In this document: positions 1 through 64,000 of the stretch, in pieces | How the letters are laid out: the number at the start of each line of letters is the position of its first letter | Position numbering within the stretch: position 1 is the stretch's first letter | Origin: Bacillota bacterium | Lineage (GTDB): Bacteria; Bacillota; Clostridia; UBA1381; UMGS1253 | DNA: 64,000 bases | Direction of reading: 5' to 3' | Assembly (NCBI GenBank): GCA_022706785.1 | Contig: JAKJBW010000006.1 | Span: 11,306-75,305 of the forward strand | The notes under the pieces: model-generated | What the model saw: only the letters and a program-made list of their open reading frames with translations | The model's database searches: none | Told to the model about the DNA's origin: nothing | Position numbers and translations under genes: made by a program

Positions 1-363
1 GCTATCGGAATCATAATACTTCGCCCCGGCAAGCCTGCCGTTTTTATCAAAAAAGAATACAAAGTCTATTTTTAAATCAGTAAAAAAATTTTTATCCAGC
101 TGCCTAAGAAGGATATCGGAATCAGATAAGGAAGTGATACCATAGATGCTGTTTAAACGATTCAGGCTGCCGATGGCCAATTGGTTATTTTGTGTCATTT
201 CATTAAAATAGTAATCCACACTGACCATGCGTCTTTCAATCTGGCGGTTTTCGTCCTTTGTAATATGCGCCATAAAATCATTTACAAACAGAATATTGCC
301 TGCCAGCAGCATGATAAAGGATATGGATGCCACGGCCACCATAATTTTGTGCGCTATTTTCAT
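1..363 (-). CDS. Membrane-anchored sensor protein, N-terminal part (gene continues past window start)
   Basis: My own translation of the reverse strand from ATG at 363-361 gives MKIAHKIMVAVASISFIMLLAGNILFVNDF... This is one N-terminal TM helix followed by an extracytoplasmic-looking sensor region. AGGAG lies 8 nt upstream and the frame stays open to position 1. The output domain is not visible. Confidence 0.5.
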   Translation of the reverse strand, partial: MKIAHKIMVAVASISFIMLLAGNILFVNDFMAHITKDENRQIERRMVSVDYYFNEMTQNNQLAIGSLNRLNSIYGITSLSDSDILLRQLDKNFFTDLKIDFVFFFDKNGRLAGAKYYDSDS

Positions 364-527
364 AGTGTCATCTCCTAATACAGGGTTTTCTATGGAAAAC
401 CGTACTGTATGCAAATGATAATACGCTTCGGCGGATAGGGACGCACCCGCGCAGCGCGGGTAACCTTCAATGGTAACAGCTAAAATAACGCTTGTCTGTA
501 ACAGCGCTGACAGCACTATTGTACAAC

Positions 528-556
528 ATAAATCCATTTATGTCAATATATTCAAA
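528..556 (-). promoter_or_regulatory. Sigma-A type promoter for the sensor gene (TTGACA-17 nt-TACAAT with TGn)
   Basis: The reverse strand reads TTGACA taaatggatttatgttg TACAAT. The -35 is a perfect consensus, the spacer is 17 nt and the -10 is extended (TGt). Confidence 0.5.
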
Positions 557-604
557 TTAGTCTCGCCTTGCAAACTTTCGCTGCTGTGCAAGCCGTTAAC
601 GGCC

Positions 605-3340
605 TTACTGTTGCTGTATGCTCCCGACTGTATTGAAGGGTAATACCGGCAGTCCCGCAGAGCTAAACAGGCTCACCTGAGGATAGTTATACCAGGCATA
701 TCTGGCGCCATATACCGCTTCAAGAGAATCTGACCATACGGTAACCGTGTTGTCATCATTGATTTCTGCCTGGGCCGGCAACCATGTACCGTCGGCACCC
801 AGCACCTCAAAACCGGCCGCCGGACCGTCCTTAAAGCAAAGCGTATCGTATACATGATCAAACGCAACCGTGACCTTATTGCCTTGGGTTTCATATCCTT
901 TCATCTGCGGGCTTTCGCACTGCGTATCCTGTCCGTATATCATATTCATGGCAAGCATGGCAAGCCGGTCGCCTATCTGTTTTTTCCTTGTCGGATGAAT
1001 TTGCCCGGGGTCGGGGTCGGACAGGTCCACTGCGCTCACCAGTCCAGTATTGCTTGTGGTGTTTGCTACGCTCATCTGAACCTCGCGTATACACGGCCAG
1101 TTGTCTTGGTCGGTGCCAATGCTGTTTGTACCGTAGCCCGCAAGCTGCACGAGCATTACGGGAAGCGAGGCATCCTTAAATTCTGTGCGCAGACCGCCGA
1201 TATAGCTTCTTAGCAGGGGCTCGTACTGATAGCGCAGATGCGTACTGTTTTCACCCTGATAGTAAATAACGCCCTTTACGGCATACGGCGCGACAGCGTC
1301 CATATACCCGTTCCAAAAACCCGAAACCACGGGGATATCATCGGCCGCAACGCGTCCGATGCCTGTCACACAATCCGGCATAAATGCTTCAATCGTAGTG
1401 CCGCCGTAAGACAGGCGTATAAGACCTATAGTAACGCCACTCAGATCGTGGTTGGCCTCAAGCAGCTTTTGGGCAAAAAATGTGCCTATGGCGGGTGAGT
1501 TCGCCAACACATAGTCGTGGGTATTCATCCACTTTCCGGGACTGTCGAACTGGGGTGTGACGGCCATGGCCTTTTCGCCCCAGTAAAAGCGCAGGGCAGG
1601 TTTTCCCGTCAGCTTCTTTTTGGTTTCAGCCCCCTGATCACAATCGGATAAGAACATTTCGCAGTTGGACTGCCCCGCAACAAGGAACACTTCCCCCATT
1701 TGAAGGTTTTTGAGCACCACCTTTTTAAAGCTGCTGCTCACGGTCATATCGTAAGGACCGCCCTTAGGCTCGGGCGCAAGCTCTGCATACCAGCGTCCGT
1801 CTTTTACCATCGCTGTGATGGTCTGCTCTTTAAATTTAACGGTTATGGTATCCCCGCACACGCCTCTGCCCCACACAGGTATTTTTTTATCCCTTTGCAG
1901 AACCGCACCCGATGACAGTACCGATGGCAGCTCCAGATCACAGTTGATTTGTCTTCCGTCCGGATCTGATATTTTGGTGAGTATGGACGCGCACTCAGCC
2001 CGGCTCACCGCAGTATTGCCTGAGAAATTAAAAGCATCATCCAGACCCAGATAGCCTTGGTAAAAAGCGTACAGCACGGCCTGGCGGTATTCGTCGGGCA
2101 CATCATCAAAGTCCTTGATACAGCGGGCATACTGTATATCAGTGCTTAGACTCCCGTCAAAACGGTTTATCAACAGAGCAATATCGTACTTGGTGGCCGG
2201 CGCGTTTATGTCGGCAAACTCATTTTCCCTGACAAGACCTATCTGCTCAGCATATTTTATACATGCGTCAGCTGAAATATCTTTAGTGGCAAAGGAAGTA
2301 TCGCCCCACATCCGTATCAGCATGGTTATGAGCTGCCGAAGCGTGACTTTGTCATTAGGATGATATTTTCCGTCCGGATAGCAGTAAGCGATCCCCTGAT
2401 TAAGCAGGTAGCGGATATCTCCGTACGAATCACTTGCCTGTATATCGGATGGTGACACCAAAGAATAGCTCTGCAGCTGTTTTTCATACTGTTTAAACAC
2501 GTCGGGCCGGAAAAGCCTGATATTGTCGTAGCATACAACAGACGGCGTGCCCCATGAGGCCAGATCAAGTCCGCCAGCTGAAAAAACGGGGCCTTTGGCG
2601 CTTTCCAGGATTCTGTATACCGATGAGTCGGTATAATCGATTATGGGCTCAAACGTTTTAGCCGGGTTCTGAGGGCTGTCGGCATAAAAGCGTATGCGCA
2701 CATTGCCCTGGTCGGTGTTTTGGATAGCCAGACGGAGCGTGTATGCCGTATTTTCTCTAAGCAGATAGTAGCCTTGAGCCAGCAGCTGTGCTTCTCCAGG
2801 CGCCGCGGTATTGACAATAGCCCACTTGAGCCTGTATACATTCCCTACGGTATTCTCCATAAAATATCTCAGCGCGTAATATTCATGAAAATCTGCATCC
2901 TTTGTCCTTGGAATGATCGAGGCAACAGGACGGTTCTGCGAGCCTTCATTGCCCGTTTTTACAACACGCATGGTGAATTCCATAGCCAGATTTTGTTCAT
3001 GCTCCCATTGGCTGTCGGACAAAACGGCGTACTCCGGAGCGGAAGCGCCGCCCAACTGAAGCGCGCCGGTATCGCTTATGCGGCTTTTGGCAGACTTATT
3101 GTTGATGAGCGTCCACACGGTATTGTCCTGGTGGTCGGTGATCCGGTTGCCTTTAAGCTGTTTATCGTCAAAACTTTCGGTATAGTACGCCTGGCTTCCG
3201 TAAACGTCAGGGATAGGCGAAAATGTGCTTTTGAGTTTGTTGTTTGACGCATATTCAGAAGTGGCCATAATGAGTACGAGTGCCAAACATAAAAGGATAA
3301 TGCCCGTATATTTCCGTTTCATTAAAATACAAACCTCCAA
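605..3340 (-). CDS. Secreted multidomain carbohydrate esterase (sialate O-acetylesterase/SASA-like C-terminal domain, lectin/LamG-like N-terminal region, SLH-like central repeats)
   Basis: 911-aa ORF with an N-terminal signal/TM (GIILLCLALVLIMATSEYA). The C-terminal half carries LVAGQSNCEM and YYQGENS motifs typical of SASA/DUF303 SGNH-type O-acetylesterases. The central segment FDDVPDEYRQAVLYAFYQGYLGLDDAFNFSGNTAVSRAE resembles SLH. Confidence 0.7.
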   Translation of the reverse strand: MEVCILMKRKYTGIILLCLALVLIMATSEYASNNKLKSTFSPIPDVYGSQAYYTESFDDKQLKGNRITDHQDNTVWTLINNKSAKSRISDTGALQLGGASAPEYAVLSDSQWEHEQNLAMEFTMRVVKTGNEGSQNRPVASIIPRTKDADFHEYYALRYFMENTVGNVYRLKWAIVNTAAPGEAQLLAQGYYLLRENTAYTLRLAIQNTDQGNVRIRFYADSPQNPAKTFEPIIDYTDSSVYRILESAKGPVFSAGGLDLASWGTPSVVCYDNIRLFRPDVFKQYEKQLQSYSLVSPSDIQASDSYGDIRYLLNQGIAYCYPDGKYHPNDKVTLRQLITMLIRMWGDTSFATKDISADACIKYAEQIGLVRENEFADINAPATKYDIALLINRFDGSLSTDIQYARCIKDFDDVPDEYRQAVLYAFYQGYLGLDDAFNFSGNTAVSRAECASILTKISDPDGRQINCDLELPSVLSSGAVLQRDKKIPVWGRGVCGDTITVKFKEQTITAMVKDGRWYAELAPEPKGGPYDMTVSSSFKKVVLKNLQMGEVFLVAGQSNCEMFLSDCDQGAETKKKLTGKPALRFYWGEKAMAVTPQFDSPGKWMNTHDYVLANSPAIGTFFAQKLLEANHDLSGVTIGLIRLSYGGTTIEAFMPDCVTGIGRVAADDIPVVSGFWNGYMDAVAPYAVKGVIYYQGENSTHLRYQYEPLLRSYIGGLRTEFKDASLPVMLVQLAGYGTNSIGTDQDNWPCIREVQMSVANTTSNTGLVSAVDLSDPDPGQIHPTRKKQIGDRLAMLAMNMIYGQDTQCESPQMKGYETQGNKVTVAFDHVYDTLCFKDGPAAGFEVLGADGTWLPAQAEINDDNTVTVWSDSLEAVYGARYAWYNYPQVSLFSSAGLPVLPFNTVGSIQQQ

Positions 3341-3765
3341 GTACCATGAGTGTGCCGACTCCGTATGTCGGTATAAAATCTATGCAGAGTCTTTCCGGAT
3401 CCAAAAAATACCCAATCAGGCACCTTATTCTTATTCTACTGCTTCCCATGACAAAAAGCAATACAATATTAAGGGGCAGACTGTAAAAGCCGTAAAAAAG
3501 CATGATCCCGAAACTGAAGTGTATAAGGCGGCAATTCGGGGGTCATGCTTATTTGTTTTATCCGTACAGGCTCAAAGGAAACAGCTTATACGGATTTCAT
3601 TTTGAAATATAGCAATAAAAACGCAGGATTTTTTCCGTCAGGCGAGACGGCAGCTGGCGGGAATACTTGGTGTATTCCCACCGGCGACAACAAAGCATGG
3701 CGGGAAAAAGACAAGCTTTTATCTATATTTTAAATTGAAATCCGTATTACCCTGCTTTACGCATA

Positions 3766-5790
3766 CTAAAAGCGATAGGATGACAGCCGGGAGAGAACAG
3801 CTGCGATTTCACCCCTTGTTGCGGTATCCTTGGGCCGGAAGCCGGACTCATCGCCGCCCATCCAGCCGGCGATGCGAACGGTATAAACCGCGGATTTCGC
3901 CCAATCAGAAATATTGCTGTCATCCACAAAGATGAAACCATTAGGCACTGCATTCGTCTTAACCGCACGAACTAAAATGACGGCAATCTGCTCTCGGGTA
4001 ATCGCGTCATCCGGGCAGAAATTCCCATCGCCGTTACCTGCAATGATCCTGCGTGCCGTTAATGCGGCTATGTAATTTTTCGCCCAATGGTTTTGCGTGT
4101 CGCTGAAAGCGGCGCCCTCCATCGGCAATCCCAGATTAAGGTATTTTGCCATTGCTGCTGCAAATTCAGCGCGGGTCAGTTGTCCTTGCGGCCTGAAAGT
4201 GCCATCCTCATAGCCGCTCATAATGCCCTTACTGAGCACATCGCTTACATAGGGCTCATACCAGTTTGTGCCGGCTGCAGACGCAGACGTCGGTGCGGTT
4301 ATTCCTGCCACTACGCCGGCAACATTGGATGGGCTGGATTCTGCCCCGTCCACATTTTTGGCAATTACCCTGTAGTAATATTGCTGACCCGGCTTTGCTG
4401 ACGTATCGTTAAACGGTTTATATGGTTTGGTACTGTCAAACACATCGGAGGCTATGACAGACCAGGGACCGGTTTTCCTTTTGGCTCTCTCGACAGCGTA
4501 GGTATACCCGCCCACAGAGCCTTTCCAACGTATGGCGTCCGAAGAGGCGATGGGAAGCAGATAGGGTGCGTTGGGCACAGGCATGGGCGGCACGTCCAGA
4601 CCGCGTATTTTATAGGCGTATTCCCGCATGGTTTTCATAATATAAGGCTCGCCTTCAGGCAGCGTGCTGTCAAATCCGGGCCATTGAAATGAATCGCTCC
4701 TGTCCTCAAAATCGTTGACGAAATAATAGCCGCCGGTATCTCTGTGAGACCTCAGGCTCCATATCAGCGCCCCGGTTGTTCCGCTGTTTACAATATCGTC
4801 TAACAGCGGAAGAATTTCAGATTTTCCTACGAAGAATTCGCCTAGGACAAAAGGCTTTTTGCCCTTGCTTTGCTTGCGCAGATCAAAGATATTGTCTACA
4901 TAATGCAGCGTGCAGATATCAATATTCGGGTCATTTAATGAAACCGCTTTGATCTTGCCGTCGTTTTTATACTGACCGTCCATCACAAGGTGGTTGGGGT
5001 CTTCACTTTTAATGTAAGCGGCCATCTCGGACATCCAGTCGTCGGGCGAATAGGCAAGCTCGTTGCCAAGCTCCCAGGCCAGGATCGCCTTGTCGTCTTT
5101 ATATTTCACACCTGTGTATGTATTTGTTCTGTTTAACACATAAGATATGAGGGCTTTAAAGTCCTGCTTGATCTGGGGGTTGGTATAAAAAGCGGTTAAC
5201 GTTTTACCTTGGAAAGCCGCGAACTCATTGATACCGCCATGATGGGGGTAATTGTCGATAAACGGAACGATGACTCTTATGCCATATTTGTTGCACAGCC
5301 TCAGCATCCTGTCAAAATCCTGAAACAAATACTCGCTGTAGTCGCCGGGCGTATTCACATGACTGGCGTTATTGCGGTTGGCAGTGCCGCCTTTGACAGA
5401 GAAGACGTACACCCGCAGCGCCTGCCCACCCATTTGCGCAATGGTGCGGATAGCGTCCTCCTGCTCGTATTCGGTTACGCTGCTCTTGCCGTTGAACACC
5501 CTAGCCGTCAGGGCCGGAACGTTGTATGATATAAACCGGAACTCATTTTCACCGTCCATCAGCGCATCGCCTTTGCGCGTGATGAAATTGGCAAGCGCTT
5601 CAGGCGCCTGCCTGGCGGCTGCGGCGGCCGGCAAGCCACTGTCCTGCCTGCCTAAAACCCCTTTATCTTCGCTTGATACTGCCGAAGAAGCGGCGTTTGC
5701 ATTTTCTGCGGAAGCGGGTGCCGTAATCCCATCAGAAATGGTCAGCAGCAGGCTTATCATGGTTATCATTGCAAAAAAACGCTGTTTCAT
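3766..5790 (-). CDS. Secreted glycoside hydrolase family 5 (mannanase-like) with Fn3-like module and three C-terminal SLH domains
   Basis: ILAWELGNEL (GH5 acid/base NE motif) and FVLGEFF (nucleophile region) are present. The C-terminus has repeated SLH-type segments (FSDTQNHWAKNYIAALTARRIIAG...; FVDDSNISDWAKSAVYTVRIAG...). I moved the start to the internal ATG at 5790 (MKQRFFAMITMISLLLT signal peptide, AGGAGG upstream) because the longer ORF overlaps htpG. Confidence 0.8.
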   Translation of the reverse strand: MKQRFFAMITMISLLLTISDGITAPASAENANAASSAVSSEDKGVLGRQDSGLPAAAAARQAPEALANFITRKGDALMDGENEFRFISYNVPALTARVFNGKSSVTEYEQEDAIRTIAQMGGQALRVYVFSVKGGTANRNNASHVNTPGDYSEYLFQDFDRMLRLCNKYGIRVIVPFIDNYPHHGGINEFAAFQGKTLTAFYTNPQIKQDFKALISYVLNRTNTYTGVKYKDDKAILAWELGNELAYSPDDWMSEMAAYIKSEDPNHLVMDGQYKNDGKIKAVSLNDPNIDICTLHYVDNIFDLRKQSKGKKPFVLGEFFVGKSEILPLLDDIVNSGTTGALIWSLRSHRDTGGYYFVNDFEDRSDSFQWPGFDSTLPEGEPYIMKTMREYAYKIRGLDVPPMPVPNAPYLLPIASSDAIRWKGSVGGYTYAVERAKRKTGPWSVIASDVFDSTKPYKPFNDTSAKPGQQYYYRVIAKNVDGAESSPSNVAGVVAGITAPTSASAAGTNWYEPYVSDVLSKGIMSGYEDGTFRPQGQLTRAEFAAAMAKYLNLGLPMEGAAFSDTQNHWAKNYIAALTARRIIAGNGDGNFCPDDAITREQIAVILVRAVKTNAVPNGFIFVDDSNISDWAKSAVYTVRIAGWMGGDESGFRPKDTATRGEIAAVLSRLSSYRF

Positions 5791-5881
5791 TTTAGCCAGT
5801 TCCTCCTGTATCGTACAAAAGATTTTACGTTTTATGATAGGACTCTGATGCCGCTTAAAGCGCCTGCGCCGGCGGGCGCGT

Positions 5882-7756
5882 TTACCGCATGATTTTACAG
5901 ATGTTGTTTGTGAATGCCATGGGGTCTTCAACAGGCAATCCGCAAATCAGCAGTGCCTGGCTGTATAAAAGCTCGCTGTAAAGCCTCAGCTTGTCCTTAT
6001 CCTTTTCAAAGGCATCCTTTAAAGCGGCAAACACCGCATGGTTTACATTTATTTCAAGCACCTTTTCCGCTTTGATATCGGGGCTGTCGGGCATGGATTT
6101 TAGCACCTTTTCCATTTCAATGGTAAGCTCGCCCTCGTTTGTGAGGCATACAGGATAATTTTTCAGCCTTTTGGAAGAGCGCACATCCTTCACTTTTTCC
6201 GCAAGCATTTCTTTAATACTGTCGAATAAAGCGCGGTTATCCTCATTGTTGGCATCTGCGGTGTTTTGCTCTTCATCTAATTCAAAATCACCGCCGGACA
6301 CCGATTTAAATGCTTTGTCGTGATAGGCTACCATCATTTTGACCGCAAATTCATCCACATCGTCCGTGAAATATAACACCTCATAGCCTTTGTCCGACAC
6401 AAGCTCAAGCTGCGGCAATTTTTCGATCCGCTCAATGGACTCGCCCGAAGCGTAATAGATATGCTTTTGATCTTCAGGCATTCCTGACACATATTCCTGC
6501 AGGGTAACCAGCTTTTTTTCCTTTGAGGAATAGAACATCAGAAGATCGGCAAGCATTTCCTTATTGCTGCCGAAATCACTGTAAATGCCGTATTTGAGCT
6601 GCCTTCCGAAAGCGTTGAAGAACAGCGCATACTTTTCCCGGTCATTTTTAAGCAGGGATTCCAGCTCGCCTTTGATTTTTGTTTTAATATTTTTGGCAAT
6701 AAACTGCAACTGCCTGTCGTGCTGAAGCATTTCTCTGGAAATATTGAGCGATAAATCCTGTGAATCCACAATGCCCCGAACAAACGCGAAATAGTCGGGC
6801 ACGAGGTCGGCACACCGGTTCATGATCAGCACGCCGTTTGCGTAAAGCTCAAGCCCTTTTTCGTATTCCTTGGTGTAAAAATCATAGGGCGCCCGCTCCG
6901 GAATAAATAAAATAGCATTGTAGCTGACAACCCCGTCGACGCTGGTATGGATATATTTAAGCGGCTTATCGAAGCCGTAGTGGCGTTCGAAATAAAAATT
7001 TTCATAATCCGCGTCCGAAAGCTCAGCCTTATTCTTTTTCCATATCGGCACCATACTGTTTACGGTCTGCTCTTCGGTGACGTCTTCATATTCGTCCTTG
7101 CTGCCTTCCTTGAGCCTGTGCTGCGTGATATCCATCTTTATGGGGTATCTGATGAAATCGGAATATTTTTTAATAAAGGATCTGAGTTTGTATTCTTCAA
7201 GATACTGCCCATAATCCTCGTCGTCAGTATTCGCCTTTATAGAGAGGATGACATCGGTGCCCACACCTTCCTTCTCACACGGCTGTATGGTATAGCCGTC
7301 GGCCCCTGTGGATTTCCACTCATAGCCCTGCTCGCTGCCCAGCGCCTTTGTTATCACTGTCACCGTATCCGCTACCATAAACGCGGAATAAAACCCCACG
7401 CCGAACTGGCCGATGATATCGTAGTCGTCATGCGGGTCATTTTGTTTTTTAAAGTTTAACGAACCGCTTTTGGCGATAACGCCGAGGTTATCGTCTAACT
7501 CCTCTTTTGTCATACCAATACCGGTATCGGATATTTTAAGCGTTCTGTTATGTTTGTCGGCTGCTATCTTGATATAATAATTATCGCGGTCAAACGTAAG
7601 CGATTCATCGGTCAGCGCCTTATAATAGATTTTGTCTATGGCGTCGCTTGCGTTTGAAATGAGCTCACGAAGAAAAATCTCCTTATGTGTGTAGATGGAA
7701 TTTACCATAAGGTCAAGGAGCCTTTTGGATTCTGCTTTAAATTGTTTTTTTGCCAA
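5882..7756 (-). CDS. htpG: Molecular chaperone HtpG (Hsp90)
   Basis: 624 aa with the hallmark N-terminal [12 protein letters not shown] and [19 protein letters not shown] ATPase motifs. The length is full for HtpG. Confidence 0.95.
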
Positions 7757-8031
7757 GCTAATCTCTCCTTCTGCTGTAAAATTTGTATAAAAAAAATTTG
7801 TTGGTACAAAAAGAAAAGGCGAAACCGGCGGCCATGGTTTGTAAGCGATAACGCTTAGTTTTTATATAACATATATTTCTTTTTTCGTCAATACGTTCAA
7901 AAGCCAAAACAATTTTTAACAAAGAAAACCGCGATAACGGCGCGCTGCCCAAACCGGATTTATTCTGATTTTTCCACGCATATTGGCCGGTTATTCTGGA
8001 ACACTAAAAAAGAAAGGGAGGTGTGAGCTGA

Positions 8032-8265
8032 ATGACGCAAAAAAATAATCCGGATGATCGTAAGGATAATGTTGAAAAGATTCAAAAAAACATTGATAAC
8101 ACCATTGAGAATATGGAGCTTGCGGCGGATATGATGCTAAACACATCTGATGAAAAAGCAAAGCAGGACCTTATTGATAAAAACAAAAGAAGGAAGCAGG
8201 CACTTGAAGGCATGCGCCGTGAAATAAAGGATGAAGCGGATGCGCGGGCTCATAACTACCAGTAA
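8032..8265 (+). CDS. tlp: Small acid-soluble spore protein Tlp
   Basis: The 77-aa sequence PDDRKDNVEKIQKNIDNTIENMELA...KNKRRKQALEGMRREIKDEA closely follows Bacillus Tlp (PDDRSDNVEKLQ..TIENIEEA..REIKDE). GGGAGG RBS. A GCATA-18 nt-ACACTAA motif at 7978-8007 weakly resembles a forespore sigma-F/G promoter. Confidence 0.8.
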   Translation: MTQKNNPDDRKDNVEKIQKNIDNTIENMELAADMMLNTSDEKAKQDLIDKNKRRKQALEGMRREIKDEADARAHNYQ

Positions 8266-8323
8266 TGTAAAAAAGGTATAGCACAATCCGCGTATACCGA
8301 ACAAAGAGCATAGAAATGATTTT

Positions 8324-8347
8324 GCGCCCTTTTGCAGGGCGCCTTTT
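8324..8347 (+). terminator. Intrinsic terminator after tlp
   Basis: GCGCCC-7 nt loop-GGGCGC followed by CTTTTACTATATTTTT. Confidence 0.6.
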
Positions 8348-8381
8348 ACTATATTTTTGAAGTGTCCGATGGTTATATATA

Positions 8382-8636
8382 TTATTTGTGGCTATGGTAA
8401 AATTCACGCAATTCCTGTTTTGTGCTGTCATCGAGATTGTGCCAGCGTATACCGCGGATAGCGCCTTCCAGACCATTTAAACGCATAATGCACGCGGATG
8501 GATCCATTATTTTGATACGCAGCCAGGCCTCTCTGCTTCCCACGCAGGCTAATTCTTCGGGGGTATGTATACCCACCTCATTTAGCTGCTGTTCCACCTT
8601 GACGCCTATATTGGCAAGCTTGGCCAATTCACCCAT
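8382..8636 (-). CDS. TfoX/Sxy C-terminal domain protein
   Basis: The 84-aa sequence LANIGVKVEQQLNEVGIHTPEELACVGSREAWLRIK...RLNGLEGAIRGIRWHNL matches the helix-hairpin-helix TfoX_C pattern. Confidence 0.7.
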   Translation of the reverse strand: MGELAKLANIGVKVEQQLNEVGIHTPEELACVGSREAWLRIKIMDPSACIMRLNGLEGAIRGIRWHNLDDSTKQELREFYHSHK

Positions 8637-8692
8637 TTTAAACCCTCCTTTGATTTAGAAAAGCAAATATTTGCCTTTAAACAACATTACCC

Positions 8693-8728
8693 AAAAAGAA
8701 AAAGCGACTGCTTTTGTAAGCAATCGCT
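8693..8728 (-). terminator. Intrinsic terminator after the large surface protein gene
   Basis: The reverse strand reads AGCGATTGCTT-acaa-AAGCAGTCGCT followed by TTTTTCTTTTT. The single non-Watson-Crick position is a G-U wobble only on the minus-strand RNA. Confidence 0.6.
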
Positions 8729-8741
8729 GTTTTTTAAAGCA

Positions 8742-11700
8742 TTACGGACGCAGACATCTTATCATGTTGTTGTCGGTGTCTGAAATATACACAACGCCGT
8801 TTTTGTCCACTGCTACGCCCTTGGGCCAGTTAAGCCTTGCCGCGGTAGCTGCTCCGCCGTTTCCGCCGCTGCCCAGAATGCCGTCGCCTGCGATTGTCGT
8901 AATCATATTGGTGTCATGCATGACCTTTCTTACCCTGTGATTTGCCGAATCGGCGATATAAAGGTTATCGGCTGCATCTATGGCAATGTCGTTGGGGAAA
9001 TAGAGCGACGCTTCGGCAGCATCCCTGTTGTCGCCTACGCCCTCTTCGGTGGCGCTGTTTGTGGGAAGCCTGCCGCTTCCGGCAACTGTAGTTATTCTGC
9101 CTGTGGACATGTCGATCTTTCTTATTCTGTGGTTATCCATATCGGCCACATACAAATCGCCGTTGCTGTCAAAGGCAAGACCCACCGGGCGCTTAAGTCC
9201 CGCATCGGTTGCAAGCCCGCCGTCGCCCCAGTACCCGCCTATGCCCGGGCTGCCGGCTATATTGGTTATGCGGCCGTCTCTTGTAATCTTTCTTATAATG
9301 TTATTGTTAGTGTCGGCAACATAAATATTGCCCGAAAGGTCTACCGCTATGCCCTGCGGGGCGCTGAATCTCGCATTCAGTGCTATGCCGCCGCCGTCGG
9401 AATAGCCTCCGGCAGAGCCGATCTGCAGCACGCCTGCGATTGTGCGCAGATTACCGTTTTGATCGATCATTCTCACGATATGGTTGTCGGTATCCAGATA
9501 GAACACATATTTACCGCAAGGGCCTACCACAACGTCCATAGGCTCGTACATGCCCTGGCCGTATGCTGCCCCGGTATAGTCTGCAGGCGTATAGCCGTTC
9601 TCTATGCCGTTGCCGGTAATAGTGGACATAGCGCCGCCGGGTGTTACCTTTCTTACCGTTCCGTTCTTTTCGTCTGCGATATAGAGATTGCCGTTTTTGT
9701 CCACCGCAAGACCTCTGGGACCGTACACCTCGCTGCTTGTCGCAGACGAATATGTGCTTGGCGCCAGACTGCCTCTTTCGCCGTTAAAGCCTGCCACGCC
9801 TGTTCCCGCATAAGCATATATGGTATATTCAGTCTGCGCAAACCGCGGGTCGGAAGGATCGCCAAAGTTTATCACTGAATCGCCGCAGTCCGGAATGGGC
9901 TCGCTGCCCGGCGTAGGTGTAGGCGCCTGGGTTGGTTCAGGCGTAGCCGTAGGTTTGGGAGTAGGCGCCTGCGTCGGCCCGGGCGTTGGTGTCGGCTCCG
10001 GCGTTGGTGTCGGTGTGGACTCGGGTGTCGGTGTCGGCGGTGGGGTCACAACGCCTGCGTCAATGGTATAATTATTGCCGGTAAGGTTTATGGTTGCTGT
10101 TTCACCCGTCGCCGGATCTGCGTTGCTGTCATTGTCGACATCTGCGCCGCTGCCCTGTATCGTGAATATATACGGCTGTGCCACGCCGGAAATGTTAAAG
10201 TACAGGTGATAGCTGCCCAGCGGAAGGCCTGTGAACAGATACTGTCCGTCGCTGTCTGTAGTGGTGACGTTGAGCAAAGAGTTGTTTTCATCATAGAGGA
10301 CCACAATGACGCCTTCAAGCCCCTGCTCCCCGCCGCCAAAGATACCGTCGCCGTTGCTGTCTATCCATACCTGATTGCCCAATTCATAAACCGGAACAAG
10401 TGTTGGCGTCGGAGTCGGTTCTGGCGTTAGGGTAGGCGTAGGCGTTGGAGTGGGCGTTGGTGTCGGGGTCCAATTGCACAGTCTGGGATTAAATATTATA
10501 GATACATGACTGACATCCGCCGGCTTACCGGAAGCGTTTTTGGGGGAAACCAAGCTGATATCGGTGCTAAAGTTATCGGAATAATTATATAGATTGTACT
10601 TGTTTCCGCCCTTTACAATAACGGCATACAGATTGATATTGCTACTCCATTCCGAAACCCATGTGTATCCGTTTCCGCTGTCGGATATAGTAATATTCAC
10701 CTCAATAGGCCCGCTTGAAGAAGCATTGCCGTTGCAATCAAATTTAAGCGTATAGTTCCCCGCCGCGCTGTTGTTAAGCTTGTAATACACATACTCGTTC
10801 GGAACAATAATATCCTGATCCTGGCTGTCGTTGCCGGAATATTCTGTTGGTGTAACGAGAGGGCCAGACGCAGAAGGCGAAGCGGTTGGTTTTGGAGTTG
10901 GAGTCAGAGTAGGCATCGGGGTTGGTGTATTCACCGTGCCGTTGAACAGGTTGTTGTGAAACTCCCATCCCCAAGTGTTTGCCGCCGCCAGCGACTTGAC
11001 AATCAGATTGCCTTGAACATTACCCGAGCCGGGCGTGGAAGCGGTCGCAAACGGTGCCAGTATCGAACCGTTTACGGTTTGCATGGAAACGCTGGTTGCC
11101 TGCGGGAAATTCCAGACAAGCTTCTGGTTTCCCCAAACATTACCGCCCGGAACAGACCCGTTTATAAACATTGAACAATTGCTGAATCCGGCAGTGGCCC
11201 CTGAAACGTTTACCAGTATGGTTGAGCCGTAAGGTACGTCTATGTGTATTTCTAAATCCTTCAAATCTTTACCGCTTGAAAGAACATTCTCGCCGCTGAT
11301 ATTAAAAACATTTAAAGAACTGTTATTGCCGACAAGATACATCTGCTTATAGGGATTGACAGTTTTGGAAACACTGTTGTCAGCAAGAGCCCCCCAGCCC
11401 AGCGAAAGCCCCTGAAGGTATGTTTTTGCCTGGTTGAAATCTATTACGTCGGCTTGGAAAACACCTTTGTCGCTTCCGCCATTATGCCAAAAATTATAGC
11501 CGTTTTTTACGTACGAACCTGCATAAACAGTGTTACATGTCTGATTCACTGTGTTTGCGGAGAGGATCAGGTCCCCCCCTACAATAAGGCTTGCCTTTGA
11601 TGATGACGGCACGTTTGCCCCAACGGTAAAATTGCCTAAGGTAGCGTTGCCGCCTACGGCAATCCTTCCTTCTGAATCCGCACCGCCTTTTGCGGCGTCT

Positions 11701-11846
11701 TCAAGCACGAAAACATTAAAATCATTGGCAACGCCGAAATTCACAGACTGGTCGTAATTTCCGAGATAATCGACGGCGGTGGATGCAAACGGAGTGATAT
11801 TGACCAGCATTGCGATCACAGCGATTAAACTAAGCGCTTTTTTCAT
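8742..11846 (-). CDS. Large secreted surface protein: choice-of-anchor A domain, Pro/Thr linkers, unknown beta-rich module, SdrD B-like/Cna-B-type domain, C-terminal NHL-repeat beta-propeller
   Basis: 1034 aa with a signal peptide (MKKALSLIAVIAMLVNITPFAS). FGVANDFNVFVLEDAAKGGADSEGRIAVGGNATL is the choice-of-anchor A signature. GNQVWIDSNGDGIFGGGEQGLEGVIVVLYD...TTDSDGQYLFTGLPLGSY is SdrD B-like. There are six or more NHL-like repeats (PxGxAVDxxGNxYxADxxNxxIRK). Three PT-rich linkers are present. Confidence 0.8.
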   Translation of the reverse strand: MKKALSLIAVIAMLVNITPFASTAVDYLGNYDQSVNFGVANDFNVFVLEDAAKGGADSEGRIAVGGNATLGNFTVGANVPSSSKASLIVGGDLILSANTVNQTCNTVYAGSYVKNGYNFWHNGGSDKGVFQADVIDFNQAKTYLQGLSLGWGALADNSVSKTVNPYKQMYLVGNNSSLNVFNISGENVLSSGKDLKDLEIHIDVPYGSTILVNVSGATAGFSNCSMFINGSVPGGNVWGNQKLVWNFPQATSVSMQTVNGSILAPFATASTPGSGNVQGNLIVKSLAAANTWGWEFHNNLFNGTVNTPTPMPTLTPTPKPTASPSASGPLVTPTEYSGNDSQDQDIIVPNEYVYYKLNNSAAGNYTLKFDCNGNASSSGPIEVNITISDSGNGYTWVSEWSSNINLYAVIVKGGNKYNLYNYSDNFSTDISLVSPKNASGKPADVSHVSIIFNPRLCNWTPTPTPTPTPTPTLTPEPTPTPTLVPVYELGNQVWIDSNGDGIFGGGEQGLEGVIVVLYDENNSLLNVTTTDSDGQYLFTGLPLGSYHLYFNISGVAQPYIFTIQGSGADVDNDSNADPATGETATINLTGNNYTIDAGVVTPPPTPTPESTPTPTPEPTPTPGPTQAPTPKPTATPEPTQAPTPTPGSEPIPDCGDSVINFGDPSDPRFAQTEYTIYAYAGTGVAGFNGERGSLAPSTYSSATSSEVYGPRGLAVDKNGNLYIADEKNGTVRKVTPGGAMSTITGNGIENGYTPADYTGAAYGQGMYEPMDVVVGPCGKYVFYLDTDNHIVRMIDQNGNLRTIAGVLQIGSAGGYSDGGGIALNARFSAPQGIAVDLSGNIYVADTNNNIIRKITRDGRITNIAGSPGIGGYWGDGGLATDAGLKRPVGLAFDSNGDLYVADMDNHRIRKIDMSTGRITTVAGSGRLPTNSATEEGVGDNRDAAEASLYFPNDIAIDAADNLYIADSANHRVRKVMHDTNMITTIAGDGILGSGGNGGAATAARLNWPKGVAVDKNGVVYISDTDNNMIRCLRP

Positions 11847-12136
11847 AATATATCAGTCCTTTTCGTGAAATAATCCTCATTGTTGTTATGTTAAGATTAA
11901 AAAATATTTTTGTCTGCTTACGTAACAAACCTATCAAATAACACACGCAATATGCAAGCGGTTTGTAAAAATCATCATACGAAATGTAAAAAACGTCACT
12001 AAAAAGCCCGCATTAGTACCAGGATGAATGTATTAAAATAATCAGCGGCGCTGACAGGCAGACTTGTTTTAGCGAGCTCCGCCGATCAAAACCTATGTGT
12101 GGTCGGACACCTCATGCTTATGCAATAATAAATAGA

Positions 12137-12165
12137 TTATACCGCCTGTTTGCCGCACAGACAAT
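12137..12165 (-). promoter_or_regulatory. Candidate sigma-A promoter for the surface protein gene (TTGTCT-17 nt-TATAAT)
   Basis: The reverse strand reads TTGTCT gtgcggcaaacaggcgg TATAAT. This implies a 5' leader of about 280 nt before the ATG at 11846. Confidence 0.45.
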
Positions 12166-12341
12166 ACGGCATGGGAATTTGTTGTTTCTTTAACAGAATT
12201 CTGACGCAAGACTGTAACATGCAAGACACATAAAGATAATAATTCCATATTCACAGAGAAAAAACTATTTCATATCCAAGCTATTTTATGCCGACGCAAA
12301 AATTATTTCTGCCGCAGGTATGGATTTTAACACCAAAAAAC

Positions 12342-12370
12342 TTGCCATATAGTGGCGCTCGTGATATAAT
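12342..12370 (+). promoter_or_regulatory. Candidate sigma-A promoter for the diguanylate cyclase gene (TTGCCA-17 nt-TGaTATAAT)
   Basis: TTGCCA tatagtggcgctcgtga TATAAT with an extended -10 TG, about 50 nt upstream of the ATG at 12422 (GGAGG RBS). Confidence 0.55.
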
Positions 12371-12421
12371 AAATTGAGTTTGTATATGCTCTGGTAACAT
12401 ATTTCCGAAGGAGGAATTCCT

Positions 12422-13312
12422 ATGATATTTCAGGATTCCCAAAAAATAGTTGAGTTTATGCTCAACTTCCAAGGCCTGTTTGATGTGATCCGGGTTGTCG
12501 ATCCCATGAGCCGAAAAGTAGTGGAGTATTTTGAACGAGAACCGTTTCTTCAGGGAGGGCATTGTTACGACTACTGGAAAAACGGCGTCCTTTGCGCCAA
12601 CTGTATTTCATCGCGCGCTTTTTTGCAGGAGGACACCTTTGTCAAAATTGAATACAACAAGGACAAGATCTATATGGCGATGGCAAGCCCGGTGATACTG
12701 CCGGAGCATACTTATGTTGTGGAAATGCTCAAGGATGTCACCGAAACAGGGATTGTTCCCGACATGGAGCGCAAGACCATCGATGAAATTAATGGGATCA
12801 TTGAGATGTTAAACCTTGAAATTGTTACCGATGAGCTGACACAGGTCTATAACAGGCGTTATATCAACGAACAGCTTCCGACCGAGCTTTACGACGCGGC
12901 CACGGAGGGGCTGCCGCTGTCGGTGATTATGATGGACATTGACCATTTCAAGGCAGTGAACGATACCTACGGGCATGTGTGCGGCGATGAGGTTCTGAAA
13001 ACGTTCAGCAGTGTTATCAGATCAGTGGTGCAGGAAAAGGACGGCTGGGTCGCAAGGTATGGCGGCGACGAATTTTTGGTCGTCCTGCCCAATACCGGCC
13101 CCCAAGAAGCAAACACAGCAGCCCAGGACCTGTGCTCTGCGCTTGCCGGAAGAGAGATGGGGTGCACAGGCCGCAAAATATGCGCAACCGTCAGCGTCGG
13201 GACATACACCGTTATGGGGCAGGCGTTAAATGTGGAAGAGCTTTTAGCGCGTGTGGATCAAAACGTATACAGAGCCAAGGAAAGAGGAAGAAACACTGTG
13301 GTTTCGGACTGA
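12422..13312 (+). CDS. Diguanylate cyclase (GGDEF) with Cys-containing N-terminal sensor domain
   Basis: The C-terminal half has DELTQVYNRRY, DIDHFKAVNDTYGH and RYGGDEFLVV (intact GGDEF), plus VYRAKERGRN. The N-terminal ~130 aa carries HCYDYWKNGVLCANC (C-x9-C-x2-C). Confidence 0.85.
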   Translation: MIFQDSQKIVEFMLNFQGLFDVIRVVDPMSRKVVEYFEREPFLQGGHCYDYWKNGVLCANCISSRAFLQEDTFVKIEYNKDKIYMAMASPVILPEHTYVVEMLKDVTETGIVPDMERKTIDEINGIIEMLNLEIVTDELTQVYNRRYINEQLPTELYDAATEGLPLSVIMMDIDHFKAVNDTYGHVCGDEVLKTFSSVIRSVVQEKDGWVARYGGDEFLVVLPNTGPQEANTAAQDLCSALAGREMGCTGRKICATVSVGTYTVMGQALNVEELLARVDQNVYRAKERGRNTVVSD

Positions 13313-13355
13313 CGCGCCCGCGGCTGGCAGATAAGCGTTTAAGGAGGTAGCGGCA

Positions 13356-14282
13356 TTGGATACGCAAGGCGGCAGCAGAAGAGAATACATCATAGTCAAT
13401 CTTGTGATGTGTGCGTTCATTATCGCGGGAATGCTTTTAGGAGAAACGACATTGTCTTTTATGATCCTTGTTCCGGCGTGCCTTATTTTAATTGCTGTGC
13501 GTCAGAGCCCTATGCATTTGGCCGCTTCGGTTCTTATTTGTCTGGCTTTGCCTTCGCTGCTTGCTATGACGCTGTACCCTGTGGCGCTGGTCTTTTCGGT
13601 GCCGTGCGCGCTTTTTATGGCAATTATGTTTAAGCGCAGGCAGGGGATGCTTTCTATTCTGATCATGGGGGTAGCAGGATTCCTGATATCGTTTTTAAGC
13701 CTGTATCTTATCAACATGGCTTCGGCAGATACGCAGGGACAGGCCGCTTTTTCGGCAACGTTTTTTGATATGGCCAGGGAAGCGGTGGATAAGGCTGCTC
13801 AGCTAGAAGGCTTTACCTCCGAACAGCGTGATACGTTCTATAATGCGCTTGTGTTGGTATCGCCGGCGTTGTATCTGTGCGAGTGCATGTTTTTATGCTA
13901 TTTTATTTTTCTGATTTCGCGCGCCGTGCTCCGCAGACTGGACAGCTCATACAACTATTTCAGACCGTTTTGGATGCTGCGTACCGACCGCGTGAGTGCT
14001 GTTTTGTTTTTGGTTGCGCTTTTCGTCGGCGCACAAGCAGGCGGGCTTATCGGAAGAGTGCTTCTTAATATAGCGGTTATTATTGCCGTGTTTATGCTGG
14101 TATGCGGATTTGCACTGGCGTATTTTTTCATCCTGCACCTGCGGGCGCGTTTGCTGCGTGCCCTTCTGTGTGCGGTGTCGATTGTGCTTATGCCCATACT
14201 GATCTACTTATATATTCCTGTCGGCTTGATAGACGCCTTTGCCGATATTAGGCGTGTTTTTATAGGAGTGAGATGGAGATGA
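13356..14282 (+). CDS. yybS: YybS-like DUF2232 polytopic membrane protein
   Basis: 308-aa multi-TM protein directly upstream of, and overlapping, gdpP, as in the Bacillus yybS-yybT(gdpP)-rplI-dnaC operon. AAGGAGG RBS before a TTG start. Confidence 0.7.
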   Translation: MDTQGGSRREYIIVNLVMCAFIIAGMLLGETTLSFMILVPACLILIAVRQSPMHLAASVLICLALPSLLAMTLYPVALVFSVPCALFMAIMFKRRQGMLSILIMGVAGFLISFLSLYLINMASADTQGQAAFSATFFDMAREAVDKAAQLEGFTSEQRDTFYNALVLVSPALYLCECMFLCYFIFLISRAVLRRLDSSYNYFRPFWMLRTDRVSAVLFLVALFVGAQAGGLIGRVLLNIAVIIAVFMLVCGFALAYFFILHLRARLLRALLCAVSIVLMPILIYLYIPVGLIDAFADIRRVFIGVRWR

Positions 14283-16282
14283 AAAAAAGTGTATCGTTTT
14301 TTCCCGCGGCCAGCCGGCTTTCAAGCGTTGCGATATGGTTTTTGCTGCTTTGCGCCGCTGCGACCTTTGCGGTAGGCGAGATATGGCTTGGTGTGGCGGA
14401 AATGCTTTTGTTTCTGCTATTGCTTTCCTTAAGCCTGAGTCTGAAAAAACGCCGCGATTCCGATATCCGCGAATATGTGCAGAGAATCAATGCGCACCTG
14501 GACAGCGCTACCAAGGACACACTGGCTAATTTTCCGTTCCCAATGGTTGTGGCGCATCTGGACGGCAAGGTATCGTGGTACAATCGCGGCTTTGCCGATA
14601 TTGTGGGCGGGGAATCGCTGTTTGAGCGGTATTTGAATGAGGTGTTTGAGGACTTAAGCTGGTCGGATGTTTTGCGTATGCAGGAGGGCATCAGCCTGTC
14701 GGTGGCGTTTTGCGGCCGCCGCTACAGTGTCATGGGCAGCATCATAAAGCCCGACCCCAAGCGTGAAAAAGAATATCTGGTGCTCTTGTACTGGCTGGAT
14801 GTGACGGAGTATCAGAGCCTGCGCGCAAGGTATGCCGAAGAAAAGACCGACCTGTGTATTATCATGATAGACAATTACGATGACGTGATGCAGGCGACCG
14901 AGGACAGCCGCAAGCCCCAGTTGATTTCGTCAATCGATAAGCGAATAAACGACTGGGTGTCGGAAGTGGGCGGTGTGATCAAAAAAACAGAACGGGACAG
15001 GTATTTGCTGCTGTTTGAGCACCAGCGGCTTGAGGAATTCATTGCGCGTAAATTTGATGTTTTGGATAAAGTAAGGGAAATAGACGCGGGCAACAAAACG
15101 CCTGCCACTATCAGCATAGGTATCGGAACAGGCGGCGACAGTATCGCCGACAACGATTCCTATTCGCGCATGGCGCTGGATATGGCGCTGGGGCGCGGCG
15201 GCGATCAGGCGGTTATCAAGGATGAGAGTCAATTTTCGTTTTACGGCGGCAAAACCAAGGAGCACGAAAAATCCACGCGCGTAAAGTCGCGGGTGGTGGC
15301 CTATGCGCTGCGACAGCTTATCGAAAGTGCGGGCAAGGTGGTTATCATGGGACATCATCACCCCGACGTGGACTCAATGGGGGCGGCTATCGGGCTCTCA
15401 CATGCAGTGAGAAACCGCGGCAAACACGTCTATATCGTTTGTGGGGAGCACAATCTTACGGTGGAAAACATGCTGTCGCAATTCTACGCCGAGCCCGATT
15501 ATGAAACGGTGTTCGTCACGCCCGAGGAGGCGGAGGCGCTTGTGGATCAGAGCACAACGCTTGTGGTAGTGGATACCCACCGGCCGTCGCTGACCGAAAA
15601 TCCGAATTTGCTCAAAAAAGCCGGTGAGCTTGTGGTGATAGACCACCACCGCCGCTCAACCGAATTTATAGAAAATTGCTCGCTGGTGTATCACGAGCCG
15701 TACGCGTCGTCGTCGTGCGAGCTTGTTTCAGAGCTCTTGCAGTACATGGACAACAAAGCCATGCTGACAAAAAAAGAAGCCGAAGCCTTATACGCCGGTA
15801 TATGCATGGATACCAAAAACTTTATTTTCAAAACAGGCGTGCGTACCTTTGACGCCGCCGGCTTTCTGCGAAAGCACGGCGTAGATACTGTGGCGGTCAA
15901 GCAGATGTTCCAGTACGACCTTGAGCACTACAGCAGCCGCGCCCAGATTGTCAAGAGCGCCGAGTTTGTGGCAGATGCCGTTGCCATAGCCATCTGTGAA
16001 GAGCAGATCGACGATCTTGAGGTGATCGTGTCGCAGGCAGCGGATGAGCTGCTTAATATTGCGGGCATAAGCGCATCGTTTGTGCTGGCGGTGTACGGCG
16101 ATGAGATCCTCATCAGCGGCCGCTCGTTAGGTGAGATAAATGTTCAGGTGATTTTAGAAAAGCTGGGCGGCGGCGGGCATATGACCGTTGCGGGAGCACA
16201 GCTCCACGGTGTTGACATGGCGAAGGCCAGGCATATGCTGGTTGCCGAGATAGAGAGTTACCTTAGGCAGGAAGCGCAGTGA
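14273..16282 (+). CDS. gdpP: Cyclic-di-AMP phosphodiesterase GdpP (2 TM, PAS-like, degenerate GGDEF, DHH/DHHA1)
   Basis: 669 aa with two N-terminal TM helices, the DHH motif region (VIMGHHHPDVDSMGAAIG, VVVDTHRP, VVIDHHRR) and a GGGH motif (LGGGGHMTVAGAQ) in DHHA1. Conserved operon context. Confidence 0.9.
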   Translation: MEMKKSVSFFPAASRLSSVAIWFLLLCAAATFAVGEIWLGVAEMLLFLLLLSLSLSLKKRRDSDIREYVQRINAHLDSATKDTLANFPFPMVVAHLDGKVSWYNRGFADIVGGESLFERYLNEVFEDLSWSDVLRMQEGISLSVAFCGRRYSVMGSIIKPDPKREKEYLVLLYWLDVTEYQSLRARYAEEKTDLCIIMIDNYDDVMQATEDSRKPQLISSIDKRINDWVSEVGGVIKKTERDRYLLLFEHQRLEEFIARKFDVLDKVREIDAGNKTPATISIGIGTGGDSIADNDSYSRMALDMALGRGGDQAVIKDESQFSFYGGKTKEHEKSTRVKSRVVAYALRQLIESAGKVVIMGHHHPDVDSMGAAIGLSHAVRNRGKHVYIVCGEHNLTVENMLSQFYAEPDYETVFVTPEEAEALVDQSTTLVVVDTHRPSLTENPNLLKKAGELVVIDHHRRSTEFIENCSLVYHEPYASSSCELVSELLQYMDNKAMLTKKEAEALYAGICMDTKNFIFKTGVRTFDAAGFLRKHGVDTVAVKQMFQYDLEHYSSRAQIVKSAEFVADAVAIAICEEQIDDLEVIVSQAADELLNIAGISASFVLAVYGDEILISGRSLGEINVQVILEKLGGGGHMTVAGAQLHGVDMAKARHMLVAEIESYLRQEAQ

Positions 16283-16377
16283 GCAGGATAAAAGATAGCT
16301 GATAAGAAAGAATAAACACAGAGTGCGGCCTTAGAGCAAACAGGCTTTGGGCGCCTTTGGACGGGAGGCAGATTAAC

Positions 16378-16824
16378 ATGAAAGTAATTTTGCAGGCAGA
16401 TATTAAAGGTCAGGGGAAAAAGGGCGACGTCAAAGAGGTATCGGACGGCTATGCGCGCAATTTTCTTTTGCCCAGAGGGCTTGCCACCGAGGCTACAAAA
16501 GGAAATTTAAACTCGGTACAGGGCCAGAAAGAGGCGCAGGCGTTCCATCACAGTCAGGAAAAAGCGCAGGCAAACGAGCTCAAAGAAAAGCTGTCGGAGC
16601 TGACCGTATCGCTCTTGGCTAAGGCGGGCGCAAACGGCAAGCTGTTCGGCTCCATTACAGCCAAGGACGTGGCCGAGGCGCTTAAATATCAGCACCATAT
16701 CGTGGTAGACAAAAAAAAGATCCACCTGCCCGACGGCATAAAGCAGACGGGCGTTACCGAGGTTGAGGTGCGGGTGTATCCGGAGATCACCGCCATGCTT
16801 AAGGTAGAAGTATCGGGCGAATAG
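16378..16824 (+). CDS. rplI: 50S ribosomal protein L9
   Basis: [36 protein letters not shown] is the canonical L9 N-terminus. The start is placed at the internal ATG at 16378. Confidence 0.95.
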
Positions 16825-16853
16825 ACAGGCCGGGGCCGGGGAGGAAAGATACC

Positions 16854-18188
16854 GTGGAAATGCCATCAAGAACCATGCCATACAGCCTCGAGGCCGAGCA
16901 GTCGGTGCTTGGCAGTGTTCTTTTGGACAGGGATTGTATCGCTGCCGTTAGTGAGCTGATTGTGGAGGATGATTTCTATTTTGACCAGAACCGTATCGTA
17001 TATGCCGCTATGCAGGAATTGTTCAATACGGGCCGTCCTGTGGATCTGGTGACGGTGTCGGACATGCTTGCCACCATGGGCAGACTTGACGTGGTGGGCG
17101 GCGTGGGGTATCTGTCGGGTATTGCGTCGTCGGTGCCCACCACCGCAAATGTCCGCCAGTACGCGCAGATCATTTTGGAAAAATCCATCCTGCGCCGGCT
17201 GATCGATGCGGGCACAAAAATAACCGAGATGGGCTATGCGGCACAGGACGACACGGGATATATTTTAGAGCAGTCGGAAAAGCTGGTATATGACGTGCTG
17301 GCCGGCAAAAATGCGCACAGCGTTGTGCCCATACGCGAGCTTCTGGGCAGCAGCTTTGCGCAGATGCAGGCGCTGGCGGAAAACAAAGGCAAGCTTACCG
17401 GCGTGCCAACGGGATTTGGCTATCTGGACGCGTTGACGTCGGGCCTGCAAAACAGTGACCTGATTCTGGTCGCGGCCCGTCCTGCCATGGGCAAAACCAG
17501 CTTTGCCTTAAATATCGCGCAGCATGCCGCCATCATTCATCAGGTACCGGTGGCTGTTTTTAATCTTGAAATGTCGCGTGAGCAGCTCACCAACCGCATT
17601 ATATGCTCAGAAGCGCTTGTGAGCTTCCAGAGGATGAAGGACGGCAGCTTAGAGGCGGCCGACTGGATCAAAATCGGTGAAAATATCGCCCGCATCGGGC
17701 AGGCTCCCATATATATCGACGATTCGTCCGCGCTGTCGGTAGCGGAAATACGCGCCAAGTGCCGCCGGTTAAAGCAGAGAAGCGGCTTGGGGCTGGTTGT
17801 GATCGACTATCTTCAGCTTATGACAGGTCGCGGCCGTGCCGAAAACCGCCAGCAGGAGGTCTCGGAGATTTCACGTTCACTCAAGATACTGGCCAAGGAA
17901 TTAAACGTGCCCGTACTGACACTGTCGCAGCTTTCACGCGGGCCGGAATCACGTACCAACAAGCGTCCCATGCTGTCGGATCTGCGCGAGTCGGGAGCGA
18001 TAGAGCAGGATGCCGACATCGTTATGTTCTTATACCGCGACGAATATTATAATCCCGATACGGAAGATAAGAACATTGCCGAGTGCATTATCGCCAAGCA
18101 TAGAAACGGGGAGACAGGGACCGTCAAGCTCTGGTGGGACAAAAACCACACGCGGTTTTTGCATCTTGATGAGAAGCATGATGCTTAA
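16854..18188 (+). CDS. dnaB: Replicative DNA helicase DnaB (DnaC in B. subtilis nomenclature)
   Basis: PYSLEAEQSVLGSVLLD, Walker A ARPAMGKTSFALN, and the LSQLSR/ESGAIEQDAD motifs. 444 aa. Confidence 0.95.
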   Translation: MEMPSRTMPYSLEAEQSVLGSVLLDRDCIAAVSELIVEDDFYFDQNRIVYAAMQELFNTGRPVDLVTVSDMLATMGRLDVVGGVGYLSGIASSVPTTANVRQYAQIILEKSILRRLIDAGTKITEMGYAAQDDTGYILEQSEKLVYDVLAGKNAHSVVPIRELLGSSFAQMQALAENKGKLTGVPTGFGYLDALTSGLQNSDLILVAARPAMGKTSFALNIAQHAAIIHQVPVAVFNLEMSREQLTNRIICSEALVSFQRMKDGSLEAADWIKIGENIARIGQAPIYIDDSSALSVAEIRAKCRRLKQRSGLGLVVIDYLQLMTGRGRAENRQQEVSEISRSLKILAKELNVPVLTLSQLSRGPESRTNKRPMLSDLRESGAIEQDADIVMFLYRDEYYNPDTEDKNIAECIIAKHRNGETGTVKLWWDKNHTRFLHLDEKHDA

Positions 18189-18203
18189 ATATGGAGTGAA
18201 TAC

Positions 18204-19664
18204 ATGGACGATACAAGGTTTGTGTTTTCTTTTTTGAAAAACATAAAGCGCACCATTGAGCTGCATAAGCTTTTTAAAGCGGGAGAGCGCGTGCTGGTAG
18301 GCGTTTCGGGCGGGGCCGACTCCGTCTGCCTTCTGCACGCTTTGCACCGCCTTGCGTCCGAATATGGCATCACCCTGTTTGCCGTGCATGTCAACCACTG
18401 CCTGCGCGCCGGGCAATCGGACGCGGACCAGGACTTTACCGCCGCGCTGTGTGCGCGGCTGGGCGTGCCGTTTTTTGCAAAACGCGTCAGCGTGGCCGAG
18501 CATGCGGCGGCGATTAAGCAGAGTGTTGAGGCTGCTGCACACCATCTGCGCTATGACGCTTTTTTTTCATTGGCCAAGGATATGCATTTGGATAAAATCG
18601 CAATAGCACACAACAAAAACGACAATGCCGAAACCGTGCTTGCCGCTATGCTGCGGGGGAGCGGCACGCGTGGACGCAGCGGGCTTGCCCCAAAACGCCC
18701 TGATGGCATTGTGCGCCCGCTGATTGAAATCCCCCGTGCCGATATTGAACGTTTTTTGGCAGTCATAGGCGAGACATACGTTACGGACTGTACCAACAGT
18801 CAGATGTGCTGCACGCGCAATAAACTGCGCGCAGAGCTGATTCCCCATCTAGCGGAGCACTATAATCCCAATATCGTCGACACCTTGGCGCGCACAGCGG
18901 TCTTGTCGGCTGCGGATGAGGATTATATGGATACTATAGCACGGCAAGCGGCGCAGGGTTTGCTGGGGATAAACGACGATGACGTGACACTTAGTGTTTC
19001 AGAGCTGCTCTCCCTTCACCGGGCCATTGCCGCGCGCGTGGTCCGTATCGCAGCAGGGCAGGTAATACCGGGCGGCGAGCGCGGCGTGTCGTTTGACGCT
19101 GTGGCGCGGTGTATGCGGCTGGCGTGCTCTGTGTGCGGCGGAGGTGCGGAAGATATCGGCGGCGGTGCAGTGGTCGTGCGCGAGCACCGCCTTGTGAGAT
19201 TCATGCCAAAGCAAAGCAAACCGCTTTCCCAAGATGGGTGCAAGTCCGATTATTGCTATGTTCTCGAGCCTGACGGCACGGTTTTTGTGCCTGAGGCGGA
19301 TGTGGTGTTTTCAGCTGAGCTGCGGAAATCTGCCCCACAAAAAGATTTCCTGGACCATAAAAAAGAAAAAGATACCGAAAGCTTTGATTATAATTTGATA
19401 AAAGGGAAAATATATATAAGAAACAGAAAGCCGGGCGATCTGTTTTCGCCTTACGGAAACCGCGGCACAAAAAAACTGGGCGATTATTTCACCGACACGA
19501 AGGTGACACCCTCGCAGCGCGATAGCATCCCTTTGGTGTGCGATGACGACCATATTCTCTGGGCAGCTGGGTACAGACGAAGCGCACACGCCTGTGTCAA
19601 TGAAACAACAGAACAAATTTTGACCATACGTTTTTCAGTGAAAAGGGGGGATAATCATGCATGA
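18204..19664 (+). CDS. tilS: tRNA(Ile)-lysidine synthase
   Basis: PP-loop VGVSGGADSVCLLHAL, with the conserved tilS-hpt-ftsH order. Confidence 0.9.
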   Translation: MDDTRFVFSFLKNIKRTIELHKLFKAGERVLVGVSGGADSVCLLHALHRLASEYGITLFAVHVNHCLRAGQSDADQDFTAALCARLGVPFFAKRVSVAEHAAAIKQSVEAAAHHLRYDAFFSLAKDMHLDKIAIAHNKNDNAETVLAAMLRGSGTRGRSGLAPKRPDGIVRPLIEIPRADIERFLAVIGETYVTDCTNSQMCCTRNKLRAELIPHLAEHYNPNIVDTLARTAVLSAADEDYMDTIARQAAQGLLGINDDDVTLSVSELLSLHRAIAARVVRIAAGQVIPGGERGVSFDAVARCMRLACSVCGGGAEDIGGGAVVVREHRLVRFMPKQSKPLSQDGCKSDYCYVLEPDGTVFVPEADVVFSAELRKSAPQKDFLDHKKEKDTESFDYNLIKGKIYIRNRKPGDLFSPYGNRGTKKLGDYFTDTKVTPSQRDSIPLVCDDDHILWAAGYRRSAHACVNETTEQILTIRFSVKRGDNHA

Positions 19665-20202
19665 GGATGTGGAAAGGATCCTTCTGACTGCCCAAGAGCT
19701 GGACACAAAGGTAAGCGAAATGGCTGCGCGTATCAGCACAGACTATCAGGGCAAAGAAATTCTGCTCATAACGCTCTTAAAGGGTGGCGTGATGTTTGCG
19801 GTAGACCTCATGCGCAAGCTGACGGTGCCCGTGGAGATCGATTTTATGGATGTGTCCAGCTATGGCGCAGACGCTAAAACGTCGGGCGTGGTGAGGATAG
19901 AAAAAGACCTTGACAGCCCGATAGCGGGCAAGCATGTGCTTTTGGTGGAGGATATTGTTGATTCGGGGCTGACGCTTAAATATGTGAGCACACTTCTGCG
20001 TGACCGAAACCCGGCGAGCCTTCGGATATGCACCATTTTAAATAAGCCCATGCGCCGGAAGACGCAAATAGACGCAGATTACATAGGCTTTGATATTCCC
20101 GACGAGTTTGTGGTGGGCTATGGGCTTGACTATGCCCAAAAGCATCGCAATCTGCCGTATGTGGGCGTTTTGAAGCGCGAGATTTATGCCCAAGGGAAGT
20201 AG
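19657..20202 (+). CDS. hpt: Hypoxanthine phosphoribosyltransferase
   Basis: 181 aa with the PRPP-binding loop VLLVEDIVDSGLTL and FVVGYGLDY. It overlaps the tilS stop by 8 nt. Confidence 0.9.
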   Translation: MHEDVERILLTAQELDTKVSEMAARISTDYQGKEILLITLLKGGVMFAVDLMRKLTVPVEIDFMDVSSYGADAKTSGVVRIEKDLDSPIAGKHVLLVEDIVDSGLTLKYVSTLLRDRNPASLRICTILNKPMRRKTQIDADYIGFDIPDEFVVGYGLDYAQKHRNLPYVGVLKREIYAQGK

Positions 20203-20417
20203 GACATACATACCGTAAAAGGTGGCTGCATACGAAAATTTATAACAAATCATGAACATTTTGCAAAGGCTGTTGTAATTATGCAAGGTTTATGGTAACA
20301 TATGCGTTGAATCACGTTGATCGGGCGGATGTATCCCCTGCGTCCGAGGGACGAAATGGTGTGATATGCTTTTTAAAAGGGCTCTCCTGCCCGTTCACAT
20401 GATGAGGAGTTGATTAT

Positions 20418-22382
20418 TTGAAAAAATACATGAAGTCTGTAAGCTTTTATGTGCTGCTTTTTGCGGTGCTGCTTTTGCTTGCGTATATGCTGTCCTCCAT
20501 GCAGACGACGGTGACTAAGCGGGTGTATTCGGATCTGTTTCGCGAAATAGAGGCGGGCAGGGTAGTCGAGCTTGTGGTAGCCGACAACAAAGCCTACGCA
20601 AAACTGTCCGAGCCCATTAAGACCATAGACGCAAACGGCAAGCAGGTCGCAGATAAAGTGGATCAGATAGAGGTAGATATCCCTGATTCGGAAGTATTTG
20701 AAGCGGATTTGGGCGACGTTATCCGCGCACAGATGCGGGAAGGAAAAATAAAATATGAAACCCAGGTGCCCAAAACAACGCCGTGGTGGGCGACGTTGCT
20801 GCCCATTTTAGGAACGGCTGCGCTGCTTGTGTTTGTTTACGTTTTCTTCATGCAGCAGGCACAGGGCGGCGGCAAGGCTATGTCGTTCGGCAAGAGCAGG
20901 GCAAAGATCGTCAGTGAGGATAAAAAGAAGACTACGTTTTCCGATGTCGCCGGCGCGGATGAGGAAAAGGCCGAACTGGAAGAGATCGTCGATTTTCTCA
21001 AATACCCCAGGCGCTTTATGGAGCTTGGTGCGCGCATTCCGCACGGCGTTTTGCTTATCGGTCCTCCGGGCACAGGCAAGACGCTCTTGGCAAGAGCGGT
21101 TGCCGGGGAGGCAGGCGTGCCGTTCTTCAGCATATCGGGCTCTGATTTTGTGGAAATGTTCGTGGGCGTAGGCGCGTCGCGTGTGCGTGATTTGTTTGAG
21201 CAGGCCAAAAAGTCCAGCCCATGTATCGTTTTTATAGATGAAATTGACGCCGTAGGCCGGCACCGCGGAGCGGGCATGGGCGGCGGCCACGACGAGCGTG
21301 AACAGACGCTCAACCAGCTTTTGGTGGAGATGGATGGCTTTGGCGACAATGCTGGCGTTATCATCCTTGCGGCAACCAACCGTCCCGATATTCTTGATCC
21401 GGCGCTGCTGCGCCCGGGCCGCTTCGATCGCCAGATCGTGGTGGGTACGCCCGATGTGCGCGGCAGGGAAGAAATTTTGCGGGTGCATTCGCGCGGCAAG
21501 CCGCTGGATTCGGATGTCAAGCTGTCGGTGATCGCCAAGACCACTGCGGGCTTCACCGGCGCTGATCTTGAAAATCTGATGAATGAGGCGGCGCTCCTGG
21601 CTGCCCGTCAGGATGCCAAAACCATAACCCTGCGCCATCTGGAGGATGCCATGATCAAGGTGGTCATGGGTACTGAAAAGAAATCCAGGGTCATTTCGGA
21701 TCACGAAAAGAAGCTCACCGCATACCATGAGGCGGGGCACGCGGTTATATCAAGGCTTCTGCCCACGCAGGATCCCGTGCATGAGGTTTCCATCATACCG
21801 CGCGGTATGGCCGGCGGTTACACCATGCACCTGCCGAGCGAGGACAAATGGTATGCCTCCAAGAAAGAAATGTATGAGGATATCATGTCGCTGCTGGGCG
21901 GGCGTGTGGCGGAAAAGCTGATGCTTGACGATATCAGCACAGGCGCCTCAAATGATATTGAACGTGCCACCAATGCTGCCCGCAAGATGGTTACGCGCTA
22001 CGGCATGAGTGATGTGATCGGGCCCATAAACTACGGGACGACGCAGGAGGTATTCATTGGCCGCGATCTGACACAGAGCAGAAATATCAGCGAGCATGTG
22101 GCCGCGGAAATTGATGAGGAGATAAAGAACATTATTCAGACCTGCTACCAGAAATGTGAGCAGATGCTTACGGAGCATTCAGAGACCCTCACGCGTGTGG
22201 CTAATATGCTGCTAGAGAAAGAAAAGATTACCGGTGAGGAATTTGAGCAGATATTCAAAAATGCTGCTGAGCCTGCCATGACCCCTGCTCCGACGCAGGA
22301 GGCGGACGGCTCTGCATCCGGACTTGAAAATCTACAGGGTGACAGCCATGAGGTATCGGAGCAGGACCGGAGTGACAGCTGA
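20418..22382 (+). CDS. ftsH: ATP-dependent zinc metalloprotease FtsH
   Basis: Two TM helices, AAA+ Walker [15 protein letters not shown], and the zinc site HEAGHAV. Confidence 0.95.
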
Positions 22383-22466
22383 GTTGATTGTTGTCCTGTC
22401 AGTTGGATTATCTGTAGAATAAAGAATAAAAAAGTACATGGCGTCAATCGCGAAAGGAGAACCAAT

Positions 22467-22670
22467 ATGAATCAAATTACAAAAGAAACCATTATTGCGG
22501 ATGTTTTAAGGATGGATCCTTCCACTGCCCAATATTTTCTGGAAATCGGCATGCATTGTCTCGGGTGTCCGTCGGCGAGCGGTGAAAGCATTGAAGAGGC
22601 GTGCATGGTGCACGGCGCCGATGCCGACGCGCTGATAGAAAAAATCAATGCGCATTTGGCTGACGCTTAA
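22467..22670 (+). CDS. DUF1858 / hybrid-cluster-protein-associated redox disulfide domain protein
   Basis: The 67-aa sequence TIIADVLRMDPSTAQYFLEIGMHCLGCPSASGESIEEACMVHG matches the CxxC-containing DUF1858 pattern. Confidence 0.7.
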   Translation: MNQITKETIIADVLRMDPSTAQYFLEIGMHCLGCPSASGESIEEACMVHGADADALIEKINAHLADA

Positions 22671-22762
22671 GTGAGCCTGTGTCAAAGATTTGCGTTTGTG
22701 AAGGGCAGGGTCCGCACGGATTTCCACCTCTTAACGCATGGTATTTTCCACACTTGAATTGG

Positions 22763-22789
22763 GGGCGGAGCTGATTCCGCCCTTTCTTT
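22763..22789 (+). terminator. Intrinsic terminator
   Basis: GGGCGGA-6 nt-TCCGCCC followed by TTTCTTT. Confidence 0.6.
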
Positions 22790-22876
22790 AAAAGCGGAGC
22801 AAACATATTGTGTATAAAGGGCGCAACGGCAGCTGCGACATGAGATTTTCTTTTGTTGGCGGGAGGAGCGGCACGG

Positions 22877-24136
22877 GTGAATAATACTGTAAAGCGCACG
22901 TTTTTTCACATTGGCAGACTTTTTGCAGATGCCGAGCTGACACGCGATCAGCGAACGCTTATCGCCATTATTACCCTGCTGTTCTTTGGCAACGGGTTTT
23001 CGGGGACGTTTGTCAATACGTTTTTATATGCATCGGACGGTGGGCTTAACAGTGTTCTTGTTTACAATATATATAATTATTGTGGTGTTGTAGGTGCGGC
23101 TTTTATCGTGGCCTTTATAGGGCGCACTATTACCATGAAAAATTGCCTTATTTTAGGCATGTGCTTTTTTTCGGCGGTATATGCGCTGCTTTTATGCCTG
23201 CGTGAGGCTGCCTCAGGCTATGTGTGGCTGATAGGGCTTCTCACGGCACTGGCATCGGCATTTTTCCATATCCCCCATGCTTCGCTGGTATTCCAGCGTA
23301 CCGACAACCGGATACGCGATCTGTATTTTTCGCGGCAGGGCATTTTTACCATGATAGGCGTGCTTGTGGCGCCGTTTATAGCAGGTTATGCGATCGACAT
23401 GATAGGGGGCACGAGGGGCTATTTGTTCATGTTTTCGCTGTCGCTGTTGATGTATATTATTGCGGGCATAATCGCCCTGCGTCTGGAGCGGACGCGCACC
23501 GGCGGCAATTCGCGCAATTTTTTGTTTTTAACCTTGAGGCTGGTGGTTGTGAGGCGCAACTACCGCGCTGTTGCCTTGGCAAGTGTTCTGCGCGGCATAA
23601 GAGAGGGTACAATGTGGGTGCTCACAGGGACGCTGCTGTTTGCCATATCCAATAATGCTACGGTCGGCATATACAGCTTTGTTACAGCGGGTTTGATCGT
23701 TATTTCCCTGTATGCCGTACAACGGGTATTAAGGCCGCATAATCGCAGCGCATGGCTTTTGCTTGCCACATCGTTTATGGCTTTTAGCACGCTTTTATTC
23801 CTGTTCGGACTGACAACAACGATATTTTTTGTTTTTGGTGTACTGATATCGTTTGGCATGGCGTTTTTCAACACGATTACGGCAAGCATTTACTGTCATG
23901 TGACAAGCAGTCTGCCTGCGAGCAACCGGCGCAGCCTGGAAGGCATGGCTATTCAGGAGATCATGCTCAATGTGGGGCGCGGGATGTCCATGATAGCTAT
24001 CCTGCTGCTGCCGCATACACAGCTCTTTTTGATATATGCTATGATCGTAGCCGGATTTTTGCAGCTTGCAACATGGTTTTTTTATGCGCGTGCAGAAAAG
24101 TATACCTGTCCGGAGTGTACGCATGACGATTATTAA
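22877..24136 (+). CDS. MFS-type transporter (paralog of 26559..27836)
   Basis: About 12 hydrophobic segments. Start moved to the in-frame GTG at 22877, 8 nt after GGGAGGAG. The N-terminus (LTRDQRTLIAIITLLFFGNGFSGTFVNTFLY) aligns with LTRDQKNLLYAMTLFFIATGISSVFVNTFLY of the second copy. Confidence 0.65.
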   Translation: MNNTVKRTFFHIGRLFADAELTRDQRTLIAIITLLFFGNGFSGTFVNTFLYASDGGLNSVLVYNIYNYCGVVGAAFIVAFIGRTITMKNCLILGMCFFSAVYALLLCLREAASGYVWLIGLLTALASAFFHIPHASLVFQRTDNRIRDLYFSRQGIFTMIGVLVAPFIAGYAIDMIGGTRGYLFMFSLSLLMYIIAGIIALRLERTRTGGNSRNFLFLTLRLVVVRRNYRAVALASVLRGIREGTMWVLTGTLLFAISNNATVGIYSFVTAGLIVISLYAVQRVLRPHNRSAWLLLATSFMAFSTLLFLFGLTTTIFFVFGVLISFGMAFFNTITASIYCHVTSSLPASNRRSLEGMAIQEIMLNVGRGMSMIAILLLPHTQLFLIYAMIVAGFLQLATWFFYARAEKYTCPECTHDDY

Positions 24137-24241
24137 TAAACTGAGGACGGATTTTGTACACATAAGCTTTTGTAGCTCATGCGGGGCTACATAGACTTAA
24201 CATGATGGGCATACGAAGCAGGCGATTTAGGAGGGGGTCTT

Positions 24242-26305
24242 ATGAAGCGTCCTGATATATACAAACATCAAACCCGGATCACCGTTTGGATACTCACCAT
24301 AAGCTTTATTTTAGCAGGCAACTTTTTCATCTTATTTCATCTGTCCAAGGAACATTACATCTATTTTTGGGATATCTCAGGCTATTGGATTTCGGGCATT
24401 GAGTTTGCAAAGGTATTATTTTCGTCGCCTTTAGAAGCCTTGGGCAAGCTCTACCACAGTATACTGGAATCAGATTATAACCTGCTCCCTGCCGTTTTGC
24501 TTTCAACAGTGGTGAAAGTGGTTTCGGCAAGTCATAGGGTGTATACGCTTGCCGTATACAATCTGTATGTTGTGCCGTTTGTCTGTATATTGTTGATTTT
24601 TTACCGTAAAATTCTGTTGGACAATCATGTGTATTCCGCCGTGAAAATGTTGTTCGGGTGTATTTTTCTGCTGCTTTATACCGCATTGCTTACGCCGGTG
24701 CTTTTTGGATATTTGGACGCGGTAGGTTTAGGTGTTATTGCTGCCATTTTGATACTGGTTTACCGAAGCGGCTTTAAAACATTTAAAAGTTCAGACGCTT
24801 TACTCATCACGTTTTTGCTTGTGCTGCTCACGCTGCTCAGACGTTGGTACCTGTTTTGGGTGGTAGGCTTTTTTGTTGCTGTCGGTGTGGTGTATTTGAT
24901 TAAAATGATTTTAGAAAAGGACTACGCACCTGGACAGATATTGCGCAAAGCTTTCATGTTTTTATCCATAGGCGCTGGATATCTGCTGATACTGTCAGTA
25001 TTTTTCACCAGGTTTTTGATAAGAGCGCTGAAAAATAATTTTCAGGATGCTTATAAAGCATATAATGGGGGAGACCTGGTCTATAACATTACGCACCTTT
25101 TCGGGTTTTTCAGCATCATAGTCATGCTTTTTGTTTTAGCGGGCGCTATCGCTTTGCTGATGCGCAAAAAAAGCAGGGACTTTGGCATATTTCTTGTCGT
25201 GCAAGCATTTGTGGTTTTCTTTTTGTTCACAAGAGTACAGAGCTTTGGCTCGCAGCATGTCTATCTCTTTGTGCCGTCTTTTGCCATACTTGCCTTCTGC
25301 GGCATATGCTTTACGTTAGACTGCATTAAACGGTCCTTGCCGAGGGCTTTGGGCTATGTTCTCGCAGCGGCCTTGCTGTTTGTTAATTTCTACTATGTCT
25401 ATATCGGTGACAATAAGGTCACCGATGCCCTCAAGCCGGTTTTATCACAGGAAACACTCAGACCGAGAGTGATGAATGATATTGACGAAATCAGGGATAT
25501 GGCCGGCTATCTCACATCTTTGACACAGGATTCCGGCAAGACAGTCTATGTCCTTGCAAGCTCGTTTGTTATAAACGATGAGATATTGGGTAATTCAAAA
25601 TTGCCATATGAAAGATATGCGGTGATCGGGCTTCTTGCGACCAACCATGTGGACAGGCGTGACGGATTCCCTAATCATTTCCTTCTGGCGGATTATATCG
25701 TGGTGGCCGATCCCGTTCAGTATCATCTAAAGCAGTCCGAGCAGCAGGTTGTGGGGGCGATTGCACAGGAGCTTGTGCATAACACGCCCGATAACCTGAC
25801 CTTGTTAAAAACTTACGCCTTAGACAAGGGTGTTACCGCTAAGGTTTATCAGAGAACAGGGCCTTATGCGCTTCAGTTTTTGGATGCTTTAAGCACGATA
25901 TTTTATACAAGCTATCCCGATTACCCCAGCCTGAACACCATCAGCCGCTTTTATGGCCGGCTCAAAGATATCCGTACAACCGATGCGGAGGGCATGGTAA
26001 GCTATACCGGGCAAAGCGATATTGTTATGCAAGTGGGCAAGACCGGTCATACCGCTTTTACCCTAGATAACCAAAAGCTTTTTAAAAGGCTTAAATTTAA
26101 GGCATGCACCGGCACAGCCGCGCCATATAGCGCAGGGGTCGGCCTGAGAATATATGACGGGGACAATCTGCTCTGCGACGATGTTATTCTTTCGGAGCAC
26201 GACTATGATATTGATATTTCGGACAAAGACAGCTTAAGGTTTATTATTTACGGAAATGATAGTGGAATCGCTAAGATAATTCTTAAAGACATACAGATGG
26301 AGTAA
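24242..26305 (+). CDS. Polytopic membrane protein with C-terminal extracytoplasmic domain (GT-C-like glycosyltransferase candidate)
   Basis: 687 aa with about 11-13 TM segments in the first ~390 aa, then a ~290-aa soluble domain. The architecture resembles ArnT/PMT/YfhO-type GT-C enzymes, but I recognise no diagnostic motif. Confidence 0.45.
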   Translation: MKRPDIYKHQTRITVWILTISFILAGNFFILFHLSKEHYIYFWDISGYWISGIEFAKVLFSSPLEALGKLYHSILESDYNLLPAVLLSTVVKVVSASHRVYTLAVYNLYVVPFVCILLIFYRKILLDNHVYSAVKMLFGCIFLLLYTALLTPVLFGYLDAVGLGVIAAILILVYRSGFKTFKSSDALLITFLLVLLTLLRRWYLFWVVGFFVAVGVVYLIKMILEKDYAPGQILRKAFMFLSIGAGYLLILSVFFTRFLIRALKNNFQDAYKAYNGGDLVYNITHLFGFFSIIVMLFVLAGAIALLMRKKSRDFGIFLVVQAFVVFFLFTRVQSFGSQHVYLFVPSFAILAFCGICFTLDCIKRSLPRALGYVLAAALLFVNFYYVYIGDNKVTDALKPVLSQETLRPRVMNDIDEIRDMAGYLTSLTQDSGKTVYVLASSFVINDEILGNSKLPYERYAVIGLLATNHVDRRDGFPNHFLLADYIVVADPVQYHLKQSEQQVVGAIAQELVHNTPDNLTLLKTYALDKGVTAKVYQRTGPYALQFLDALSTIFYTSYPDYPSLNTISRFYGRLKDIRTTDAEGMVSYTGQSDIVMQVGKTGHTAFTLDNQKLFKRLKFKACTGTAAPYSAGVGLRIYDGDNLLCDDVILSEHDYDIDISDKDSLRFIIYGNDSGIAKIILKDIQME

Positions 26306-26337
26306 TATTTGCAGGGAGTTGATTGCGGCCCTGGGAT

Positions 26338-26495
26338 ATTGCTCCTCCGCTTAAATATTGCCGAAAAATCAGAGAGGAATTTCGCCGGCAGGAAAGGCGG
26401 AAGGCGCAGCTTTGCTGGCGCAAAGCAAGGATGACAACAGGGCATGACGGCGAAATAACCGTTTAGATGAGGAAATATTTAATTGGGGGAGCAAT
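26338..26495 (+). repeat. 158-nt structured intergenic element, copy A
   Basis: Colinear with 62108..62265 with no gaps (134/158 identical by manual count). A 22-nt 5' arm ATTGCTCCTCCGCTTAAATATT pairs with the 3' arm AATATTTAATTGGGGGAGCAAT. Internal hairpins include GCTTTGC-TGGC-GCAAAGC. Confidence 0.7.
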
Positions 26496-26558
26496 AAAAA
26501 CAGCATGCAAAAACAGAGGTGGATTAAGGCATGCAACGTTTGAAGGGGGAGTTTTGCC

Positions 26559-27836
26559 ATGAAAAGACTGGGGAGTCTGTCAGGCGGCCTTTTCGGCAGC
26601 CGGCTTTTAACGCGTGACCAGAAAAATCTTTTGTACGCAATGACGCTATTCTTTATTGCAACAGGCATTTCAAGCGTTTTTGTCAATACTTTTTTGTACG
26701 TTGCCGGTTCGGATGCAGACAGTACGCATACATTGTCCGGAATCACGCTGGTTGTGGTGTACAATCTTTTCTTCTTTGCTTCGGCATGTGTATTTTCAGG
26801 TGTGAGCGGCATGCTGGTAAGGATAGTTCCGGGCTTGCGGATGTGCGCGGGTTTGATTTTGAATGCAGCGCTCTACTTCCTTTTGCTGCTTTATCGTGAG
26901 GAGGTCTTGTCCGTCACATGGCTGTTGGGTATTTTAGGCGGGGCAGGGATAGCCTGTTATAATATAGCCTATAATGCTGCTGTAAATGATTTGACAGATG
27001 GGCGGGGGCGCGACTGTTATGTTGGCTTTCAGTATATTGTTACAGCGGTTTTGGGACTTGTTGCGCCACTAGGGGCGGGTTTGGTATTGGGAACGACAGA
27101 CGGCGTGCGTGGTTACCAGTCTATTTTCACCGTATCGCTTCTGCTATTTATTGCAGCCACAGTGATGGCCGCAAAGCTGCCGCGCTCTGCAAGGATGAGG
27201 AACAAACGCGGTTTTGTCCGTATACTTGCAAGGTCGGTTTCAAACAGCGCTTTTGCCAGCGCAGCAGTTGCTGAAATGCTTCACGGTATGCACAGCGGTG
27301 TGGTGACATTCTTAGCGCCCGTACTTTTGATGACCATAGGCGCGCCTATTCAGATGATAGGCGTATATGTGCTGGTCTGTGCGGCGCTTGGGCTTGCGGG
27401 AGGATTTGTGATACGTCATGTGCTGAGCGCGGCCAAGGATTTTCGCCGCCTTATGCTTGCCGCAGTTACTGCGGCCGTTTCACCGCTTTTCCTGCTGGCA
27501 GGTATAAATTCAATGTCCATATTTGCGGTAGGCATACTTACGTCCGCTACTTTTGCTTTTTTCATAGAACCATCCTGTATGATTTATCATCGTGTGGTGG
27601 GCGCACTGTCCGACGGCCCGAGGCGGGCGGCGGACGGAAACGCTGTGCGCGATTTTTATTTAAACCTTGGCAGAATGGCGGGAGCGGCCGTACTTTTGAT
27701 CGTTTCCAAAGAAATGATGCATATCGTATATGCGTTGATAGCACTGGGGATATTGCAGCTTGCGGCGCCGGTTCTTTACGGATATGCGGACAAAAAAGCT
27801 TTGCGTATTGTGGCGCAAAAGCAGCAAGCGGTCTAA
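26559..27836 (+). CDS. MFS-type transporter (paralog of 22877..24136)
   Basis: 425 aa with about 12 hydrophobic segments, GGGGGAG RBS, and the shared N-terminal motif noted for the first copy. Confidence 0.65.
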   Translation: MKRLGSLSGGLFGSRLLTRDQKNLLYAMTLFFIATGISSVFVNTFLYVAGSDADSTHTLSGITLVVVYNLFFFASACVFSGVSGMLVRIVPGLRMCAGLILNAALYFLLLLYREEVLSVTWLLGILGGAGIACYNIAYNAAVNDLTDGRGRDCYVGFQYIVTAVLGLVAPLGAGLVLGTTDGVRGYQSIFTVSLLLFIAATVMAAKLPRSARMRNKRGFVRILARSVSNSAFASAAVAEMLHGMHSGVVTFLAPVLLMTIGAPIQMIGVYVLVCAALGLAGGFVIRHVLSAAKDFRRLMLAAVTAAVSPLFLLAGINSMSIFAVGILTSATFAFFIEPSCMIYHRVVGALSDGPRRAADGNAVRDFYLNLGRMAGAAVLLIVSKEMMHIVYALIALGILQLAAPVLYGYADKKALRIVAQKQQAV

Positions 27837-28094
27837 GAAGATTCAGCAGAAGCATAGTCGGATTTGCCGCTTTGGATAACATGTTTATCTTTAGGGAGCA
27901 TCAAGGCGGCATTGCCTGTTACAACGCGTATATGAAATAAAGGTAGACAATATATTGAAAATGTAGTATACTATTTGAGATATCTTTTTTGTTTTTTATG
28001 GAAAGATCTTTTCGCAAGTGATCAGGATACGGGCATGGCGAAACGTGAATATGTGTTTTGTACGTTGCTTTGTGTCTAGTAAGGAGGGATAAAA

Positions 28095-28493
28095 ATGGTC
28101 GAAAAGAAAGCATCCAAAAAAGCCGAAGCATCCGAGCCAACGCCTGAAGCTTTAGCGTCCGCTCTCCAGCAGGAGGCTGGTGAGTCTAAGCCTAAGGCAA
28201 AGTCCAAAGTTAAGGCAAAGCTTTTGATGTATAAGGGCAAGCCGTTTGTGCGGCAGGGCAACGTCATCTATTATGGCAATCCCACAGATAAATATATTGT
28301 TACCTTTACGCTGGAGGACTTCAAGCAAGTCAAGGATTTGCAAGTTGCGCAGCATGTGACCATTGTGCTTCAGAAAAATGACGAATACTTAAGCCAGAAA
28401 AATAAAATGATCAAAAAGGCGGAGCGCGACTGCCTGTGGTCGGCAATTGATATCGGCGCGTTTTGGCTGGAGGATGCGCTTGAGCAAGGTTAA
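28095..28493 (+). CDS. Hypothetical protein (Lys/Ala/Glu-rich disordered N-terminus, conserved-looking C-terminal domain)
   Basis: 132-aa ORF with AAGGAGGG RBS followed by a strong terminator. No family recognised. Confidence 0.5.
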   Translation: MVEKKASKKAEASEPTPEALASALQQEAGESKPKAKSKVKAKLLMYKGKPFVRQGNVIYYGNPTDKYIVTFTLEDFKQVKDLQVAQHVTIVLQKNDEYLSQKNKMIKKAERDCLWSAIDIGAFWLEDALEQG

Positions 28494-28530
28494 ACGTATA
28501 GCTGATGGCAATTGTTAAATATCAAAATAA

Positions 28531-28560
28531 AAAGGCTGCCCGTTATGGGGCGGCCTTTTA
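28531..28560. terminator. Bidirectional intrinsic terminator between convergent genes
   Basis: AGGCTGCCC-6 nt-GGGCGGCCT (9 bp, one G-U) flanked by an A-run and a T-run. Confidence 0.7.
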
Positions 28561-28594
28561 TATATATACACTTTTTCTGCTTAGGTTTTATTTC

Positions 28595-30007
28595 TTATTC
28601 CTCTACTATTTTAGCGGTCATATACCCTTTGCTGACATTATAGCTTACCGGCGTTGACGTATATCCGATCATACCTGCCAGTTTGCTGCGGGTCTGCGGG
28701 TAAGCGTCCAAATACTTGACAAGCTGATATACCAGCTCGCCGCCCTCCGCCTTGGTAACCAGGTTATACGGACGGATGGTGTTGTCTTCAAAGCCTTTGA
28801 GCAGCCCATACCCTTCCATGTTCTTTACGGGTTGTATTCCCCATTCGGGGACGCTTGCCACATCGGCGTAGTCCAGATTAATATCGCTTGCCGCATCGGG
28901 ATTGATGGTATTGTTGAGCATAACCAGGGTTTCTATTCTTGTCAGCGGGGAATCTGCGTCCAAATACACGCTGCTGCCCCTGCCCACGCCTTTGATAATG
29001 CCTGCCGCCGCCGCCCGGTACGCAGGCTGCTGCAGCCATGAAGGAATGGTGCTGTCGTCTGCAAATTTAAATTCCGCGCTTGCCTCGGGCAGACTCTCAA
29101 GGCCCACAGCTGCTGTGATCAAGAGAATAACATCGCCGCGGGTGAGCTGCTTGTCGGGATAGTAGAAGTACTGGTCGCCTATTTTTTCACCGACGGTGAT
29201 ATCACGTTCCACCAGCTTGGAGGCGGAGTATGCGGCCCAGTGCGGATCTAAGTCGGCGTACTTGAAAAGCTGTTCTGCAGGCGTGTCCTCAATGGTGATG
29301 CCTACTGTCGCGATGGCGGACTCATACGGGGCATAAACGATGCGGTAAGTGAATTCATCCTCTCCGGTCTGGTCAAGAAATGGCGTGTACACAAAATTTC
29401 CGGTATGCACGTCAGTCACTTCAACCTCTCCCTTTGTGGGGGCGGTCACGATTTGGAATGTAAAGTTCGTGGGCGCCTGATCGGTAGAGTGGCCTATCAG
29501 CTGTCCCGAATGGGGCGTGTTTTTTTGCGTGGTGAAATTAAAATCCTCCACAATCAGCGGTCCGGCCGCCGGTTCGGTGATCACTATCGTAACGGTAGCC
29601 GCATCGGAATAGTCGGTGCCCTCCGCCTTGGCGGCATAGGTGAACGTGGTTGTGCCTACCCACTCGTCGCCCGGCTTAAACATCAGAGAGCCAAGCTGGG
29701 CGGCGCTGATTTCCGTGTCTGCCGTGACATCGGCAGTATCCAGCATCAGCTTGGCGCCTTCAGCTTCGGGGAGAGTTAATATTTTGATGGCATAGATAGG
29801 CGCGCTGTCGGGTGCGGAAAAGCTCTCCGCAAAATCCTCAGCCGAAAAATAAATTGAAGTGTTTTTGATTTCACTTTTTGTAAAGCTTCCCGCGGTGACA
29901 CTCTGGGGTGGTTCTTCCGTCGCTGCCGCCGGCAGGACTGCGGCCATGAGCAAAGCGGCCGTCAGTATAAAGGAAAGGCACTTTTTGCACTTTCTGTTGG
30001 TATTCAT
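28595..30007 (-). CDS. Secreted S-layer-anchored protein: Ig/cadherin-like repeats plus three SLH domains
   Basis: Signal peptide (LSFILTAALLMAAVLPAAA). Repeats end in FTYAAKAEG..ATVTIVI and DEFTYRIVYAP..ATVGITI. Three C-terminal SLH-type segments (YADLDPHWAAYSASKLV..., FADDSTIPSWLQQPAYRAAAAGIIKG..., YADVASVPEWGIQPVKNMEGYGLLKG...). Confidence 0.75.
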   Translation of the reverse strand: MNTNRKCKKCLSFILTAALLMAAVLPAAATEEPPQSVTAGSFTKSEIKNTSIYFSAEDFAESFSAPDSAPIYAIKILTLPEAEGAKLMLDTADVTADTEISAAQLGSLMFKPGDEWVGTTTFTYAAKAEGTDYSDAATVTIVITEPAAGPLIVEDFNFTTQKNTPHSGQLIGHSTDQAPTNFTFQIVTAPTKGEVEVTDVHTGNFVYTPFLDQTGEDEFTYRIVYAPYESAIATVGITIEDTPAEQLFKYADLDPHWAAYSASKLVERDITVGEKIGDQYFYYPDKQLTRGDVILLITAAVGLESLPEASAEFKFADDSTIPSWLQQPAYRAAAAGIIKGVGRGSSVYLDADSPLTRIETLVMLNNTINPDAASDINLDYADVASVPEWGIQPVKNMEGYGLLKGFEDNTIRPYNLVTKAEGGELVYQLVKYLDAYPQTRSKLAGMIGYTSTPVSYNVSKGYMTAKIVEE

Positions 30008-30351
30008 ATTGATTATCCTCCTTTTGTTACGGTTTAATAATTAGCGTTTTTGTCCTTTTATTTGGACATTTGTTTTCATTGTTATTTTTAGTATTTTTTT
30101 CGCGGCCATACCGAAAAAATGGTGGAATATCTGTCATACATTTCCGACTTGTAACAAATTGTTGCGTTTACGATAAAATAATAATGAAGGGCCAAGTCAA
30201 TAACGGCCTACGAAAACTATTAGTATATGCGGATTTTTTAAAAATTATTACGATATTATTAAAAAAATCATTAAAAATGTTTGACAAACTGATAAACTTA
30301 GTATAAAATATAAGCAATAAAAGTTTTGACAGTATATCCGGAGGTAATCTC

Positions 30352-31233
30352 ATGAAGGTTTCACGTAAGATGATAACTGCCGCAGTATCGGCAGCGACAA
30401 TATTTTTGCTTTCCTGCATTTCAGCTTATGCGCAGGACGGCGTAGTAACAGCAAGCGTACTCAACGTTCGCGGCGGCGGTTGGGATCAGGCCGATAAGAT
30501 AGGCGAGATCGCGGAAGGCACAGGCGTACATATCCAGTCCGTTGCGGACGGCGGATGGCTGGAGATTTTTTACAACGGTATCAGCGGATACGTCAAATCC
30601 GATTATGTCAGAATTATCGAAGGCTGCGAGGCTATGCCCAAGACATATGCGGGTGTGCTTTACGGAAGAGTCAACGTAAGTGTGCTCAACGTGCGTGCCG
30701 GAGCGAGCTTTGATTCAAGGGTATGCCGCCAGTTAAGCGGCGGAAGCAAGGTCGAGATACGCGGCACACAGGGCGATTTTTACATCATTGAAAACGGCGA
30801 TTGGAATGCGTTCGTAGCAAAAGAATATATTGATATTATTTCGTATGAGGAATACAGCGCCCAGCCGCAGGGGTGCAGCGGTGTTGTGGATGTTGCGATG
30901 CAATATATCGGAACGCCGTATCGTTACGGCGGCTCAAGCCCTTCGGGTTTTGACTGCTCGGGATTTACCTCTTATGTATACGCACAGATGGGCGTCAGCT
31001 TAAACCGTACAGCCGCAGGGCAGGCCTCAAATGGTGTTGCGGTAGACCGCGATGAGCTTGCGCCGGGAGATTTGGTTATGTTTAATACCGGCGGCGGCAT
31101 AAGCCATGTAGGTCTTTATATCGGCGGGGGGAATATGATCCATTCGCCGTATTCGGGCCGTTCGGTGTGCGTTGAGTCCATTGATTCAGGGTATTACGCC
31201 GGCAGATTTGTGTGCGCAAGGCGGATTTTATAA
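30352..31233 (+). CDS. Cell-wall hydrolase: two SH3b-like domains plus NlpC/P60 (C40) peptidase
   Basis: Signal peptide, two SH3-like repeats (VTASVLNVRGGG..., GRVNVSVLNVRAGAS...), the catalytic Cys context GFDCSGFTSYVY and ISHVGLYIGGGNMIHS. Confidence 0.85.
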   Translation: MKVSRKMITAAVSAATIFLLSCISAYAQDGVVTASVLNVRGGGWDQADKIGEIAEGTGVHIQSVADGGWLEIFYNGISGYVKSDYVRIIEGCEAMPKTYAGVLYGRVNVSVLNVRAGASFDSRVCRQLSGGSKVEIRGTQGDFYIIENGDWNAFVAKEYIDIISYEEYSAQPQGCSGVVDVAMQYIGTPYRYGGSSPSGFDCSGFTSYVYAQMGVSLNRTAAGQASNGVAVDRDELAPGDLVMFNTGGGISHVGLYIGGGNMIHSPYSGRSVCVESIDSGYYAGRFVCARRIL

Positions 31234-31396
31234 CTTCGCATAGTTCCCGCATCAAAACTTGTTTAGGCGGCGGATACCGATTTACCGGGCAAGAGGTAAG
31301 ACAATTTCCCGCTTCGTTGAAACGCACGAAGGTGTGAAAAAATTTCTGCAAACGAAAATTTTTCAGCCTGTTACGTTATAATCAGCATAATCCGGA

Positions 31397-31425
31397 TTGA
31401 ACTACCTCTCATAATATGATAAAAT
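31397..31425 (+). promoter_or_regulatory. Candidate promoter (TTGAAC-17 nt-TGaTAAAAT) overlapping the upstream terminator
   Basis: TTGAAC tacctctcataatatga TAAAAT. The predicted start near 31432 lies inside the 5' arm of hairpin 31423..31460. Confidence 0.4.
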
Positions 31426-31460
31426 ACGAGCAGCTAAAGACAGCGATGCTCGTATTTTTT
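31423..31460 (+). terminator. Intrinsic terminator (10-bp stem) downstream of the NlpC/P60 gene
   Basis: AATACGAGCA-14 nt-TGCTCGTATT followed by TTTTATT. Confidence 0.55.
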
Positions 31461-31532
31461 ATTAGGAAATTACACTAAAATAGGCTATCAGGCAACGATT
31501 GTTGTCTGATAACAGACTGCCTGCGTGGTGCC

Positions 31533-31555
31533 AGCGGGCGCTGCCCGCTTTTTTA
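31533..31555 (+). terminator. Intrinsic terminator 30 nt upstream of the comEC start (leader terminator or attenuator, or end of a small RNA)
   Basis: AGCGGGC-GCT-GCCCGCT followed by TTTTTTAT. It is preceded by a second hairpin, CAGGCA..GTCTG-ATAA-CAGAC-TGCCTG (31488-31523). Confidence 0.6.
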
Positions 31556-31585
31556 TGCAGTAAACCATATAAGAGGTAATATCAT

Positions 31586-34036
31586 ATGAAGGTGCCGGTC
31601 AATATAAGACAGTATCGTTTGAAGCACATTTTTATTGGCGTCTGCCTTGCGTACGGGGCGGGTATTTTTGCGATGGAAGGCAAGAGTACATATATCGTGC
31701 TGCAGGATATCGGGATAGTCCTGCTGGCGGCTTTTATAAAGCTGATCATATCCTCAAACAGGCGGTCACTGCCGGGGATACTGCTTGCGGTTTGTTTTGC
31801 GGCAGGCGGTGTGGCCGTGCATATCACGGGTGATGCAACGGTGAGGGCGCCGTATCAATATGTGGAAAAGTATGTGACGGTTACCGGAAGAATATGTGAG
31901 CCGCCGCAAATACAAAGCGGTGTTGGCCGTTACGTTTTAAACACGCGCACATGCAGCTATCTTGATGAAACGGTGCCGCTTTCCGGAAAGCTGGCTGTAT
32001 CCTGCTATGAGCCCCAGGGAAAACGGCATTACCAATATGGCGATGTTATAGCGGTAAGCGGATTTATCGGGCTGCCAAAGCCGCCGCTTAATGAGGGGGA
32101 TGTCGATTACGTCAAATGGTATAAGACCCAAAAAGTATATTTTGAAATGGAGTCGGACTATGATCATAGCCAGCGGCTGTTAGGGGAAACGTATTGGTAT
32201 AAGCCCGCCGATCTTGCTAACCGGATACGCAGCCATTGTATTGCAGTCATTAACCGCTATCTTCCGCAATCTGAGGCGGCGCTTGCAAGAGCTATGCTCC
32301 TAAATGACCAGTCTGGCCTTTCAGCGGAAACCAAAAAAGCGTTGCAGATCAGCGGATTATACCACATGGCGGTTGCGTCGGGCATGCATGTGAGTGGTAT
32401 ACTCATGATATTAACCTGGCTTTTACTGGCTTTTGGCTTCAATAGAAAATGGATATGCATCATCGGCATGGCAGCGGTCGGTATGCTTGCGTTGGTGCTG
32501 GGCCTGTCCGCCTCCATCCTGCGTGCCGCTATTATGGCGTCGGTCTATCTTTTGGCCATCATTTTTGGCCGTGAGGAGGACAGGTTTATTTCACTGTTTG
32601 GGTCGGCATTGGTATTGATGCTGTTAAACCCGTATGTCGTCTTTGATGCGGGCGCCCAGCTTTCGTTTTTGTCTGTGCTTGGTATTTTTACCTTGCTTGA
32701 GCCTATCAAACAGCTGCTGCTCAGATTCATCAAAATAAAATGGATATGCGACGGAATTGCGGTAACGGCAGCGGTTCAGCTGTTTTTGGCGCCTGTGCTT
32801 GCCTACTATTTCGGCTATGTTCCGACATATGTGCTTTTAAGCAATCTGCTGGTATCCCCTGTGGTCATATTGGTCATGGGCGCAGGCATTGCATTGCTGG
32901 CGGCCTCTGCGGTTTGCGGCGCTATCGCGCATGTTGCGGCGGGATTTTTGTATGTGCTGCTCACCTATATTGGCACTGTGTCCTCGTTTATCGCTAAGCT
33001 TCCGTTCGCCCAAATTGGCACCCCACGTCCCGGTTTTAATTTTTTTCTCATATACTTTTTGCTGCTTTATGCGTTGTACGCGATTTTGCACAATAAGCCC
33101 CGAATCAGTATTGTGACTGCATGCAGTGCGTGTGCGGGCGTGTTTGCCGCATGTGTCATCATAGCTGCCGGTATGGCCCATACCCTGACACTCACATTCA
33201 TCAATGTAGGCCATGGCGACGCTGCGCTGATTCATATGCCGCAGGGCAAGACCATGATCATAGACGGTGGCGGGAGCGCCGCATACTCACAGCAGGATCT
33301 TGGGGAAATGCTTTTTATACCCTACCTTAAACGGCGGGGCTTGGATAAGCTCGACATTGCCGTGGTCTCACACTATGACAAGGACCATGTCCAGGGCGTT
33401 GCCGCTGCACTGCGCCATTTTGAGGTGTCCGAACTGATTTTACCGCGTTATCCGGAAGGGTATCAAAACGCCTATAAGACCGAGCTTGAGACGCTGGCTG
33501 CGCAGTCCGGTACGCGTGTCCATTATGTGACCGACGGCATGTATCTGGATTTTGGCGGCGGCGTCAGCGCAAAGATACTTTCGCCGACGGTACAGATAGC
33601 GTCATCCCATACCGAAAAAGAAAACAACAGGTCAATTGTTTTAAAGCTGAGCTATGGCGATATGGATGTTTTATTCACAGGCGATATCGAAAAACAGACG
33701 GAGCAGGATTTGGTAAAACGCGGTGCGCCGCTTGACGCAGAGGTCTTAAAGGTAGCGCATCATGGGTCTAAAACGTCGTCTTCTCCGGATTTTGTCAGAG
33801 CGGTGTCGCCTGCTCTTGCGGTCATCAGCACAGGCGAAGGGATGAATCCTGCCGATGCGGACAGAACCGAGGCGCTGCTGACAGCCTATGGCGCGCAGGT
33901 GCTCCGCACCGATAAAAACGGCGATATTACAATGAAAATACAAAAGACGCAAATTGACGCCATTGATTTATTCAGGCGCACTGCCCGGTTTAATCTGTTA
34001 TATGCCAGGGCAATGGCTGGGGCCGTTGCGTGGTAG
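31586..34036 (+). CDS. comEC: DNA internalization competence protein ComEC/Rec2 (with metallo-beta-lactamase domain)
   Basis: 816 aa with a multi-TM competence domain (SGLYHMAVASGMHV) and C-terminal MBL motifs (FINVGHGDAALIH, VVSHYDKDH, LKVAHHGSKTSS). Confidence 0.9.
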   Translation: MKVPVNIRQYRLKHIFIGVCLAYGAGIFAMEGKSTYIVLQDIGIVLLAAFIKLIISSNRRSLPGILLAVCFAAGGVAVHITGDATVRAPYQYVEKYVTVTGRICEPPQIQSGVGRYVLNTRTCSYLDETVPLSGKLAVSCYEPQGKRHYQYGDVIAVSGFIGLPKPPLNEGDVDYVKWYKTQKVYFEMESDYDHSQRLLGETYWYKPADLANRIRSHCIAVINRYLPQSEAALARAMLLNDQSGLSAETKKALQISGLYHMAVASGMHVSGILMILTWLLLAFGFNRKWICIIGMAAVGMLALVLGLSASILRAAIMASVYLLAIIFGREEDRFISLFGSALVLMLLNPYVVFDAGAQLSFLSVLGIFTLLEPIKQLLLRFIKIKWICDGIAVTAAVQLFLAPVLAYYFGYVPTYVLLSNLLVSPVVILVMGAGIALLAASAVCGAIAHVAAGFLYVLLTYIGTVSSFIAKLPFAQIGTPRPGFNFFLIYFLLLYALYAILHNKPRISIVTACSACAGVFAACVIIAAGMAHTLTLTFINVGHGDAALIHMPQGKTMIIDGGGSAAYSQQDLGEMLFIPYLKRRGLDKLDIAVVSHYDKDHVQGVAAALRHFEVSELILPRYPEGYQNAYKTELETLAAQSGTRVHYVTDGMYLDFGGGVSAKILSPTVQIASSHTEKENNRSIVLKLSYGDMDVLFTGDIEKQTEQDLVKRGAPLDAEVLKVAHHGSKTSSSPDFVRAVSPALAVISTGEGMNPADADRTEALLTAYGAQVLRTDKNGDITMKIQKTQIDAIDLFRRTARFNLLYARAMAGAVAW

Positions 34037-34126
34037 GCCAATATCTGTTTTTGATGGTCAAATGCAGGGCATACGGGAGCAGCGGCAAGAGAAATTTTCA
34101 CCCAAGGTTTTTGGAGGTGTGGGCAA

Positions 34127-35143
34127 ATGGCAAAAAAATCAGACAGCGCGGGCCTTGGCAATCTTAAGGCCCAGCTTAAAAGCGGGACGCTGCGTCAGAT
34201 ATATTTGTTTTTTGGCGAGGAGGACTATTTAAAAGAATATTATTTTGGCGAGCTGAAAAAGAAGGTGCTTGCAGACGGGCCGTCCGAGTTCAATTTTGTC
34301 CTGTTTGAGGGCGGAAAGATTATGTGGGAGCAGGTGGACGAGGCACTTGCCGCGCCGCCGCTGATGGCCGACAAAAAGCTTTTGCTTATTCGTGAGTCCG
34401 GCATTTTCAAGACGGCAGATGTTTCCGCAAGGGCGTACTGGGAGCGGTGTCTTGCTGATTTACCGGAATATGTGTGCGTTGTGTTTTACGAAAAAGAGGT
34501 TGACAAGCGCGGCGCCCTTTACAAGACGGTGGCGCAAAATGGGGAGGCTGTGGAGTGCGCTTACGTGGAAGGCGTAGAGCTGTACAATTGGGTGTTGCGC
34601 GGATGCCGCAGTGCCGGACTGCAAATCGACCGCGGCGCCGCCGAATATCTGATAGCTGCCTGCGACGGTGGCATGAACAATTTAAAGCAGGAGCTGGGGA
34701 AGCTTTTCAGCTATTGTTCAGGCAGCATTACAAGGGCGGATATTGACAGAGTCGTGACAAAAATGCCGCAGGCGCGTGTGTTTGAAATGATAAACGCCAT
34801 CATGAAGAAGGACGGACATACGGTATTTTTACGGCTGGGTGAGCTTAAAACGCTTAAAGAATCGCCGTTTATGGTGCTTTCCCTTTTGTGTGGAAGCTTT
34901 TCTCGAATCCTTCACGCAAAGCTCTTGTGCGAGGAGGGTTCGCCTCATGCGCAGGTTGCCTCAGCCCTTGGCATACCGCCGTTTTTTGTAAAAGATTACA
35001 CCGCCGCCGCCCACTGCTTCGATAAAGCATTTTTAAGGCGGGCTGTCTGTGCGTGTGCCGAGATAGACTTTGCGGTCAAACAGGGTAAGGTCGAAGCGTG
35101 GCTGGCTGTGGAACAGTTCTTGGCCGAATGCGTGTCCGTGTAG
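34127..35143 (+). CDS. holA: DNA polymerase III delta subunit
   Basis: 338 aa with N-terminal IYLFFGEEDYLKEYY typical of HolA, in the conserved comEC-holA order. Confidence 0.85.
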   Translation: MAKKSDSAGLGNLKAQLKSGTLRQIYLFFGEEDYLKEYYFGELKKKVLADGPSEFNFVLFEGGKIMWEQVDEALAAPPLMADKKLLLIRESGIFKTADVSARAYWERCLADLPEYVCVVFYEKEVDKRGALYKTVAQNGEAVECAYVEGVELYNWVLRGCRSAGLQIDRGAAEYLIAACDGGMNNLKQELGKLFSYCSGSITRADIDRVVTKMPQARVFEMINAIMKKDGHTVFLRLGELKTLKESPFMVLSLLCGSFSRILHAKLLCEEGSPHAQVASALGIPPFFVKDYTAAAHCFDKAFLRRAVCACAEIDFAVKQGKVEAWLAVEQFLAECVSV

Positions 35144-35149
35144 GAATAC

Positions 35150-35176
35150 AGGCCGTTTTGCTTTCGCAAACGGCCT
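35150..35176. terminator. Hairpin after holA
   Basis: AGGCCGTTT-9 nt-AAACGGCCT. The U-tract is weak on both strands. Confidence 0.4.
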
Positions 35177-35235
35177 TATACGATTTCACGCCCAAAACAG
35201 GACTATCCGCCGCGCCTTTTTTTGCCCACAGCTTT

Positions 35236-35278
35236 GCTGTCGTCCTTGCCTTGCGCCGGCAAAACTGCGTCTTTCGCT
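35236..35278 (-). repeat. Diverged, inverted core copy (copy C) of the structured element
   Basis: The reverse complement reads gcgaaagacgcagttttgccggcgcaaggcaaggacgaca, against copy A gcggaaggcgcagctttgctggcgcaaagcaaggatgaca. The central hairpin is kept with G-U substitutions. The flanks (about 35190-35335) are only weakly similar. Confidence 0.5.
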
Positions 35279-35387
35279 ACGCTGTGCACAAAAAAATCCA
35301 ACGACATTCTATCCTTATTTTAAACGCGAAATAGTATTATTATCATATATACAAAGCCGTAAATCACTTCCTGTCCGCGGATGCAAT

Positions 35388-35434
35388 AAACTTAAAAGGA
35401 ATAAGACCGGCGTGGTCTTATTCCTTTTAAGTTT
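35388..35434. terminator. Perfect 21-bp hairpin downstream of aroF
   Basis: AAACTTAAAAGGAATAAGACC-ggcgt-GGTCTTATTCCTTTTAAGTTT, 30 nt after the aroF stop on the minus strand. Confidence 0.6.
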
Positions 35435-35463
35435 ATTCTATTACAGCGTTACGCTATAGAATT

Positions 35464-36477
35464 TTATGCCATGCGCTTGCCCTCGGCTGCGACGCGCTTT
35501 TTGATGCTTGCCATGGTGCTTGAAAACTGGTCGAAATTCAACGACTGTGCGCCGTCGCACAACGCGCAGGCCGGATTGTTGTGTACCTCTATCATCACGC
35601 CGTCTGCGCCTATGGCAATGGCAGCACGCGAAAGCGGCTCTACCAGCCACGGAACACCGGTGGCGTGACTGGGGTCGAAAATAACGGGCAGATGCGAGTT
35701 GTGCTTAATCAGGGCAATGGCAGTCAGATCGGGCGTATTTCTTATGGCGGTTTCAAAGGTGCGTATCCCGCGTTCGCAAAGGATGACATTGGGGTTACCG
35801 CCCGCAAGGATATACTCTGCGCTCATCAAAAATTCTTCGACGGTGCTTGAAAGGCCGCGCTTTAGAAGCACGGGCTTTTTGCTGTGCCCCAGCTCCTTTA
35901 AAAGCTGGAAGTTCTGCATGTTGCGGGCGCCCACCTGAATGACGTCAACATCCGCAAAAAGATCGATATGCATCTCACTCATGATTTCGGTAACGATGGG
36001 CAGGCCGGTTGCGGCCTTTGCTTCTAAAAGAAAGCGCAAACCGTTTGCTTCAAGGCCCTGAAACGAATATGGGCTGGTACGCGGTTTAAACGCACCGCCA
36101 CGCAGCAGCTGCGCGCCGCTCTTTTTAATCTCTTCTGCGACACATATGATCTGTTCTTCGCTTTCAACCGAGCAGGGGCCTGCAATGACGCAAAAATTTC
36201 CCTCTCCTATGTTATGACCGCCTACCGGGATGTGCGTGTCCTGGGGGTGAAAACGCCGGTTAACCGCCTTGTAGGGTTCAGAAATACGCTTCACCGCTGC
36301 GACGATATCATTGGCGCACACAGCGTCCATATCCACCTGCGAGGTATCGCCCACCAGCCCCATAATGGTGGTATGCGTTCCTTCGCTGTAGTGAATGGTC
36401 AGCCCCATTTGCTCAAATGACTTAGCAAGACTGTCCACCTTTTGCTTACTGACATTTTCTTTTAAGATGACTATCAT
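35464..36477 (-). CDS. aroF: 3-deoxy-7-phosphoheptulonate (DAHP) synthase, type I-beta with N-terminal ferredoxin-like regulatory domain
   Basis: 337 aa. The N-terminal MIVILKENVSKQKVDSLAKSFEQMGLTIHYSEG regulatory domain resembles Thermotoga-type DAHPS. The catalytic core has LLRGGAFKPRTSPYSFQG and FDPSHATG. Confidence 0.9.
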   Translation of the reverse strand: MIVILKENVSKQKVDSLAKSFEQMGLTIHYSEGTHTTIMGLVGDTSQVDMDAVCANDIVAAVKRISEPYKAVNRRFHPQDTHIPVGGHNIGEGNFCVIAGPCSVESEEQIICVAEEIKKSGAQLLRGGAFKPRTSPYSFQGLEANGLRFLLEAKAATGLPIVTEIMSEMHIDLFADVDVIQVGARNMQNFQLLKELGHSKKPVLLKRGLSSTVEEFLMSAEYILAGGNPNVILCERGIRTFETAIRNTPDLTAIALIKHNSHLPVIFDPSHATGVPWLVEPLSRAAIAIGADGVMIEVHNNPACALCDGAQSLNFDQFSSTMASIKKRVAAEGKRMA

Positions 36478-36660
36478 ATCTTCTCACTTCCTAACCTTTT
36501 GCGTGCTTTGCAGACGGACTATGGCCACAGCAAAGCACAAAAATAGGGTAAAAGCGAGTCCGCGTTTTTAGCGGAACTCGCTTATTATAAATACCTGTCT
36601 TTGTGCGCGCGCTTCAAAAGCGTCGGGCGCGATCCTACACCATAAAGCACTTAAACGGAA

Positions 36661-36737
36661 TGGTAGAGACAGTAGGACTTGAACCTACGACCTCTCGCAT
36701 GTGAAGCGAGCGCTCTAACCAACTGAGCCATGCCTCC
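36661..36737 (-). tRNA. tRNA-Val (anticodon CAC), CCA encoded
   Basis: Reverse strand: GGAGGCA TG GCTC AGTTGGTTA GAGC G CTCGC TTCACAT GCGAG AGGTC GTAGG TTCAAGT CCTAC TGTCTCT A CCA. The cloverleaf is canonical. The acceptor stem contains G1-U72 and G5-U68 wobbles. Confidence 0.9.
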
Positions 36738-36761
36738 ATTTGCCCTTTTGTAGTAACAACT

Positions 36762-36791
36762 ATTATACCACCTTCTGCTGCCCTGCGTCAA
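36762..36791 (-). promoter_or_regulatory. Candidate promoter for tRNA-Val (TTGACG-18 nt-TGgTATAAT)
   Basis: The reverse strand reads TTGACG cagggcagcagaaggtgg TATAAT, ending about 25 nt before the tRNA 5' end. Confidence 0.5.
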
Positions 36792-36820
36792 GCGTTTGTC
36801 CCATTTTTTTAATATTGTGC

Positions 36821-36857
36821 CAAAAAAGCCTTGAAAGCAATTGCTTTCAAGGCTTTT
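36821..36857 (-). terminator. Intrinsic terminator (near-perfect palindrome) after 36875..37327
   Basis: AAAAGCCTTGAAAGCAA/TTGCTTTCAAGGCTTTT, with TTTTTTGG following on the minus strand. Confidence 0.65.
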
Positions 36858-36874
36858 CAAAATTTTATACCTGC

Positions 36875-37327
36875 TTAATTGGCCTGCTTTGAAGTGATTA
36901 CAACCGTGCTTGTCTGACCAACCCATTCGACATCCGCGCCGATATTTTCCGCAACAAACCGCAAGGGCACCAAAGTCCTGTCATTAACAAGCTGGGCCGG
37001 AACATCAAGATCCTTAGGCTGACTGTTGACAAACGCTCTTTTGTTGCCTATCTGGAGCACGATTGATTGGCCGGGCTTATTTGCGATAACAGTGTTTGTA
37101 GACTCGACCCAGGAAACATTGAACGCATAAAACTCAAAAATCTTCCGGAAAGGCACGAGGGTACGGTCGTCAATAATAATAGGAGGCACGTCGAATTCAA
37201 TTGTCTGGCCGTCTATTATCACATTTGCAGTTTCGTATTCCTGCGCACAGACCACTGTTCCGAGCAATGCCGCCGAAACAATACCGAGTAAAACCAATAC
37301 AGTTATCCATTTGCTGATATGACGCAT
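36875..37327 (-). CDS. Secreted copper-amine-oxidase N-terminal-like ('stalk') domain protein
   Basis: The repeated pattern (DDRTLVPFRKIFEFYAFNVSW; NDRTLVPLRFVAENIGADVEW) is typical of the Cu_amine_oxidN1 domain common in Clostridia. Start set at the ATG at 37327 (MRHISKWITVLVLLGIV, AGGGGG RBS). Confidence 0.75.
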   Translation of the reverse strand: MRHISKWITVLVLLGIVSAALLGTVVCAQEYETANVIIDGQTIEFDVPPIIIDDRTLVPFRKIFEFYAFNVSWVESTNTVIANKPGQSIVLQIGNKRAFVNSQPKDLDVPAQLVNDRTLVPLRFVAENIGADVEWVGQTSTVVITSKQAN

Positions 37328-37414
37328 ATCAAAACCCCCTTGCAATATTGATTCATTTTTAAGTATACTAAAAATTCACAGGGCTTGTCCACCCTAAAAA
37401 TTATCCAACGCCGG

Positions 37415-38161
37415 CTAAAAACGGCCAAAATGGCTGATGGATATTTTTTCAAACGTACTTTTCACCAGCTTGAAGCAATCCAGGATCTCAGGGTCAAACA
37501 TACCGCATTCACCGTTCGTGATCATCTCCACAGCGGTTTTGTGCGGCAGACGCGGTTTGTAAGGCTTTACGCTTGTGAGCGCATCATACACGTCGGCAAT
37601 GGCTACCACTCTGGCGGCAAAAGGAATCTGTTCGCCCGACAGCTGCATAGGGTAACCGCTGCCGTCCCAGCGCTCATGATGGGATCGGCATATGTCGGCG
37701 CAGACTTTAATATAATCAGAGTCAAACACATTTTTCAGGCCCTCAATAATTTCTGCGCCCCTGATGCTGTGCAGCTTCATCAGTTCGCGTTCTTCGTCGG
37801 TGAGCCTTCCGGTCTTGAGCAGGACATGGTCGGGAACGGCTATCTTTCCTATGTCGTGAAAAGTGGAGGCCTGGGCATAAAGTGCGATATCCTCTTTCTT
37901 CAGCTTGTATTTGCTGTTTTTGTTTTTATAAATACTCTTGAGGAGCACAAGGGTGTACTGCCGTATACGGCGTACATGGCCTACGTCGTCATAGCTCCTG
38001 TGTTCAATCAAAGCGGTCATCATGTCTATAAGCGGTTCATAGGATGCTGCCATTTCGGAAGTCTTGGTGTCCGGGGCGGTTTTGTCCGAAGGTTTTTTCT
38101 CCAAGTGCCAACACGTCCTTTCTAAAACGCTGCAATGAGATTTGCCCGCCAAACCTGCCAT
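37415..38161 (-). CDS. Stand-alone HD-GYP domain protein (c-di-GMP phosphodiesterase family)
   Basis: FHDIGKIAVPD, HSIRGAEII, HHERWDGSGYP. The start codon is uncertain (38161 or the internal 38053) and no clear RBS precedes either. Confidence 0.8.
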   Translation of the reverse strand: MAGLAGKSHCSVLERTCWHLEKKPSDKTAPDTKTSEMAASYEPLIDMMTALIEHRSYDDVGHVRRIRQYTLVLLKSIYKNKNSKYKLKKEDIALYAQASTFHDIGKIAVPDHVLLKTGRLTDEERELMKLHSIRGAEIIEGLKNVFDSDYIKVCADICRSHHERWDGSGYPMQLSGEQIPFAARVVAIADVYDALTSVKPYKPRLPHKTAVEMITNGECGMFDPEILDCFKLVKSTFEKISISHFGRF

Positions 38162-38190
38162 AAAGCCGAGTATGCACAGGGGCCGGGCTG

Positions 38191-38880
38191 TTACGAATCT
38201 GTCATAGCATCGATGATAATAGCGAGAGTCACCTTGAGCAGGAAGTAAACAGAATCGGATTTGCCGATGCTGGATTTTCCGCTTTGGCGTTTTTTCATCT
38301 TCACAGGGATCTCGCGTATGCGAAGCCTATGCCGCACGGCAATAACAATGGACTCAGGCTCGGGATAGTCCTGCGGGTAGTTAAAAGTGAACAGCCTGAT
38401 AGCGTCTTTATCACAGACCCGAAAGCCCGAGGTCGGGTCGGATATGGAAAGCTTAAAAAAAGTTTTGATCAACGTGTATAAAAACGATATACCCATCCTT
38501 CTCATAAAGGATGATTGAAACCCGTTGCGGTCTATAAAGCGCGAACCGATACAGATGTTATAGCCCTGTTGGAGGACAGGCAGCATGTGGTCAATATAGG
38601 AAGGGTCATGCTGACCGTCGCCGTCCAACTGAACCAGTGCGTCATAGTTGTTGTAGTAAGCATATCTGAAACCTGTCTGCCTGGCTCCGCCTATCCCCAA
38701 ATTGGAAGGCAATTTTATCACCGATACGCCGCGGCTTCGTGACACCGCGTAGGAGTTATCCGTTGAACAATCGTCGATAATCAAAATATCGTATCCGGGA
38801 CAGGTGGCCTTAAGCTCGTCTAAAACTGCGCCGATATTATTTTCTTCATTATACACAGGTATGCATATCAATACTTTCAT
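38191..38880 (-). CDS. Family 2 glycosyltransferase, polyprenol-phosphate sugar synthase-like (DPM1/GtrB/ArnC-type)
   Basis: MKVLICIPVYNEENNIGAVLDEL, ILIIDDCSTDNS, QLDGDGQHDP (DxD region). 229 aa with a short hydrophobic C-terminus. Confidence 0.8.
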   Translation of the reverse strand: MKVLICIPVYNEENNIGAVLDELKATCPGYDILIIDDCSTDNSYAVSRSRGVSVIKLPSNLGIGGARQTGFRYAYYNNYDALVQLDGDGQHDPSYIDHMLPVLQQGYNICIGSRFIDRNGFQSSFMRRMGISFLYTLIKTFFKLSISDPTSGFRVCDKDAIRLFTFNYPQDYPEPESIVIAVRHRLRIREIPVKMKKRQSGKSSIGKSDSVYFLLKVTLAIIIDAMTDS

Positions 38881-39012
38881 CCAAGATCCTCCGAAGCATC
38901 AGATCACTTAGCGCGAATGCCATGCGTATTTATAAACACAATGCCATTATACTATCTATCGCCGCGCACGTCAATCATCAACATTCGGTTTTTCATTTGA
39001 ACACGGGGGCTA

Positions 39013-39053
39013 TAAATGATGATAAAGGCCGCATATCAAACCATGCAGCCTTT
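39013..39053 (-). terminator. Hairpin between the two GT2 genes
   Basis: 11-bp stem AAAGGCTGCAT/ATGCGGCCTTT whose only non-Watson-Crick pair is G-U on the minus-strand RNA. The U-tract is weak. Confidence 0.35.
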
Positions 39054-39098
39054 TATTATTCAATATGGGAGCCGCAAAGGAACGTAGACTGCAGGCGC

Positions 39099-39824
39099 CT
39101 ATGCGGATACAGAGCTTCTCTGGGCAGCGGGGACGCGCTGAGGTCTTAATGAAATCAGGATGGCAAGCGATACCTTTGTCATAAAATATACCGAAGCGAG
39201 GCTGCTGATGCTGGACTTCCCGCATCCTCTTTCCTGCATGGTAACCGGCAGTTCACAAATAGCCAGATTGTTTTTGGAAGCGGTAACAATGGACTCCGGT
39301 TCGGGATAATCCTGGGGATATTCGGCTGCAAACAGTTTAATAGCCTCTCTGTCACAGGCTCTGAAGCCCGAGGTAGGGTCTGTGATGCTGTTTCCGGTAA
39401 TCATCTTGATCAGGTTATGCAGAAGGGCTATGCCCACCCTGCGCATAAATGACGACTGGAAGCCTTGAAAATTGATAAAGCGGGAGCCTATACAGATATT
39501 GTTGCCCGCCCTTAAGCTGTCAAGCATCCTGCCGATATACTCGGGTTTGTGCTGGCCGTCGCCGTCAATCTGGATCACTGCGTCGTAGTTATTGGCAAGC
39601 GCATATTTAAAGCCTGTCTGACGCGCTCCCCCTATACCGAGGTTGGAAGGCAGCCGTATCACAGCGACATTTTCCCTGCCTGAGCATATCTCATAAGTGG
39701 AGTCGGTGGATCCGTCATCAACAACCAGCACATCATACTGGTGCTCTGACTGCGCCATGCCGTCCAGTACGTTGGCTATGTTTCTTTCTTCATTGTACGC
39801 TGGGATGATAACAAGCACTTTCAT
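39099..39824 (-). CDS. Family 2 glycosyltransferase, paralog of 38191..38880
   Basis: MKVLVIIPAYNEERNIANVLDGM, VLVVDDGSTDST, QIDGDGQHKP. Colinear with the neighbouring GT2 along its full length. Confidence 0.8.
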   Translation of the reverse strand: MKVLVIIPAYNEERNIANVLDGMAQSEHQYDVLVVDDGSTDSTYEICSGRENVAVIRLPSNLGIGGARQTGFKYALANNYDAVIQIDGDGQHKPEYIGRMLDSLRAGNNICIGSRFINFQGFQSSFMRRVGIALLHNLIKMITGNSITDPTSGFRACDREAIKLFAAEYPQDYPEPESIVTASKNNLAICELPVTMQERGCGKSSISSLASVYFMTKVSLAILISLRPQRVPAAQRSSVSA

Positions 39825-40117
39825 GGCTCTTTCGCTCCTTCCATTATCTGAAAAGTGTGTGTACGAGCTGATTATCTCTTTACAATACGGAGTATAATAC
39901 GCCCGGCGAAAAGATAAAAGCGTTTTGTATTATTTGGGTCGTTTTTTGTAATTTCTGAACGCAAATCCCGTTTGGCGCGCCTGGCCCAAAAGTTGCGCAA
40001 AGCCGGTAACAGACTGTCAAAAAAGGGCAAAATATATTTTTTAAGTAATAGTTGCATTTGTCTGTTTTTGTAGATATAATAAATGCAAGCAAGGTATAAA
40101 GTCTATCAATTTTATTT

Positions 40118-40177
40118 TATGCATTTATTGTATCGGAGTGAAGTAAGCCGACTGCGGCTTACACGGATGATATAATA
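40118..40177 (+). promoter_or_regulatory. Tandem promoter-like module 1 (ends in TGaTATAAT; contains palindrome AAGCCG-N4-CGGCTT)
   Basis: The 60-nt module repeats at 40216..40275 (49/60 identical, no gaps, 98-bp period). The extended -10 is at 40168-40176. Confidence 0.5.
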
Positions 40178-40215
40178 AACGCAATTATGGATATAAAACC
40201 TTTCGGTTTTATTCC

Positions 40216-40275
40216 TATGCCTTTATTGTATCGGTGTGCAACAAGCCGACTACGGCTTGTATTTATGATATAATA
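40216..40275 (+). promoter_or_regulatory. Tandem promoter-like module 2, proximal to the LytTR regulator gene
   Basis: Same layout as module 1. The extended -10 TGaTATAAT lies at 40266-40274, 78 nt upstream of the ATG at 40352. Confidence 0.5.
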
Positions 40276-40351
40276 TGTTTGACGCAATCCCTCAGAATAA
40301 AGTATGTGCCTCGGGCGGGAACATTTGCCGGGACAGGAACGGGGGCTCATT

Positions 40352-41068
40352 ATGAGAATTGCCATATGCGACAACGATCCGCATACAGTCGAAAGATTAA
40401 ACAGCATTCTGGTCAGTACATCACGCGAACACAGGGGTATCGACGTATATACCTATTTTTCCGGCGAGGAGCTTGTGGGTGCGTTTGAAAAAAAGGGAAT
40501 GCGCTTTGATATGGTCTTTCTTGACATCAAAATGTCGCGCCTCGACGGGATCTCTGTCGCAAAAGTGATAACGGGTCTGCAAAGCAGCTGCCTTATCTTT
40601 TTGGTGACTGCCTATATGGACTATGTTCTGAAGGGGTATGAGGTAAGAGCGTTTAGGTATATTATGAAGCCGTTTAAGGATGAGGAGATCAAAAAACACT
40701 TCCTTTACGCCGTCAGGGAGCTGCTTGATGAGGGAAAACGGTACTCCGTTCATACCAAATCCACTATTCTGACCTATAACCCCGATGACATTGTGTTTTT
40801 GGAAAGTACGCAAAGACAGGTGATTTTAAACACGCTTACGGCGCGTACCAGTTTTTACTCCAAACTGGGCAACGAGGAGGAAAAGCTGAAGGGTTTTGGT
40901 TTTGTGCGTGTGCATCAGGGATTTCTGGTCAATATGGCCTATATAAAGACGATTATAGAAAACAATATTATCCTTACGAACGGGGCGGCAATCCCTATGA
41001 GCAAAAGCAAAAAGAAGGAAGCCCTGAACTGTTATACGAAATACCTTACCGAGTTTGACGGCATATAG
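40352..41068 (+). CDS. LytTR-family response regulator (AgrA/LytR type)
   Basis: The receiver domain has MRIAICDNDP and DMVFLDIKM. The C-terminal LytTR pattern is FVRVHQGFLVNMAYI. Start set at the internal ATG at 40352. Confidence 0.9.
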   Translation: MRIAICDNDPHTVERLNSILVSTSREHRGIDVYTYFSGEELVGAFEKKGMRFDMVFLDIKMSRLDGISVAKVITGLQSSCLIFLVTAYMDYVLKGYEVRAFRYIMKPFKDEEIKKHFLYAVRELLDEGKRYSVHTKSTILTYNPDDIVFLESTQRQVILNTLTARTSFYSKLGNEEEKLKGFGFVRVHQGFLVNMAYIKTIIENNIILTNGAAIPMSKSKKKEALNCYTKYLTEFDGI

Positions 41069-41093
41069 CTGACAGGAGAGGAGGCGCGGTATT

Positions 41094-42401
41094 TTGCATG
41101 AACATATCATTGTCCTCATTCGGGCTTTACTCGATGGGCTGCTGATTTGTCTTATGCCGGGATACTTTTTCGCACCTAAAGGGGTATTTTATATCAAAAC
41201 TACGATCAGAACTGTATCGGTGGTTGCGTCGGTAACAGCTGTTTTGGCTGCGTTTTACTGTGGACGATACGGCTTGCCGGCGGATTTTGTATTTGTCGCA
41301 ATCGTCGGAACAACCGTCGGCGTGCTTTTGTTTAGCGGGCCGGTGGCGGCTAAGCTATACACAGCTGCGCTTGCGGCGTTTGTTTCTATTGTTGGGGAGT
41401 CTGCGGCGCTGAGCCTGCCGACCACTTCAGCACATAAAGACTTCGGTATATTTTGGCTTGTGGTTGTGCTGCTGGGTGTGATATACAAGCTTTTCCTGCC
41501 GACAGTCTTTTTTGTTTTAAATAAACGAAACGGCGGGGCAATCATTACATCGGCGGACGATATGCCAAAACGCTTTGTCGTATCCGGTGTATTAGCTGTA
41601 ATATCCGCTGCGTGCGTGGTTTGCTTTGCGTTTCGGGACAGCGGGTATCTCCACTGGAGCTTTTATTTTGCGGCGGGTTTTGCAGTGTTTGCAGGATTCT
41701 ATGCGCTTAGTGCATTTGCCGGTGCTAAGCAGGCGTGCCAAAGGTGCGCTTTTATGGAGCAGCAGCTTTCTCAGGCGGCCAAGCGTTACAGGCAGATGGA
41801 AATTTTCGGTGAAACGCTCAGCGGCGTATGGCACGATTTTCGCAACCATATGACGTATGTTATGGCGCTTTTGGATAGGACAGACATTTCGGGTGCACAA
41901 AAATACCTTACGGAGCTGTACGCGTCGTCTGTCGAGGCGGAGGACTATGCCGTTACAGGGAATCTGGTGTTTGACAGCATCTTAAGGGAGAAACGCATAT
42001 TAGCGCGTAAAAACAACATCGGGTTTGCCTACAGTGTGCGTTTGCCGGAGCATGTTTATATAAAAGATATGGATTTGTGTATCGTGCTGGGTAATATACT
42101 CGACAATGCTCTGGAAGCGTGCATGGGGTCAGCCGAAACGGACACGAAGCGCATTATCCTGGACGTGGGCTGGAAGCACGACTACATTTACCTGTCGCTT
42201 GAAAATTGCGAGCCGCGGGTACAAGACGCTGACAGCAAACGCGCACAGGCGTTTGACAAGGGTGGACTGGCGCGCGGTATAGGCATGAAAAATGTTGAGG
42301 CGGTCGTCTCAAAATACGATGGCAATCTGTACCTTGAGCATGCCGGTGGCAAATTCAAAATGCGCATTATACTTAAAAACGACATGTCACATACACAGTA
42401 A
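41094..42401 (+). CDS. Membrane sensor histidine kinase, AgrC/GHKL (HPK10-like) type
   Basis: About six N-terminal TM segments, a His-box region SGVWHDFRNHM, GNILDNALEA (N-box) and GIGMKNV (G-box). TTG start after GGAGAGGAGG. Confidence 0.8.
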   Translation: MHEHIIVLIRALLDGLLICLMPGYFFAPKGVFYIKTTIRTVSVVASVTAVLAAFYCGRYGLPADFVFVAIVGTTVGVLLFSGPVAAKLYTAALAAFVSIVGESAALSLPTTSAHKDFGIFWLVVVLLGVIYKLFLPTVFFVLNKRNGGAIITSADDMPKRFVVSGVLAVISAACVVCFAFRDSGYLHWSFYFAAGFAVFAGFYALSAFAGAKQACQRCAFMEQQLSQAAKRYRQMEIFGETLSGVWHDFRNHMTYVMALLDRTDISGAQKYLTELYASSVEAEDYAVTGNLVFDSILREKRILARKNNIGFAYSVRLPEHVYIKDMDLCIVLGNILDNALEACMGSAETDTKRIILDVGWKHDYIYLSLENCEPRVQDADSKRAQAFDKGGLARGIGMKNVEAVVSKYDGNLYLEHAGGKFKMRIILKNDMSHTQ

Positions 42402-42546
42402 TCCCTTTTTAGAAAACTGCGTATTTTTGTGCGGCAGCGAAGGCGGATTTCCGCATGGGACTTATTATATAGAGAAAAAAAGCTAAAATATTACACTAAA
42501 TAACCCAAAAAGAACAAAGTGCTTTTTTGCCCGGCAAACAGATAAT

Positions 42547-42564
42547 ATACTATAGGTATAGTAT
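42547..42564. promoter_or_regulatory. Perfect palindrome ATACTATA-GG-TATAGTAT upstream of the DivIVA-EAL gene (candidate operator)
   Basis: Read directly from the sequence: 8-bp arms with a 2-bp spacer, 70 nt upstream of the ATG at 42634. Confidence 0.3.
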
Positions 42565-42633
42565 TCTGGGTTTATTGTGTCACTAAAGACTGCATTTGCG
42601 CGCAAATAACCTTCCCGAAAGGGGGCATTGAGG

Positions 42634-44565
42634 ATGGTCGCCGAAAATTTGAGCATTAAAACCGGGCTGCTGGGACTCAGGAAAGCCGACGTTGACAAAT
42701 ATATTACCGGCATGGTGCAGGAATACAGCACCGTACTGTCCGAAATGCGTAAAGAGCTTGCGTCTTTGGGGACGGAAAAAAAACATCTTTTGGCCGAATT
42801 GCAGCGGGCTAAAGCAGAAGGCCGGCAGGTGGTTTATGAAGAAGAACCCGCGGAAAAAAATGCATTTGCAGAATTGCTTAATTATTCGGACAAAGCGGTC
42901 AGGCGCCTGGACAGGACCATCGCACTGATAAATCAGATAGCCGAGCAAAAGATAGATGATATGGTGCAAAAGGCCGGCGTACAGATGGCTGAGTATGATG
43001 CAAAGCTGGCCCGGCTGGGCGATGAGATTGAGCAGACCCGCGGAAGCGTTGAGAGCCTGCTGGGTGAAGTGGTGGATTTACTTAAAACCAATATAGATGA
43101 AATCATAGGCGAACCGCGGGCGCGCAGCTCTGCAGATACGGCCAAAACGCCCGCATCCCCTTCCAAGACCATAAGAAAGGCCACTGGAAACGCTGAGACC
43201 ACTCCCCCGGCGGAAACAGAAAACGTGGTAAGCCTGTTTGGCGCTGCGGCAGGGGCAAAGCCCAGTCTGACGCTTGTGTCCAAGGAAGTGGAAACGGCAG
43301 TTATCAAAACCCTTGAAACCTACCAAAGCCTCAAGGGCGAATACACCAAAAAACTTGAAAGTATTTTAGCTGGGCCAGGCGATGAAATCAGCGGCGCGGC
43401 ATTGTTTTTTCAGATCAATGAATTCGTTATGACCAACTATTTTTTAAATTGCTCTGCCGACGGGGCTTTGATAAAGGCTATTTCAGACTATATTATGAGT
43501 CTGGATAAGGGTGTGTATGTCGAGCGGCTCTCCTACGACCAGCTTGGCGTGATTTATGACGGCCAGAGCAGCAAAGGCAAAGTCTGCGCGTTTGCCAGCG
43601 ATGTGCTGGCTTATATTCAAAGCGGTATTTTTGTAAACGGCAGGAAAGCGGAGCTGTCCGCCAATGCCGGAATTGCGATGTATTCAAAGAACAGCGCAAG
43701 CGCTGAACTTGTGATAAATTATGCGGGTATCGCACTCTATAAGGCTAAGGAGCGGGGCAAGGGCCTATACCAGTTCGTGGATGACAATCTGATCAGTGAG
43801 GTGGAGTTTGATAACGCGTTAAAAGCGGATTTGCGCAGCGCCATTGATAACAACGAACTGGTATTGTTCTATCAGCCGCAGTATACGGCAAAAACAAAAG
43901 AACTGGCGGGTTTTGAAGCGTTGCTCCGCTGGCAGAACCCCAAGTATTATCAAATGTCGATTGATGATATCATAAAAATAGCGGAGCAGGAAAATCTTAT
44001 CGAGAAAATAGGGCTGTATCTGTTTCGCAAAGCGTGCCTGTTTGCTAAGGAAGTGGGGGCCAGAAGCCAAAAACGCTGCATAATTTCGGTCAACTTTTCG
44101 TCCATACAGATCGCAAATGACAATTTTGTGAATATCATAAAGCGTGTGCTGGGCGAAACGGGCGTGCCGCCCGAGTATTTGGGGCTTGAAATCACCGAGT
44201 CATGCTTTATGGACTGTATAGGCGAAACCTGCCAAAAGCTTAATCAGATCAGAAACATGGGCATTACTATTTCTATCGATGATTTCGGCACAGGCTATTC
44301 CACACTGTCCTATCTGCTCAAGCTGCCTGTGTCGGTGATAAAGATCGACAAAACCTTCCTAGACGAGCTGGAGTCGGGTAAAAAGGCCGAGATATTTGTT
44401 GCGTCTATCATTAATACTGCGCACAATCTTGGGCTTCGCGTGGTAGCCGAAGGGGTTGAAAATGAGCGTCAGATGCAGGTGCTGGCGGAAGCGGGATGCG
44501 ATTACCTGCAGGGGTATTATCTGTCAAAGCCGGTTCCCGAAAACGAGGCATACTTGTATTTATAA
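42634..44565 (+). CDS. DivIVA-motif coiled-coil protein fused to a degenerate GGDEF domain and an EAL phosphodiesterase domain
   Basis: The N-terminal GLLGLRKADVDKYITGMVQEY resembles the DivIVA F-x-GY-x2-EVD-x-F motif and is followed by coiled coil. The GGDEF position reads SYDQL. The EAL domain has intact FEALLRW, EITES, DDFGTGYS and KIDKTF. Start at ATG 42634 after AAGGGGG. Confidence 0.8.
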   Translation: MVAENLSIKTGLLGLRKADVDKYITGMVQEYSTVLSEMRKELASLGTEKKHLLAELQRAKAEGRQVVYEEEPAEKNAFAELLNYSDKAVRRLDRTIALINQIAEQKIDDMVQKAGVQMAEYDAKLARLGDEIEQTRGSVESLLGEVVDLLKTNIDEIIGEPRARSSADTAKTPASPSKTIRKATGNAETTPPAETENVVSLFGAAAGAKPSLTLVSKEVETAVIKTLETYQSLKGEYTKKLESILAGPGDEISGAALFFQINEFVMTNYFLNCSADGALIKAISDYIMSLDKGVYVERLSYDQLGVIYDGQSSKGKVCAFASDVLAYIQSGIFVNGRKAELSANAGIAMYSKNSASAELVINYAGIALYKAKERGKGLYQFVDDNLISEVEFDNALKADLRSAIDNNELVLFYQPQYTAKTKELAGFEALLRWQNPKYYQMSIDDIIKIAEQENLIEKIGLYLFRKACLFAKEVGARSQKRCIISVNFSSIQIANDNFVNIIKRVLGETGVPPEYLGLEITESCFMDCIGETCQKLNQIRNMGITISIDDFGTGYSTLSYLLKLPVSVIKIDKTFLDELESGKKAEIFVASIINTAHNLGLRVVAEGVENERQMQVLAEAGCDYLQGYYLSKPVPENEAYLYL

Positions 44566-44596
44566 AATCAGTTTGAGGTTTGAGGGGTTTTATGTT

Positions 44597-45889
44597 ATGA
44601 TAAAAAAAACGCTGTTTCTTTGCCTGGCATGGGTTCTTTCCATAGGCTGTCCGCTTAGCGGCAGCGTCAGTGCCGCCGATGTCAGCTATATGGAGGAGGC
44701 CAGAGTGTTTTACGATCTCGGCCTTTACAAGGGCGTTTCCGCAGACCACTTTGATCCTGATCTGTTCTCATTTTCGGATAAGGAGACGGCGCTTGTTTTC
44801 CTGCTCAGGCTGGCCGGCCAGCGCGATAACGTACAGGCAAGCAGCGACAGCGGGGCAAACTATACGCTGGGCGCCTACACAGACGGAAGTTCGGTGTCGG
44901 ACTGGGCAAGGAAGCATGTGGCTTACGGGCTGCGGCAAAAGCTGATACCCGATATCTCAAACAATCAGATTTTGCCCAAGCGGCTTTGCGATGGCAAGAC
45001 GTTTACCGCTATCCTGCTTCGCATAATGGGGTATTCATTAGACAACGATTTGTGGGAAATATCCACCTACATAAACAGCTATATAGGCGGGATGACAGCT
45101 GACGACGCCAGGGAGTACGCGGACAAAATCCTGACTAAAAACGATATGATCGCCATTGTGTGGAAATCGCTTTATATTAAAGATAAAAACGGCACCAGCT
45201 TTTTAAGCCGCATTGTCGCAGACAATGGCCTGCAAAAAAGCAGGATGACAGCGTTAGGCTTTACCTATTCGTCCAGCGGGATAACCGCCCCGGCTTTCAG
45301 AAAAACGGCAGTGAATCTTGACAATGTTCAAAACAACAGATATAGTATGCAGGATGGGTCGGCATACTACGGCGAAACTTCCGGCGGCGTCCCCAACGGA
45401 AGAGGCGTTGTGTATTATGCCGACGGGAGCAAGTACGAGGGTTCGGTTGTAGGTGGTATGCGTCATGGAGAAGGCAAGCTGACGCGCAACGATGGCTTTG
45501 TTTATTCGGGCAGTTGGGAAAATGATAAAATGACCGGTTACGCCACCTTAAAATGGCCGAGCGGCGACAGCTATACCGGCAATTTGTACACCGGCTATTT
45601 TCAGGGTTACGGTACCATGGTGTGGGCCAGCGGCGACAGCTATACCGGCAATTGGCGTGAAGGTAAGTTTTCGGGCCAAGGCACCTTCAGATGGGCAAAC
45701 GGAAACTACTATCAGGGCGACTGGAGCGATGGTGAATTTGACGGATACGGTGTGCTTAATATACTGAATTCGGGTATTTATGAGGGGCAGTGGCGCATGG
45801 GTAAAAAGAACGGCCGCGGAAAGTTTGTGTCTGTTGGCAGCACTGTCCAGGAGGGAACATGGGAAAATGACAATTATGTAGGGCCGTAA
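44597..45889 (+). CDS. Secreted protein with SLH-like N-terminal region and C-terminal MORN repeats
   Basis: Signal peptide MIKKTLFLCLAWVLSIGCPLSGSVSA. There are at least seven MORN-type repeats (YxGxxxxGxxxGxGxxxxxxG, for example YEGSVVGGMRHGEGKLT, YTGNWREGKFSGQGTFR). Start moved to 44597 (GAGGGG RBS), which removes the overlap with the EAL gene. Confidence 0.75.
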   Translation: MIKKTLFLCLAWVLSIGCPLSGSVSAADVSYMEEARVFYDLGLYKGVSADHFDPDLFSFSDKETALVFLLRLAGQRDNVQASSDSGANYTLGAYTDGSSVSDWARKHVAYGLRQKLIPDISNNQILPKRLCDGKTFTAILLRIMGYSLDNDLWEISTYINSYIGGMTADDAREYADKILTKNDMIAIVWKSLYIKDKNGTSFLSRIVADNGLQKSRMTALGFTYSSSGITAPAFRKTAVNLDNVQNNRYSMQDGSAYYGETSGGVPNGRGVVYYADGSKYEGSVVGGMRHGEGKLTRNDGFVYSGSWENDKMTGYATLKWPSGDSYTGNLYTGYFQGYGTMVWASGDSYTGNWREGKFSGQGTFRWANGNYYQGDWSDGEFDGYGVLNILNSGIYEGQWRMGKKNGRGKFVSVGSTVQEGTWENDNYVGP

Positions 45890-45913
45890 TGGCCGCGAAA
45901 GGCGAGGGTATGG

Positions 45914-46261
45914 ATGCGGGTTGTGGTGCTTTCTCTCTTAAATGCGATTCTTTTGGTGTCCGGCCAGCTTTTGTGGAAGGCCGGCCTTGCGGGGCGGGAA
46001 TTTAACAGCGCTGAAACAATTGTGAAGGCTATGTTCTCGCCGCTTATCCTAACGGGGCTTTTCATATATGCTGCCGCGACGGTGCTGTGGCTGTATATCC
46101 TTACCCAGGCCGATATCAGCTATGTGTATCCGCTTACCAGTGTGGTTCATATCATTATGCTTTTGGTGGCGCTGTTTATCTTTAAAGAGCATGTGTATCT
46201 TACCAGATGGATAGGCGTTTTTCTCATTACTGCCGGCGTGTGCTTTGTGGGACTCAGATAG
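45914..46261 (+). CDS. Small 4-TM EamA/DMT-type protein (ArnE/ArnF-like lipid-linked sugar flippase candidate)
   Basis: 115 aa with four hydrophobic helices. The pattern LWLYILTQADISYVYPLTS...WIGVFLITAGV is typical of single EamA domains. Confidence 0.6.
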   Translation: MRVVVLSLLNAILLVSGQLLWKAGLAGREFNSAETIVKAMFSPLILTGLFIYAAATVLWLYILTQADISYVYPLTSVVHIIMLLVALFIFKEHVYLTRWIGVFLITAGVCFVGLR

Positions 46262-46329
46262 GCGTCTAAAAGGATACAAAACAGTTTTTACGACCCGGTT
46301 TTGCCGGCCGACTTTTGGGGGTGTGATGG

Positions 46330-46707
46330 ATGCTTGATCGAAATCTTCAGATTATTTTGCTGATTGTAACGCTTTCATTTTTGGTTTATATAATAAACAT
46401 GGTAAGAAACAAAAAACTGGAGCTTCGCTACATCTTAATCTGGCTCCTTACCGCCGTGGGGCTGCTTGTGATTACCATCCTGCCGGGCGCTATCCATATG
46501 CTGTCGGCTATGCTGCATATTGTGGAGCCGGTAAACACACTGTTTTTGGCAATCATTTTCTTTTTGATTATGATTATTTTTTCACTGACAAAGGAAGTGT
46601 CAAGACACTTTGTGAAAATAGGAACGCTGGTTCAGGAGATTGGGCTTTTGAAGCTTGAAATAGAAGCGCTGAGAAAACAGGTTACGGATAATAGCGAAAG
46701 CAAATAA
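46330..46707 (+). CDS. DUF2304-like small membrane protein
   Basis: 125 aa. The N-terminal TM is followed by VRNKKLELRYILIWLLTAVG, then more TM helices and a C-terminal coiled tail. This matches my recollection of DUF2304 proteins that accompany GT2 genes. Confidence 0.55.
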   Translation: MLDRNLQIILLIVTLSFLVYIINMVRNKKLELRYILIWLLTAVGLLVITILPGAIHMLSAMLHIVEPVNTLFLAIIFFLIMIIFSLTKEVSRHFVKIGTLVQEIGLLKLEIEALRKQVTDNSESK

Positions 46708-46788
46708 ACGGCGGGGCGATAAAGCTATCGCCAGGGTTTTGTTTAATGCGGATGATTTTAGTATGTTTTGCGAGGGGGATCGGGTGGT

Positions 46789-48513
46789 GTGAGTAAAAAT
46801 ATCAAGGTTATGCTGACAACGGAGGGAACCTACCCTTTCCATCAGGGAGGCGTAAGCACTTGGTGTGATATTCTGGTGAACAAGCTGGACAGTGTGGATT
46901 TCGTGCTCTACAGCCTGATGATGAACCCGTTTATCTCGCAGATATTTCCGCTCCCCTCTTCAACGCAGCTTGTCAAGGTGCCGCTGTGGGGCACGGAGGA
47001 ACCGAGCGAATACCTTGAAAGCTCATTTTCGCGGGTGTACCTTTCCAAGCAGAGAACTACCGACGATGTTGTGGAAAAAAAGTTTCTGCCCCTTTTCAAG
47101 GCGCTTATCAGAGAGTTTGTGAGCCTTGAAAAAAATCCTGTGCGGCTTGGCGAAACGCTTTATGCGATGTATCTGTATTTTCAGGAGTATGAGTACAAGA
47201 AAAGCTTTAAATCCGATATCACATGGGCCGAATATAAGCGCCTGATACATGACTTTACTGAGGATGAGGAGAACAAAATAGACAGCCCCAGTGTTTATGC
47301 GCTTATTCAGAGCCTGGGGTGGGTATACAGGTTTATGGTCACGCTAAACACCCCGCTTCCCGAGGCGGATGTGGTGCATTCGGCAGCGGCGGCCTTTTGC
47401 GGGATCCCGTGCGTGCTGTCCAAAATTGAGCGGAAAACACCGTATATGCTCACAGAGCACGGCGTGTATATCAGAGAACAGTATCTGTCGCTGTCCAAGC
47501 GGGGATATCCTTCGTTTTTAAATACATTTTTTATACGCATGATCAACTCGATAATAAGCTTAAATTACGAGTATGCCGACATCGTTTCGCCCGTGTGCAA
47601 ATATAATACGCGCTGGGAACAGCGGTTCGGCGTTGTTAAAGAAAAAATAAATGTCATATACAACGGCGTTGACACCGAAAAGTTTGCTCCGGCTTCGGCC
47701 AAAAAAGTCAAGGATGTGCCCACCGTCGTTTCCATAGCCCGTATAGATCCGCTTAAGGATATTATAACGCTTATCGAAGCCACCGAGCTGGTGGCAAGGG
47801 AAATCCCCGATGTCAGGGTGATTGTGTACGGCTCTGTTTCGGTGGACGATTATTATGAGGAGTGCACACAGAAGGTCAAAAGCCTTGGCCTTGAGGACAC
47901 AGTCATCTTTGCGGGGCACACCAGTGATGTGCCCGCGGCCTATAACAGCGGCGACATTATTGCATCGTCGAGCATTTCGGAGGCGTTTCCGTATTCAGTG
48001 GTGGAGGCTATGATGAGCGGCAAGCCTGTGGTTTCAACCGATGTGGGTGGAATTGCTGAAGCGCTTGGCGACTGCGGGATCCTTGTCACGCCAAGGGCGC
48101 CGGCAGAGCTTGCGGAAGGCATCGTCAAACTGCTGCAGAATCCGGATATGGTGGAAGACATGGGGAAACGCGCCAGGATAAGGGCGCTAGAGCATTTTTC
48201 CATTGAAAAGGTGCTGGAGAACCATTATAATACTTATAATGGACTTATTGCAGGAGATTATCAGCTCAAGAAGACTTTGCCTATTTCACTTTTGCAAAAG
48301 CAGAAGTTTTATGCCGAAAAAGGCTATACCCTTTTGAATATGGGCTATATCAAAGAGGCAATCGAGCAGTTTCGGGAGGCGATCAGCGCATCGCCAAACA
48401 CGCCTACTGTTCCGGTGCTTATGCTTGAAATCGCCAATGCCTATAAGAAAATGGGGGAGCACCAAAAAGCAGATCTTGAAATAGAAAAAATCGGCTATAT
48501 CACAGGCGCGTAA
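46789..48513 (+). CDS. pelF: PelF-like glycosyltransferase (DUF3492 plus GT4) with C-terminal TPR extension
   Basis: The N-terminal MLTTEGTYPFHQGGVSTWCDILV matches the PelF/DUF3492 signature (EGTYPYxxGGVSSW). The GT4 core has SISEAFPYSVVEAMMSGKPVVSTDVGG. The last ~90 aa are TPR-like (YAEKGYTLLNMGYIKEAIEQFREAI...IANAYKKMGEHQKA). The start is GTG 46789 or ATG 46810. Confidence 0.8.
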   Translation: MSKNIKVMLTTEGTYPFHQGGVSTWCDILVNKLDSVDFVLYSLMMNPFISQIFPLPSSTQLVKVPLWGTEEPSEYLESSFSRVYLSKQRTTDDVVEKKFLPLFKALIREFVSLEKNPVRLGETLYAMYLYFQEYEYKKSFKSDITWAEYKRLIHDFTEDEENKIDSPSVYALIQSLGWVYRFMVTLNTPLPEADVVHSAAAAFCGIPCVLSKIERKTPYMLTEHGVYIREQYLSLSKRGYPSFLNTFFIRMINSIISLNYEYADIVSPVCKYNTRWEQRFGVVKEKINVIYNGVDTEKFAPASAKKVKDVPTVVSIARIDPLKDIITLIEATELVAREIPDVRVIVYGSVSVDDYYEECTQKVKSLGLEDTVIFAGHTSDVPAAYNSGDIIASSSISEAFPYSVVEAMMSGKPVVSTDVGGIAEALGDCGILVTPRAPAELAEGIVKLLQNPDMVEDMGKRARIRALEHFSIEKVLENHYNTYNGLIAGDYQLKKTLPISLLQKQKFYAEKGYTLLNMGYIKEAIEQFREAISASPNTPTVPVLMLEIANAYKKMGEHQKADLEIEKIGYITGA

Positions 48514-48622
48514 AAACGGCCTGTTATTCTGTATATTTGCGGCGGTATGTCTGCCGATTTAAGGCATACGGCTGCGCTGCGGGTCTGAAACTGTTTATTA
48601 GGTTTATGAGGGGGAACACGAA

Positions 48623-49054
48623 ATGCCGGTTACCGACAGAGTCACATTGTTCGGATACAGTGCTACGGAAGTTGAAAAACGGGTGGAAAAGATAAAAGCG
48701 GAGTTTGAGGAAAAGAAAGCTGAGCTTGAAGCTTCCGTTTCCGAGCTCAAGGCAGAGCTTGAGACGCTCAAAACGCAGATCGAGCATGAAAAAAACAACA
48801 AAAAGGTTGTCGTGAAAAAGCGGGTCGTGCATGCTCAGGGCACTGAAAGCAAGGAACAAAGTGAGATAATGGAGGCGCTCTACAACGCGCATATCAAATC
48901 CACCGAGCGCATTTTGAAGGTGCAGAAGAATATCTCCATGACCTTGGAGAAACGAAAGTCACTCATACTGATCCGTGAACGTAAGGCCAATGAAATGAAA
49001 AATGATTTGCAGAATCTGATAGATTATATCGACTCACTGGCAAAAAGCTACTAG
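48623..49054 (+). CDS. DivIVA-motif coiled-coil protein (short)
   Basis: 143 aa with N-terminal LFGYSATEVEKRVEKIKAEFEEK followed by heptad-rich sequence. GAGGGGGA RBS. Confidence 0.6.
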   Translation: MPVTDRVTLFGYSATEVEKRVEKIKAEFEEKKAELEASVSELKAELETLKTQIEHEKNNKKVVVKKRVVHAQGTESKEQSEIMEALYNAHIKSTERILKVQKNISMTLEKRKSLILIRERKANEMKNDLQNLIDYIDSLAKSY

Positions 49055-49089
49055 AGCCTTGCTAAATTTAGGGGGAAGGAGTTGATGAG

Positions 49090-50193
49090 ATGGCGTCTTT
49101 TGATTTGAATTTTCCTACCAGCTTTTTTGGCCTGAATAAAAAGGATGTACGCAAATGTTTTGAAGAGCTGGAAAAAGAGCAGAAAAAAGTAATGGAAGAG
49201 CTCGAGAAAAAGAAAAAACAGCTGGAACGTGAAGAACAAAAGCTACAGGAAAGCTTGGACGAAGCCCAAAAAGAGATTGTAAAATATGAAGACGAAATCG
49301 TAGAAACTCCTGGTTTGCCAAGCGAGCTTATTAGCGACGCCTATAAAAGGACGGAAAAGACCACGGCGCTGATTAACATGCTGGCCGATGAGGAAGCCGC
49401 ACAGCTCACCAAAAAGGCAAATGAAAAGCTGGCCGAATACGATATCATGCTTGACGAGCTGCAGGAATCCATCAATGAAAATAAAGAGAAGATCGAGGCT
49501 ATACTAAACGATGTGCTCAGTCTTTTGAAGGCCAATGCGGAAAGCGTGATCAAGAAGGATAAAAAGCCCGATTATAAAGACGAGCTTGCCGAGCCGGAGC
49601 TGTCGGGCAAAAAGGTGATTGACCTATTCCGTGAGAAGCTTCAGGAAAACAAGCTTTCGCTTGAAAAAGAGCAGCGGGAGAGAATGACTGCGGACGGCAC
49701 CTCTCTTGACAATATCAACAAGCTGATGATGTTTAAGAAAAAATATGCCTCCCAGAAAGACGAGGAGGATGAAGACGAGCTTGCCGAGGTGCTTATAGGG
49801 AAAAAGAAGCCCAAAGATGAGCTGTATGATCTGCTCAACGGCTATGATGTTGACGATGATGCCTATGAGGAGCGGGCTGCCGTAAGAAAGCCGGCCAAAC
49901 CGGGGCTAGGCGCTATTGACCGGTTTGCGTTTGATGAAACGGAAGAAGAAAGCCCTGCGGCGGGGACGCGGCCTTCCCAAACCGCAGAGGGTGCGCAGGC
50001 CGGCAGTGAAACTGAGATCAAGCAGATGAGAAACACCCTGATTATTGGCAAGATTGCGGGTGAGGACCTTGTCGACAGTGAAAATAACGTGGTGATACCC
50101 AAGGGCAAGGTGCTTTCAGAGGAGGATATTGCTTTGGCTGAGGCGGCTGCAAAGCTGCCGGAGCTGATCATAAATATGGTGCTGCCACAATAA
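49090..50193 (+). CDS. DivIVA-motif coiled-coil protein (long, acidic) with a small C-terminal globular module
   Basis: 367 aa with N-terminal FFGLNKKDVRKCFEELEKEQKK, long E/K-rich coiled coil, an acidic linker, and the C-terminal IIGKIAGEDLVDSENNVVIPKGKVLSEEDIALAEAAAKLPELI. Confidence 0.6.
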   Translation: MASFDLNFPTSFFGLNKKDVRKCFEELEKEQKKVMEELEKKKKQLEREEQKLQESLDEAQKEIVKYEDEIVETPGLPSELISDAYKRTEKTTALINMLADEEAAQLTKKANEKLAEYDIMLDELQESINENKEKIEAILNDVLSLLKANAESVIKKDKKPDYKDELAEPELSGKKVIDLFREKLQENKLSLEKEQRERMTADGTSLDNINKLMMFKKKYASQKDEEDEDELAEVLIGKKKPKDELYDLLNGYDVDDDAYEERAAVRKPAKPGLGAIDRFAFDETEEESPAAGTRPSQTAEGAQAGSETEIKQMRNTLIIGKIAGEDLVDSENNVVIPKGKVLSEEDIALAEAAAKLPELIINMVLPQ

Positions 50194-50206
50194 AGGAGTC
50201 ACACGC

Positions 50207-51811
50207 ATGATTCATGCAAACAGCTCGGATAACGCGGGCACGGAAAGCATTTTTAACAGCTTGATAAACGAAGTGACCTCAAAGCAGCTGCACCCCGAAA
50301 ATCACTACGAGGTGGCCGCTATTTTGGAGTCTATCGGTTGGAACGACGAACGGGCCTTTTCGGTGTTCGGTGTCGGCGATATTTTTGAGCTTGCGCTCGA
50401 AATTTTCAATGTCATTAATGAAGATATCAGCTTTTCTTCCTTTGAGGAAGAGGTCAGATACTCGTTCTGGCACAAAAGCAATGTTGTTATAAAAAGCTTT
50501 ATCCGCGGCGTCATTTTCGCTTTGCCCATGGCGCTTTCCGTCCTTTCCATGCTTACGCTGCGCTTTTCTCTGTGGTCGTATGAATATTTGTCGGTAGAGG
50601 TCGCCACCTGTATTGCGATAGGCACAATATTCAGCTTCCTTACAGTTGGCGGATTTATGCAGGCCATCGCGCGCCGCGGATTTTTGTATCTGCGGCAGGG
50701 GTATTACAATCTTGCCCGGAAAATCACATGGTATTTTATACGGCTGGGCTATCTGCTTACGGCAGTGGTGACCCTGGCGTTTCTTATATTTAACCTGATT
50801 TTTGAAGCCTTTCCCTACGATATGATGATGATTATCATCGTCTATTATGTGTTTTTGTGCGCTATCTGGTTTTCGGTTACCGTTATGTACATTCTGGAGC
50901 GGGAATTTACGTTTACCGGCCTTATCGCGGGCGGTATTGTCATTGTGTACGTTTTGTTTGTGCTTCTCAAAATCAATATTATCGTGTCGCAGGTAATTGC
51001 GCTCGGTATTGTGGCGATAGTCGGCATTGCGCTCATTATTCATTTCTTCAGTAAAGAGGAGCGCAAGATGGAAAAGGGTGTTGAGCCCTCATTGCCCAAA
51101 CGGTCCATCACGCTCTATACCACCTTCCCGTTTTTTGCCTACGGTTTTGTGTACTTTGCGTTTTTGTTTGTGGACAGAATCATAGGCTGGTCCACAAACA
51201 ACTCCTACATGCCGTATATCATCTGGTTTAGAGGCGCCTATGAGCTGGGTCTGGACTTTGCGCTGCTGATGCTGATTGTGCCCATGGGGGCGTGCGAGGT
51301 GGTTGTCAGCAATATGATGGATGAACTGGCGGAAAGCCAGAAGAACTCTTTTGGCGTGGATTCGCTCACCATCGACAGCAGATTCTGGCGGCTCTATGTC
51401 AGAAGGCTTTTTGTGGTCGCTGTTATTTCGGTGGTCAGCGCAATTATTACCTATATTGTAGTATGGCTTTTGGAGAACAATCCGCTGCCGGGCTTTAGGA
51501 CAGGCTTTTTATCCAATTATGTGACCAATTTTGTGCTCATTATCGGCTTGATCAGTTATGCCATCGTCGCGGTGTCACTGATGAACTGCGTTACGCTTTT
51601 TTCACTGTCCCAGCCCGAAATGGCAGGCAGGGCGGTGCTGATTTCCCTGGTTGTGAACATTGTCGTGGGTTTTCTGCTCAGCAGGTGGATAAACTATTAT
51701 TATTCGGTATTCGGGCTTTTGGCGGGGTCTATTGTTTTCCTTGTGCTGAGTACCAGAAAGATACTCCAGGTGTTTAGGAATCTGGACTATTACCTTTATT
51801 TCCAATCGTAA
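50207..51811 (+). CDS. 12-TM membrane protein (PelG/MOP-like exporter candidate) with ~95-aa cytoplasmic N-terminal domain
   Basis: 534 aa. I count 12 hydrophobic segments after a soluble N-terminus. The position downstream of the PelF-like gene parallels pelF-pelG. No diagnostic motif recognised. Confidence 0.45.
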   Translation: MIHANSSDNAGTESIFNSLINEVTSKQLHPENHYEVAAILESIGWNDERAFSVFGVGDIFELALEIFNVINEDISFSSFEEEVRYSFWHKSNVVIKSFIRGVIFALPMALSVLSMLTLRFSLWSYEYLSVEVATCIAIGTIFSFLTVGGFMQAIARRGFLYLRQGYYNLARKITWYFIRLGYLLTAVVTLAFLIFNLIFEAFPYDMMMIIIVYYVFLCAIWFSVTVMYILEREFTFTGLIAGGIVIVYVLFVLLKINIIVSQVIALGIVAIVGIALIIHFFSKEERKMEKGVEPSLPKRSITLYTTFPFFAYGFVYFAFLFVDRIIGWSTNNSYMPYIIWFRGAYELGLDFALLMLIVPMGACEVVVSNMMDELAESQKNSFGVDSLTIDSRFWRLYVRRLFVVAVISVVSAIITYIVVWLLENNPLPGFRTGFLSNYVTNFVLIIGLISYAIVAVSLMNCVTLFSLSQPEMAGRAVLISLVVNIVVGFLLSRWINYYYSVFGLLAGSIVFLVLSTRKILQVFRNLDYYLYFQS

Positions 51812-51832
51812 ACATGATACGGAGGGCTGGGC

Positions 51833-53806
51833 TTGACAGGGTTTCATGTTAATATGGGGTTGTATTTTTTAAAATATACGCTTGCATACGGGGCACTGTT
51901 TTTTTTAGTGCCATGCTTTATCTTTACGAATATCAAGCCCGATTTGGTGAAGGGACTGGCAGCCAACTATATCAAAATGACGTTTTGGGTCATTATTTTC
52001 GGCTATATCACAGTGCTTTTGCGGCTGTTTGAGTTTATTACCTTTTTTGCTATCGTTCTTATTGCGATTGCTTACAAATATTATAAAAAGAGCCTGACAG
52101 CAGGTAAAAACCGCGGTTATATCGGGGACGACGTGGGGGTGTTGGTCATCAACCATGTCGACCGTGTTGAGCGTATTGAAAACAAGCTGCTCAAATATAT
52201 TGTCAAAACCCTGCGCGCTATGGGTTCAGACATTTCGGATTATTTCGGCAACCCATGGCTTTTTCTCGGTTTTTTGATGCTTTGCGCCATATTTGGTTAT
52301 GCCGGCTATCTGCACTTTCACGACGCCTTTACCAGCGTAGCGCCCGAAGCGGGCGAGTCGTACCTTACCATGGTGCGTATGAAAAGCTTGGGAAGCCGTG
52401 TGCTGTTTACGGATAACATCTATCCGCAGGGGTTTTATCTTGTGCTTGAAACGCTGCAAAGGATGATGCGGATGGATCATTTGTTTATCGTGCGCTTTAC
52501 AGGCGCCTTTCACACGCTGATAACCGGCTTTGGCATGTATTTCTTTGTTTCAAGGCTGACCAAAAGTCAGACGGGCGGCATGGCGGCTGCTTTGATTTAT
52601 TGTGTTTTGGGCATCAGCTATGCACAGAACGCTTGGTTGCGCAATACGGCCACACCGCTGCAGTTTGCCATGATATTTGTGCTTCCCGTCCTGTTCTTCT
52701 TCTACGAGTACATAAGGCGGTCAAGGCGTGAGGATTTTTTTGCGGCATTTTTCGGGGCTATGGTCATCGGGCTTGTGCACCCGAGCGCGTTTGTCTTTTT
52801 GGCCATCGGCCTTGTCACGCTTTGTGCGGCATGCCTGATACGCGGCGCTTCGGGAATTTTTCATAAGCTGCTGGAGGTTATTGCGTTTGTGGTCATGGCG
52901 ACCGTGATCTCTATGATGCCTGTAGGAATAGGCCTGCTGATGGGCAAAGGCTTTGACGGCGGCATGATAGAATATTTGTTTGCGACGGATTATACCATCA
53001 AAGCGCCGTCTTTGAATCTGTTTGACTATGCGGCGATGGCGGCGATGGTGCTTATTGCGCTTCGGGCGCTGGTCAATATCCGCAACCAGAGCCGTTTCAT
53101 ATCACATTTATGGGTACTGATGCTGGGCGCTGTCTGCCTGGGCGGCTATCTGTATGCGGGAGCCGTTACAAAAAGCGTCTATATAAACGACGGGGCAAGA
53201 ATGATCTGGATGCTGATGCTGCCGGTCGTTGTTGCCTTTGGCGCGGAGGCGGTGTTTGCGGGGCTGAGGCTTTTGCCGTATATGTACTACGCGGGGTATT
53301 TCATCGGCATTGCGGCGCTGATAACCGTGTTTGGCTTTTTTCCTCAGCAGCCTATTACTGCTCAGAAGCAGGAGTATGACAGCACTGTGGCACAATACCT
53401 GCGCATAACCAAAACCTTCAGACCGACACAGTGGATGATTGTATCATGGCAGGAGGAATATGCGCTTTCCCTGAGCAACGGTTTTCATATGATGACGGAC
53501 GATTTTCTAAACCGCTACAGCCCGCATGAGCAAGTGCTTGTGGACAGGACCGGCAATGAGCCGGAAAAGCTGGAAATGCAGGATGTGCTTATCTTTTGCG
53601 AAAAGAGAGCCTACAAATTTCCCGGACAGAGCAGCGACCAGCTGCAATACCGCGGCGATACAGGCCGCCGTGTGAAGGAATGGCTTGTCATCTATCAGGA
53701 AAAGCATGATAACCTGACGCTGTTTTACAGTGACAGAAATTTAGAAATATGGCGCATCCATTATGAGATGAGCGATGAGGAAAGAATAGAGCGTCTTTGG
53801 CAGTGA
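51833..53806 (+). CDS. Large polytopic membrane protein with C-terminal soluble domain (paralog A; GT-C-like candidate)
   Basis: 657 aa. It shares DNIYPQGFYLVLETLQRMMRMDHLFIVRFTG with paralog B (DGVYPYGYEAIISALQKLFFIDPAVIVRFYG) and has a similar C-terminal domain. The start is TTG 51833 or ATG 51854. Confidence 0.5.
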   Translation: MTGFHVNMGLYFLKYTLAYGALFFLVPCFIFTNIKPDLVKGLAANYIKMTFWVIIFGYITVLLRLFEFITFFAIVLIAIAYKYYKKSLTAGKNRGYIGDDVGVLVINHVDRVERIENKLLKYIVKTLRAMGSDISDYFGNPWLFLGFLMLCAIFGYAGYLHFHDAFTSVAPEAGESYLTMVRMKSLGSRVLFTDNIYPQGFYLVLETLQRMMRMDHLFIVRFTGAFHTLITGFGMYFFVSRLTKSQTGGMAAALIYCVLGISYAQNAWLRNTATPLQFAMIFVLPVLFFFYEYIRRSRREDFFAAFFGAMVIGLVHPSAFVFLAIGLVTLCAACLIRGASGIFHKLLEVIAFVVMATVISMMPVGIGLLMGKGFDGGMIEYLFATDYTIKAPSLNLFDYAAMAAMVLIALRALVNIRNQSRFISHLWVLMLGAVCLGGYLYAGAVTKSVYINDGARMIWMLMLPVVVAFGAEAVFAGLRLLPYMYYAGYFIGIAALITVFGFFPQQPITAQKQEYDSTVAQYLRITKTFRPTQWMIVSWQEEYALSLSNGFHMMTDDFLNRYSPHEQVLVDRTGNEPEKLEMQDVLIFCEKRAYKFPGQSSDQLQYRGDTGRRVKEWLVIYQEKHDNLTLFYSDRNLEIWRIHYEMSDEERIERLWQ

Positions 53807-53905
53807 TCCTGCCCGCAGCGCCGACCGCCGGGGCAGGACAGTACAGCAAGACGTGCAGCACGAAGAAGGCCACAATACGCCGCAGGCATGAAAGGGGGCG
53901 CAGGC

Positions 53906-55984
53906 ATGTTTCCCATACAGCACACACTGTTTTTGTTAATCAAAGTGCTGCTGGCTTTTGGCATTTTATATATTTTCCTTCCGTCCAGACTGACCGTGTT
54001 TGATGAGCATGGTGATGACTGGACAGACAAAGTCATGGTGTCTATGACCCATTCGCATGTTATTATCATCATCCTGGTGCACCTTTTGGTGGTATTGCGG
54101 ATATATGAAACGATTTCTTTGTTTATCGCCATTATCGCGCTGACGATATTCATCATATCCCTGCGCGCAAAAAGAGCCAGACAGGAGACGGAGGAAAAGC
54201 GCAGTGCGTTTTCCCTGCTGCTGGACGTGGTGGATGGCAGACTGGGCAACAAGACGCAGCGAAGGCAGAAGCTGTCTGAATATTTAAAGAAAGCGCCTGC
54301 GGCACTTATGCGCGGGATAACACATGCCTTTATCCATCCGTTCGACGGGGTGATACTGTTTGCCCTGTTTGGGGTGGCTGCGGCAATAAGGTTTAGCCAT
54401 GCGATGCAATACCTCTACTATGGCGCCTCCGACTGCTACGTTCACCTTGCGTGGGCAAAGTATCTGGGTGTTAATAAGCTTTATTATGACGGTGTTTATC
54501 CTTATGGATACGAGGCCATCATATCGGCGCTGCAAAAGCTTTTCTTTATCGATCCGGCTGTGATTGTGCGGTTTTACGGCGGCATAGGCAGTATGCTGAT
54601 TGTATTTTCCATTTTCTATATTTTAAGAAAGAATATGAAGGGCAAATATATTCTGATTTTCGCAGGTGTTGCGGCGTATGTGTTGGGCACCGAGCTGCCC
54701 AACGAAACCAACAACATCTGGCGTCAGCTGTCCGCGCTGCCGCAGGAGTATGCCGCCGCATTTGTACTGCCGGGCATACATTTCCTCAACGTGTTCTTCA
54801 ACACGGGCAGGAGGCGGTATCTCGCACTGGCGGCTGAGGTTCTGGCAATCACGGTGTTCATCCACTTTTATGCTGCCGCGTTCTTGGGTATCGGTTACGC
54901 TTTTTTGACCTTGTTTCACTTTGGCAAGCTGTTTCGGGGCAAGACATTGCCGCGACTCATTGGATATCTTGGCTTTGGCGGTGCGATAGGCATTTTGCCT
55001 ATTGCGGTAGCGCTCGGGCTGGGCATGAAATTCCACCAGCTGTCCCTAGGCTTCGTTGCAGAAAGCGCTACCGTTTCAACAGCGCTTGACTGGCATACCG
55101 AGATTTTCCGCTACAGGGAAGTTGACCCCACGCTAAAGCTGGTTTTGTTTTGCGCTTTGGCAGTAGCGGTTTATACAGCCCTGCGGGCGTTTTTCAAAAA
55201 AAGCCCGGCATACGCCTCAGCGGCTCCGTTGACGCTTACCATTGCCGCGATGAGTGTATTGTCCTATACTCAGGTCCGCGCTGAGTATATCGGCTTTCCG
55301 TCGCTGCTTGAGTTTTCCAGGGCCAGCACATTCTTCGGTTTTGTGGCTGTGGCGCTGCTTGCCTTGACCATCTATCTTCTGGTCGAGTTTCTGCCCGTTC
55401 ACAAGCTGGTCAAGTATGTTGCCGGGTTTGGTATGAGCGCCTTTGTGCTCATGACTGTGTTCCAGCCGCAAAATTATGCCGTGATGCAGCCTACAGGGGC
55501 AAAGCTTGAGTATGATGAAGCCGCCTACGCGTACTATAAAATAAAAGAGGATTTTCCCATCTTAAACTGGACCATCATCTCGCCGGTTGAACAGTATCAG
55601 CAGAGCATGGGCTACGGATGGCACTACAACCTGTGGGAATTTGTTAAGGACATCCAGATAGACAAGAAGGAAGAGGTATCCTTTCCCACCGATTATGTCT
55701 TCGTGATTGTGGAAAAAAAGCCGCTGAATCAAGCCAAGCCGTATACCGAGATGCCCGAAATTACAACGGAGGATGCGTCACAGCCGTTTCCGGATATGTC
55801 AGGCTCTCCGGAAAAATACTACACCATCTATGAAAACCGCAGAGTCATTGAGGCGAAGGCATATTATTGGATGGAGGAATACATGGGGACAAAGGGTAAC
55901 TTTGCGGTTTACTGGGAAGATGATAAACTTAAAATATATATGTTGAAGCAGGATGGAACAGAGCCGGTCAATCTGGCGCAATGA
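53906..55984 (+). CDS. Large polytopic membrane protein with C-terminal soluble domain (paralog B)
   Basis: About 692 aa from ATG 53906 (AAGGGGG RBS). It is colinear with paralog A, including the C-terminal W-x-I-I-S...EK-K/R block. Confidence 0.5.
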   Translation: MFPIQHTLFLLIKVLLAFGILYIFLPSRLTVFDEHGDDWTDKVMVSMTHSHVIIIILVHLLVVLRIYETISLFIAIIALTIFIISLRAKRARQETEEKRSAFSLLLDVVDGRLGNKTQRRQKLSEYLKKAPAALMRGITHAFIHPFDGVILFALFGVAAAIRFSHAMQYLYYGASDCYVHLAWAKYLGVNKLYYDGVYPYGYEAIISALQKLFFIDPAVIVRFYGGIGSMLIVFSIFYILRKNMKGKYILIFAGVAAYVLGTELPNETNNIWRQLSALPQEYAAAFVLPGIHFLNVFFNTGRRRYLALAAEVLAITVFIHFYAAAFLGIGYAFLTLFHFGKLFRGKTLPRLIGYLGFGGAIGILPIAVALGLGMKFHQLSLGFVAESATVSTALDWHTEIFRYREVDPTLKLVLFCALAVAVYTALRAFFKKSPAYASAAPLTLTIAAMSVLSYTQVRAEYIGFPSLLEFSRASTFFGFVAVALLALTIYLLVEFLPVHKLVKYVAGFGMSAFVLMTVFQPQNYAVMQPTGAKLEYDEAAYAYYKIKEDFPILNWTIISPVEQYQQSMGYGWHYNLWEFVKDIQIDKKEEVSFPTDYVFVIVEKKPLNQAKPYTEMPEITTEDASQPFPDMSGSPEKYYTIYENRRVIEAKAYYWMEEYMGTKGNFAVYWEDDKLKIYMLKQDGTEPVNLAQ

Positions 55985-56004
55985 AGACAGGGGGGATTTT
56001 ACAA

Positions 56005-57843
56005 ATGATTAACGGAGTTTGGGGTTGGTATCAGATACTGGCGGTTTTGGCCGTTCTGCTGTTGCTGTGTATACTGATTGGGATTATAAGCTATTTTCGT
56101 AAAAAAGCCGGCATAGAAAAACAGCTGTATGAAAAGATATTTAACAGCTGTAAGGAGCCGTGCAATATCAATCAGACGATAGGCGGCATTTTTAGGCTGA
56201 TGTCCGCCAAGATAAAGGCAAACGAGTACGGTTTTTATTTATTGGACGGCAAAAACGGCCAGTTTGTGCTTAAGTCTATCCACTATAAAAACGAAAGTGA
56301 CGATAATCTTAATTTGTCTTATTCGGGGTTGATCCCGCATAAGGATATCAAATATGTTTTTCCTGTGGCGCTTGGCCCCGCGGATATTGCAAAAGATGTG
56401 GGTGTCTTAAATGAGGCAAAGACCAAGATAGCGTATGTGCGCATACGTGGCGGCAAGGCGCTTATCCAGCTGGTGGTAGGCAGCAGCTTCAAAATGGATA
56501 AAAACACGGCCGCAGCGCTGAAAAACGTGTCTGAAAGACTGGAGTCCGTTATCCAGTGCCTTATTGAAGCCGAAATTAAAAACACCAAGGCCAAGATTTT
56601 GGAAACCTCCCAGCAGGCTACCAAGAGCATAACAAGTATGATAAGCGGTGACGGTATCCTTAAAATGGCGGTGAGCATGTTTACCAAGACCATCAACGCC
56701 AAGGGCGGATTTTTCCTCAAGCGGGGCGAGGACGGTTATGAGCTGGAGGTAAATACAGGGTTTTCCAAGGAAACGGGCGTCATGTTCAAATACGATGCCG
56801 AGCTGCACGGTTTTCTCTACGATTTTCTGGGCAGTAAAAAGCTTGCTACGCTGAATGTCAACGACAGCAACTTTTCCATCATGCCAATATACTTAATCGC
56901 CGAAGGCGTAAAGCAGATACTGCTGTTTAGGATCGATTATGCGGATAATGTGGGTATTGCGGGTTTTTGGTACGATCAGCCGTATGAAATAGATGAATAC
57001 CAAACCGTGTCGCTGCTGTTGATGTTTTCAAAAATATCTGACGTTTTCGGCAAAACCAAGCAGCTTTCACGCAGCTGTGCCGACAACATCGAGACCTTAA
57101 AGCTCATATCCACGCTGGTTGACGATTTAAGCCCCTACACCGTCGGCTTTTCAAGCCTGATGCAGAAGTATGCCACACTGATTGCAGAGCACATGCGGCT
57201 TCCGAAAGAAGAGGTTGACGAGATCGCGCTGGCGGCGTTTTTAAGCAATATCGGTATTGCAGCGCTTTCATATGACGTTTTCCTTAAGAAGGGCAAATAC
57301 ACTGAATTTGATTATGAAATCATAAAGCTTCACTCCGAGGTAGGCGCGGATATTATTGAGTCGCTCCAGGGGCAGAGCCGGGCGGCGGATATGGTGCGCT
57401 ACCATCACGAGCGCATAGACGGCTGCGGATACCCTTATGGACTAAAAGGTGACGATATCCCCATCGGTGCAAAGATTTTGGCGGTGGCGCAGTTCTTTAT
57501 CGCAAAAATATCGCCAAGGAATTTCCGGGACGCCAGTACATACGATGAGGCCTTGGCAGCCATAGAAAGCGCGGCGGGCACCCAGCTGGACAAAGACGTG
57601 GTCGACAATTTCCTGAGCTGTGTTGCAAACATAAGAAATGAGCACAAATATGATGATGGTTCCTTAGACTACTGCTGGAATATGCGTTTTGTGTCCAGTG
57701 AGCTTTGCAACAAGTGTCCCGTTAAGGTGCGTACCGACAGGAAATGCTGGGAGAGTTCCGCGACGCTGTGTGTGGCGCACGGAAACAAGTGTGAAACGTG
57801 TTTTATTTATACCGAGTATCAGGGAAGAATGAACAAGAATTGA
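56005..57843 (+). CDS. Membrane-anchored GAF-like / HD-GYP protein with C-terminal Cys-rich 'two-CW'-like domain
   Basis: One N-terminal TM (WYQILAVLAVLLLLCILIGIISYF), two GAF-like regions, HD-GYP motifs (HSEVGADII, HHERIDGCGYPYGL), and the tail YCWNMRFVSSELCNKCPV...RKCWESSATLCVAHGNKCETCFIY. The start is ATG 56005 (AGGGGGGA RBS); the alternative is 55981. Confidence 0.8.
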   Translation: MINGVWGWYQILAVLAVLLLLCILIGIISYFRKKAGIEKQLYEKIFNSCKEPCNINQTIGGIFRLMSAKIKANEYGFYLLDGKNGQFVLKSIHYKNESDDNLNLSYSGLIPHKDIKYVFPVALGPADIAKDVGVLNEAKTKIAYVRIRGGKALIQLVVGSSFKMDKNTAAALKNVSERLESVIQCLIEAEIKNTKAKILETSQQATKSITSMISGDGILKMAVSMFTKTINAKGGFFLKRGEDGYELEVNTGFSKETGVMFKYDAELHGFLYDFLGSKKLATLNVNDSNFSIMPIYLIAEGVKQILLFRIDYADNVGIAGFWYDQPYEIDEYQTVSLLLMFSKISDVFGKTKQLSRSCADNIETLKLISTLVDDLSPYTVGFSSLMQKYATLIAEHMRLPKEEVDEIALAAFLSNIGIAALSYDVFLKKGKYTEFDYEIIKLHSEVGADIIESLQGQSRAADMVRYHHERIDGCGYPYGLKGDDIPIGAKILAVAQFFIAKISPRNFRDASTYDEALAAIESAAGTQLDKDVVDNFLSCVANIRNEHKYDDGSLDYCWNMRFVSSELCNKCPVKVRTDRKCWESSATLCVAHGNKCETCFIYTEYQGRMNKN

Positions 57844-57853
57844 GGTATTTTAT

Positions 57854-58633
57854 TTGCGCAGAGAAAACCGACTGCATGGAATTAAAAATTTTACTGTTTA
57901 CTATGGATACGGCAAAGAAGACCAGCTGGCAAGCTATGACCTTTTGGTTTTGGAGCCTAAGGCACGCATGCCGCAGGATATTTATGCGCTTAAACGTACA
58001 GGCAGCACAGTTGTCGCGTATTTAAGCGCGGTGGAGGTAAGCAGCGACGACGAGCTTTTTAGCGCGCTTGGCGAAGAAGACATCCTGCGTTCTAAAGACG
58101 ATCCTCTTATCAACAAGGAATACGGCACACATTATATGGATATTGCTTCGCCCAAGGTGCAGAATCTGCTGCTCTATCGTGTGGAGGATATTTTGAAAAG
58201 CGGCTATGACGGCATTTTCCTCGACACACTCGACGATATTGAATATTTAAATATTTCCCGGGAAAAGCAAAAGGCTATGCTTGCGGGCGCAGGCCGGGTC
58301 GCCAAGGAAATCAGGCGGCTGTTTGCCGATTCGGTTTTAGTGCAGAACAATGGCCTTTTGCAGGTATGTGACTATACTCATGCTTATATAGACGCCATAT
58401 GCTTTGAGAACCCACCGTATAAAACCTGGGGCGGCCTTGTTTGGACAGCAAGCGCCCTTGCCAGGGCAGGACGGCTGCGCAGGGATTTTGGCATACAGCT
58501 TTTGTTGCTGCATGGGCTTTGTGCAAATGATAACAATGTCAAAAACCGTATTTCCCGTTATGTGCTGAAGCATTTTGCAAAGCTCAGGGGCTATTTGTAC
58601 TATGAAACCGGCAGTCATTATAATCGCATCTGA
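57854..58633 (+). CDS. GH114 / TM1410-family TIM-barrel glycoside hydrolase-like protein (PelA-hydrolase/endo-alpha-1,4-polygalactosaminidase-like)
   Basis: SYDLLVLEP...TVVAYLSAVEV...GYDGIFLDTLDDIEY matches the family pattern (DLVVID..AYLSxGE..GFDGVxLDxVD). TTG start. No signal peptide is visible. Confidence 0.65.
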   Translation: MRRENRLHGIKNFTVYYGYGKEDQLASYDLLVLEPKARMPQDIYALKRTGSTVVAYLSAVEVSSDDELFSALGEEDILRSKDDPLINKEYGTHYMDIASPKVQNLLLYRVEDILKSGYDGIFLDTLDDIEYLNISREKQKAMLAGAGRVAKEIRRLFADSVLVQNNGLLQVCDYTHAYIDAICFENPPYKTWGGLVWTASALARAGRLRRDFGIQLLLLHGLCANDNNVKNRISRYVLKHFAKLRGYLYYETGSHYNRI

Positions 58634-58650
58634 TTTTCAAACAAAGCAAA

Positions 58651-58691
58651 AGAAGCCGAAACGCTTGTGCGGGCGTACGGCTCCTTTTCTT
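58651..58691 (+). terminator. Intrinsic terminator closing the 42.6-58.6 kb gene run
   Basis: AGAAGCCG...CGGCTCCT stem with an inner ACGC/GCGT helix, followed by TTTTCTT. Confidence 0.5.
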
Positions 58692-58996
58692 GGTTGTACC
58701 CGGCACTGACGGTGAGGTAATCGCTTATGGAAAAGGTGTTTTTCGATATTTCGGTTGCGGTGCGGCGCCGGTTGTGATAAAATGAAAAACAATCCGGAAT
58801 ATGTGATACTGTTCCCAAATAAAATCATAGGCTAAAACTTGTCTTTTTTCCGTCTGACTGCGTCAAAGAACCATCGGCAATAAACAAATTATTGCCGAGA
58901 ACTTTTTTCTTGTCATATAAAAAAATCCGGCGTTTTATTTGTCTATTCTTTTATTTAGGAACAGTATAATATATCAGAAAATGTGGGTAAATATAA

Positions 58997-60052
58997 ATGG
59001 ATACTGAATATATCCGGCTTGACGGCCGAAATATTGATATTACGCTTGCGCACAAAGCGGGGGCGACCTTGCGAAACGGCGGAACCGTCGCGTTCCCCAC
59101 AGAAACTGTATATGGCTTGGGCGCAAATGCGCTGGACCCTGATGCGGTGAAGAAAATTTTTGCCGCCAAGGGCAGACCGGCTGATAATCCTTTGATAGTC
59201 CATGTAGCAGACGCTTCAGATGTTGTCCCTTTGGTGAAAGAGATTCCCGAACCGGCAAGGCTGGTGATGGCGAATTTCTGGCCAGGTCCTATCAGCATCA
59301 TTCTTCAAAAGTCCGGCCTTATCCCTGACATCGTAAGCGCAGGGCTGCCCACGGTTGCACTGCGTCAGCCCTCGCATCCGGTTGCGGCGGCGATTATCAG
59401 AGCGTCCGGCGTTCCGGTTGCAGCACCGTCGGCAAACCTTTCCGCAAGGCCGTCGCCAACCTGTGCGCAGCATGTCCGTCAGGATCTGGACGGCAAGATT
59501 GATATGATGGTAGACGGCGGCATATGCAGTGTGGGGCTTGAGTCCACGGTGCTGGATCTTTCGGGTGATGTCCCGGCCATCCTGCGTCCCGGCGGCGTTA
59601 CGCCGCAGATGCTGAGGCCGTTGATCGGCGAAGTGGCGCATTCGCTCGGCAAGACGGATACGGACTGTGCGCCCAAATGTCCGGGTATGAAGTACCGCCA
59701 TTATTCCCCCAAGGCACAGGTCTGCTTGGTGGAATGCGGCAGTGGGAGAGCAGCGTGCGTGGAAAACATTTCCAAAGAAATTGCCCGCCTTTGCGCCGAA
59801 AGCAAGCGAGAGGGAAAACGCGTCGGTGTTTTGACATGCGCAGGAGAAGGCAGCGGGGCGCCTGCCGATATATTTATAGCATGCGGCGAAACGCCGGGCG
59901 AATACGCCGCCAATATGTTTGCCGCCCTGCGCCAGTTTGATGAGCAGCAAGCGGATATTATATACGCTGCCCTGCCCTTTGACGATGAATTTTCCGCCGC
60001 TATCCGAAACAGGCTCTACAAAGCGGCGGGTGGCAGAGTCGTTAAAGTATGA
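58997..60052 (+). CDS. tsaC: L-threonylcarbamoyladenylate synthase (Sua5/YwlC type, with C-terminal Sua5 domain)
   Basis: GGTVAFPTETVYGLGANA, KGRPADNPLIVH, SANLSARPSPT. 351 aa. Confidence 0.9.
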   Translation: MDTEYIRLDGRNIDITLAHKAGATLRNGGTVAFPTETVYGLGANALDPDAVKKIFAAKGRPADNPLIVHVADASDVVPLVKEIPEPARLVMANFWPGPISIILQKSGLIPDIVSAGLPTVALRQPSHPVAAAIIRASGVPVAAPSANLSARPSPTCAQHVRQDLDGKIDMMVDGGICSVGLESTVLDLSGDVPAILRPGGVTPQMLRPLIGEVAHSLGKTDTDCAPKCPGMKYRHYSPKAQVCLVECGSGRAACVENISKEIARLCAESKREGKRVGVLTCAGEGSGAPADIFIACGETPGEYAANMFAALRQFDEQQADIIYAALPFDDEFSAAIRNRLYKAAGGRVVKV

Positions 60053-60099
60053 CGGCGCTTTTGGTTCAGATACACGATATTAAAACTGTGGTGATGTGA

Positions 60100-60549
60100 A
60101 TGAAGGTGCTCTTTGTATGCACAGGCAATACCTGCCGCTCGCCAATGGCGGAAGGGATTTTGAAGGTTTTGGCAAAGGACGCACGTGATATACAGGTCAT
60201 ATCGGGCGGGCTTTTTACGCAAGGCAGCGCGCCCGCAAGCGCACATGCGGTTACCGCAGCGGGCGAGTTGGGCGCTGATATTTCGCCGCACAGGTCCGCA
60301 AGCATAAACCCGGATGTTATCAGGGGGGCGGACCTCATCCTTGCCATGACGCAGGCGCATAAGCGCGCTTTAATTGACGTTTTGGGTGCGGACGCCGGCA
60401 AAACCTATACGGTTATGGAATATGCGGGGGTGTGCGGTGATGTGGCCGACCCTTACGGTGGGGATCTGGAAGCCTATCGGGCGTGCGCATTACAGCTTTA
60501 TGAGGCGCTTTGCGCAGTTTATAAGAAGATATGCGGTGAGGGCTCATGA
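60100..60549 (+). CDS. ywlE: Low-molecular-weight protein phosphatase (YwlE-like arginine/tyrosine phosphatase)
   Basis: P-loop VLFVCTGNTCRSPMAEG and a DP motif (VADPYGG). Confidence 0.85.
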   Translation: MKVLFVCTGNTCRSPMAEGILKVLAKDARDIQVISGGLFTQGSAPASAHAVTAAGELGADISPHRSASINPDVIRGADLILAMTQAHKRALIDVLGADAGKTYTVMEYAGVCGDVADPYGGDLEAYRACALQLYEALCAVYKKICGEGS

Positions 60550-60986
60550 AACCTTTGATAGAAAACATGAACGCAGCGCATCTTGAGCAGGTTGCCGCGC
60601 TTGAGCGGCAGTGTTTCACCATGCCGTGGCCGCTGCGGTCTTTCCAGGAAGAGATGTCCAACACCCTTGCGCGTTACTATGTGATGCTGATGGGTGATGA
60701 GGTTATCGCATACGGCGGGTTTTGGCATGTTTTAAGCGAGGCGCATATCACAAACATAGCGGTCAGGCCCGAATATCAGGGCATGGGGTATGGAAGCATG
60801 CTTTTGGCGCATATGATAAATCAGGCACACGGTATGGGCATAGGCTGGATGACGCTTGAGGTGCGCGCTTCCAACACAGCGGCAAAGAAGCTGTATTCCA
60901 AACACGGGTTTTCAGAGGCGGGCAGACGGCCACGTTACTATGCCGATAACTGTGAGGATGCTGTTATCATGACAAAAGAATGGTGA
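60546..60986 (+). CDS. rimI: Ribosomal-protein-alanine N-acetyltransferase
   Basis: GNAT fold (ITNIAVRPEYQGMGYGSMLL) with the typical RimI N-terminus (LERQCFTMPWP). Adjacent to tsaD and overlaps the upstream stop with ATGA. Confidence 0.85.
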   Translation: MKPLIENMNAAHLEQVAALERQCFTMPWPLRSFQEEMSNTLARYYVMLMGDEVIAYGGFWHVLSEAHITNIAVRPEYQGMGYGSMLLAHMINQAHGMGIGWMTLEVRASNTAAKKLYSKHGFSEAGRRPRYYADNCEDAVIMTKEW

Positions 60987-60992
60987 TTTGGG

Positions 60993-62015
60993 TTGGATAA
61001 TTCAAAAGATAAGACGCTGATACTTGGCATTGAAAGCTCGTGTGATGAAACGGCGGCGGCTGTGGTGGAAAACGGCTGCCAGGTGCTTTCCAATGTGATC
61101 AATTCCCAGATAGAGCTGCACAAGCGATACGGCGGAGTAGTACCCGAGCTTGCATCGCGGTGCCATATAGAAGTGATTGACGATGTGATAGACGAGGCGC
61201 TGGCACAGGCGAATACTACCTTAGACGAAATTGACGCCATTGCCGTAACAAACGGTCCGGGACTTGTGGGTGCGCTGTTGGTAGGTGTGTCGGCGGCCAA
61301 AGCGCTTGCGTTTGCGCTAAAAAAACCTTTGCTGGCCGTCCATCATATCCGTGCCCACATTATGGCAAATTTGATCGCGCACCATACGCTAAAACCACCG
61401 TTTGTGTGCCTGGTAGCGTCGGGCGGGCACAGCCACATCGTGCTTGTAAAAAGCATATCTGACTTTGAGGTAGTAGGCAGGACGTGTGACGACGCGGCTG
61501 GAGAGGCATACGACAAAGTGGCGAGGGTGTTGGGATTGGGGTATCCCGGCGGGCCGCTGATAGATACGCTTGCAAAACAGGGCAATGCCGAAGCCGTGCA
61601 TTTTCCCCGCGTAAAAATGCCATGTGAGCTGGATTTTAGCTTCAGCGGTGTGAAAACGGCAGTGATCAATTATATACACAAGCTGGAGCAGGCGGGCATT
61701 TCGTATAACAAAGCGGATATTGCCGCCAGCTTTCAGGCCGCTGTGGTTTCAGTGCTTTGCGAGAAAACCATGCGGGCCGCTCAAAGGTACGATATGAAAA
61801 AGGTCGCGCTGGCAGGGGGAGTCGCCGCCAATTCGGCTTTGCGCAGCGCTTTTGAATCGGAGTGTGCAAAAAGGGGTCTTTCATTTTTCGTGCCGCCACC
61901 CCAGCTTTGCACCGACAATGCGGCTATGGTTGCCTGCGTGGGATATTATGCGTACAAAGCAGGCTGTTTTGCTGATATGACTCTGAACGCGCAGGCCAGT
62001 CTGGACATAGGCTAG
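60993..62015 (+). CDS. tsaD: tRNA N6-adenosine threonylcarbamoyltransferase
   Basis: [41 protein letters not shown]. Confidence 0.95.
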
Positions 62016-62044
62016 CGCGCGGTGGGGCGGCAAAGATTATTGTA

Positions 62045-62073
62045 TTGCAATACTTATGCTTTGATGTTATAAT
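62045..62073 (+). promoter_or_regulatory. Near-consensus sigma-A promoter (TTGCAA-17 nt-TGtTATAAT) driving the darA leader
   Basis: TTGCAA tacttatgctttgatgt TATAAT. The predicted start is near 62080, about 28 nt before element copy B and about 232 nt before the darA ATG. Confidence 0.6.
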
Positions 62074-62107
62074 GTAACAAGAACGTAAAGAATCTGTAAA
62101 CTTGATT

Positions 62108-62265
62108 ATTGCTTCCCCGATCAAATATTGCCGAAAAATCAACGAGGGATTTTGCCGGCAGGCAAGGCCGGGGACGCAGCTTTGTTGGCGTAAAGCAAGG
62201 ATGACAACGGGGCATAACGGTAAAATAACCGTTCAGGCGAGGGAATATTTAATTGGAGGAGCAAT
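62108..62265 (+). repeat. 158-nt structured intergenic element, copy B (in the darA 5' leader)
   Basis: See copy A. The terminal arms ATTGCTTCCCCGATCAAATATT and AATATTTAATTGGAGGAGCAAT pair. The central hairpin is GCTTTGT-TGGC-GTAAAGC. Confidence 0.7.
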
Positions 62266-62311
62266 AAATATAAAGCAGGACATTTTAAGCTAACCGGGGA
62301 GGGTTTGCGGT

Positions 62312-62641
62312 ATGAAGCTGATTTTTGCAATAGTTCATGATGAAGACGGGAATAAGGTAATGAGTGAGTTGAATAAACAGGGCTTCAGTGTGACAAAGCT
62401 TGCTACAACGGGAGGATTTTTGAAGGCGGGGAATATGACGCTGCTTGTGGGGACAAGTGAGCAAAACGTTCAGACGGTGGTGGATATTATAAAATCCAAG
62501 AGCGAAACCAGAAAGCAGATCATATCGACACCTGTGCCCATGTCCGGGCTGGGCAGCGGGTATACGCCGTACCCGGTCGAGGTGGAGGTCGGCGGCGCTA
62601 CCATTTTTGTTATTGATGTGGAAAGGTTTGAAAAGGTATAA
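62312..62641 (+). CDS. darA: Cyclic-di-AMP receptor protein DarA (PstA/YaaQ, PII-like)
   Basis: MKLIFAIVHDEDG...TKLATTGGFLKAGNMTLL...YPVEVEVGGATIFV closely follows B. subtilis YaaQ/DarA. Conserved darA-holB-yaaT order. Confidence 0.9.
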   Translation: MKLIFAIVHDEDGNKVMSELNKQGFSVTKLATTGGFLKAGNMTLLVGTSEQNVQTVVDIIKSKSETRKQIISTPVPMSGLGSGYTPYPVEVEVGGATIFVIDVERFEKV

Positions 62642-63657
62642 TGCAAAGGACGCATACCTGCTCTGGCGAGCCTGTTTTAAGCTTGCTTGCGCAGGGCATC
62701 AAAAGAGGCGCTGTATCGCATGCGTATTTGTTTACGGGCGAGGCAGGCACAGGGAAAAGAAAGATGGCATTTTGGTTGGCACAGGCTTTGTTATGCTTGG
62801 ATCAGACGCAGGCGCCGTGCGGCAGGTGTGAACAGTGCATCCGCGCGGAGTCCGGCAACAACCCGGATCTGAACCGCTTTGCCCTTACAGATTTGTCATC
62901 CAAAAAGAGCATAGGTGCAGACGATATCCGTGCTGTGATTGCCGATGCATATATCAAACCGTTTGGAGCACGCTACAAGGTGTATATTATAGAGGACGGC
63001 GATGCGCTGACGCCTGCCGCGCAAAATGCTATGCTCAAGATTTTGGAGGAGCCGCCGTCATATGTGGTGTTCATTATCTGCAGTACCAATGCGGATTCGC
63101 TGCTTCCTACCGTGGTGTCGCGCAGCAGAGTGGTGCGTTTTGCCGCGTGCGGAGGCGCGGATATAGACCGGTATGTGGCGCAAAGCTATCCGGCGCTTGC
63201 ACACATGTCAGGCTTTATCGCGGCATATTCGCAAGGCAGCCCCCAGCGCGCCGATGCGCTGTGCCGCAACAGTGCGCTGCTTGATCTGCGATCCGAGGTG
63301 TGTGGTTGGCTGTGCGAGCTTTTAGTGGGCGGCGATGAAAAAAGGGTATTTGAGCTTGCCCAGCTTTTTGACAGACTAAAAAAGGACAAGGATATGCCGG
63401 ACCTTACAGACGTCGCGTTTGACCTGATGTTTACACAGCTTGGCGACATGCTTAAGCTCAAAAAAGGGATAGGCGCCTGTCTGATCAATCCTGACCTTGC
63501 GGACACGCTGCGGTGTGCGGCAAAGCGCGTAAGTGAAAAAAAAATCGTATATGCCCAAAGCCGTTTGATGGCAGCAGAGCAGATGCTTCGGCGGGCCGTC
63601 AATCTGAGGGCCTTGATGTTGAATTTTGTCATCAATGTCTGGCATTTTAGTGACTGA
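62641..63657 (+). CDS. holB: DNA polymerase III delta' subunit
   Basis: HAYLFTGEAGTGKRKMA (Walker-like), the C-x-x-C zinc module (CGRCEQC), and LKILEEPP. The start overlaps the darA stop (TAATG). Confidence 0.85.
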   Translation: MQRTHTCSGEPVLSLLAQGIKRGAVSHAYLFTGEAGTGKRKMAFWLAQALLCLDQTQAPCGRCEQCIRAESGNNPDLNRFALTDLSSKKSIGADDIRAVIADAYIKPFGARYKVYIIEDGDALTPAAQNAMLKILEEPPSYVVFIICSTNADSLLPTVVSRSRVVRFAACGGADIDRYVAQSYPALAHMSGFIAAYSQGSPQRADALCRNSALLDLRSEVCGWLCELLVGGDEKRVFELAQLFDRLKKDKDMPDLTDVAFDLMFTQLGDMLKLKKGIGACLINPDLADTLRCAAKRVSEKKIVYAQSRLMAAEQMLRRAVNLRALMLNFVINVWHFSD

Positions 63658-63742
63658 AAGAAATTGATGTCTTGAGGCGGTTAAGGGTTATTTGCCGCTT
63701 TTGTTATGACTGATTTTATATATTAAAGAAAAGGAGATTTTT

Positions 63743-64000
63743 ATGGCGCAAATAGTTGGTGTACGCTTCAAAAGCGTAGGCAAAATATATTACTTTGATC
63801 CCGACGGACTCGATATCTGCCCAAACATACATGTGATTGTGGAAACGGCGCGCGGTGTGGAGATGGGCGAAGCGGTGATAGGCCGGCGTGAGGTGGATGA
63901 AAGAGAGGTTGTGCAACCGCTTAAAAAGGTGATTCGCATTGCCACTGATGAAGATTTCGGGCAGGAGCAGGCAAACCGCGCAAAGGAGAAAGAGGCCTTT
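63743..64000 (+). CDS. ricT: PSP1-domain protein RicT/YaaT (stage 0 sporulation family), N-terminal part
   Basis: My translation from ATG 63743 (AAGGAG RBS) gives MAQIVGVRFKSVGKIYYFDPDGLDICPNIHVIVETARGVEMGEAV..., typical of the YaaT/PSP1 N-terminus. The frame is open to the window end. Confidence 0.8.
   Translation, partial: MAQIVGVRFKSVGKIYYFDPDGLDICPNIHVIVETARGVEMGEAVIGRREVDEREVVQPLKKVIRIATDEDFGQEQANRAKEKEAF

Follow-up and report, generated by a model that had tools for sequence, protein, structure and literature searches.

Tandem GT-C-fold membrane proteins as a candidate extracytoplasmic glycosylation step in a Pel-like exopolysaccharide operon

Two large membrane proteins encoded side by side in the window (the whole stretch of 64,000 nucleotides that was analysed) raise the question of which kind of protein they represent and on what substrate they would act. 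Their genes are the following:

51833..53806, plus strand: paralog A, 657 aa, TTG start, A-type member of a GT-C-fold family
53888..55984, plus strand: paralog B, 698 aa, B-type member of the same family

Paralogy, fold and conserved residues

A sequence-only reading had described A and B as adjacent colinear paralogs of about 650-700 aa, and this description holds: both ORFs are present and BLASTP aligns them colinearly over their full length with 24% identity and an E-value of 4e-34, a similarity far above chance. A database protein that matches A identically over the shared residues starts seven residues later. The loop block reads DNIYPQGFY...LQR...D..IVRFTG in A and DGVYPYGYE...LQK...D..IVRFYG in B, the acidic-x-Tyr element is GESY in A and SDCY in B, and the C-terminal motif is WMIVS...EKR and WTIIS...EKK, respectively, all as read before. 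The polytopic build with a C-terminal domain recurs in the secondary structure of the AlphaFold models, where both proteins have about 14 membrane helices and then an alpha/beta domain of some 150 aa. A third protein, at 24242..26305, had been likened to this pair; it does combine membrane helices with a soluble C-terminal part, but no homology to A and B is detectable (hhalign probability 0.7%), it gave no best hit across the 42 comparison loci (L001-L042, two duplicate contigs included), and it is rejected as an unrelated protein.

A and B match no Pfam or NCBIfam model, including those for YfhO, PMT and ArnT, and hhalign against E. coli ArnT was not significant, so that these searches found no sequence-level tie to characterised GT-C families; DUF6541 is weakly matched by six of 27 relatives. 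The structural comparison is based on AlphaFold2 models of A (pLDDT 86.3, pTM 0.87) and B (pLDDT 86.6, pTM 0.86). Foldseek searches of the PDB returned 19 matches per model at E<=1e-3, all of them STT3, PglB, AglB, DPY19, AftA or ArnT, the last (5f15) matching A with E=8e-4. The best 19 PDB matches of A and the best 25 of B are all GT-C enzymes, headed in the case of B by STT3 (E=1e-6), and AftA, EmbB and AftD are among the fold matches of the pair. GT-C enzymes are retrieved at a probability of 1.0 with both models and nothing else reaches this value; transporters and other non-GT-C matches stay below 0.25. The TM-scores against solved GT-Cs are modest (0.35-0.45, with an rmsd above 10 Å). 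The GT-C resemblance first suspected from the acidic-x-Tyr element is thus recovered at E<=1e-3 to the exclusion of other folds, and the models show A and B to belong to an unnamed family with the predicted fold of lipid-sugar-dependent (GT-C) glycosyltransferases.

The family profile is matched at E<=1e-3 by 1506 representatives of 50% identity clusters, which split bimodally into A-type and B-type proteins; A and B represent two ancient subfamilies. Compared with STT3/PglB/AglB and DPY19, the family seems to have three additional TM helices at the N-terminus, together with a basic linker in the cytoplasm ahead of the conserved loop. Both types share a polar signature of 17 residues (B numbering: E74, R168, D182, W189, K191, Y204, D222, R279, Q280, E287, H326, R478, E568, H579, K610, R651 and W661), all of which are placed in loops or at the ends of helices, across the membrane from the K/R-rich loops and on the predicted outer face. 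D182 directly follows a TM helix in the model, at the start of a loop with two short helices. GT-C enzymes carry their catalytic Asp at this kind of position, which makes D182 a candidate counterpart.

Most A and B copies retain the complete signature. In the window it is intact in B (17/17), which is predicted to be the active transferase, while A is degenerate at six of the 17 positions, with the substitutions R168H, D182E, W189R, R279L, Q280R, E287Q and R478G (B numbering), where the L-R at 279/280 is possibly a one-residue alignment shift. Five to seven signature residues are gone from A throughout the window's clade, and because several invariant residues are lost, A is probably an altered (in specificity) or non-catalytic partner there. 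Copies with five to 12 substitutions are nevertheless retained, namely A of the window's clade, those of L038 and L077, and B of L083, L084 and L086. L038 and L077, which have no GT2 gene in reach, carry A/B copies with seven to eight substitutions, and this suggests that the signature is tied to a GT2-dependent activity.

The surrounding operon and the lipid-sugar genes

A and B lie within an operon that is conserved in Firmicutes and runs from PelF through two coiled-coil proteins and a divergent PelG to A and B, followed by a degenerate HD-GYP protein and GH114. In most loci a short GT2 of the polyprenyl-phosphate-sugar-synthase type and its DUF2304 partner go with it. The sequence-only reading had missed this Pel-like context, which offers a candidate acceptor. 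The relevant features besides A and B are:

38191..38880, minus strand: short GT2, 229 aa, 63% identical to the in-operon GT2 of relatives
39099..39824, minus strand: second short GT2 paralog, 241 aa
42628..44565, plus strand: GGDEF-EAL protein that heads the cluster and is conserved in the window's clade
44456..45889, plus strand: MORN-repeat protein, likewise conserved in this clade, encoded after the GGDEF-EAL gene and ahead of the glycosylation genes
45914..46261, plus strand: 4-TM EamA/ArnE-like protein (Pfam EamA; NCBIfam ArnE at E=3e-8, below cutoff)
46330..46707, plus strand: small DUF2304 membrane protein, GacJ/Rv3632 type (Pfam 83.1 bits, cutoff 25.5)
46768..48513, plus strand: PelF homolog, a cytoplasmic polymerising glycosyltransferase with DUF3492, GT4 and C-terminal TPR
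48623..49054, plus strand: coiled-coil protein, 143 aa, no TM helix
49090..50193, plus strand: coiled-coil protein, 367 aa, weak DivIVA-like match
50207..51811, plus strand: divergent PelG-like polytopic protein, extended at the N-terminus by a conserved cytoplasmic domain of about 90 aa
55981..57843, plus strand: single-pass membrane protein with degenerate HD-GYP domain and Cys-rich tail (Pfam HD_5, E=4e-31)
57854..58633, plus strand: GH114-family glycoside hydrolase, PelA-hydrolase-like, last gene of the operon (Pfam 45 bits, cutoff 27)
58874..58898: hairpin with a 10-bp stem and T tracts on either strand, a probable terminator of the operon

The PelF homolog scores 154.6 bits with the NCBIfam model NF038011 (cutoff 100) and matches Pfam DUF3492 at E=1e-36. 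The PelG-like protein itself matches Pfam PelG only at E=0.14, and it is read as PelG because ten of 16 orthologs match, the best at E=6e-14. The longer coiled-coil protein has a counterpart immediately before PelG in almost every locus; that of the shorter one occupies the same position in the window's clade and is weakly recognisable in a few other loci (7/40 in all). The comparison set used for these counts consists of 40 non-redundant loci, L001-L042 minus the two duplicate contigs. PelF and PelG occur in most loci with upstream coverage, GH114 in 22 of the 40 and MORN genes in six; in the window's clade MORN proteins flank the operon. A polysaccharide deacetylase is found in the loci of relatives and is absent from the window's operon, and no signal peptide was found on the GH114 protein. 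In an alignment of 11 HD-GYP family sequences (the window copy and ten orthologs) with two other HD-GYP proteins (37415..38161 of the window and one from L002), the HD of the operon protein is replaced by SN and the GYP part is retained, whereas the two comparison proteins keep the H and HD motifs. The operon protein is a candidate c-di-GMP receptor that would substitute for PelD, and the GGDEF-EAL protein probably supplies the c-di-GMP input.

The GT2 pair, the EamA-like 4-TM protein and DUF2304 had been named from the translations and are all confirmed by Pfam. The best NCBIfam models for the GT2s are AglJ, PpgS (79-97 bits), PgfS and ArnC, without exception models of polyprenyl-P sugar synthases, and all are matched below their equivalog cutoffs. 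The first GT2 is probably a polyprenyl-phosphate sugar synthase, and the second paralog shares 62% identity with it as well as with the operon GT2 of L001. DUF2304 proteins form the GacJ/Rv3632 family, whose members bind short polyprenyl-P-HexNAc synthases and activate them, as GacJ does with GacI and Rv3632 with PpgS (bioRxiv 10.1101/180810). The 4-TM protein is 32% identical to E. coli ArnE over 59 aa (BLASTP, E=2e-8) and is a candidate flippase for the polyprenyl-P-sugar. The window operon lacks a GT2 of its own between the EamA-like gene and DUF2304; its place is taken by the two GT2 paralogs, which are encoded on the opposite strand some 6 kb upstream from the operon's first conserved gene. 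In relatives the association is closer: the order A-GT2-DUF2304-B is seen in L002, L013, L027 and L085, and a further GT2-DUF2304 pair is present in L002 and in its sister contig L031. Across the comparison set, in which many loci are truncated contigs, a GT2 gene is found within 10 kb in 28 of 40 and a DUF2304 gene in 22, often along with a candidate flippase of the MurJ/Wzx or ArnE-like type. The earlier idea of a lipid-sugar synthase, a flippase and a GT-C transferase is hence supported by both fold and gene context, the two points on which the sequence-only reading could have been refuted.

Proposed role and alternatives

A and B most likely decorate a Pel-like biofilm polysaccharide outside the cell, and with somewhat better than even confidence they are taken to perform the extracytoplasmic transfer in a transmembrane glycosylation module of several components within the Pel-like operon. 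PelF and the PelG-like protein would synthesise and export the polymer under c-di-GMP control exerted through the degenerate HD-GYP and GGDEF-EAL proteins. The short GT2 with its DUF2304 partner would load a monosaccharide, possibly HexNAc, onto undecaprenyl phosphate, and the lipid-sugar may be flipped by the ArnE-like protein here and by a MurJ/Wzx-type protein in most relatives. B, with its conserved polar residues all on the outer face, would then move the sugar onto the nascent polymer beside PelG, and A would be its obligatory paralogous partner, probably in a heterodimer. Points that weigh against this reading are the lack of a sequence tie to characterised GT-C families in these searches, the modest TM-scores, the missing in-operon GT2 and deacetylase of the window, and a GH114 protein without signal peptide.

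In a different role, rated as unlikely but carrying real weight, A and B would not be decorating enzymes but would belong to the core of the PelG export machine as structural or assembly subunits; they could then act as a channel or scaffold derived from a GT-C enzyme, as an extracellular polymerase that lengthens the chain with polyprenyl-P-sugar (compare Emb/Aft) or as a ligase joining the polymer to the cell wall. An A/B-type gene directly follows PelG in 26 of the 27 loci retrieved via PelG alone, a linkage tighter than that to GT2 or DUF2304, and the polymer-assembly enzymes AftA, EmbB and AftD are among the fold matches. The retention of degenerate copies would also imply a function independent of the substituted residues, and together with the PelG linkage it suggests a role of A/B beyond, or instead of, sugar transfer. 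However, conservation of the whole outer-face signature in most copies argues for catalysis, GT2 with DUF2304 forms a monosaccharide donor typical of side-chain addition, and a polymerase is already present in PelF.

It is improbable that the acceptor is a protein, glycosylated in the O-, C- or N-linked manner of PMT, DPY19, STT3 or PgfM, with the MORN-repeat or Big_2 proteins of the cluster or an S-layer/SLH protein as candidate targets. In its favour, A and B come structurally closest to oligosaccharyltransferases and DPY19, the GT2s are similar to AglJ and PgfS of protein glycosylation pathways, and SLH proteins are encoded in the window in addition to the flanking MORN proteins. The scarcity of MORN genes compared with PelF/PelG speaks against this, no phosphoglycosyl transferase (the starter of PP-linked oligosaccharide donors) was found among the window ORFs scanned against Pfam, and GH114 and the deacetylase of relatives point to a polysaccharide substrate. 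Least probable is that A and B are transporters or unrelated membrane proteins whose GT-C likeness is a modelling artefact. The lack of sequence matches to known GT-C families and TM-scores of only about 0.4 would allow for it, but two independently built models both retrieve only GT-C enzymes at probability 1.0, acidic and basic residues are conserved on the outer face, and lipid-sugar synthase genes consistently co-occur.

Comparison with known systems

Several known systems are close to A and B or to their gene cluster. STT3/PglB/AglB and DPY19, the closest solved structures, have the overall GT-C architecture and a C-terminal extracytoplasmic domain in common with A/B (best Foldseek E-values of 1e-6 to 1e-4 over about 650-700 aligned columns) but differ in sequence (8-15% identity, TM-scores of about 0.4), and a further difference is that the genes around A and B suggest a monosaccharide as donor and a polysaccharide as acceptor. 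Pmt1-Pmt2 and EmbA-EmbB are GT-C heterodimers of anciently duplicated paralogs that, like A and B, are encoded together. As a putative complex, A and B would fit such an obligate pair because invariant residues are recurrently lost on one side.

CsbB/GtcA/YfhO and ArnC/ArnEF/ArnT share the logic of a GT2 lipid-sugar synthase, a small flippase and a GT-C transferase, and the 4-TM protein of the window is ArnE-like. CsbB and ArnC are longer enzymes with C-terminal TM helices of their own, whereas the GT2s here are short (about 230 aa) and in related loci usually paired with a DUF2304 protein. Because DUF2304 is the GacJ/Rv3632 family, systems of that type fit the logic even better than these two analogies of the sequence-only reading.

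The Gram-positive pelDEA(DA)FG operon of Bacillus cereus (Whitfield et al. 2020; PMC7112168) has PelF, PelG, a GH114 PelA-hydrolase-like gene and c-di-GMP-linked regulation in common with the cluster, as well as a polysaccharide deacetylase that is here confined to relatives. It differs in having PelD (GAF-GGDEF) and PelE, in whose place coiled-coil proteins, a degenerate HD-GYP protein and the A/B pair with GT2/DUF2304 are found; by term search that paper mentions neither GT-C nor DUF2304, and the accessory genes named in its passages considered here are others.

In Mycobacterium tuberculosis, PpgS (Rv3631), Rv3632 and Rv3779 add GalN to arabinogalactan. The GT2s match the PpgS model and DUF2304 is the Rv3632 counterpart; the acceptor differs and the likeness to Rv3779 is one of gene logic. 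A polyprenyl-P-GalNAc donor for a GT-C enzyme would suit a Pel-like GalNAc/GalN polymer and the deacetylase of relatives. GacI/GacJ/GacK/GacL of Streptococcus pyogenes, responsible for the GlcNAc side chain of the group A carbohydrate, likewise combine a short GT2, a DUF2304 partner and a flippase, and A/B can be likened by fold and gene context to the GacL-type step, in which a polytopic GT-C-fold transferase decorates a polysaccharide outside the membrane. Most related loci have a GacK-like MurJ/Wzx-type gene directly upstream of GT2-DUF2304, where the window has the ArnE-like protein instead. The acceptor pathway here is of the PelF/PelG type in contrast to an ABC-transporter-dependent rhamnan, and there are two paralogous GT-Cs rather than one. 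Overall, the best reading by analogy would be a GacIJKL/PpgS-Rv3779-like module attached to a Pel-like synthase.

A and B, a tandem paralog pair with a predicted GT-C fold

Two polytopic membrane proteins, here termed A and B, lie side by side in the window:

51833..53806, plus strand: A, 657 aa, TTG start
53888..55984, plus strand: B, 698 aa

Database proteins that are identical to A and B over the shared residues start 7 (A) and 6 (B) residues later. The two proteins are colinear paralogs, as a sequence-only reading had proposed, and BLASTP aligns them at 24% identity over their full length (E=4e-34), which is far above chance; the loop and C-terminal motifs named in that reading are all found in both. 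The scores of 220 family members against A-type and B-type HMMs are bimodal (121 A-type and 99 B-type), and A and B are therefore the products of an old duplication.

Neither A nor B matches a Pfam or NCBIfam model at E<=0.01, and none of 27 relatives matches the models for PMT/PMT_2, ArnT, YfhO, STT3, GT87 and other GT-C families at E<=1. The family alignment, run as a profile against PDB sequences, finds no match, and E. coli ArnT reaches a non-significant hhalign probability of 12.6% with the family. By sequence, the pair thus appears to fall outside every characterised GT-C family tested. The sole Pfam link among the 27 members scanned is DUF6541 (PF20176), which weakly matches six of them, all under the 29-bit gathering threshold; the best match is the relative P0015 (28.0 bits, E=8.9e-7, residues 192-424), and the A and B of the window show none. 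A literature search returned no papers on DUF6541, nor on DUF3492 together with GT-C. Word-indexed searches return 18 relatives for B and 12 for A, none of which has a name beyond 'hypothetical', and an exhaustive profile search finds 1506 cluster representatives (50% identity) at E<=1e-3, 748 of them at E<=1e-30. On these sequence searches the family is sizeable, unannotated and apparently new, and it is marked by an unusual N-terminal extension, an ancient paralog pair and its tie to a synthase-type exopolysaccharide (EPS) pathway.

From an alignment of 27 sequences, AlphaFold2 gives confident models of both proteins (B, pLDDT 86.6 and pTM 0.86; A, pLDDT 86.3 and pTM 0.87). They comprise about 14 TM helices and a C-terminal alpha/beta domain of ~150 aa, which K/R loop counts place on the outer side. 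Foldseek against the PDB returns 19 matches per model at E<=1e-3, exclusively GT-C enzymes at a probability of about 1.0, namely yeast and human STT3, PglB, AglB, DPY19, AftA and ArnT. Lower matches include EmbA/B, AftD, AftB and Pmt1/2/4, and the first matches outside GT-C are MFS-type transporters at a probability <0.25. The GT-C fold suspected from sequence is thereby borne out on the predicted models, although TM-scores against solved GT-Cs of only 0.35-0.45 make A and B distant members of the fold class.

The modelled helices and K/R counts suggest a chain that begins with three N-terminal TM helices, followed by a strongly basic cytoplasmic linker (B residues ~93-150) and a further TM helix. 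An outer loop would then open with a conserved 'SD' (D182, numbered as in B) and hold two short helices and an invariant Y-P-x-G, to be followed by ten more TM helices and the outside alpha/beta domain. GT-C enzymes have their catalytic Asp or Glu where the first long extracytoplasmic loop, with its two juxtamembrane helices, begins. D182 lies after a TM helix and before the two short loop helices of the model, and is a candidate for this residue by position rather than by superposition; the residue is D in 98% of B-type proteins, and in A-type proteins it is D in 90% and E in 8%.

The product of 24242..26305 had been put forward as a third protein of this build. It is indeed polytopic (687 aa, ~10 TM helices), carries 'FWDISGYW' in its first loop and ends in a soluble part of ~300 aa, yet hhalign gives it a probability of 0.7%, it has no PDB sequence match and only a weak match to TgpA_N, and it is rejected as a family member. 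Its gene sits between two MFS transporter genes, and it could be a different membrane enzyme.

A Pel-like operon and its conservation

From 45914 to 58633 the genes are tightly packed on one strand, with a hairpin at the end (58874..58898). Besides A and B, the cluster and the two genes ahead of it comprise:

42628..44565: GGDEF-EAL protein, ahead of the packed genes
44456..45889: MORN protein, ahead of the packed genes
45914..46261: ArnE-like 4-TM EamA protein
46330..46707: DUF2304 protein (Pfam 83.1 bits, cutoff 25.5)
46768..48513: PelF with DUF3492, GT4 and TPR (NCBIfam PelF 154.6 bits, cutoff 100; Pfam DUF3492 E=1e-36)
48623..49054 and 49090..50193: two coiled-coil proteins
50207..51811: 534-aa polytopic PelG-like protein
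55981..57843: 620-aa HD-GYP protein, after B
57854..58633: GH114 hydrolase (45 bits, cutoff 27)

The window's PelG-like protein scores 11.5 bits (E=0.14) against Pfam PelG, below the cutoff of 29, but ten of 16 orthologs do match this model (best E=6.2e-14) and the 534-aa protein is therefore probably a divergent PelG. Together with PelF this identifies the cluster as a Pel-like exopolysaccharide operon. The Pfam match begins near residue 101 and leaves out a conserved N-terminal cytoplasmic domain of ~90 aa (50207..50500; PEDxYEVAAILESxGWND...).

No genes were found for PelD (TM, GAF and degenerate GGDEF) or PelE, and their places are occupied by the coiled-coil proteins and a membrane protein with a degenerate HD-GYP domain. 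The metal ligands that define such a domain are lost, Ser standing in place of the first His and 'SNIG(I/V)' in place of 'HDIGK', in all 11 family sequences aligned (the window copy and 10 orthologs). The protein keeps HHERxDGxGYP, followed by a Cys-rich tail (CWxMxC...IC..CPAY), and has one N-terminal TM helix. From these sequence features it looks like a non-catalytic c-di-GMP receptor that would replace PelD. The operon thus differs from the Gram-positive pelDEA(DA)FG operon (PMC7112168); a term search of that founding paper finds neither 'GT-C' nor 'DUF2304', and its retrieved passages name other accessory genes.

The GH114 protein, which resembles the PelA hydrolase, has no N-terminal hydrophobic segment and no signal peptide, and the upstream gene stops 10 bp before its start. 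A deacetylase was not found in the operon or among the scanned ORFs of the window; Polysacc_deac_1 occurs in 19 of 40 related loci. The ORFs called for the GGDEF-EAL and MORN-repeat proteins share 110 bp; the TTG start assigned to the MORN gene probably lies too far upstream. Only in the window clade are these two genes conserved at the cluster head, and a second MORN/Big_2 gene comes after GH114 in relatives. Further cyclic-dinucleotide genes of the window encode a GGDEF protein (12422..13312), a GdpP-type c-di-AMP phosphodiesterase (14273..16282) and a DarA-like c-di-AMP receptor (62312..62641).

Related clusters were gathered from genomes with B-type sequences (36 loci) and from metagenomes with only the PelG-like protein (48 loci), and annotated with phmmer and HMMs built from the window and the comparison loci L001 and L002. 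The carriers are Clostridia, Peptococcaceae, Paenibacillus, Gorillibacterium and Bacillales. The recurrent order is PelF, (small coiled-coil), coiled-coil, PelG-like, A and B, followed by [ATP-grasp, polysaccharide deacetylase, MurJ/Wzx-type], GT2, DUF2304, HD-GYP and GH114. Retrieval through PelG carries no bias towards A or B, and of the 27 loci of that set with at least 1.5 kb downstream, 26 have an A/B-type gene immediately after PelG. That A and B belong to a GT-C-fold family linked to a PelF/PelG cluster is very likely. The bracketed ATP-grasp, deacetylase and MurJ-type flippase module lies between B and GT2 in L002 (12064..17824) and recurs in L005, L006, L013, L018, L026, L028 and L032; it is present in most loci outside the window clade and absent from the window, and suggests deacetylation followed by ATP-dependent acylation of an amino sugar.

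A proposed sugar donor module

The window operon contains no GT2 gene, and the EamA-like and DUF2304 genes are separated by only 68 bp (46261..46330). Two GT2 paralogs are found elsewhere, ~6 kb upstream of the first conserved gene of the operon:

38191..38880, minus strand: GT2 paralog
39099..39824, minus strand: GT2 paralog

The two proteins (229 and 241 aa) carry Pfam Glycos_transf_2, are 62% identical to each other and share 62-63% identity with the GT2 inside the L001 operon. Their best NCBIfam matches (AglJ, PpgS, PgfS, ArnC and dolichyl-P-hexose transferase) all fall below the equivalog cutoffs, and all of these models describe polyprenyl-phosphate sugar synthases. In relatives GT2 lies between the EamA-like gene and DUF2304, as in L008 (EamA-GT2-DUF2304), or directly ahead of DUF2304. 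L044, the closest metagenomic relative, has the same EamA-DUF2304 junction as the window with GT2 upstream on the other strand; an assembly artefact is thus rejected and the displacement is a stable rearrangement. The window GT2 genes adjoin a 248-aa HD-GYP gene with its HD motif kept, which in relatives lies just downstream of the operon.

Paralogs that stood apart from GT2 and flippase genes would have told against the sequence-only reading; this is not what is seen, since among 40 non-redundant loci, many of them truncated contigs, 28 contain GT2 and 22 contain DUF2304 (L001-L042 with two duplicate contigs removed and five contexts found earlier via individual homologs included). The order A-GT2-DUF2304-B is seen in L002, L013, L027 and L085, and a second GT2-DUF2304 pair in L002 and its sister contig L031. 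The flippase candidate of the window is the ArnE-like EamA protein; 17 of the 40 loci have a MurJ/Wzx-type gene and some have neither.

The DUF2304 family includes GacJ, which binds and stimulates the Und-P-GlcNAc synthase GacI, and Rv3632, which stimulates the polyprenyl-P-GalNAc synthase PpgS; in these systems the GT-C enzymes GacL and Rv3779 move the sugar outside the membrane, and the Wzx-type GacK is the proposed flippase (bioRxiv 10.1101/180810). The window likewise has the DUF2304 partner of GacIJKL- and PpgS-Rv3632-Rv3779-type systems. That A and B may use a sugar carried on polyprenyl phosphate is suggested by this gene context, the synthase-type GT2 and DUF2304 being present in most loci.

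Signature loss and the proposed role of the paralogs

A polar signature is common to both types, consisting (in B numbering) of E74, R168, D182, W189, K191, Y204, D222, R279, Q280, E287, H326, R478, E568, H579, K610, R651 and W661, and the majority of A and B copies match it perfectly. The window B keeps all 17 residues and the window A carries R168H, D182E, W189R, R279L, Q280R, E287Q and R478G. The A copies of the window clade (P0019-P0023, L007, L008, L010, L012, L044 and L046) have 5 to 7 substitutions and their cognate B copies have none; A is also diverging faster, with 43-47% identity to its nearest relatives versus 59-65% for B. In L038 and L077, where no GT2 is within reach, the A/B copies carry 7-8 substitutions, and in L083, L084 and L086 the B copies carry 9-12 and the A copies 5-6. 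From this pattern of degenerate copies we infer that the signature serves a GT2-dependent catalytic function, and that A and B also have a role that outlasts catalysis, most simply as complex partners of one another and of PelG.

It is proposed that, controlled by c-di-GMP, PelF and PelG would synthesise a Pel-like polymer and export it, and that GT2 with DUF2304 would load a monosaccharide onto undecaprenyl phosphate. The lipid-linked sugar would be flipped by the ArnE-like protein in the window, or by a MurJ/Wzx-type protein in most relatives, and B, probably paired with a degenerate A, would move it onto the emerging polymer. This four-step scheme is favoured with modest confidence. The persistence of degenerate copies would also fit a structural, polymerase or ligase role of A and B within the PelG machine, which is nevertheless unlikely as an account of the pair, given the intact signature in the majority of copies and the recurrent GT2 and DUF2304 genes. 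A similarly doubtful, bolder version is a hitherto unrecognised hybrid EPS assembly machine of PelG, A and B, in which GT-C-fold paralogs are obligatory to the PelF/PelG synthase-type pathway and needed for polymer emergence beyond decoration (for example in branching that accompanies translocation and is coupled to export, in extending the chain outside the cell or in ligating it to the wall), one subunit repeatedly decays to a pseudo-enzyme scaffold, and the degenerate HD-GYP protein is the c-di-GMP receptor instead of PelD.

The acceptor could also be a protein. The window encodes large surface proteins on the minus strand (605..11846 and 28595..30007), which include an SLH and SASA esterase protein, an SLH and GH5 cellulase, an adhesin with SdrD-B and NHL repeats and an SLH/cadherin-like protein, and these are possible alternative acceptors if A and B glycosylate proteins. 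Such protein glycosylation is improbable. Least probable is that A and B are not glycosyltransferases at all; the absence of matches to the GT-C sequence models scanned would fit this, but the Foldseek matches of both predicted structures at E<=1e-3 are GT-C enzymes throughout.

Few biofilm polysaccharides are as widespread as Pel, and what PelG does is poorly understood. In the literature searched, no Pel pathway was found described with lipid-carrier-dependent extracytoplasmic glycosylation. Conserved in Firmicutes, the cluster is a variant in which an unannotated GT-C family is joined to the PelF/PelG pathway and a GacI/GacJ-like donor module. If the favoured four-step scheme is true, it would add a new GT-C family of ~1500 cluster representatives (50% identity), 'hypothetical' in all sampled members, and Pel-like polymers, branched or modified, as a new class, and the GT-C paralogs, some catalytic and some degenerate, would offer a natural series in which enzymatic and structural roles could be told apart. 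The model is testable in culturable carriers (Paenibacillus thermotolerans, P. darwinianus and Gorillibacterium). Functionally, the module is nearest to GacIJKL of Streptococcus pyogenes and PpgS/Rv3632/Rv3779 of Mycobacterium tuberculosis, the likeness of A and B to GacL and Rv3779 being one of gene content rather than of compared sequences, and structurally the predicted models of A and B appear nearest to STT3/PglB and DPY19.

Follow-up and report, generated by a model that had tools for sequence, protein, structure and literature searches.

The c-di-GMP-binding protein DvhD of Desulfovibrio vulgaris (PDB 9RBZ and 9RC0) carries a membrane anchor and dCache and PAS domains in front of an HD-GYP domain that has lost its HH pair and in which the HD dyad is replaced by SQ. 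According to the portion of the report available (PMC13090378), DvhD binds c-di-GMP but does not hydrolyse it, and its output is the control of an adhesin protease. For PA2572, a 'YN-GYP' protein, the accessible part of the source states that activity was not detectable (PMC3411652). PmGH (PDB 4MCW) is a c-di-GMP phosphodiesterase in which a GAF domain precedes an HD-GYP domain that keeps both HD and D. The c-di-GMP receptor of Pel systems is PelD, which combines a membrane part, a GAF domain and a degenerate GGDEF domain; in the available text of this paper on Gram-positive Pel systems, HD-GYP is mentioned only generically (PMC7112168). Many bacterial sensor proteins carry the Cys-rich two-CW domain (NCBIfam NF045718), and our literature search for the domain or its accession returned no relevant paper; searches for HD-GYP proteins with a cysteine-rich region and for chemoreceptor cysteine-rich domains with iron-sulfur found none either.

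The window that we analysed, a stretch of 64,000 nucleotides from a Bacillota genome, harbours an ORF of 620 aa on the forward strand (55981..57843) that encodes a membrane anchor, two GAF-like domains, a degenerate HD-GYP domain and a short two-CW-like Cys module. An upstream ORF for a membrane protein (53888..55984) has a stop codon that overlaps the ATG of this gene. A single N-terminal transmembrane helix was assigned to residues ~14-39 (56020..56097, forward strand) from the hydrophobic run WGWYQILAVLAVLLLLCILIGIISYF, which is followed by R40-K41-K42; in the predicted model a helix covers residues 16-58. By the established positive-inside rule, the RKK after the helix would place everything C-terminal to it, the Cys module included, in the cytoplasm. 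Two alpha/beta domains follow on the same strand, at residues 63-166 (56167..56478) and 223-331 (56647..56973). Both are GAF-like as judged from the model and from tandem-GAF Foldseek matches, and GAF_3 was found at residues 217-332 of one homologue; Pfam GAF models matched at most six of 80 family members and did not match the window protein itself. The HD-GYP domain was recognised by Pfam HD_5 at residues 375-540 (57103..57600, forward strand; 108.5 bits against a cut-off of 27.2, E 4e-31). The Cys module, delimited by alignments, hhalign and a model of the tail, occupies residues 562-616 (57664..57828, forward strand); bases 57664-57843 correspond to residues 562-620 plus the stop codon.

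The full-length predicted model (pLDDT 90.0, pTM 0.86) gave PmGH (4mcw), PA4781 (4r8z), DvhD (9rbz) and tandem-GAF proteins as best Foldseek matches. PmGH was the best of these (E 1.8e-11) and shows the same order of GAF and HD-GYP; however, it lacks a membrane anchor, its matched region does not include a Cys tail, and it keeps HD and D where the window protein has SN and Q. DvhD matched both in sequence (E 7.4e-20) and in structure (Foldseek E 8e-09). The two proteins share the membrane anchor, a sensor part before the HD-GYP domain and the loss of the HD dyad (SQ in DvhD, SN here), whereas the window protein retains the HH pair, has tandem GAF-like domains instead of dCache and PAS, and is encoded at a polysaccharide locus; DvhD has no Cys module. 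The likeness to PelD is one of role and architecture and is by analogy only: membrane anchor, GAF-like domains, a degenerate c-di-GMP-enzyme domain and a Pel-like locus recur, but the folds are GGDEF and HD-GYP, respectively, and no GGDEF match was obtained in the window protein at E<=1.

The original prediction, made from the sequence alone, had described a Cys-rich C-terminus resembling the two-CW domain. The peptide quoted there corresponds letter for letter to residues 564-610 and contains, as claimed, two C-W dipeptides (C565-W566 and C589-W590) and seven Cys (565, 576, 579, 589, 597, 604 and 607). Of the spacing given, C-x10-C-x2-C was right, while the first gap of C-x6-C-x6-C-x2-C was off by one and is really C-x7-C; the full pattern is C-x10-C-x2-C-x9-C-x7-C-x6-C-x2-C, with H600 between the fifth and sixth Cys. 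The tail has seven Cys in 43 residues compared to seven in the remaining 564 (binomial P ~1e-6 per 43-residue segment, uncorrected for the ~577 possible segment positions).

To collect the tail family, the 80-aa tail was searched with phmmer against 1.84 billion representative proteins (E<=1e-3), which yielded 103 matches clustered at 50 % identity. Because the Cys excess is accompanied by conservation of the pattern in these 103 clusters, the Cys clustering in the tail is not a chance event. An HD-GYP-type domain precedes the tail in 99 of the matches (79 full-length proteins and 20 of the 24 of odd length). One match, P0088, was discarded as a false positive made of fibronectin type II repeats. 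Among 80 full-length members, C565, C579, C589, C597, C604 and C607 are invariant, and H600, G601 and W590 are present in 79. The eighth candidate ligand is a Cys in all 80, supplied either six residues after C565 or by the C-x2-C knuckle before C579 (knuckle only in 63, '+6' only in 13, both in four, neither in none). This choice between two positions suggests two four-ligand metal sites. In the window protein the candidate ligands are C565, C576, C579, C589, C597, H600, C604 and C607; a further Cys at +5, found in 52 of the 80 members, is absent from it. Conserved residues other than ligands are W566, P580, W590, G601, T611, E612 and R616, and a conserved Y-T-E-x3-R helix follows the last Cys.

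Modelled alone, the tail reached pLDDT 89.1 and pTM 0.74, and its residues have scores of 84-95 within the full-length model. Foldseek of the tail model against the PDB gave no match at E<=10, the highest Z from VIA-align over 48,161 chains was 2.7, at the level of noise, and searches of the PDB returned only noise for the tail sequence and no match for the profile of the tail family. A PDB search with a profile of genuine two-CW domains also returned only noise; no solved structure was thus found for either domain, both of which are predicted to lie on the cytoplasmic side of their signalling proteins. In the ESM Atlas, three short unnamed clusters at 0.88-0.90 were seen, which we regard as leads only. 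No second copy of the tail was found in the genome of origin.

The predicted two-CW resemblance did not extend to the curated model. When the HMM check proposed with the prediction was carried out, the tail stayed below the curated cut-off of NF045718 (35 bits): the tail alone gave zero families at E<=10, a genome search with the model did not mark it, and only one of 80 tail-family members was matched (E 0.0098). The model itself exceeds its cut-off in 26 of 401 genomes of the phylum. The prediction itself had listed such a mismatch with the model as part of what would refute it. At the profile level the resemblance held nonetheless, and with it the homology. An hhalign comparison of 42 tails with 20 genuine two-CW domains gave a probability of 97.2 % (E 3.7e-11, 50 columns), whereas the two-CW alignment with its columns shuffled reached, in 100 trials, at most 11.7 % and a score of 19.7, compared to 56.5 for the real alignment. 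The window tail alone matched the two-CW alignment with E 1.4e-4, and an HMM built from the 20 genuine domains ranked it first of the 825 six-frame ORFs in the window. In the reciprocal search of 401 sampled genomes, the tail-family profile recovered canonical two-CW domains from another 33. Because the profile-profile match lies far above the shuffle control, the tail is, as judged by its sequence, a short, His-containing two-CW variant and a homologous branch of the NF045718 family.

In both domains the motifs follow one another as C-W-E, C-P-A-Y, C-W, C and finally C-x2-C. The window tail aligns in register through C565-W566, C579-P580 and C589-W590, with C-P-V-K instead of C-P-A-Y at its knuckle. 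Six of the seven conserved canonical Cys columns (six invariant and one at least 90 % conserved in the 20 domains) align to invariant tail Cys. The seventh, at +6, occurs in 17 of the 80 tail members; the window protein has no Cys there and carries C576 in the knuckle instead. The tail is eight residues (2 + 6) shorter in its second half. T33, Q40, G41 and K46 are invariant in canonical domains. Between the fifth and sixth Cys of the tail this T...Q-G...K segment is missing, and x2-H-G-x2, with its conserved His-Gly, stands where the canonical domain has Q-G...K. The carriers differ as well: the tail sits on HD-GYP proteins in 99 of 103 matches, whereas of the 20 canonical domains examined from the phylum, 19 belong to chemoreceptors and one stands alone.

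The failure of NF045718 on the tail and the differences in length and residues in the second half could be taken as signs that unrelated Cys-rich peptides have converged, or that the Cys form disulfides and hold no metal. We consider this most improbable. The shuffle control shows that the match depends on the order of the columns and not on composition, and the agreement includes positions other than Cys, namely the W after two Cys, C-P-A-Y and the E after the first CW; stable disulfides would be unlikely at the predicted cytoplasmic location. Metal binding is probable for the short two-CW variant and reasonable to expect from seven Cys and one His. With H600 the seven Cys make eight candidate ligands, so two four-ligand sites are possible, and two zinc sites, structural or thiol-reactive, would be the most likely arrangement. 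A conjectural assignment would put C576, C579, C604 and C607 in one site and C565, C589, C597 and H600 in the other. The module could also hold one [4Fe-4S] or two [2Fe-2S] clusters and gate the signalling protein in response to oxygen, NO or redox state, as its seven to nine conserved Cys, its predicted cytoplasmic position and the presence of canonical two-CW domains on sensory proteins (19 of 20 on chemoreceptors) would allow. This alternative appears doubtful to us, and none of our results favours Fe-S over Zn. The classical ferredoxin motif is C-x2-C-x2-C-x3-C-P, and the His-Gly together with two C-x2-C knuckles is closer to zinc knuckles than to this motif. Moreover, no Pfam or NCBIfam Fe-S family matches the protein, no structural neighbour of the tail was found, and the eight ligands divide evenly into two four-ligand sites.

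The HD-GYP domain was examined by residue-by-residue alignments to 5z7c, 9rbz and 4mcw and by column counts in the 80 family members. The H-H-E-x2-D-G-x-G-Y-P motif is present as HHERIDGCGYP at residues 475-485, and H451, H475-H476-E477 and D480-G-x-G-Y-P are kept. However, alignment to 5z7c and 4mcw revealed F390 in place of the first His, S422-N423 in place of the HD dyad and Q504 in place of the late Asp. With these residues lost in the window copy, the coupling of the Cys module to c-di-GMP hydrolysis that had originally been proposed became doubtful. Because four metal-ligand residues are lost, the domain probably binds and senses c-di-GMP rather than cleaving it, as DvhD does. The protein might still be an active phosphodiesterase whose hydrolysis is tuned by the Cys module: the HD_5 match is strong (E 4e-31), H451, H475-H476-E477 and D-G-x-G-Y-P are intact, and every canonical ligand is kept together with the same tail in 27 of the 80 family members and in each of the six homologues taken from the phylum sample. 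Against this stand the substitutions at the four ligand positions and the lack of activity in DvhD and PA2572, which are without the HD dyad, as far as the available parts of the two sources describe it (PMC13090378; PMC3411652), and we regard an active enzyme as distinctly unlikely, although the retained H451, H475 and H476 may permit residual or altered catalysis. The HD dyad is missing in 53 of the 80 members. Since these six homologues, with their canonical H, HD and D residues, keep both the tail and the GH114 pairing described below, both features are independent of HD-GYP degeneracy, and the c-di-GMP receptor assignment is limited to the SN class.

A related Cys triad had also been noted in the N-terminal sensor of a diguanylate cyclase elsewhere in the window. 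The Cys triad is indeed present there as H47-C48-x3-W52-x5-C58-x2-C61 (12560-12604), but a profile search with filters off gave no match to the tail or to two-CW. We rejected this N-terminus as a relative of the tail, the hhalign probability being <1 % with the best alignments elsewhere in the protein.

Ten bases past the stop codon of the HD-GYP gene, with no terminator in between, starts a gene for a GH114-like TIM-barrel protein of 259 aa without signal peptide (57854..58633, forward strand; Pfam Glyco_hydro_114, E 1e-11). A GH114-like homologue lies directly downstream in all six related loci checked by tblastn, and HD-GYP, tail and GH114 are fused in two proteins (P0014 and P0077). A functional link between the HD-GYP protein and the GH114-like protein would fit this arrangement. 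After the GH114-like gene, a consensus scan detected a terminator-like hairpin with a T-run (58874..58898, forward strand), which is a pattern match only and likely marks the end of the polysaccharide operon. The polysaccharide context originally assigned to the HD-GYP gene was confirmed by a scan of the locus ORFs, among which no PelD-type gene was recognised. The gene for the HD-GYP/Cys-module protein was not found in the 60 nearest relatives searched, which marks it as accessory.

Taken jointly, we favour with moderate confidence a cytoplasmic, metal-binding short two-CW domain on a membrane-anchored GAF/degenerate HD-GYP c-di-GMP sensor that works with the GH114-like protein. This reading builds on the conservation of the tail, its two-CW homology, the lost catalytic ligand residues and the gene pairing and fusion; we infer the metal binding and the identity of the metal, c-di-GMP binding and the functional GH114 link. 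The last ~55 residues would form an independent conserved domain, a shortened branch that kept the two CW motifs, the knuckle of C-P-A-Y type and the C-x2-C at its end, lost 2 + 6 residues and gained His-Gly. This module would cap the membrane-anchored protein with its two GAF-like domains and HD-GYP domain, the latter sensing c-di-GMP instead of hydrolysing it, similar to DvhD. Acting with the adjacent GH114-like protein, its likely task would be the control of a Pel-like exopolysaccharide machine. A bolder version, which we hold to be rather improbable, would make the Cys module a redox/metal switch (reactive zinc-thiolate or Fe-S) on a catalytically dead HD-GYP domain, the latter being a c-di-GMP receptor of another fold that replaces PelD in a Pel-like machine of Gram-positive bacteria. 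Signalling would go through docking or release of the GH114-like protein without signal peptide, and c-di-GMP would be integrated with redox state.

For the two-CW domain, the short variant offers a compact test object of 55 residues with high predicted-structure confidence and clearly defined candidate ligands (seven Cys, one His). In the tail family, two alternative positions can supply one of these ligands, which amounts to a natural experiment. The tail also marks a protein family that has no curated model, consisting of tandem GAF-like domains, HD-GYP and the Cys module, with a GH114-like gene without signal peptide alongside in exopolysaccharide loci (six of six related loci). Catalytic residues have been lost in roughly two thirds of the family. 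If the receptor assignment is true, the family would represent a second solution besides PelD for the c-di-GMP control of Gram-positive Pel-type biofilm polysaccharide, and a GH114-like protein located at the cytoplasmic face of the membrane would be given a first function.

The Cys-rich module lies at the end of a 620-residue HD-GYP protein encoded on the forward strand (55981..57843), in which residues 562-620 and the stop codon correspond to bases 57664-57843. The feature described in the original prediction is real: the quoted peptide represents residues 564-610 without error, and both the two C-W dipeptides and the seven Cys were confirmed in the translation. Cys are found at positions 565, 576, 579, 589, 597, 604 and 607, with H600 within the module, resulting in the spacing C-x10-C-x2-C-x9-C-x7-C-x6-C-x2-C. 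This agrees with the predicted pattern apart from the first x6 of C-x6-C-x6-C-x2-C, which is x7. The tail contains seven Cys in 43 residues versus seven in the remaining 564 residues (binomial P ~1e-6 per 43-residue window, uncorrected for ~577 window positions), and the question of a chance origin of the cluster is settled because the pattern is conserved among homologues. The true start of the gene is uncertain by 8 codons. The same protein has 612 aa in a public collection, which implies a start at M9 (56005) and not at M1 (55981). The start codon at 55981 forms an ATGA overlap with the stop codon of an upstream ORF for a 698-aa membrane protein (55981-55984), which suggests that translation of the two genes may be coupled.

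Homologues were collected with phmmer, using the 80-residue tail (P0001) as query and 1.84 billion representative proteins as database; 103 matches reached E<=1e-3. In 79 of these, proteins of ~560-670 aa, the tail is located at the extreme C-terminus, and Pfam HD_5 was matched in all 80 rows of the full-length alignment of these homologues and the window protein (A1). The other 24 matches differ in length, and 20 of them, many being fragments, also contain HD_5; overall, HD-GYP proteins make up 99 of the 103 matches. P0050 lacks HD_5, two short fragments matched no family, and P0088 was rejected as a false positive built of fibronectin type II repeats. P0014 and P0077 carry a GH114 domain after the tail. 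In P0096 and P0105, both GAF/HD-GYP proteins whose HD motif is canonical, a STAS domain comes after the Cys module, which gives a third way in which the chain extends past the module.

Across the 80 A1 members, the tail was matched by no Pfam family. C565, C579, C589, C597, C604 and C607 are invariant in all of them, and W590, H600 and G601 are each present in 79. Further conserved positions are E612 (76 of 80), P580 and R616 (74 each), T611 (72) and W566 (66). Every member has at least one extra Cys between C565 and C579. It is placed at +6 relative to C565 or at -3 relative to C579, the latter position giving a C-x2-C knuckle. The knuckle Cys alone was found in 63 members, the '+6' Cys alone in 13, both in 4 and neither in 0. 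As the two positions replace each other, they behave like alternative suppliers of what would be one ligand. The window protein falls into a minimal class comprising 19 of the 80 members, in which the knuckle Cys (C576) is present but Cys is lacking at both +5 and +6. This leaves a smallest ligand set of seven Cys and one His, and these eight candidate ligands would match the number required by two four-ligand sites. The putative metal-binding module may serve in sensing, docking or stability.

The module had been proposed to resemble the two-CW domain. The curated NCBIfam model for this domain, NF045718 (80 positions, cut-off 35 bits), did not match the tail. A search of the library with the tail alone returned no family at E<=10, and in the genome search the tail was left unmarked, the sole match (13.8 bits) lying elsewhere with stop codons inside. 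Among the 80 family members the model matched one, with an E of 0.0098. By this test the tail is not a member of two-CW. In a phylum sample of 401 genomes, the model exceeded its cut-off in 26, and the best 20 of the matched domains were aligned (A3). Their consensus, N-C-W-E-x-M-x-C-P-x6-C-P-A-Y-x3-E-x-R-C-W-x-I-x-G-T-x-C-G-G-x2-Q-G-x4-K-R-x2-C-M-N-C, was compared with that of 42 tails (A2), L-G-P-C-W-E-M-x-C-x-P-x2-I-C-x2-C-P-A-Y-x6-C-W-E-x2-G-x2-C-x2-H-G-x2-C-x-T-C-F-V-Y-T-E-Y-x2-R. With hhalign, A2 and A3 were aligned over 50 columns at a probability of 97.2 % (E 3.7e-11), with two deletions of 2 and 6 residues in the tail past the fifth Cys. In the control, the best of 100 column shuffles of A3 reached 11.7 % (E 0.0025) and a score of 19.7, versus 56.5 for the real alignment. 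The window tail alone was aligned to A3 over 34 columns at 52.9 % (E 1.4e-4), and with all filters off the A3 HMM ranked it first of the 825 six-frame ORFs of the window (E 0.013). Against the same 401 genomes, the A2 profile gave seven strong matches (E<=2.2e-22), including the genome of the window, and after a gap weaker ones in 33 genomes (E 1.4e-7 to 9e-4). Where the weaker matches were compared by coordinates, they sit on canonical two-CW domains found by NF045718. From these profile comparisons we conclude that the tail is a two-CW homologue forming a distinct short branch. The proposed kinship was thus essentially right as homology at the profile level, but does not extend to a match with the curated model.

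Canonical two-CW domains were found on methyl-accepting chemotaxis proteins in 19 of the 20 cases (loci L005-L023), placed N-terminally ahead of the membrane region, in between sensor and signalling domain, or C-terminally past the signalling domain. This varied placement suggests a portable module. Given these hosts, the short branch is also distinct by its partner domain. The remaining domain stands alone as a 97-aa protein (L004:1468-1758, genome G051). This protein is the best NF045718 match (103.6 bits) and carries a 6-residue insert preceding the C-P-A knuckle and a 10-residue insert past it. The tail represents a novel, shortened form of the two-CW domain, which is catalogued but unstudied.

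A related Cys triad had also been noted in a diguanylate cyclase of the window. The motif exists in this GGDEF protein (12422-13312), as H47-C48-x3-W52-x5-C58-x2-C61, and Pfam assigned no family to the N-terminal 135 residues (12422-12826). Its kinship with the tail did not hold: neither A2 nor A3 matched the ORF with filters off, and hhalign gave a probability of <1 %, with the best alignments outside the triad region. We therefore rejected it as a two-CW relative and regard it as a separate motif.

The tail model built with A2 (pLDDT 89.1, pTM 0.74) consists of short helices and then a final helix. No solved relative emerged: Foldseek retrieved no PDB match at E<=10, the best Z reached by VIA-align across 48,161 chains was 2.7, and profile searches of PDB sequences returned nothing with A2 and only noise with A3. 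This lack of structural relatives is not proof of a novel fold. The full-length model (A1; pLDDT 90.0, pTM 0.86) contains a membrane helix extending into a long helix (residues 16-58), two alpha/beta domains (63-166 and 223-331) separated by a long helix (174-220), the HD-GYP domain (367-554) and the tail (565-619). Its best Foldseek matches were PmGH (4mcw), PA4781 (4r8z), DvhD (9rbz) and tandem-GAF proteins. Since R-K-K directly follows the hydrophobic segment 14-39, the positive-inside rule of membrane topology predicts that the remainder of the protein is cytoplasmic.

In alignments to 5z7c and 4mcw, the HD-GYP domain is degenerate at metal-ligand positions. G-H-S of the references is G-F-S (F390), H-D-I-G-K is S-N-I-G-I (S422, N423) and A-D-x-F-D-A-L is A-Q-F-F-I-A-K (Q504), while H451, H475-H476-E477 and D-G-x-G-Y-P are retained. 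The HD dyad is present in 27 of the 80 A1 members and absent in 53; S-N was found in 45 and Q at 504 in 46. Both GH114 fusion proteins belong to the SN class, and canonical residues are kept by each of the six phylum-sample homologues. In DvhD, in which the HD motif is SQ, c-di-GMP was bound with neither metal density nor c-di-GMP hydrolysis (PMC13090378), and an account of the 'YN-GYP' protein PA2572 gives its activity as undetectable (PMC3411652). By analogy, we infer that the window protein would bind c-di-GMP and not cleave it. The title 'phosphodiesterase' in the original prediction is therefore doubtful for this copy, with F390, S422-N423 and Q504 at ligand positions, and the protein is probably non-catalytic. 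Close relatives are named 'RpfG' or 'HD domain-containing phosphohydrolase' in public records.

Upstream of the HD-GYP gene lie genes for a PelF-like DUF3492-GT4-TPR protein (46768-48513), then a DivIVA-like protein and a weakly PelG-like membrane protein. Immediately upstream are two large ORFs of 657 aa and then 698 aa, the second being the overlapping one, for which Pfam gave no family. The tail gene was found in seven of the 401 sampled phylum genomes, the six besides that of the window each being of a different family, and one named family member comes from a Paenibacillus sp. A search of the 60 nearest relatives of this bacterium, 18 genomes from its family and 42 from its order, did not find the tail gene at E<=1e-10. 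The locus looks accessory and patchily distributed, and the polysaccharide locus of this genome may be horizontally acquired. In the six other genomes the gene is located within exopolysaccharide loci, which contain GT4 or GT2 transferases, a deacetylase with DUF3473, an ATP-grasp protein, a MurJ-like flippase and a PelG-like protein.

Beginning 10 bases past the HD-GYP stop codon is a gene for a GH114-like protein (57854-58633; Pfam E 1e-11), which has 259 aa and lacks a signal peptide. The gene is followed by a terminator-like hairpin (58874-58898). The protein is of the PelA-hydrolase type, and in two other bacteria the cytoplasmic HD-GYP/Cys module continues into a fused copy of it. The PelA-type hydrolases characterised so far are exported, and PelAH of B. 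cereus was purified with its signal sequence left off (PMC7112168). For a Pel-like machine, a glycoside-hydrolase-like TIM barrel predicted to lie on the cytoplasmic side is unexpected. A homologue of the GH114-like protein lies directly downstream in all six related loci (tblastn E 1.6e-39 to 2.9e-16; alignment A4). This pairing and the two fusions give the strongest indication of function, and on this basis we propose that the HD-GYP/Cys-module protein acts as a unit with the GH114-like protein.
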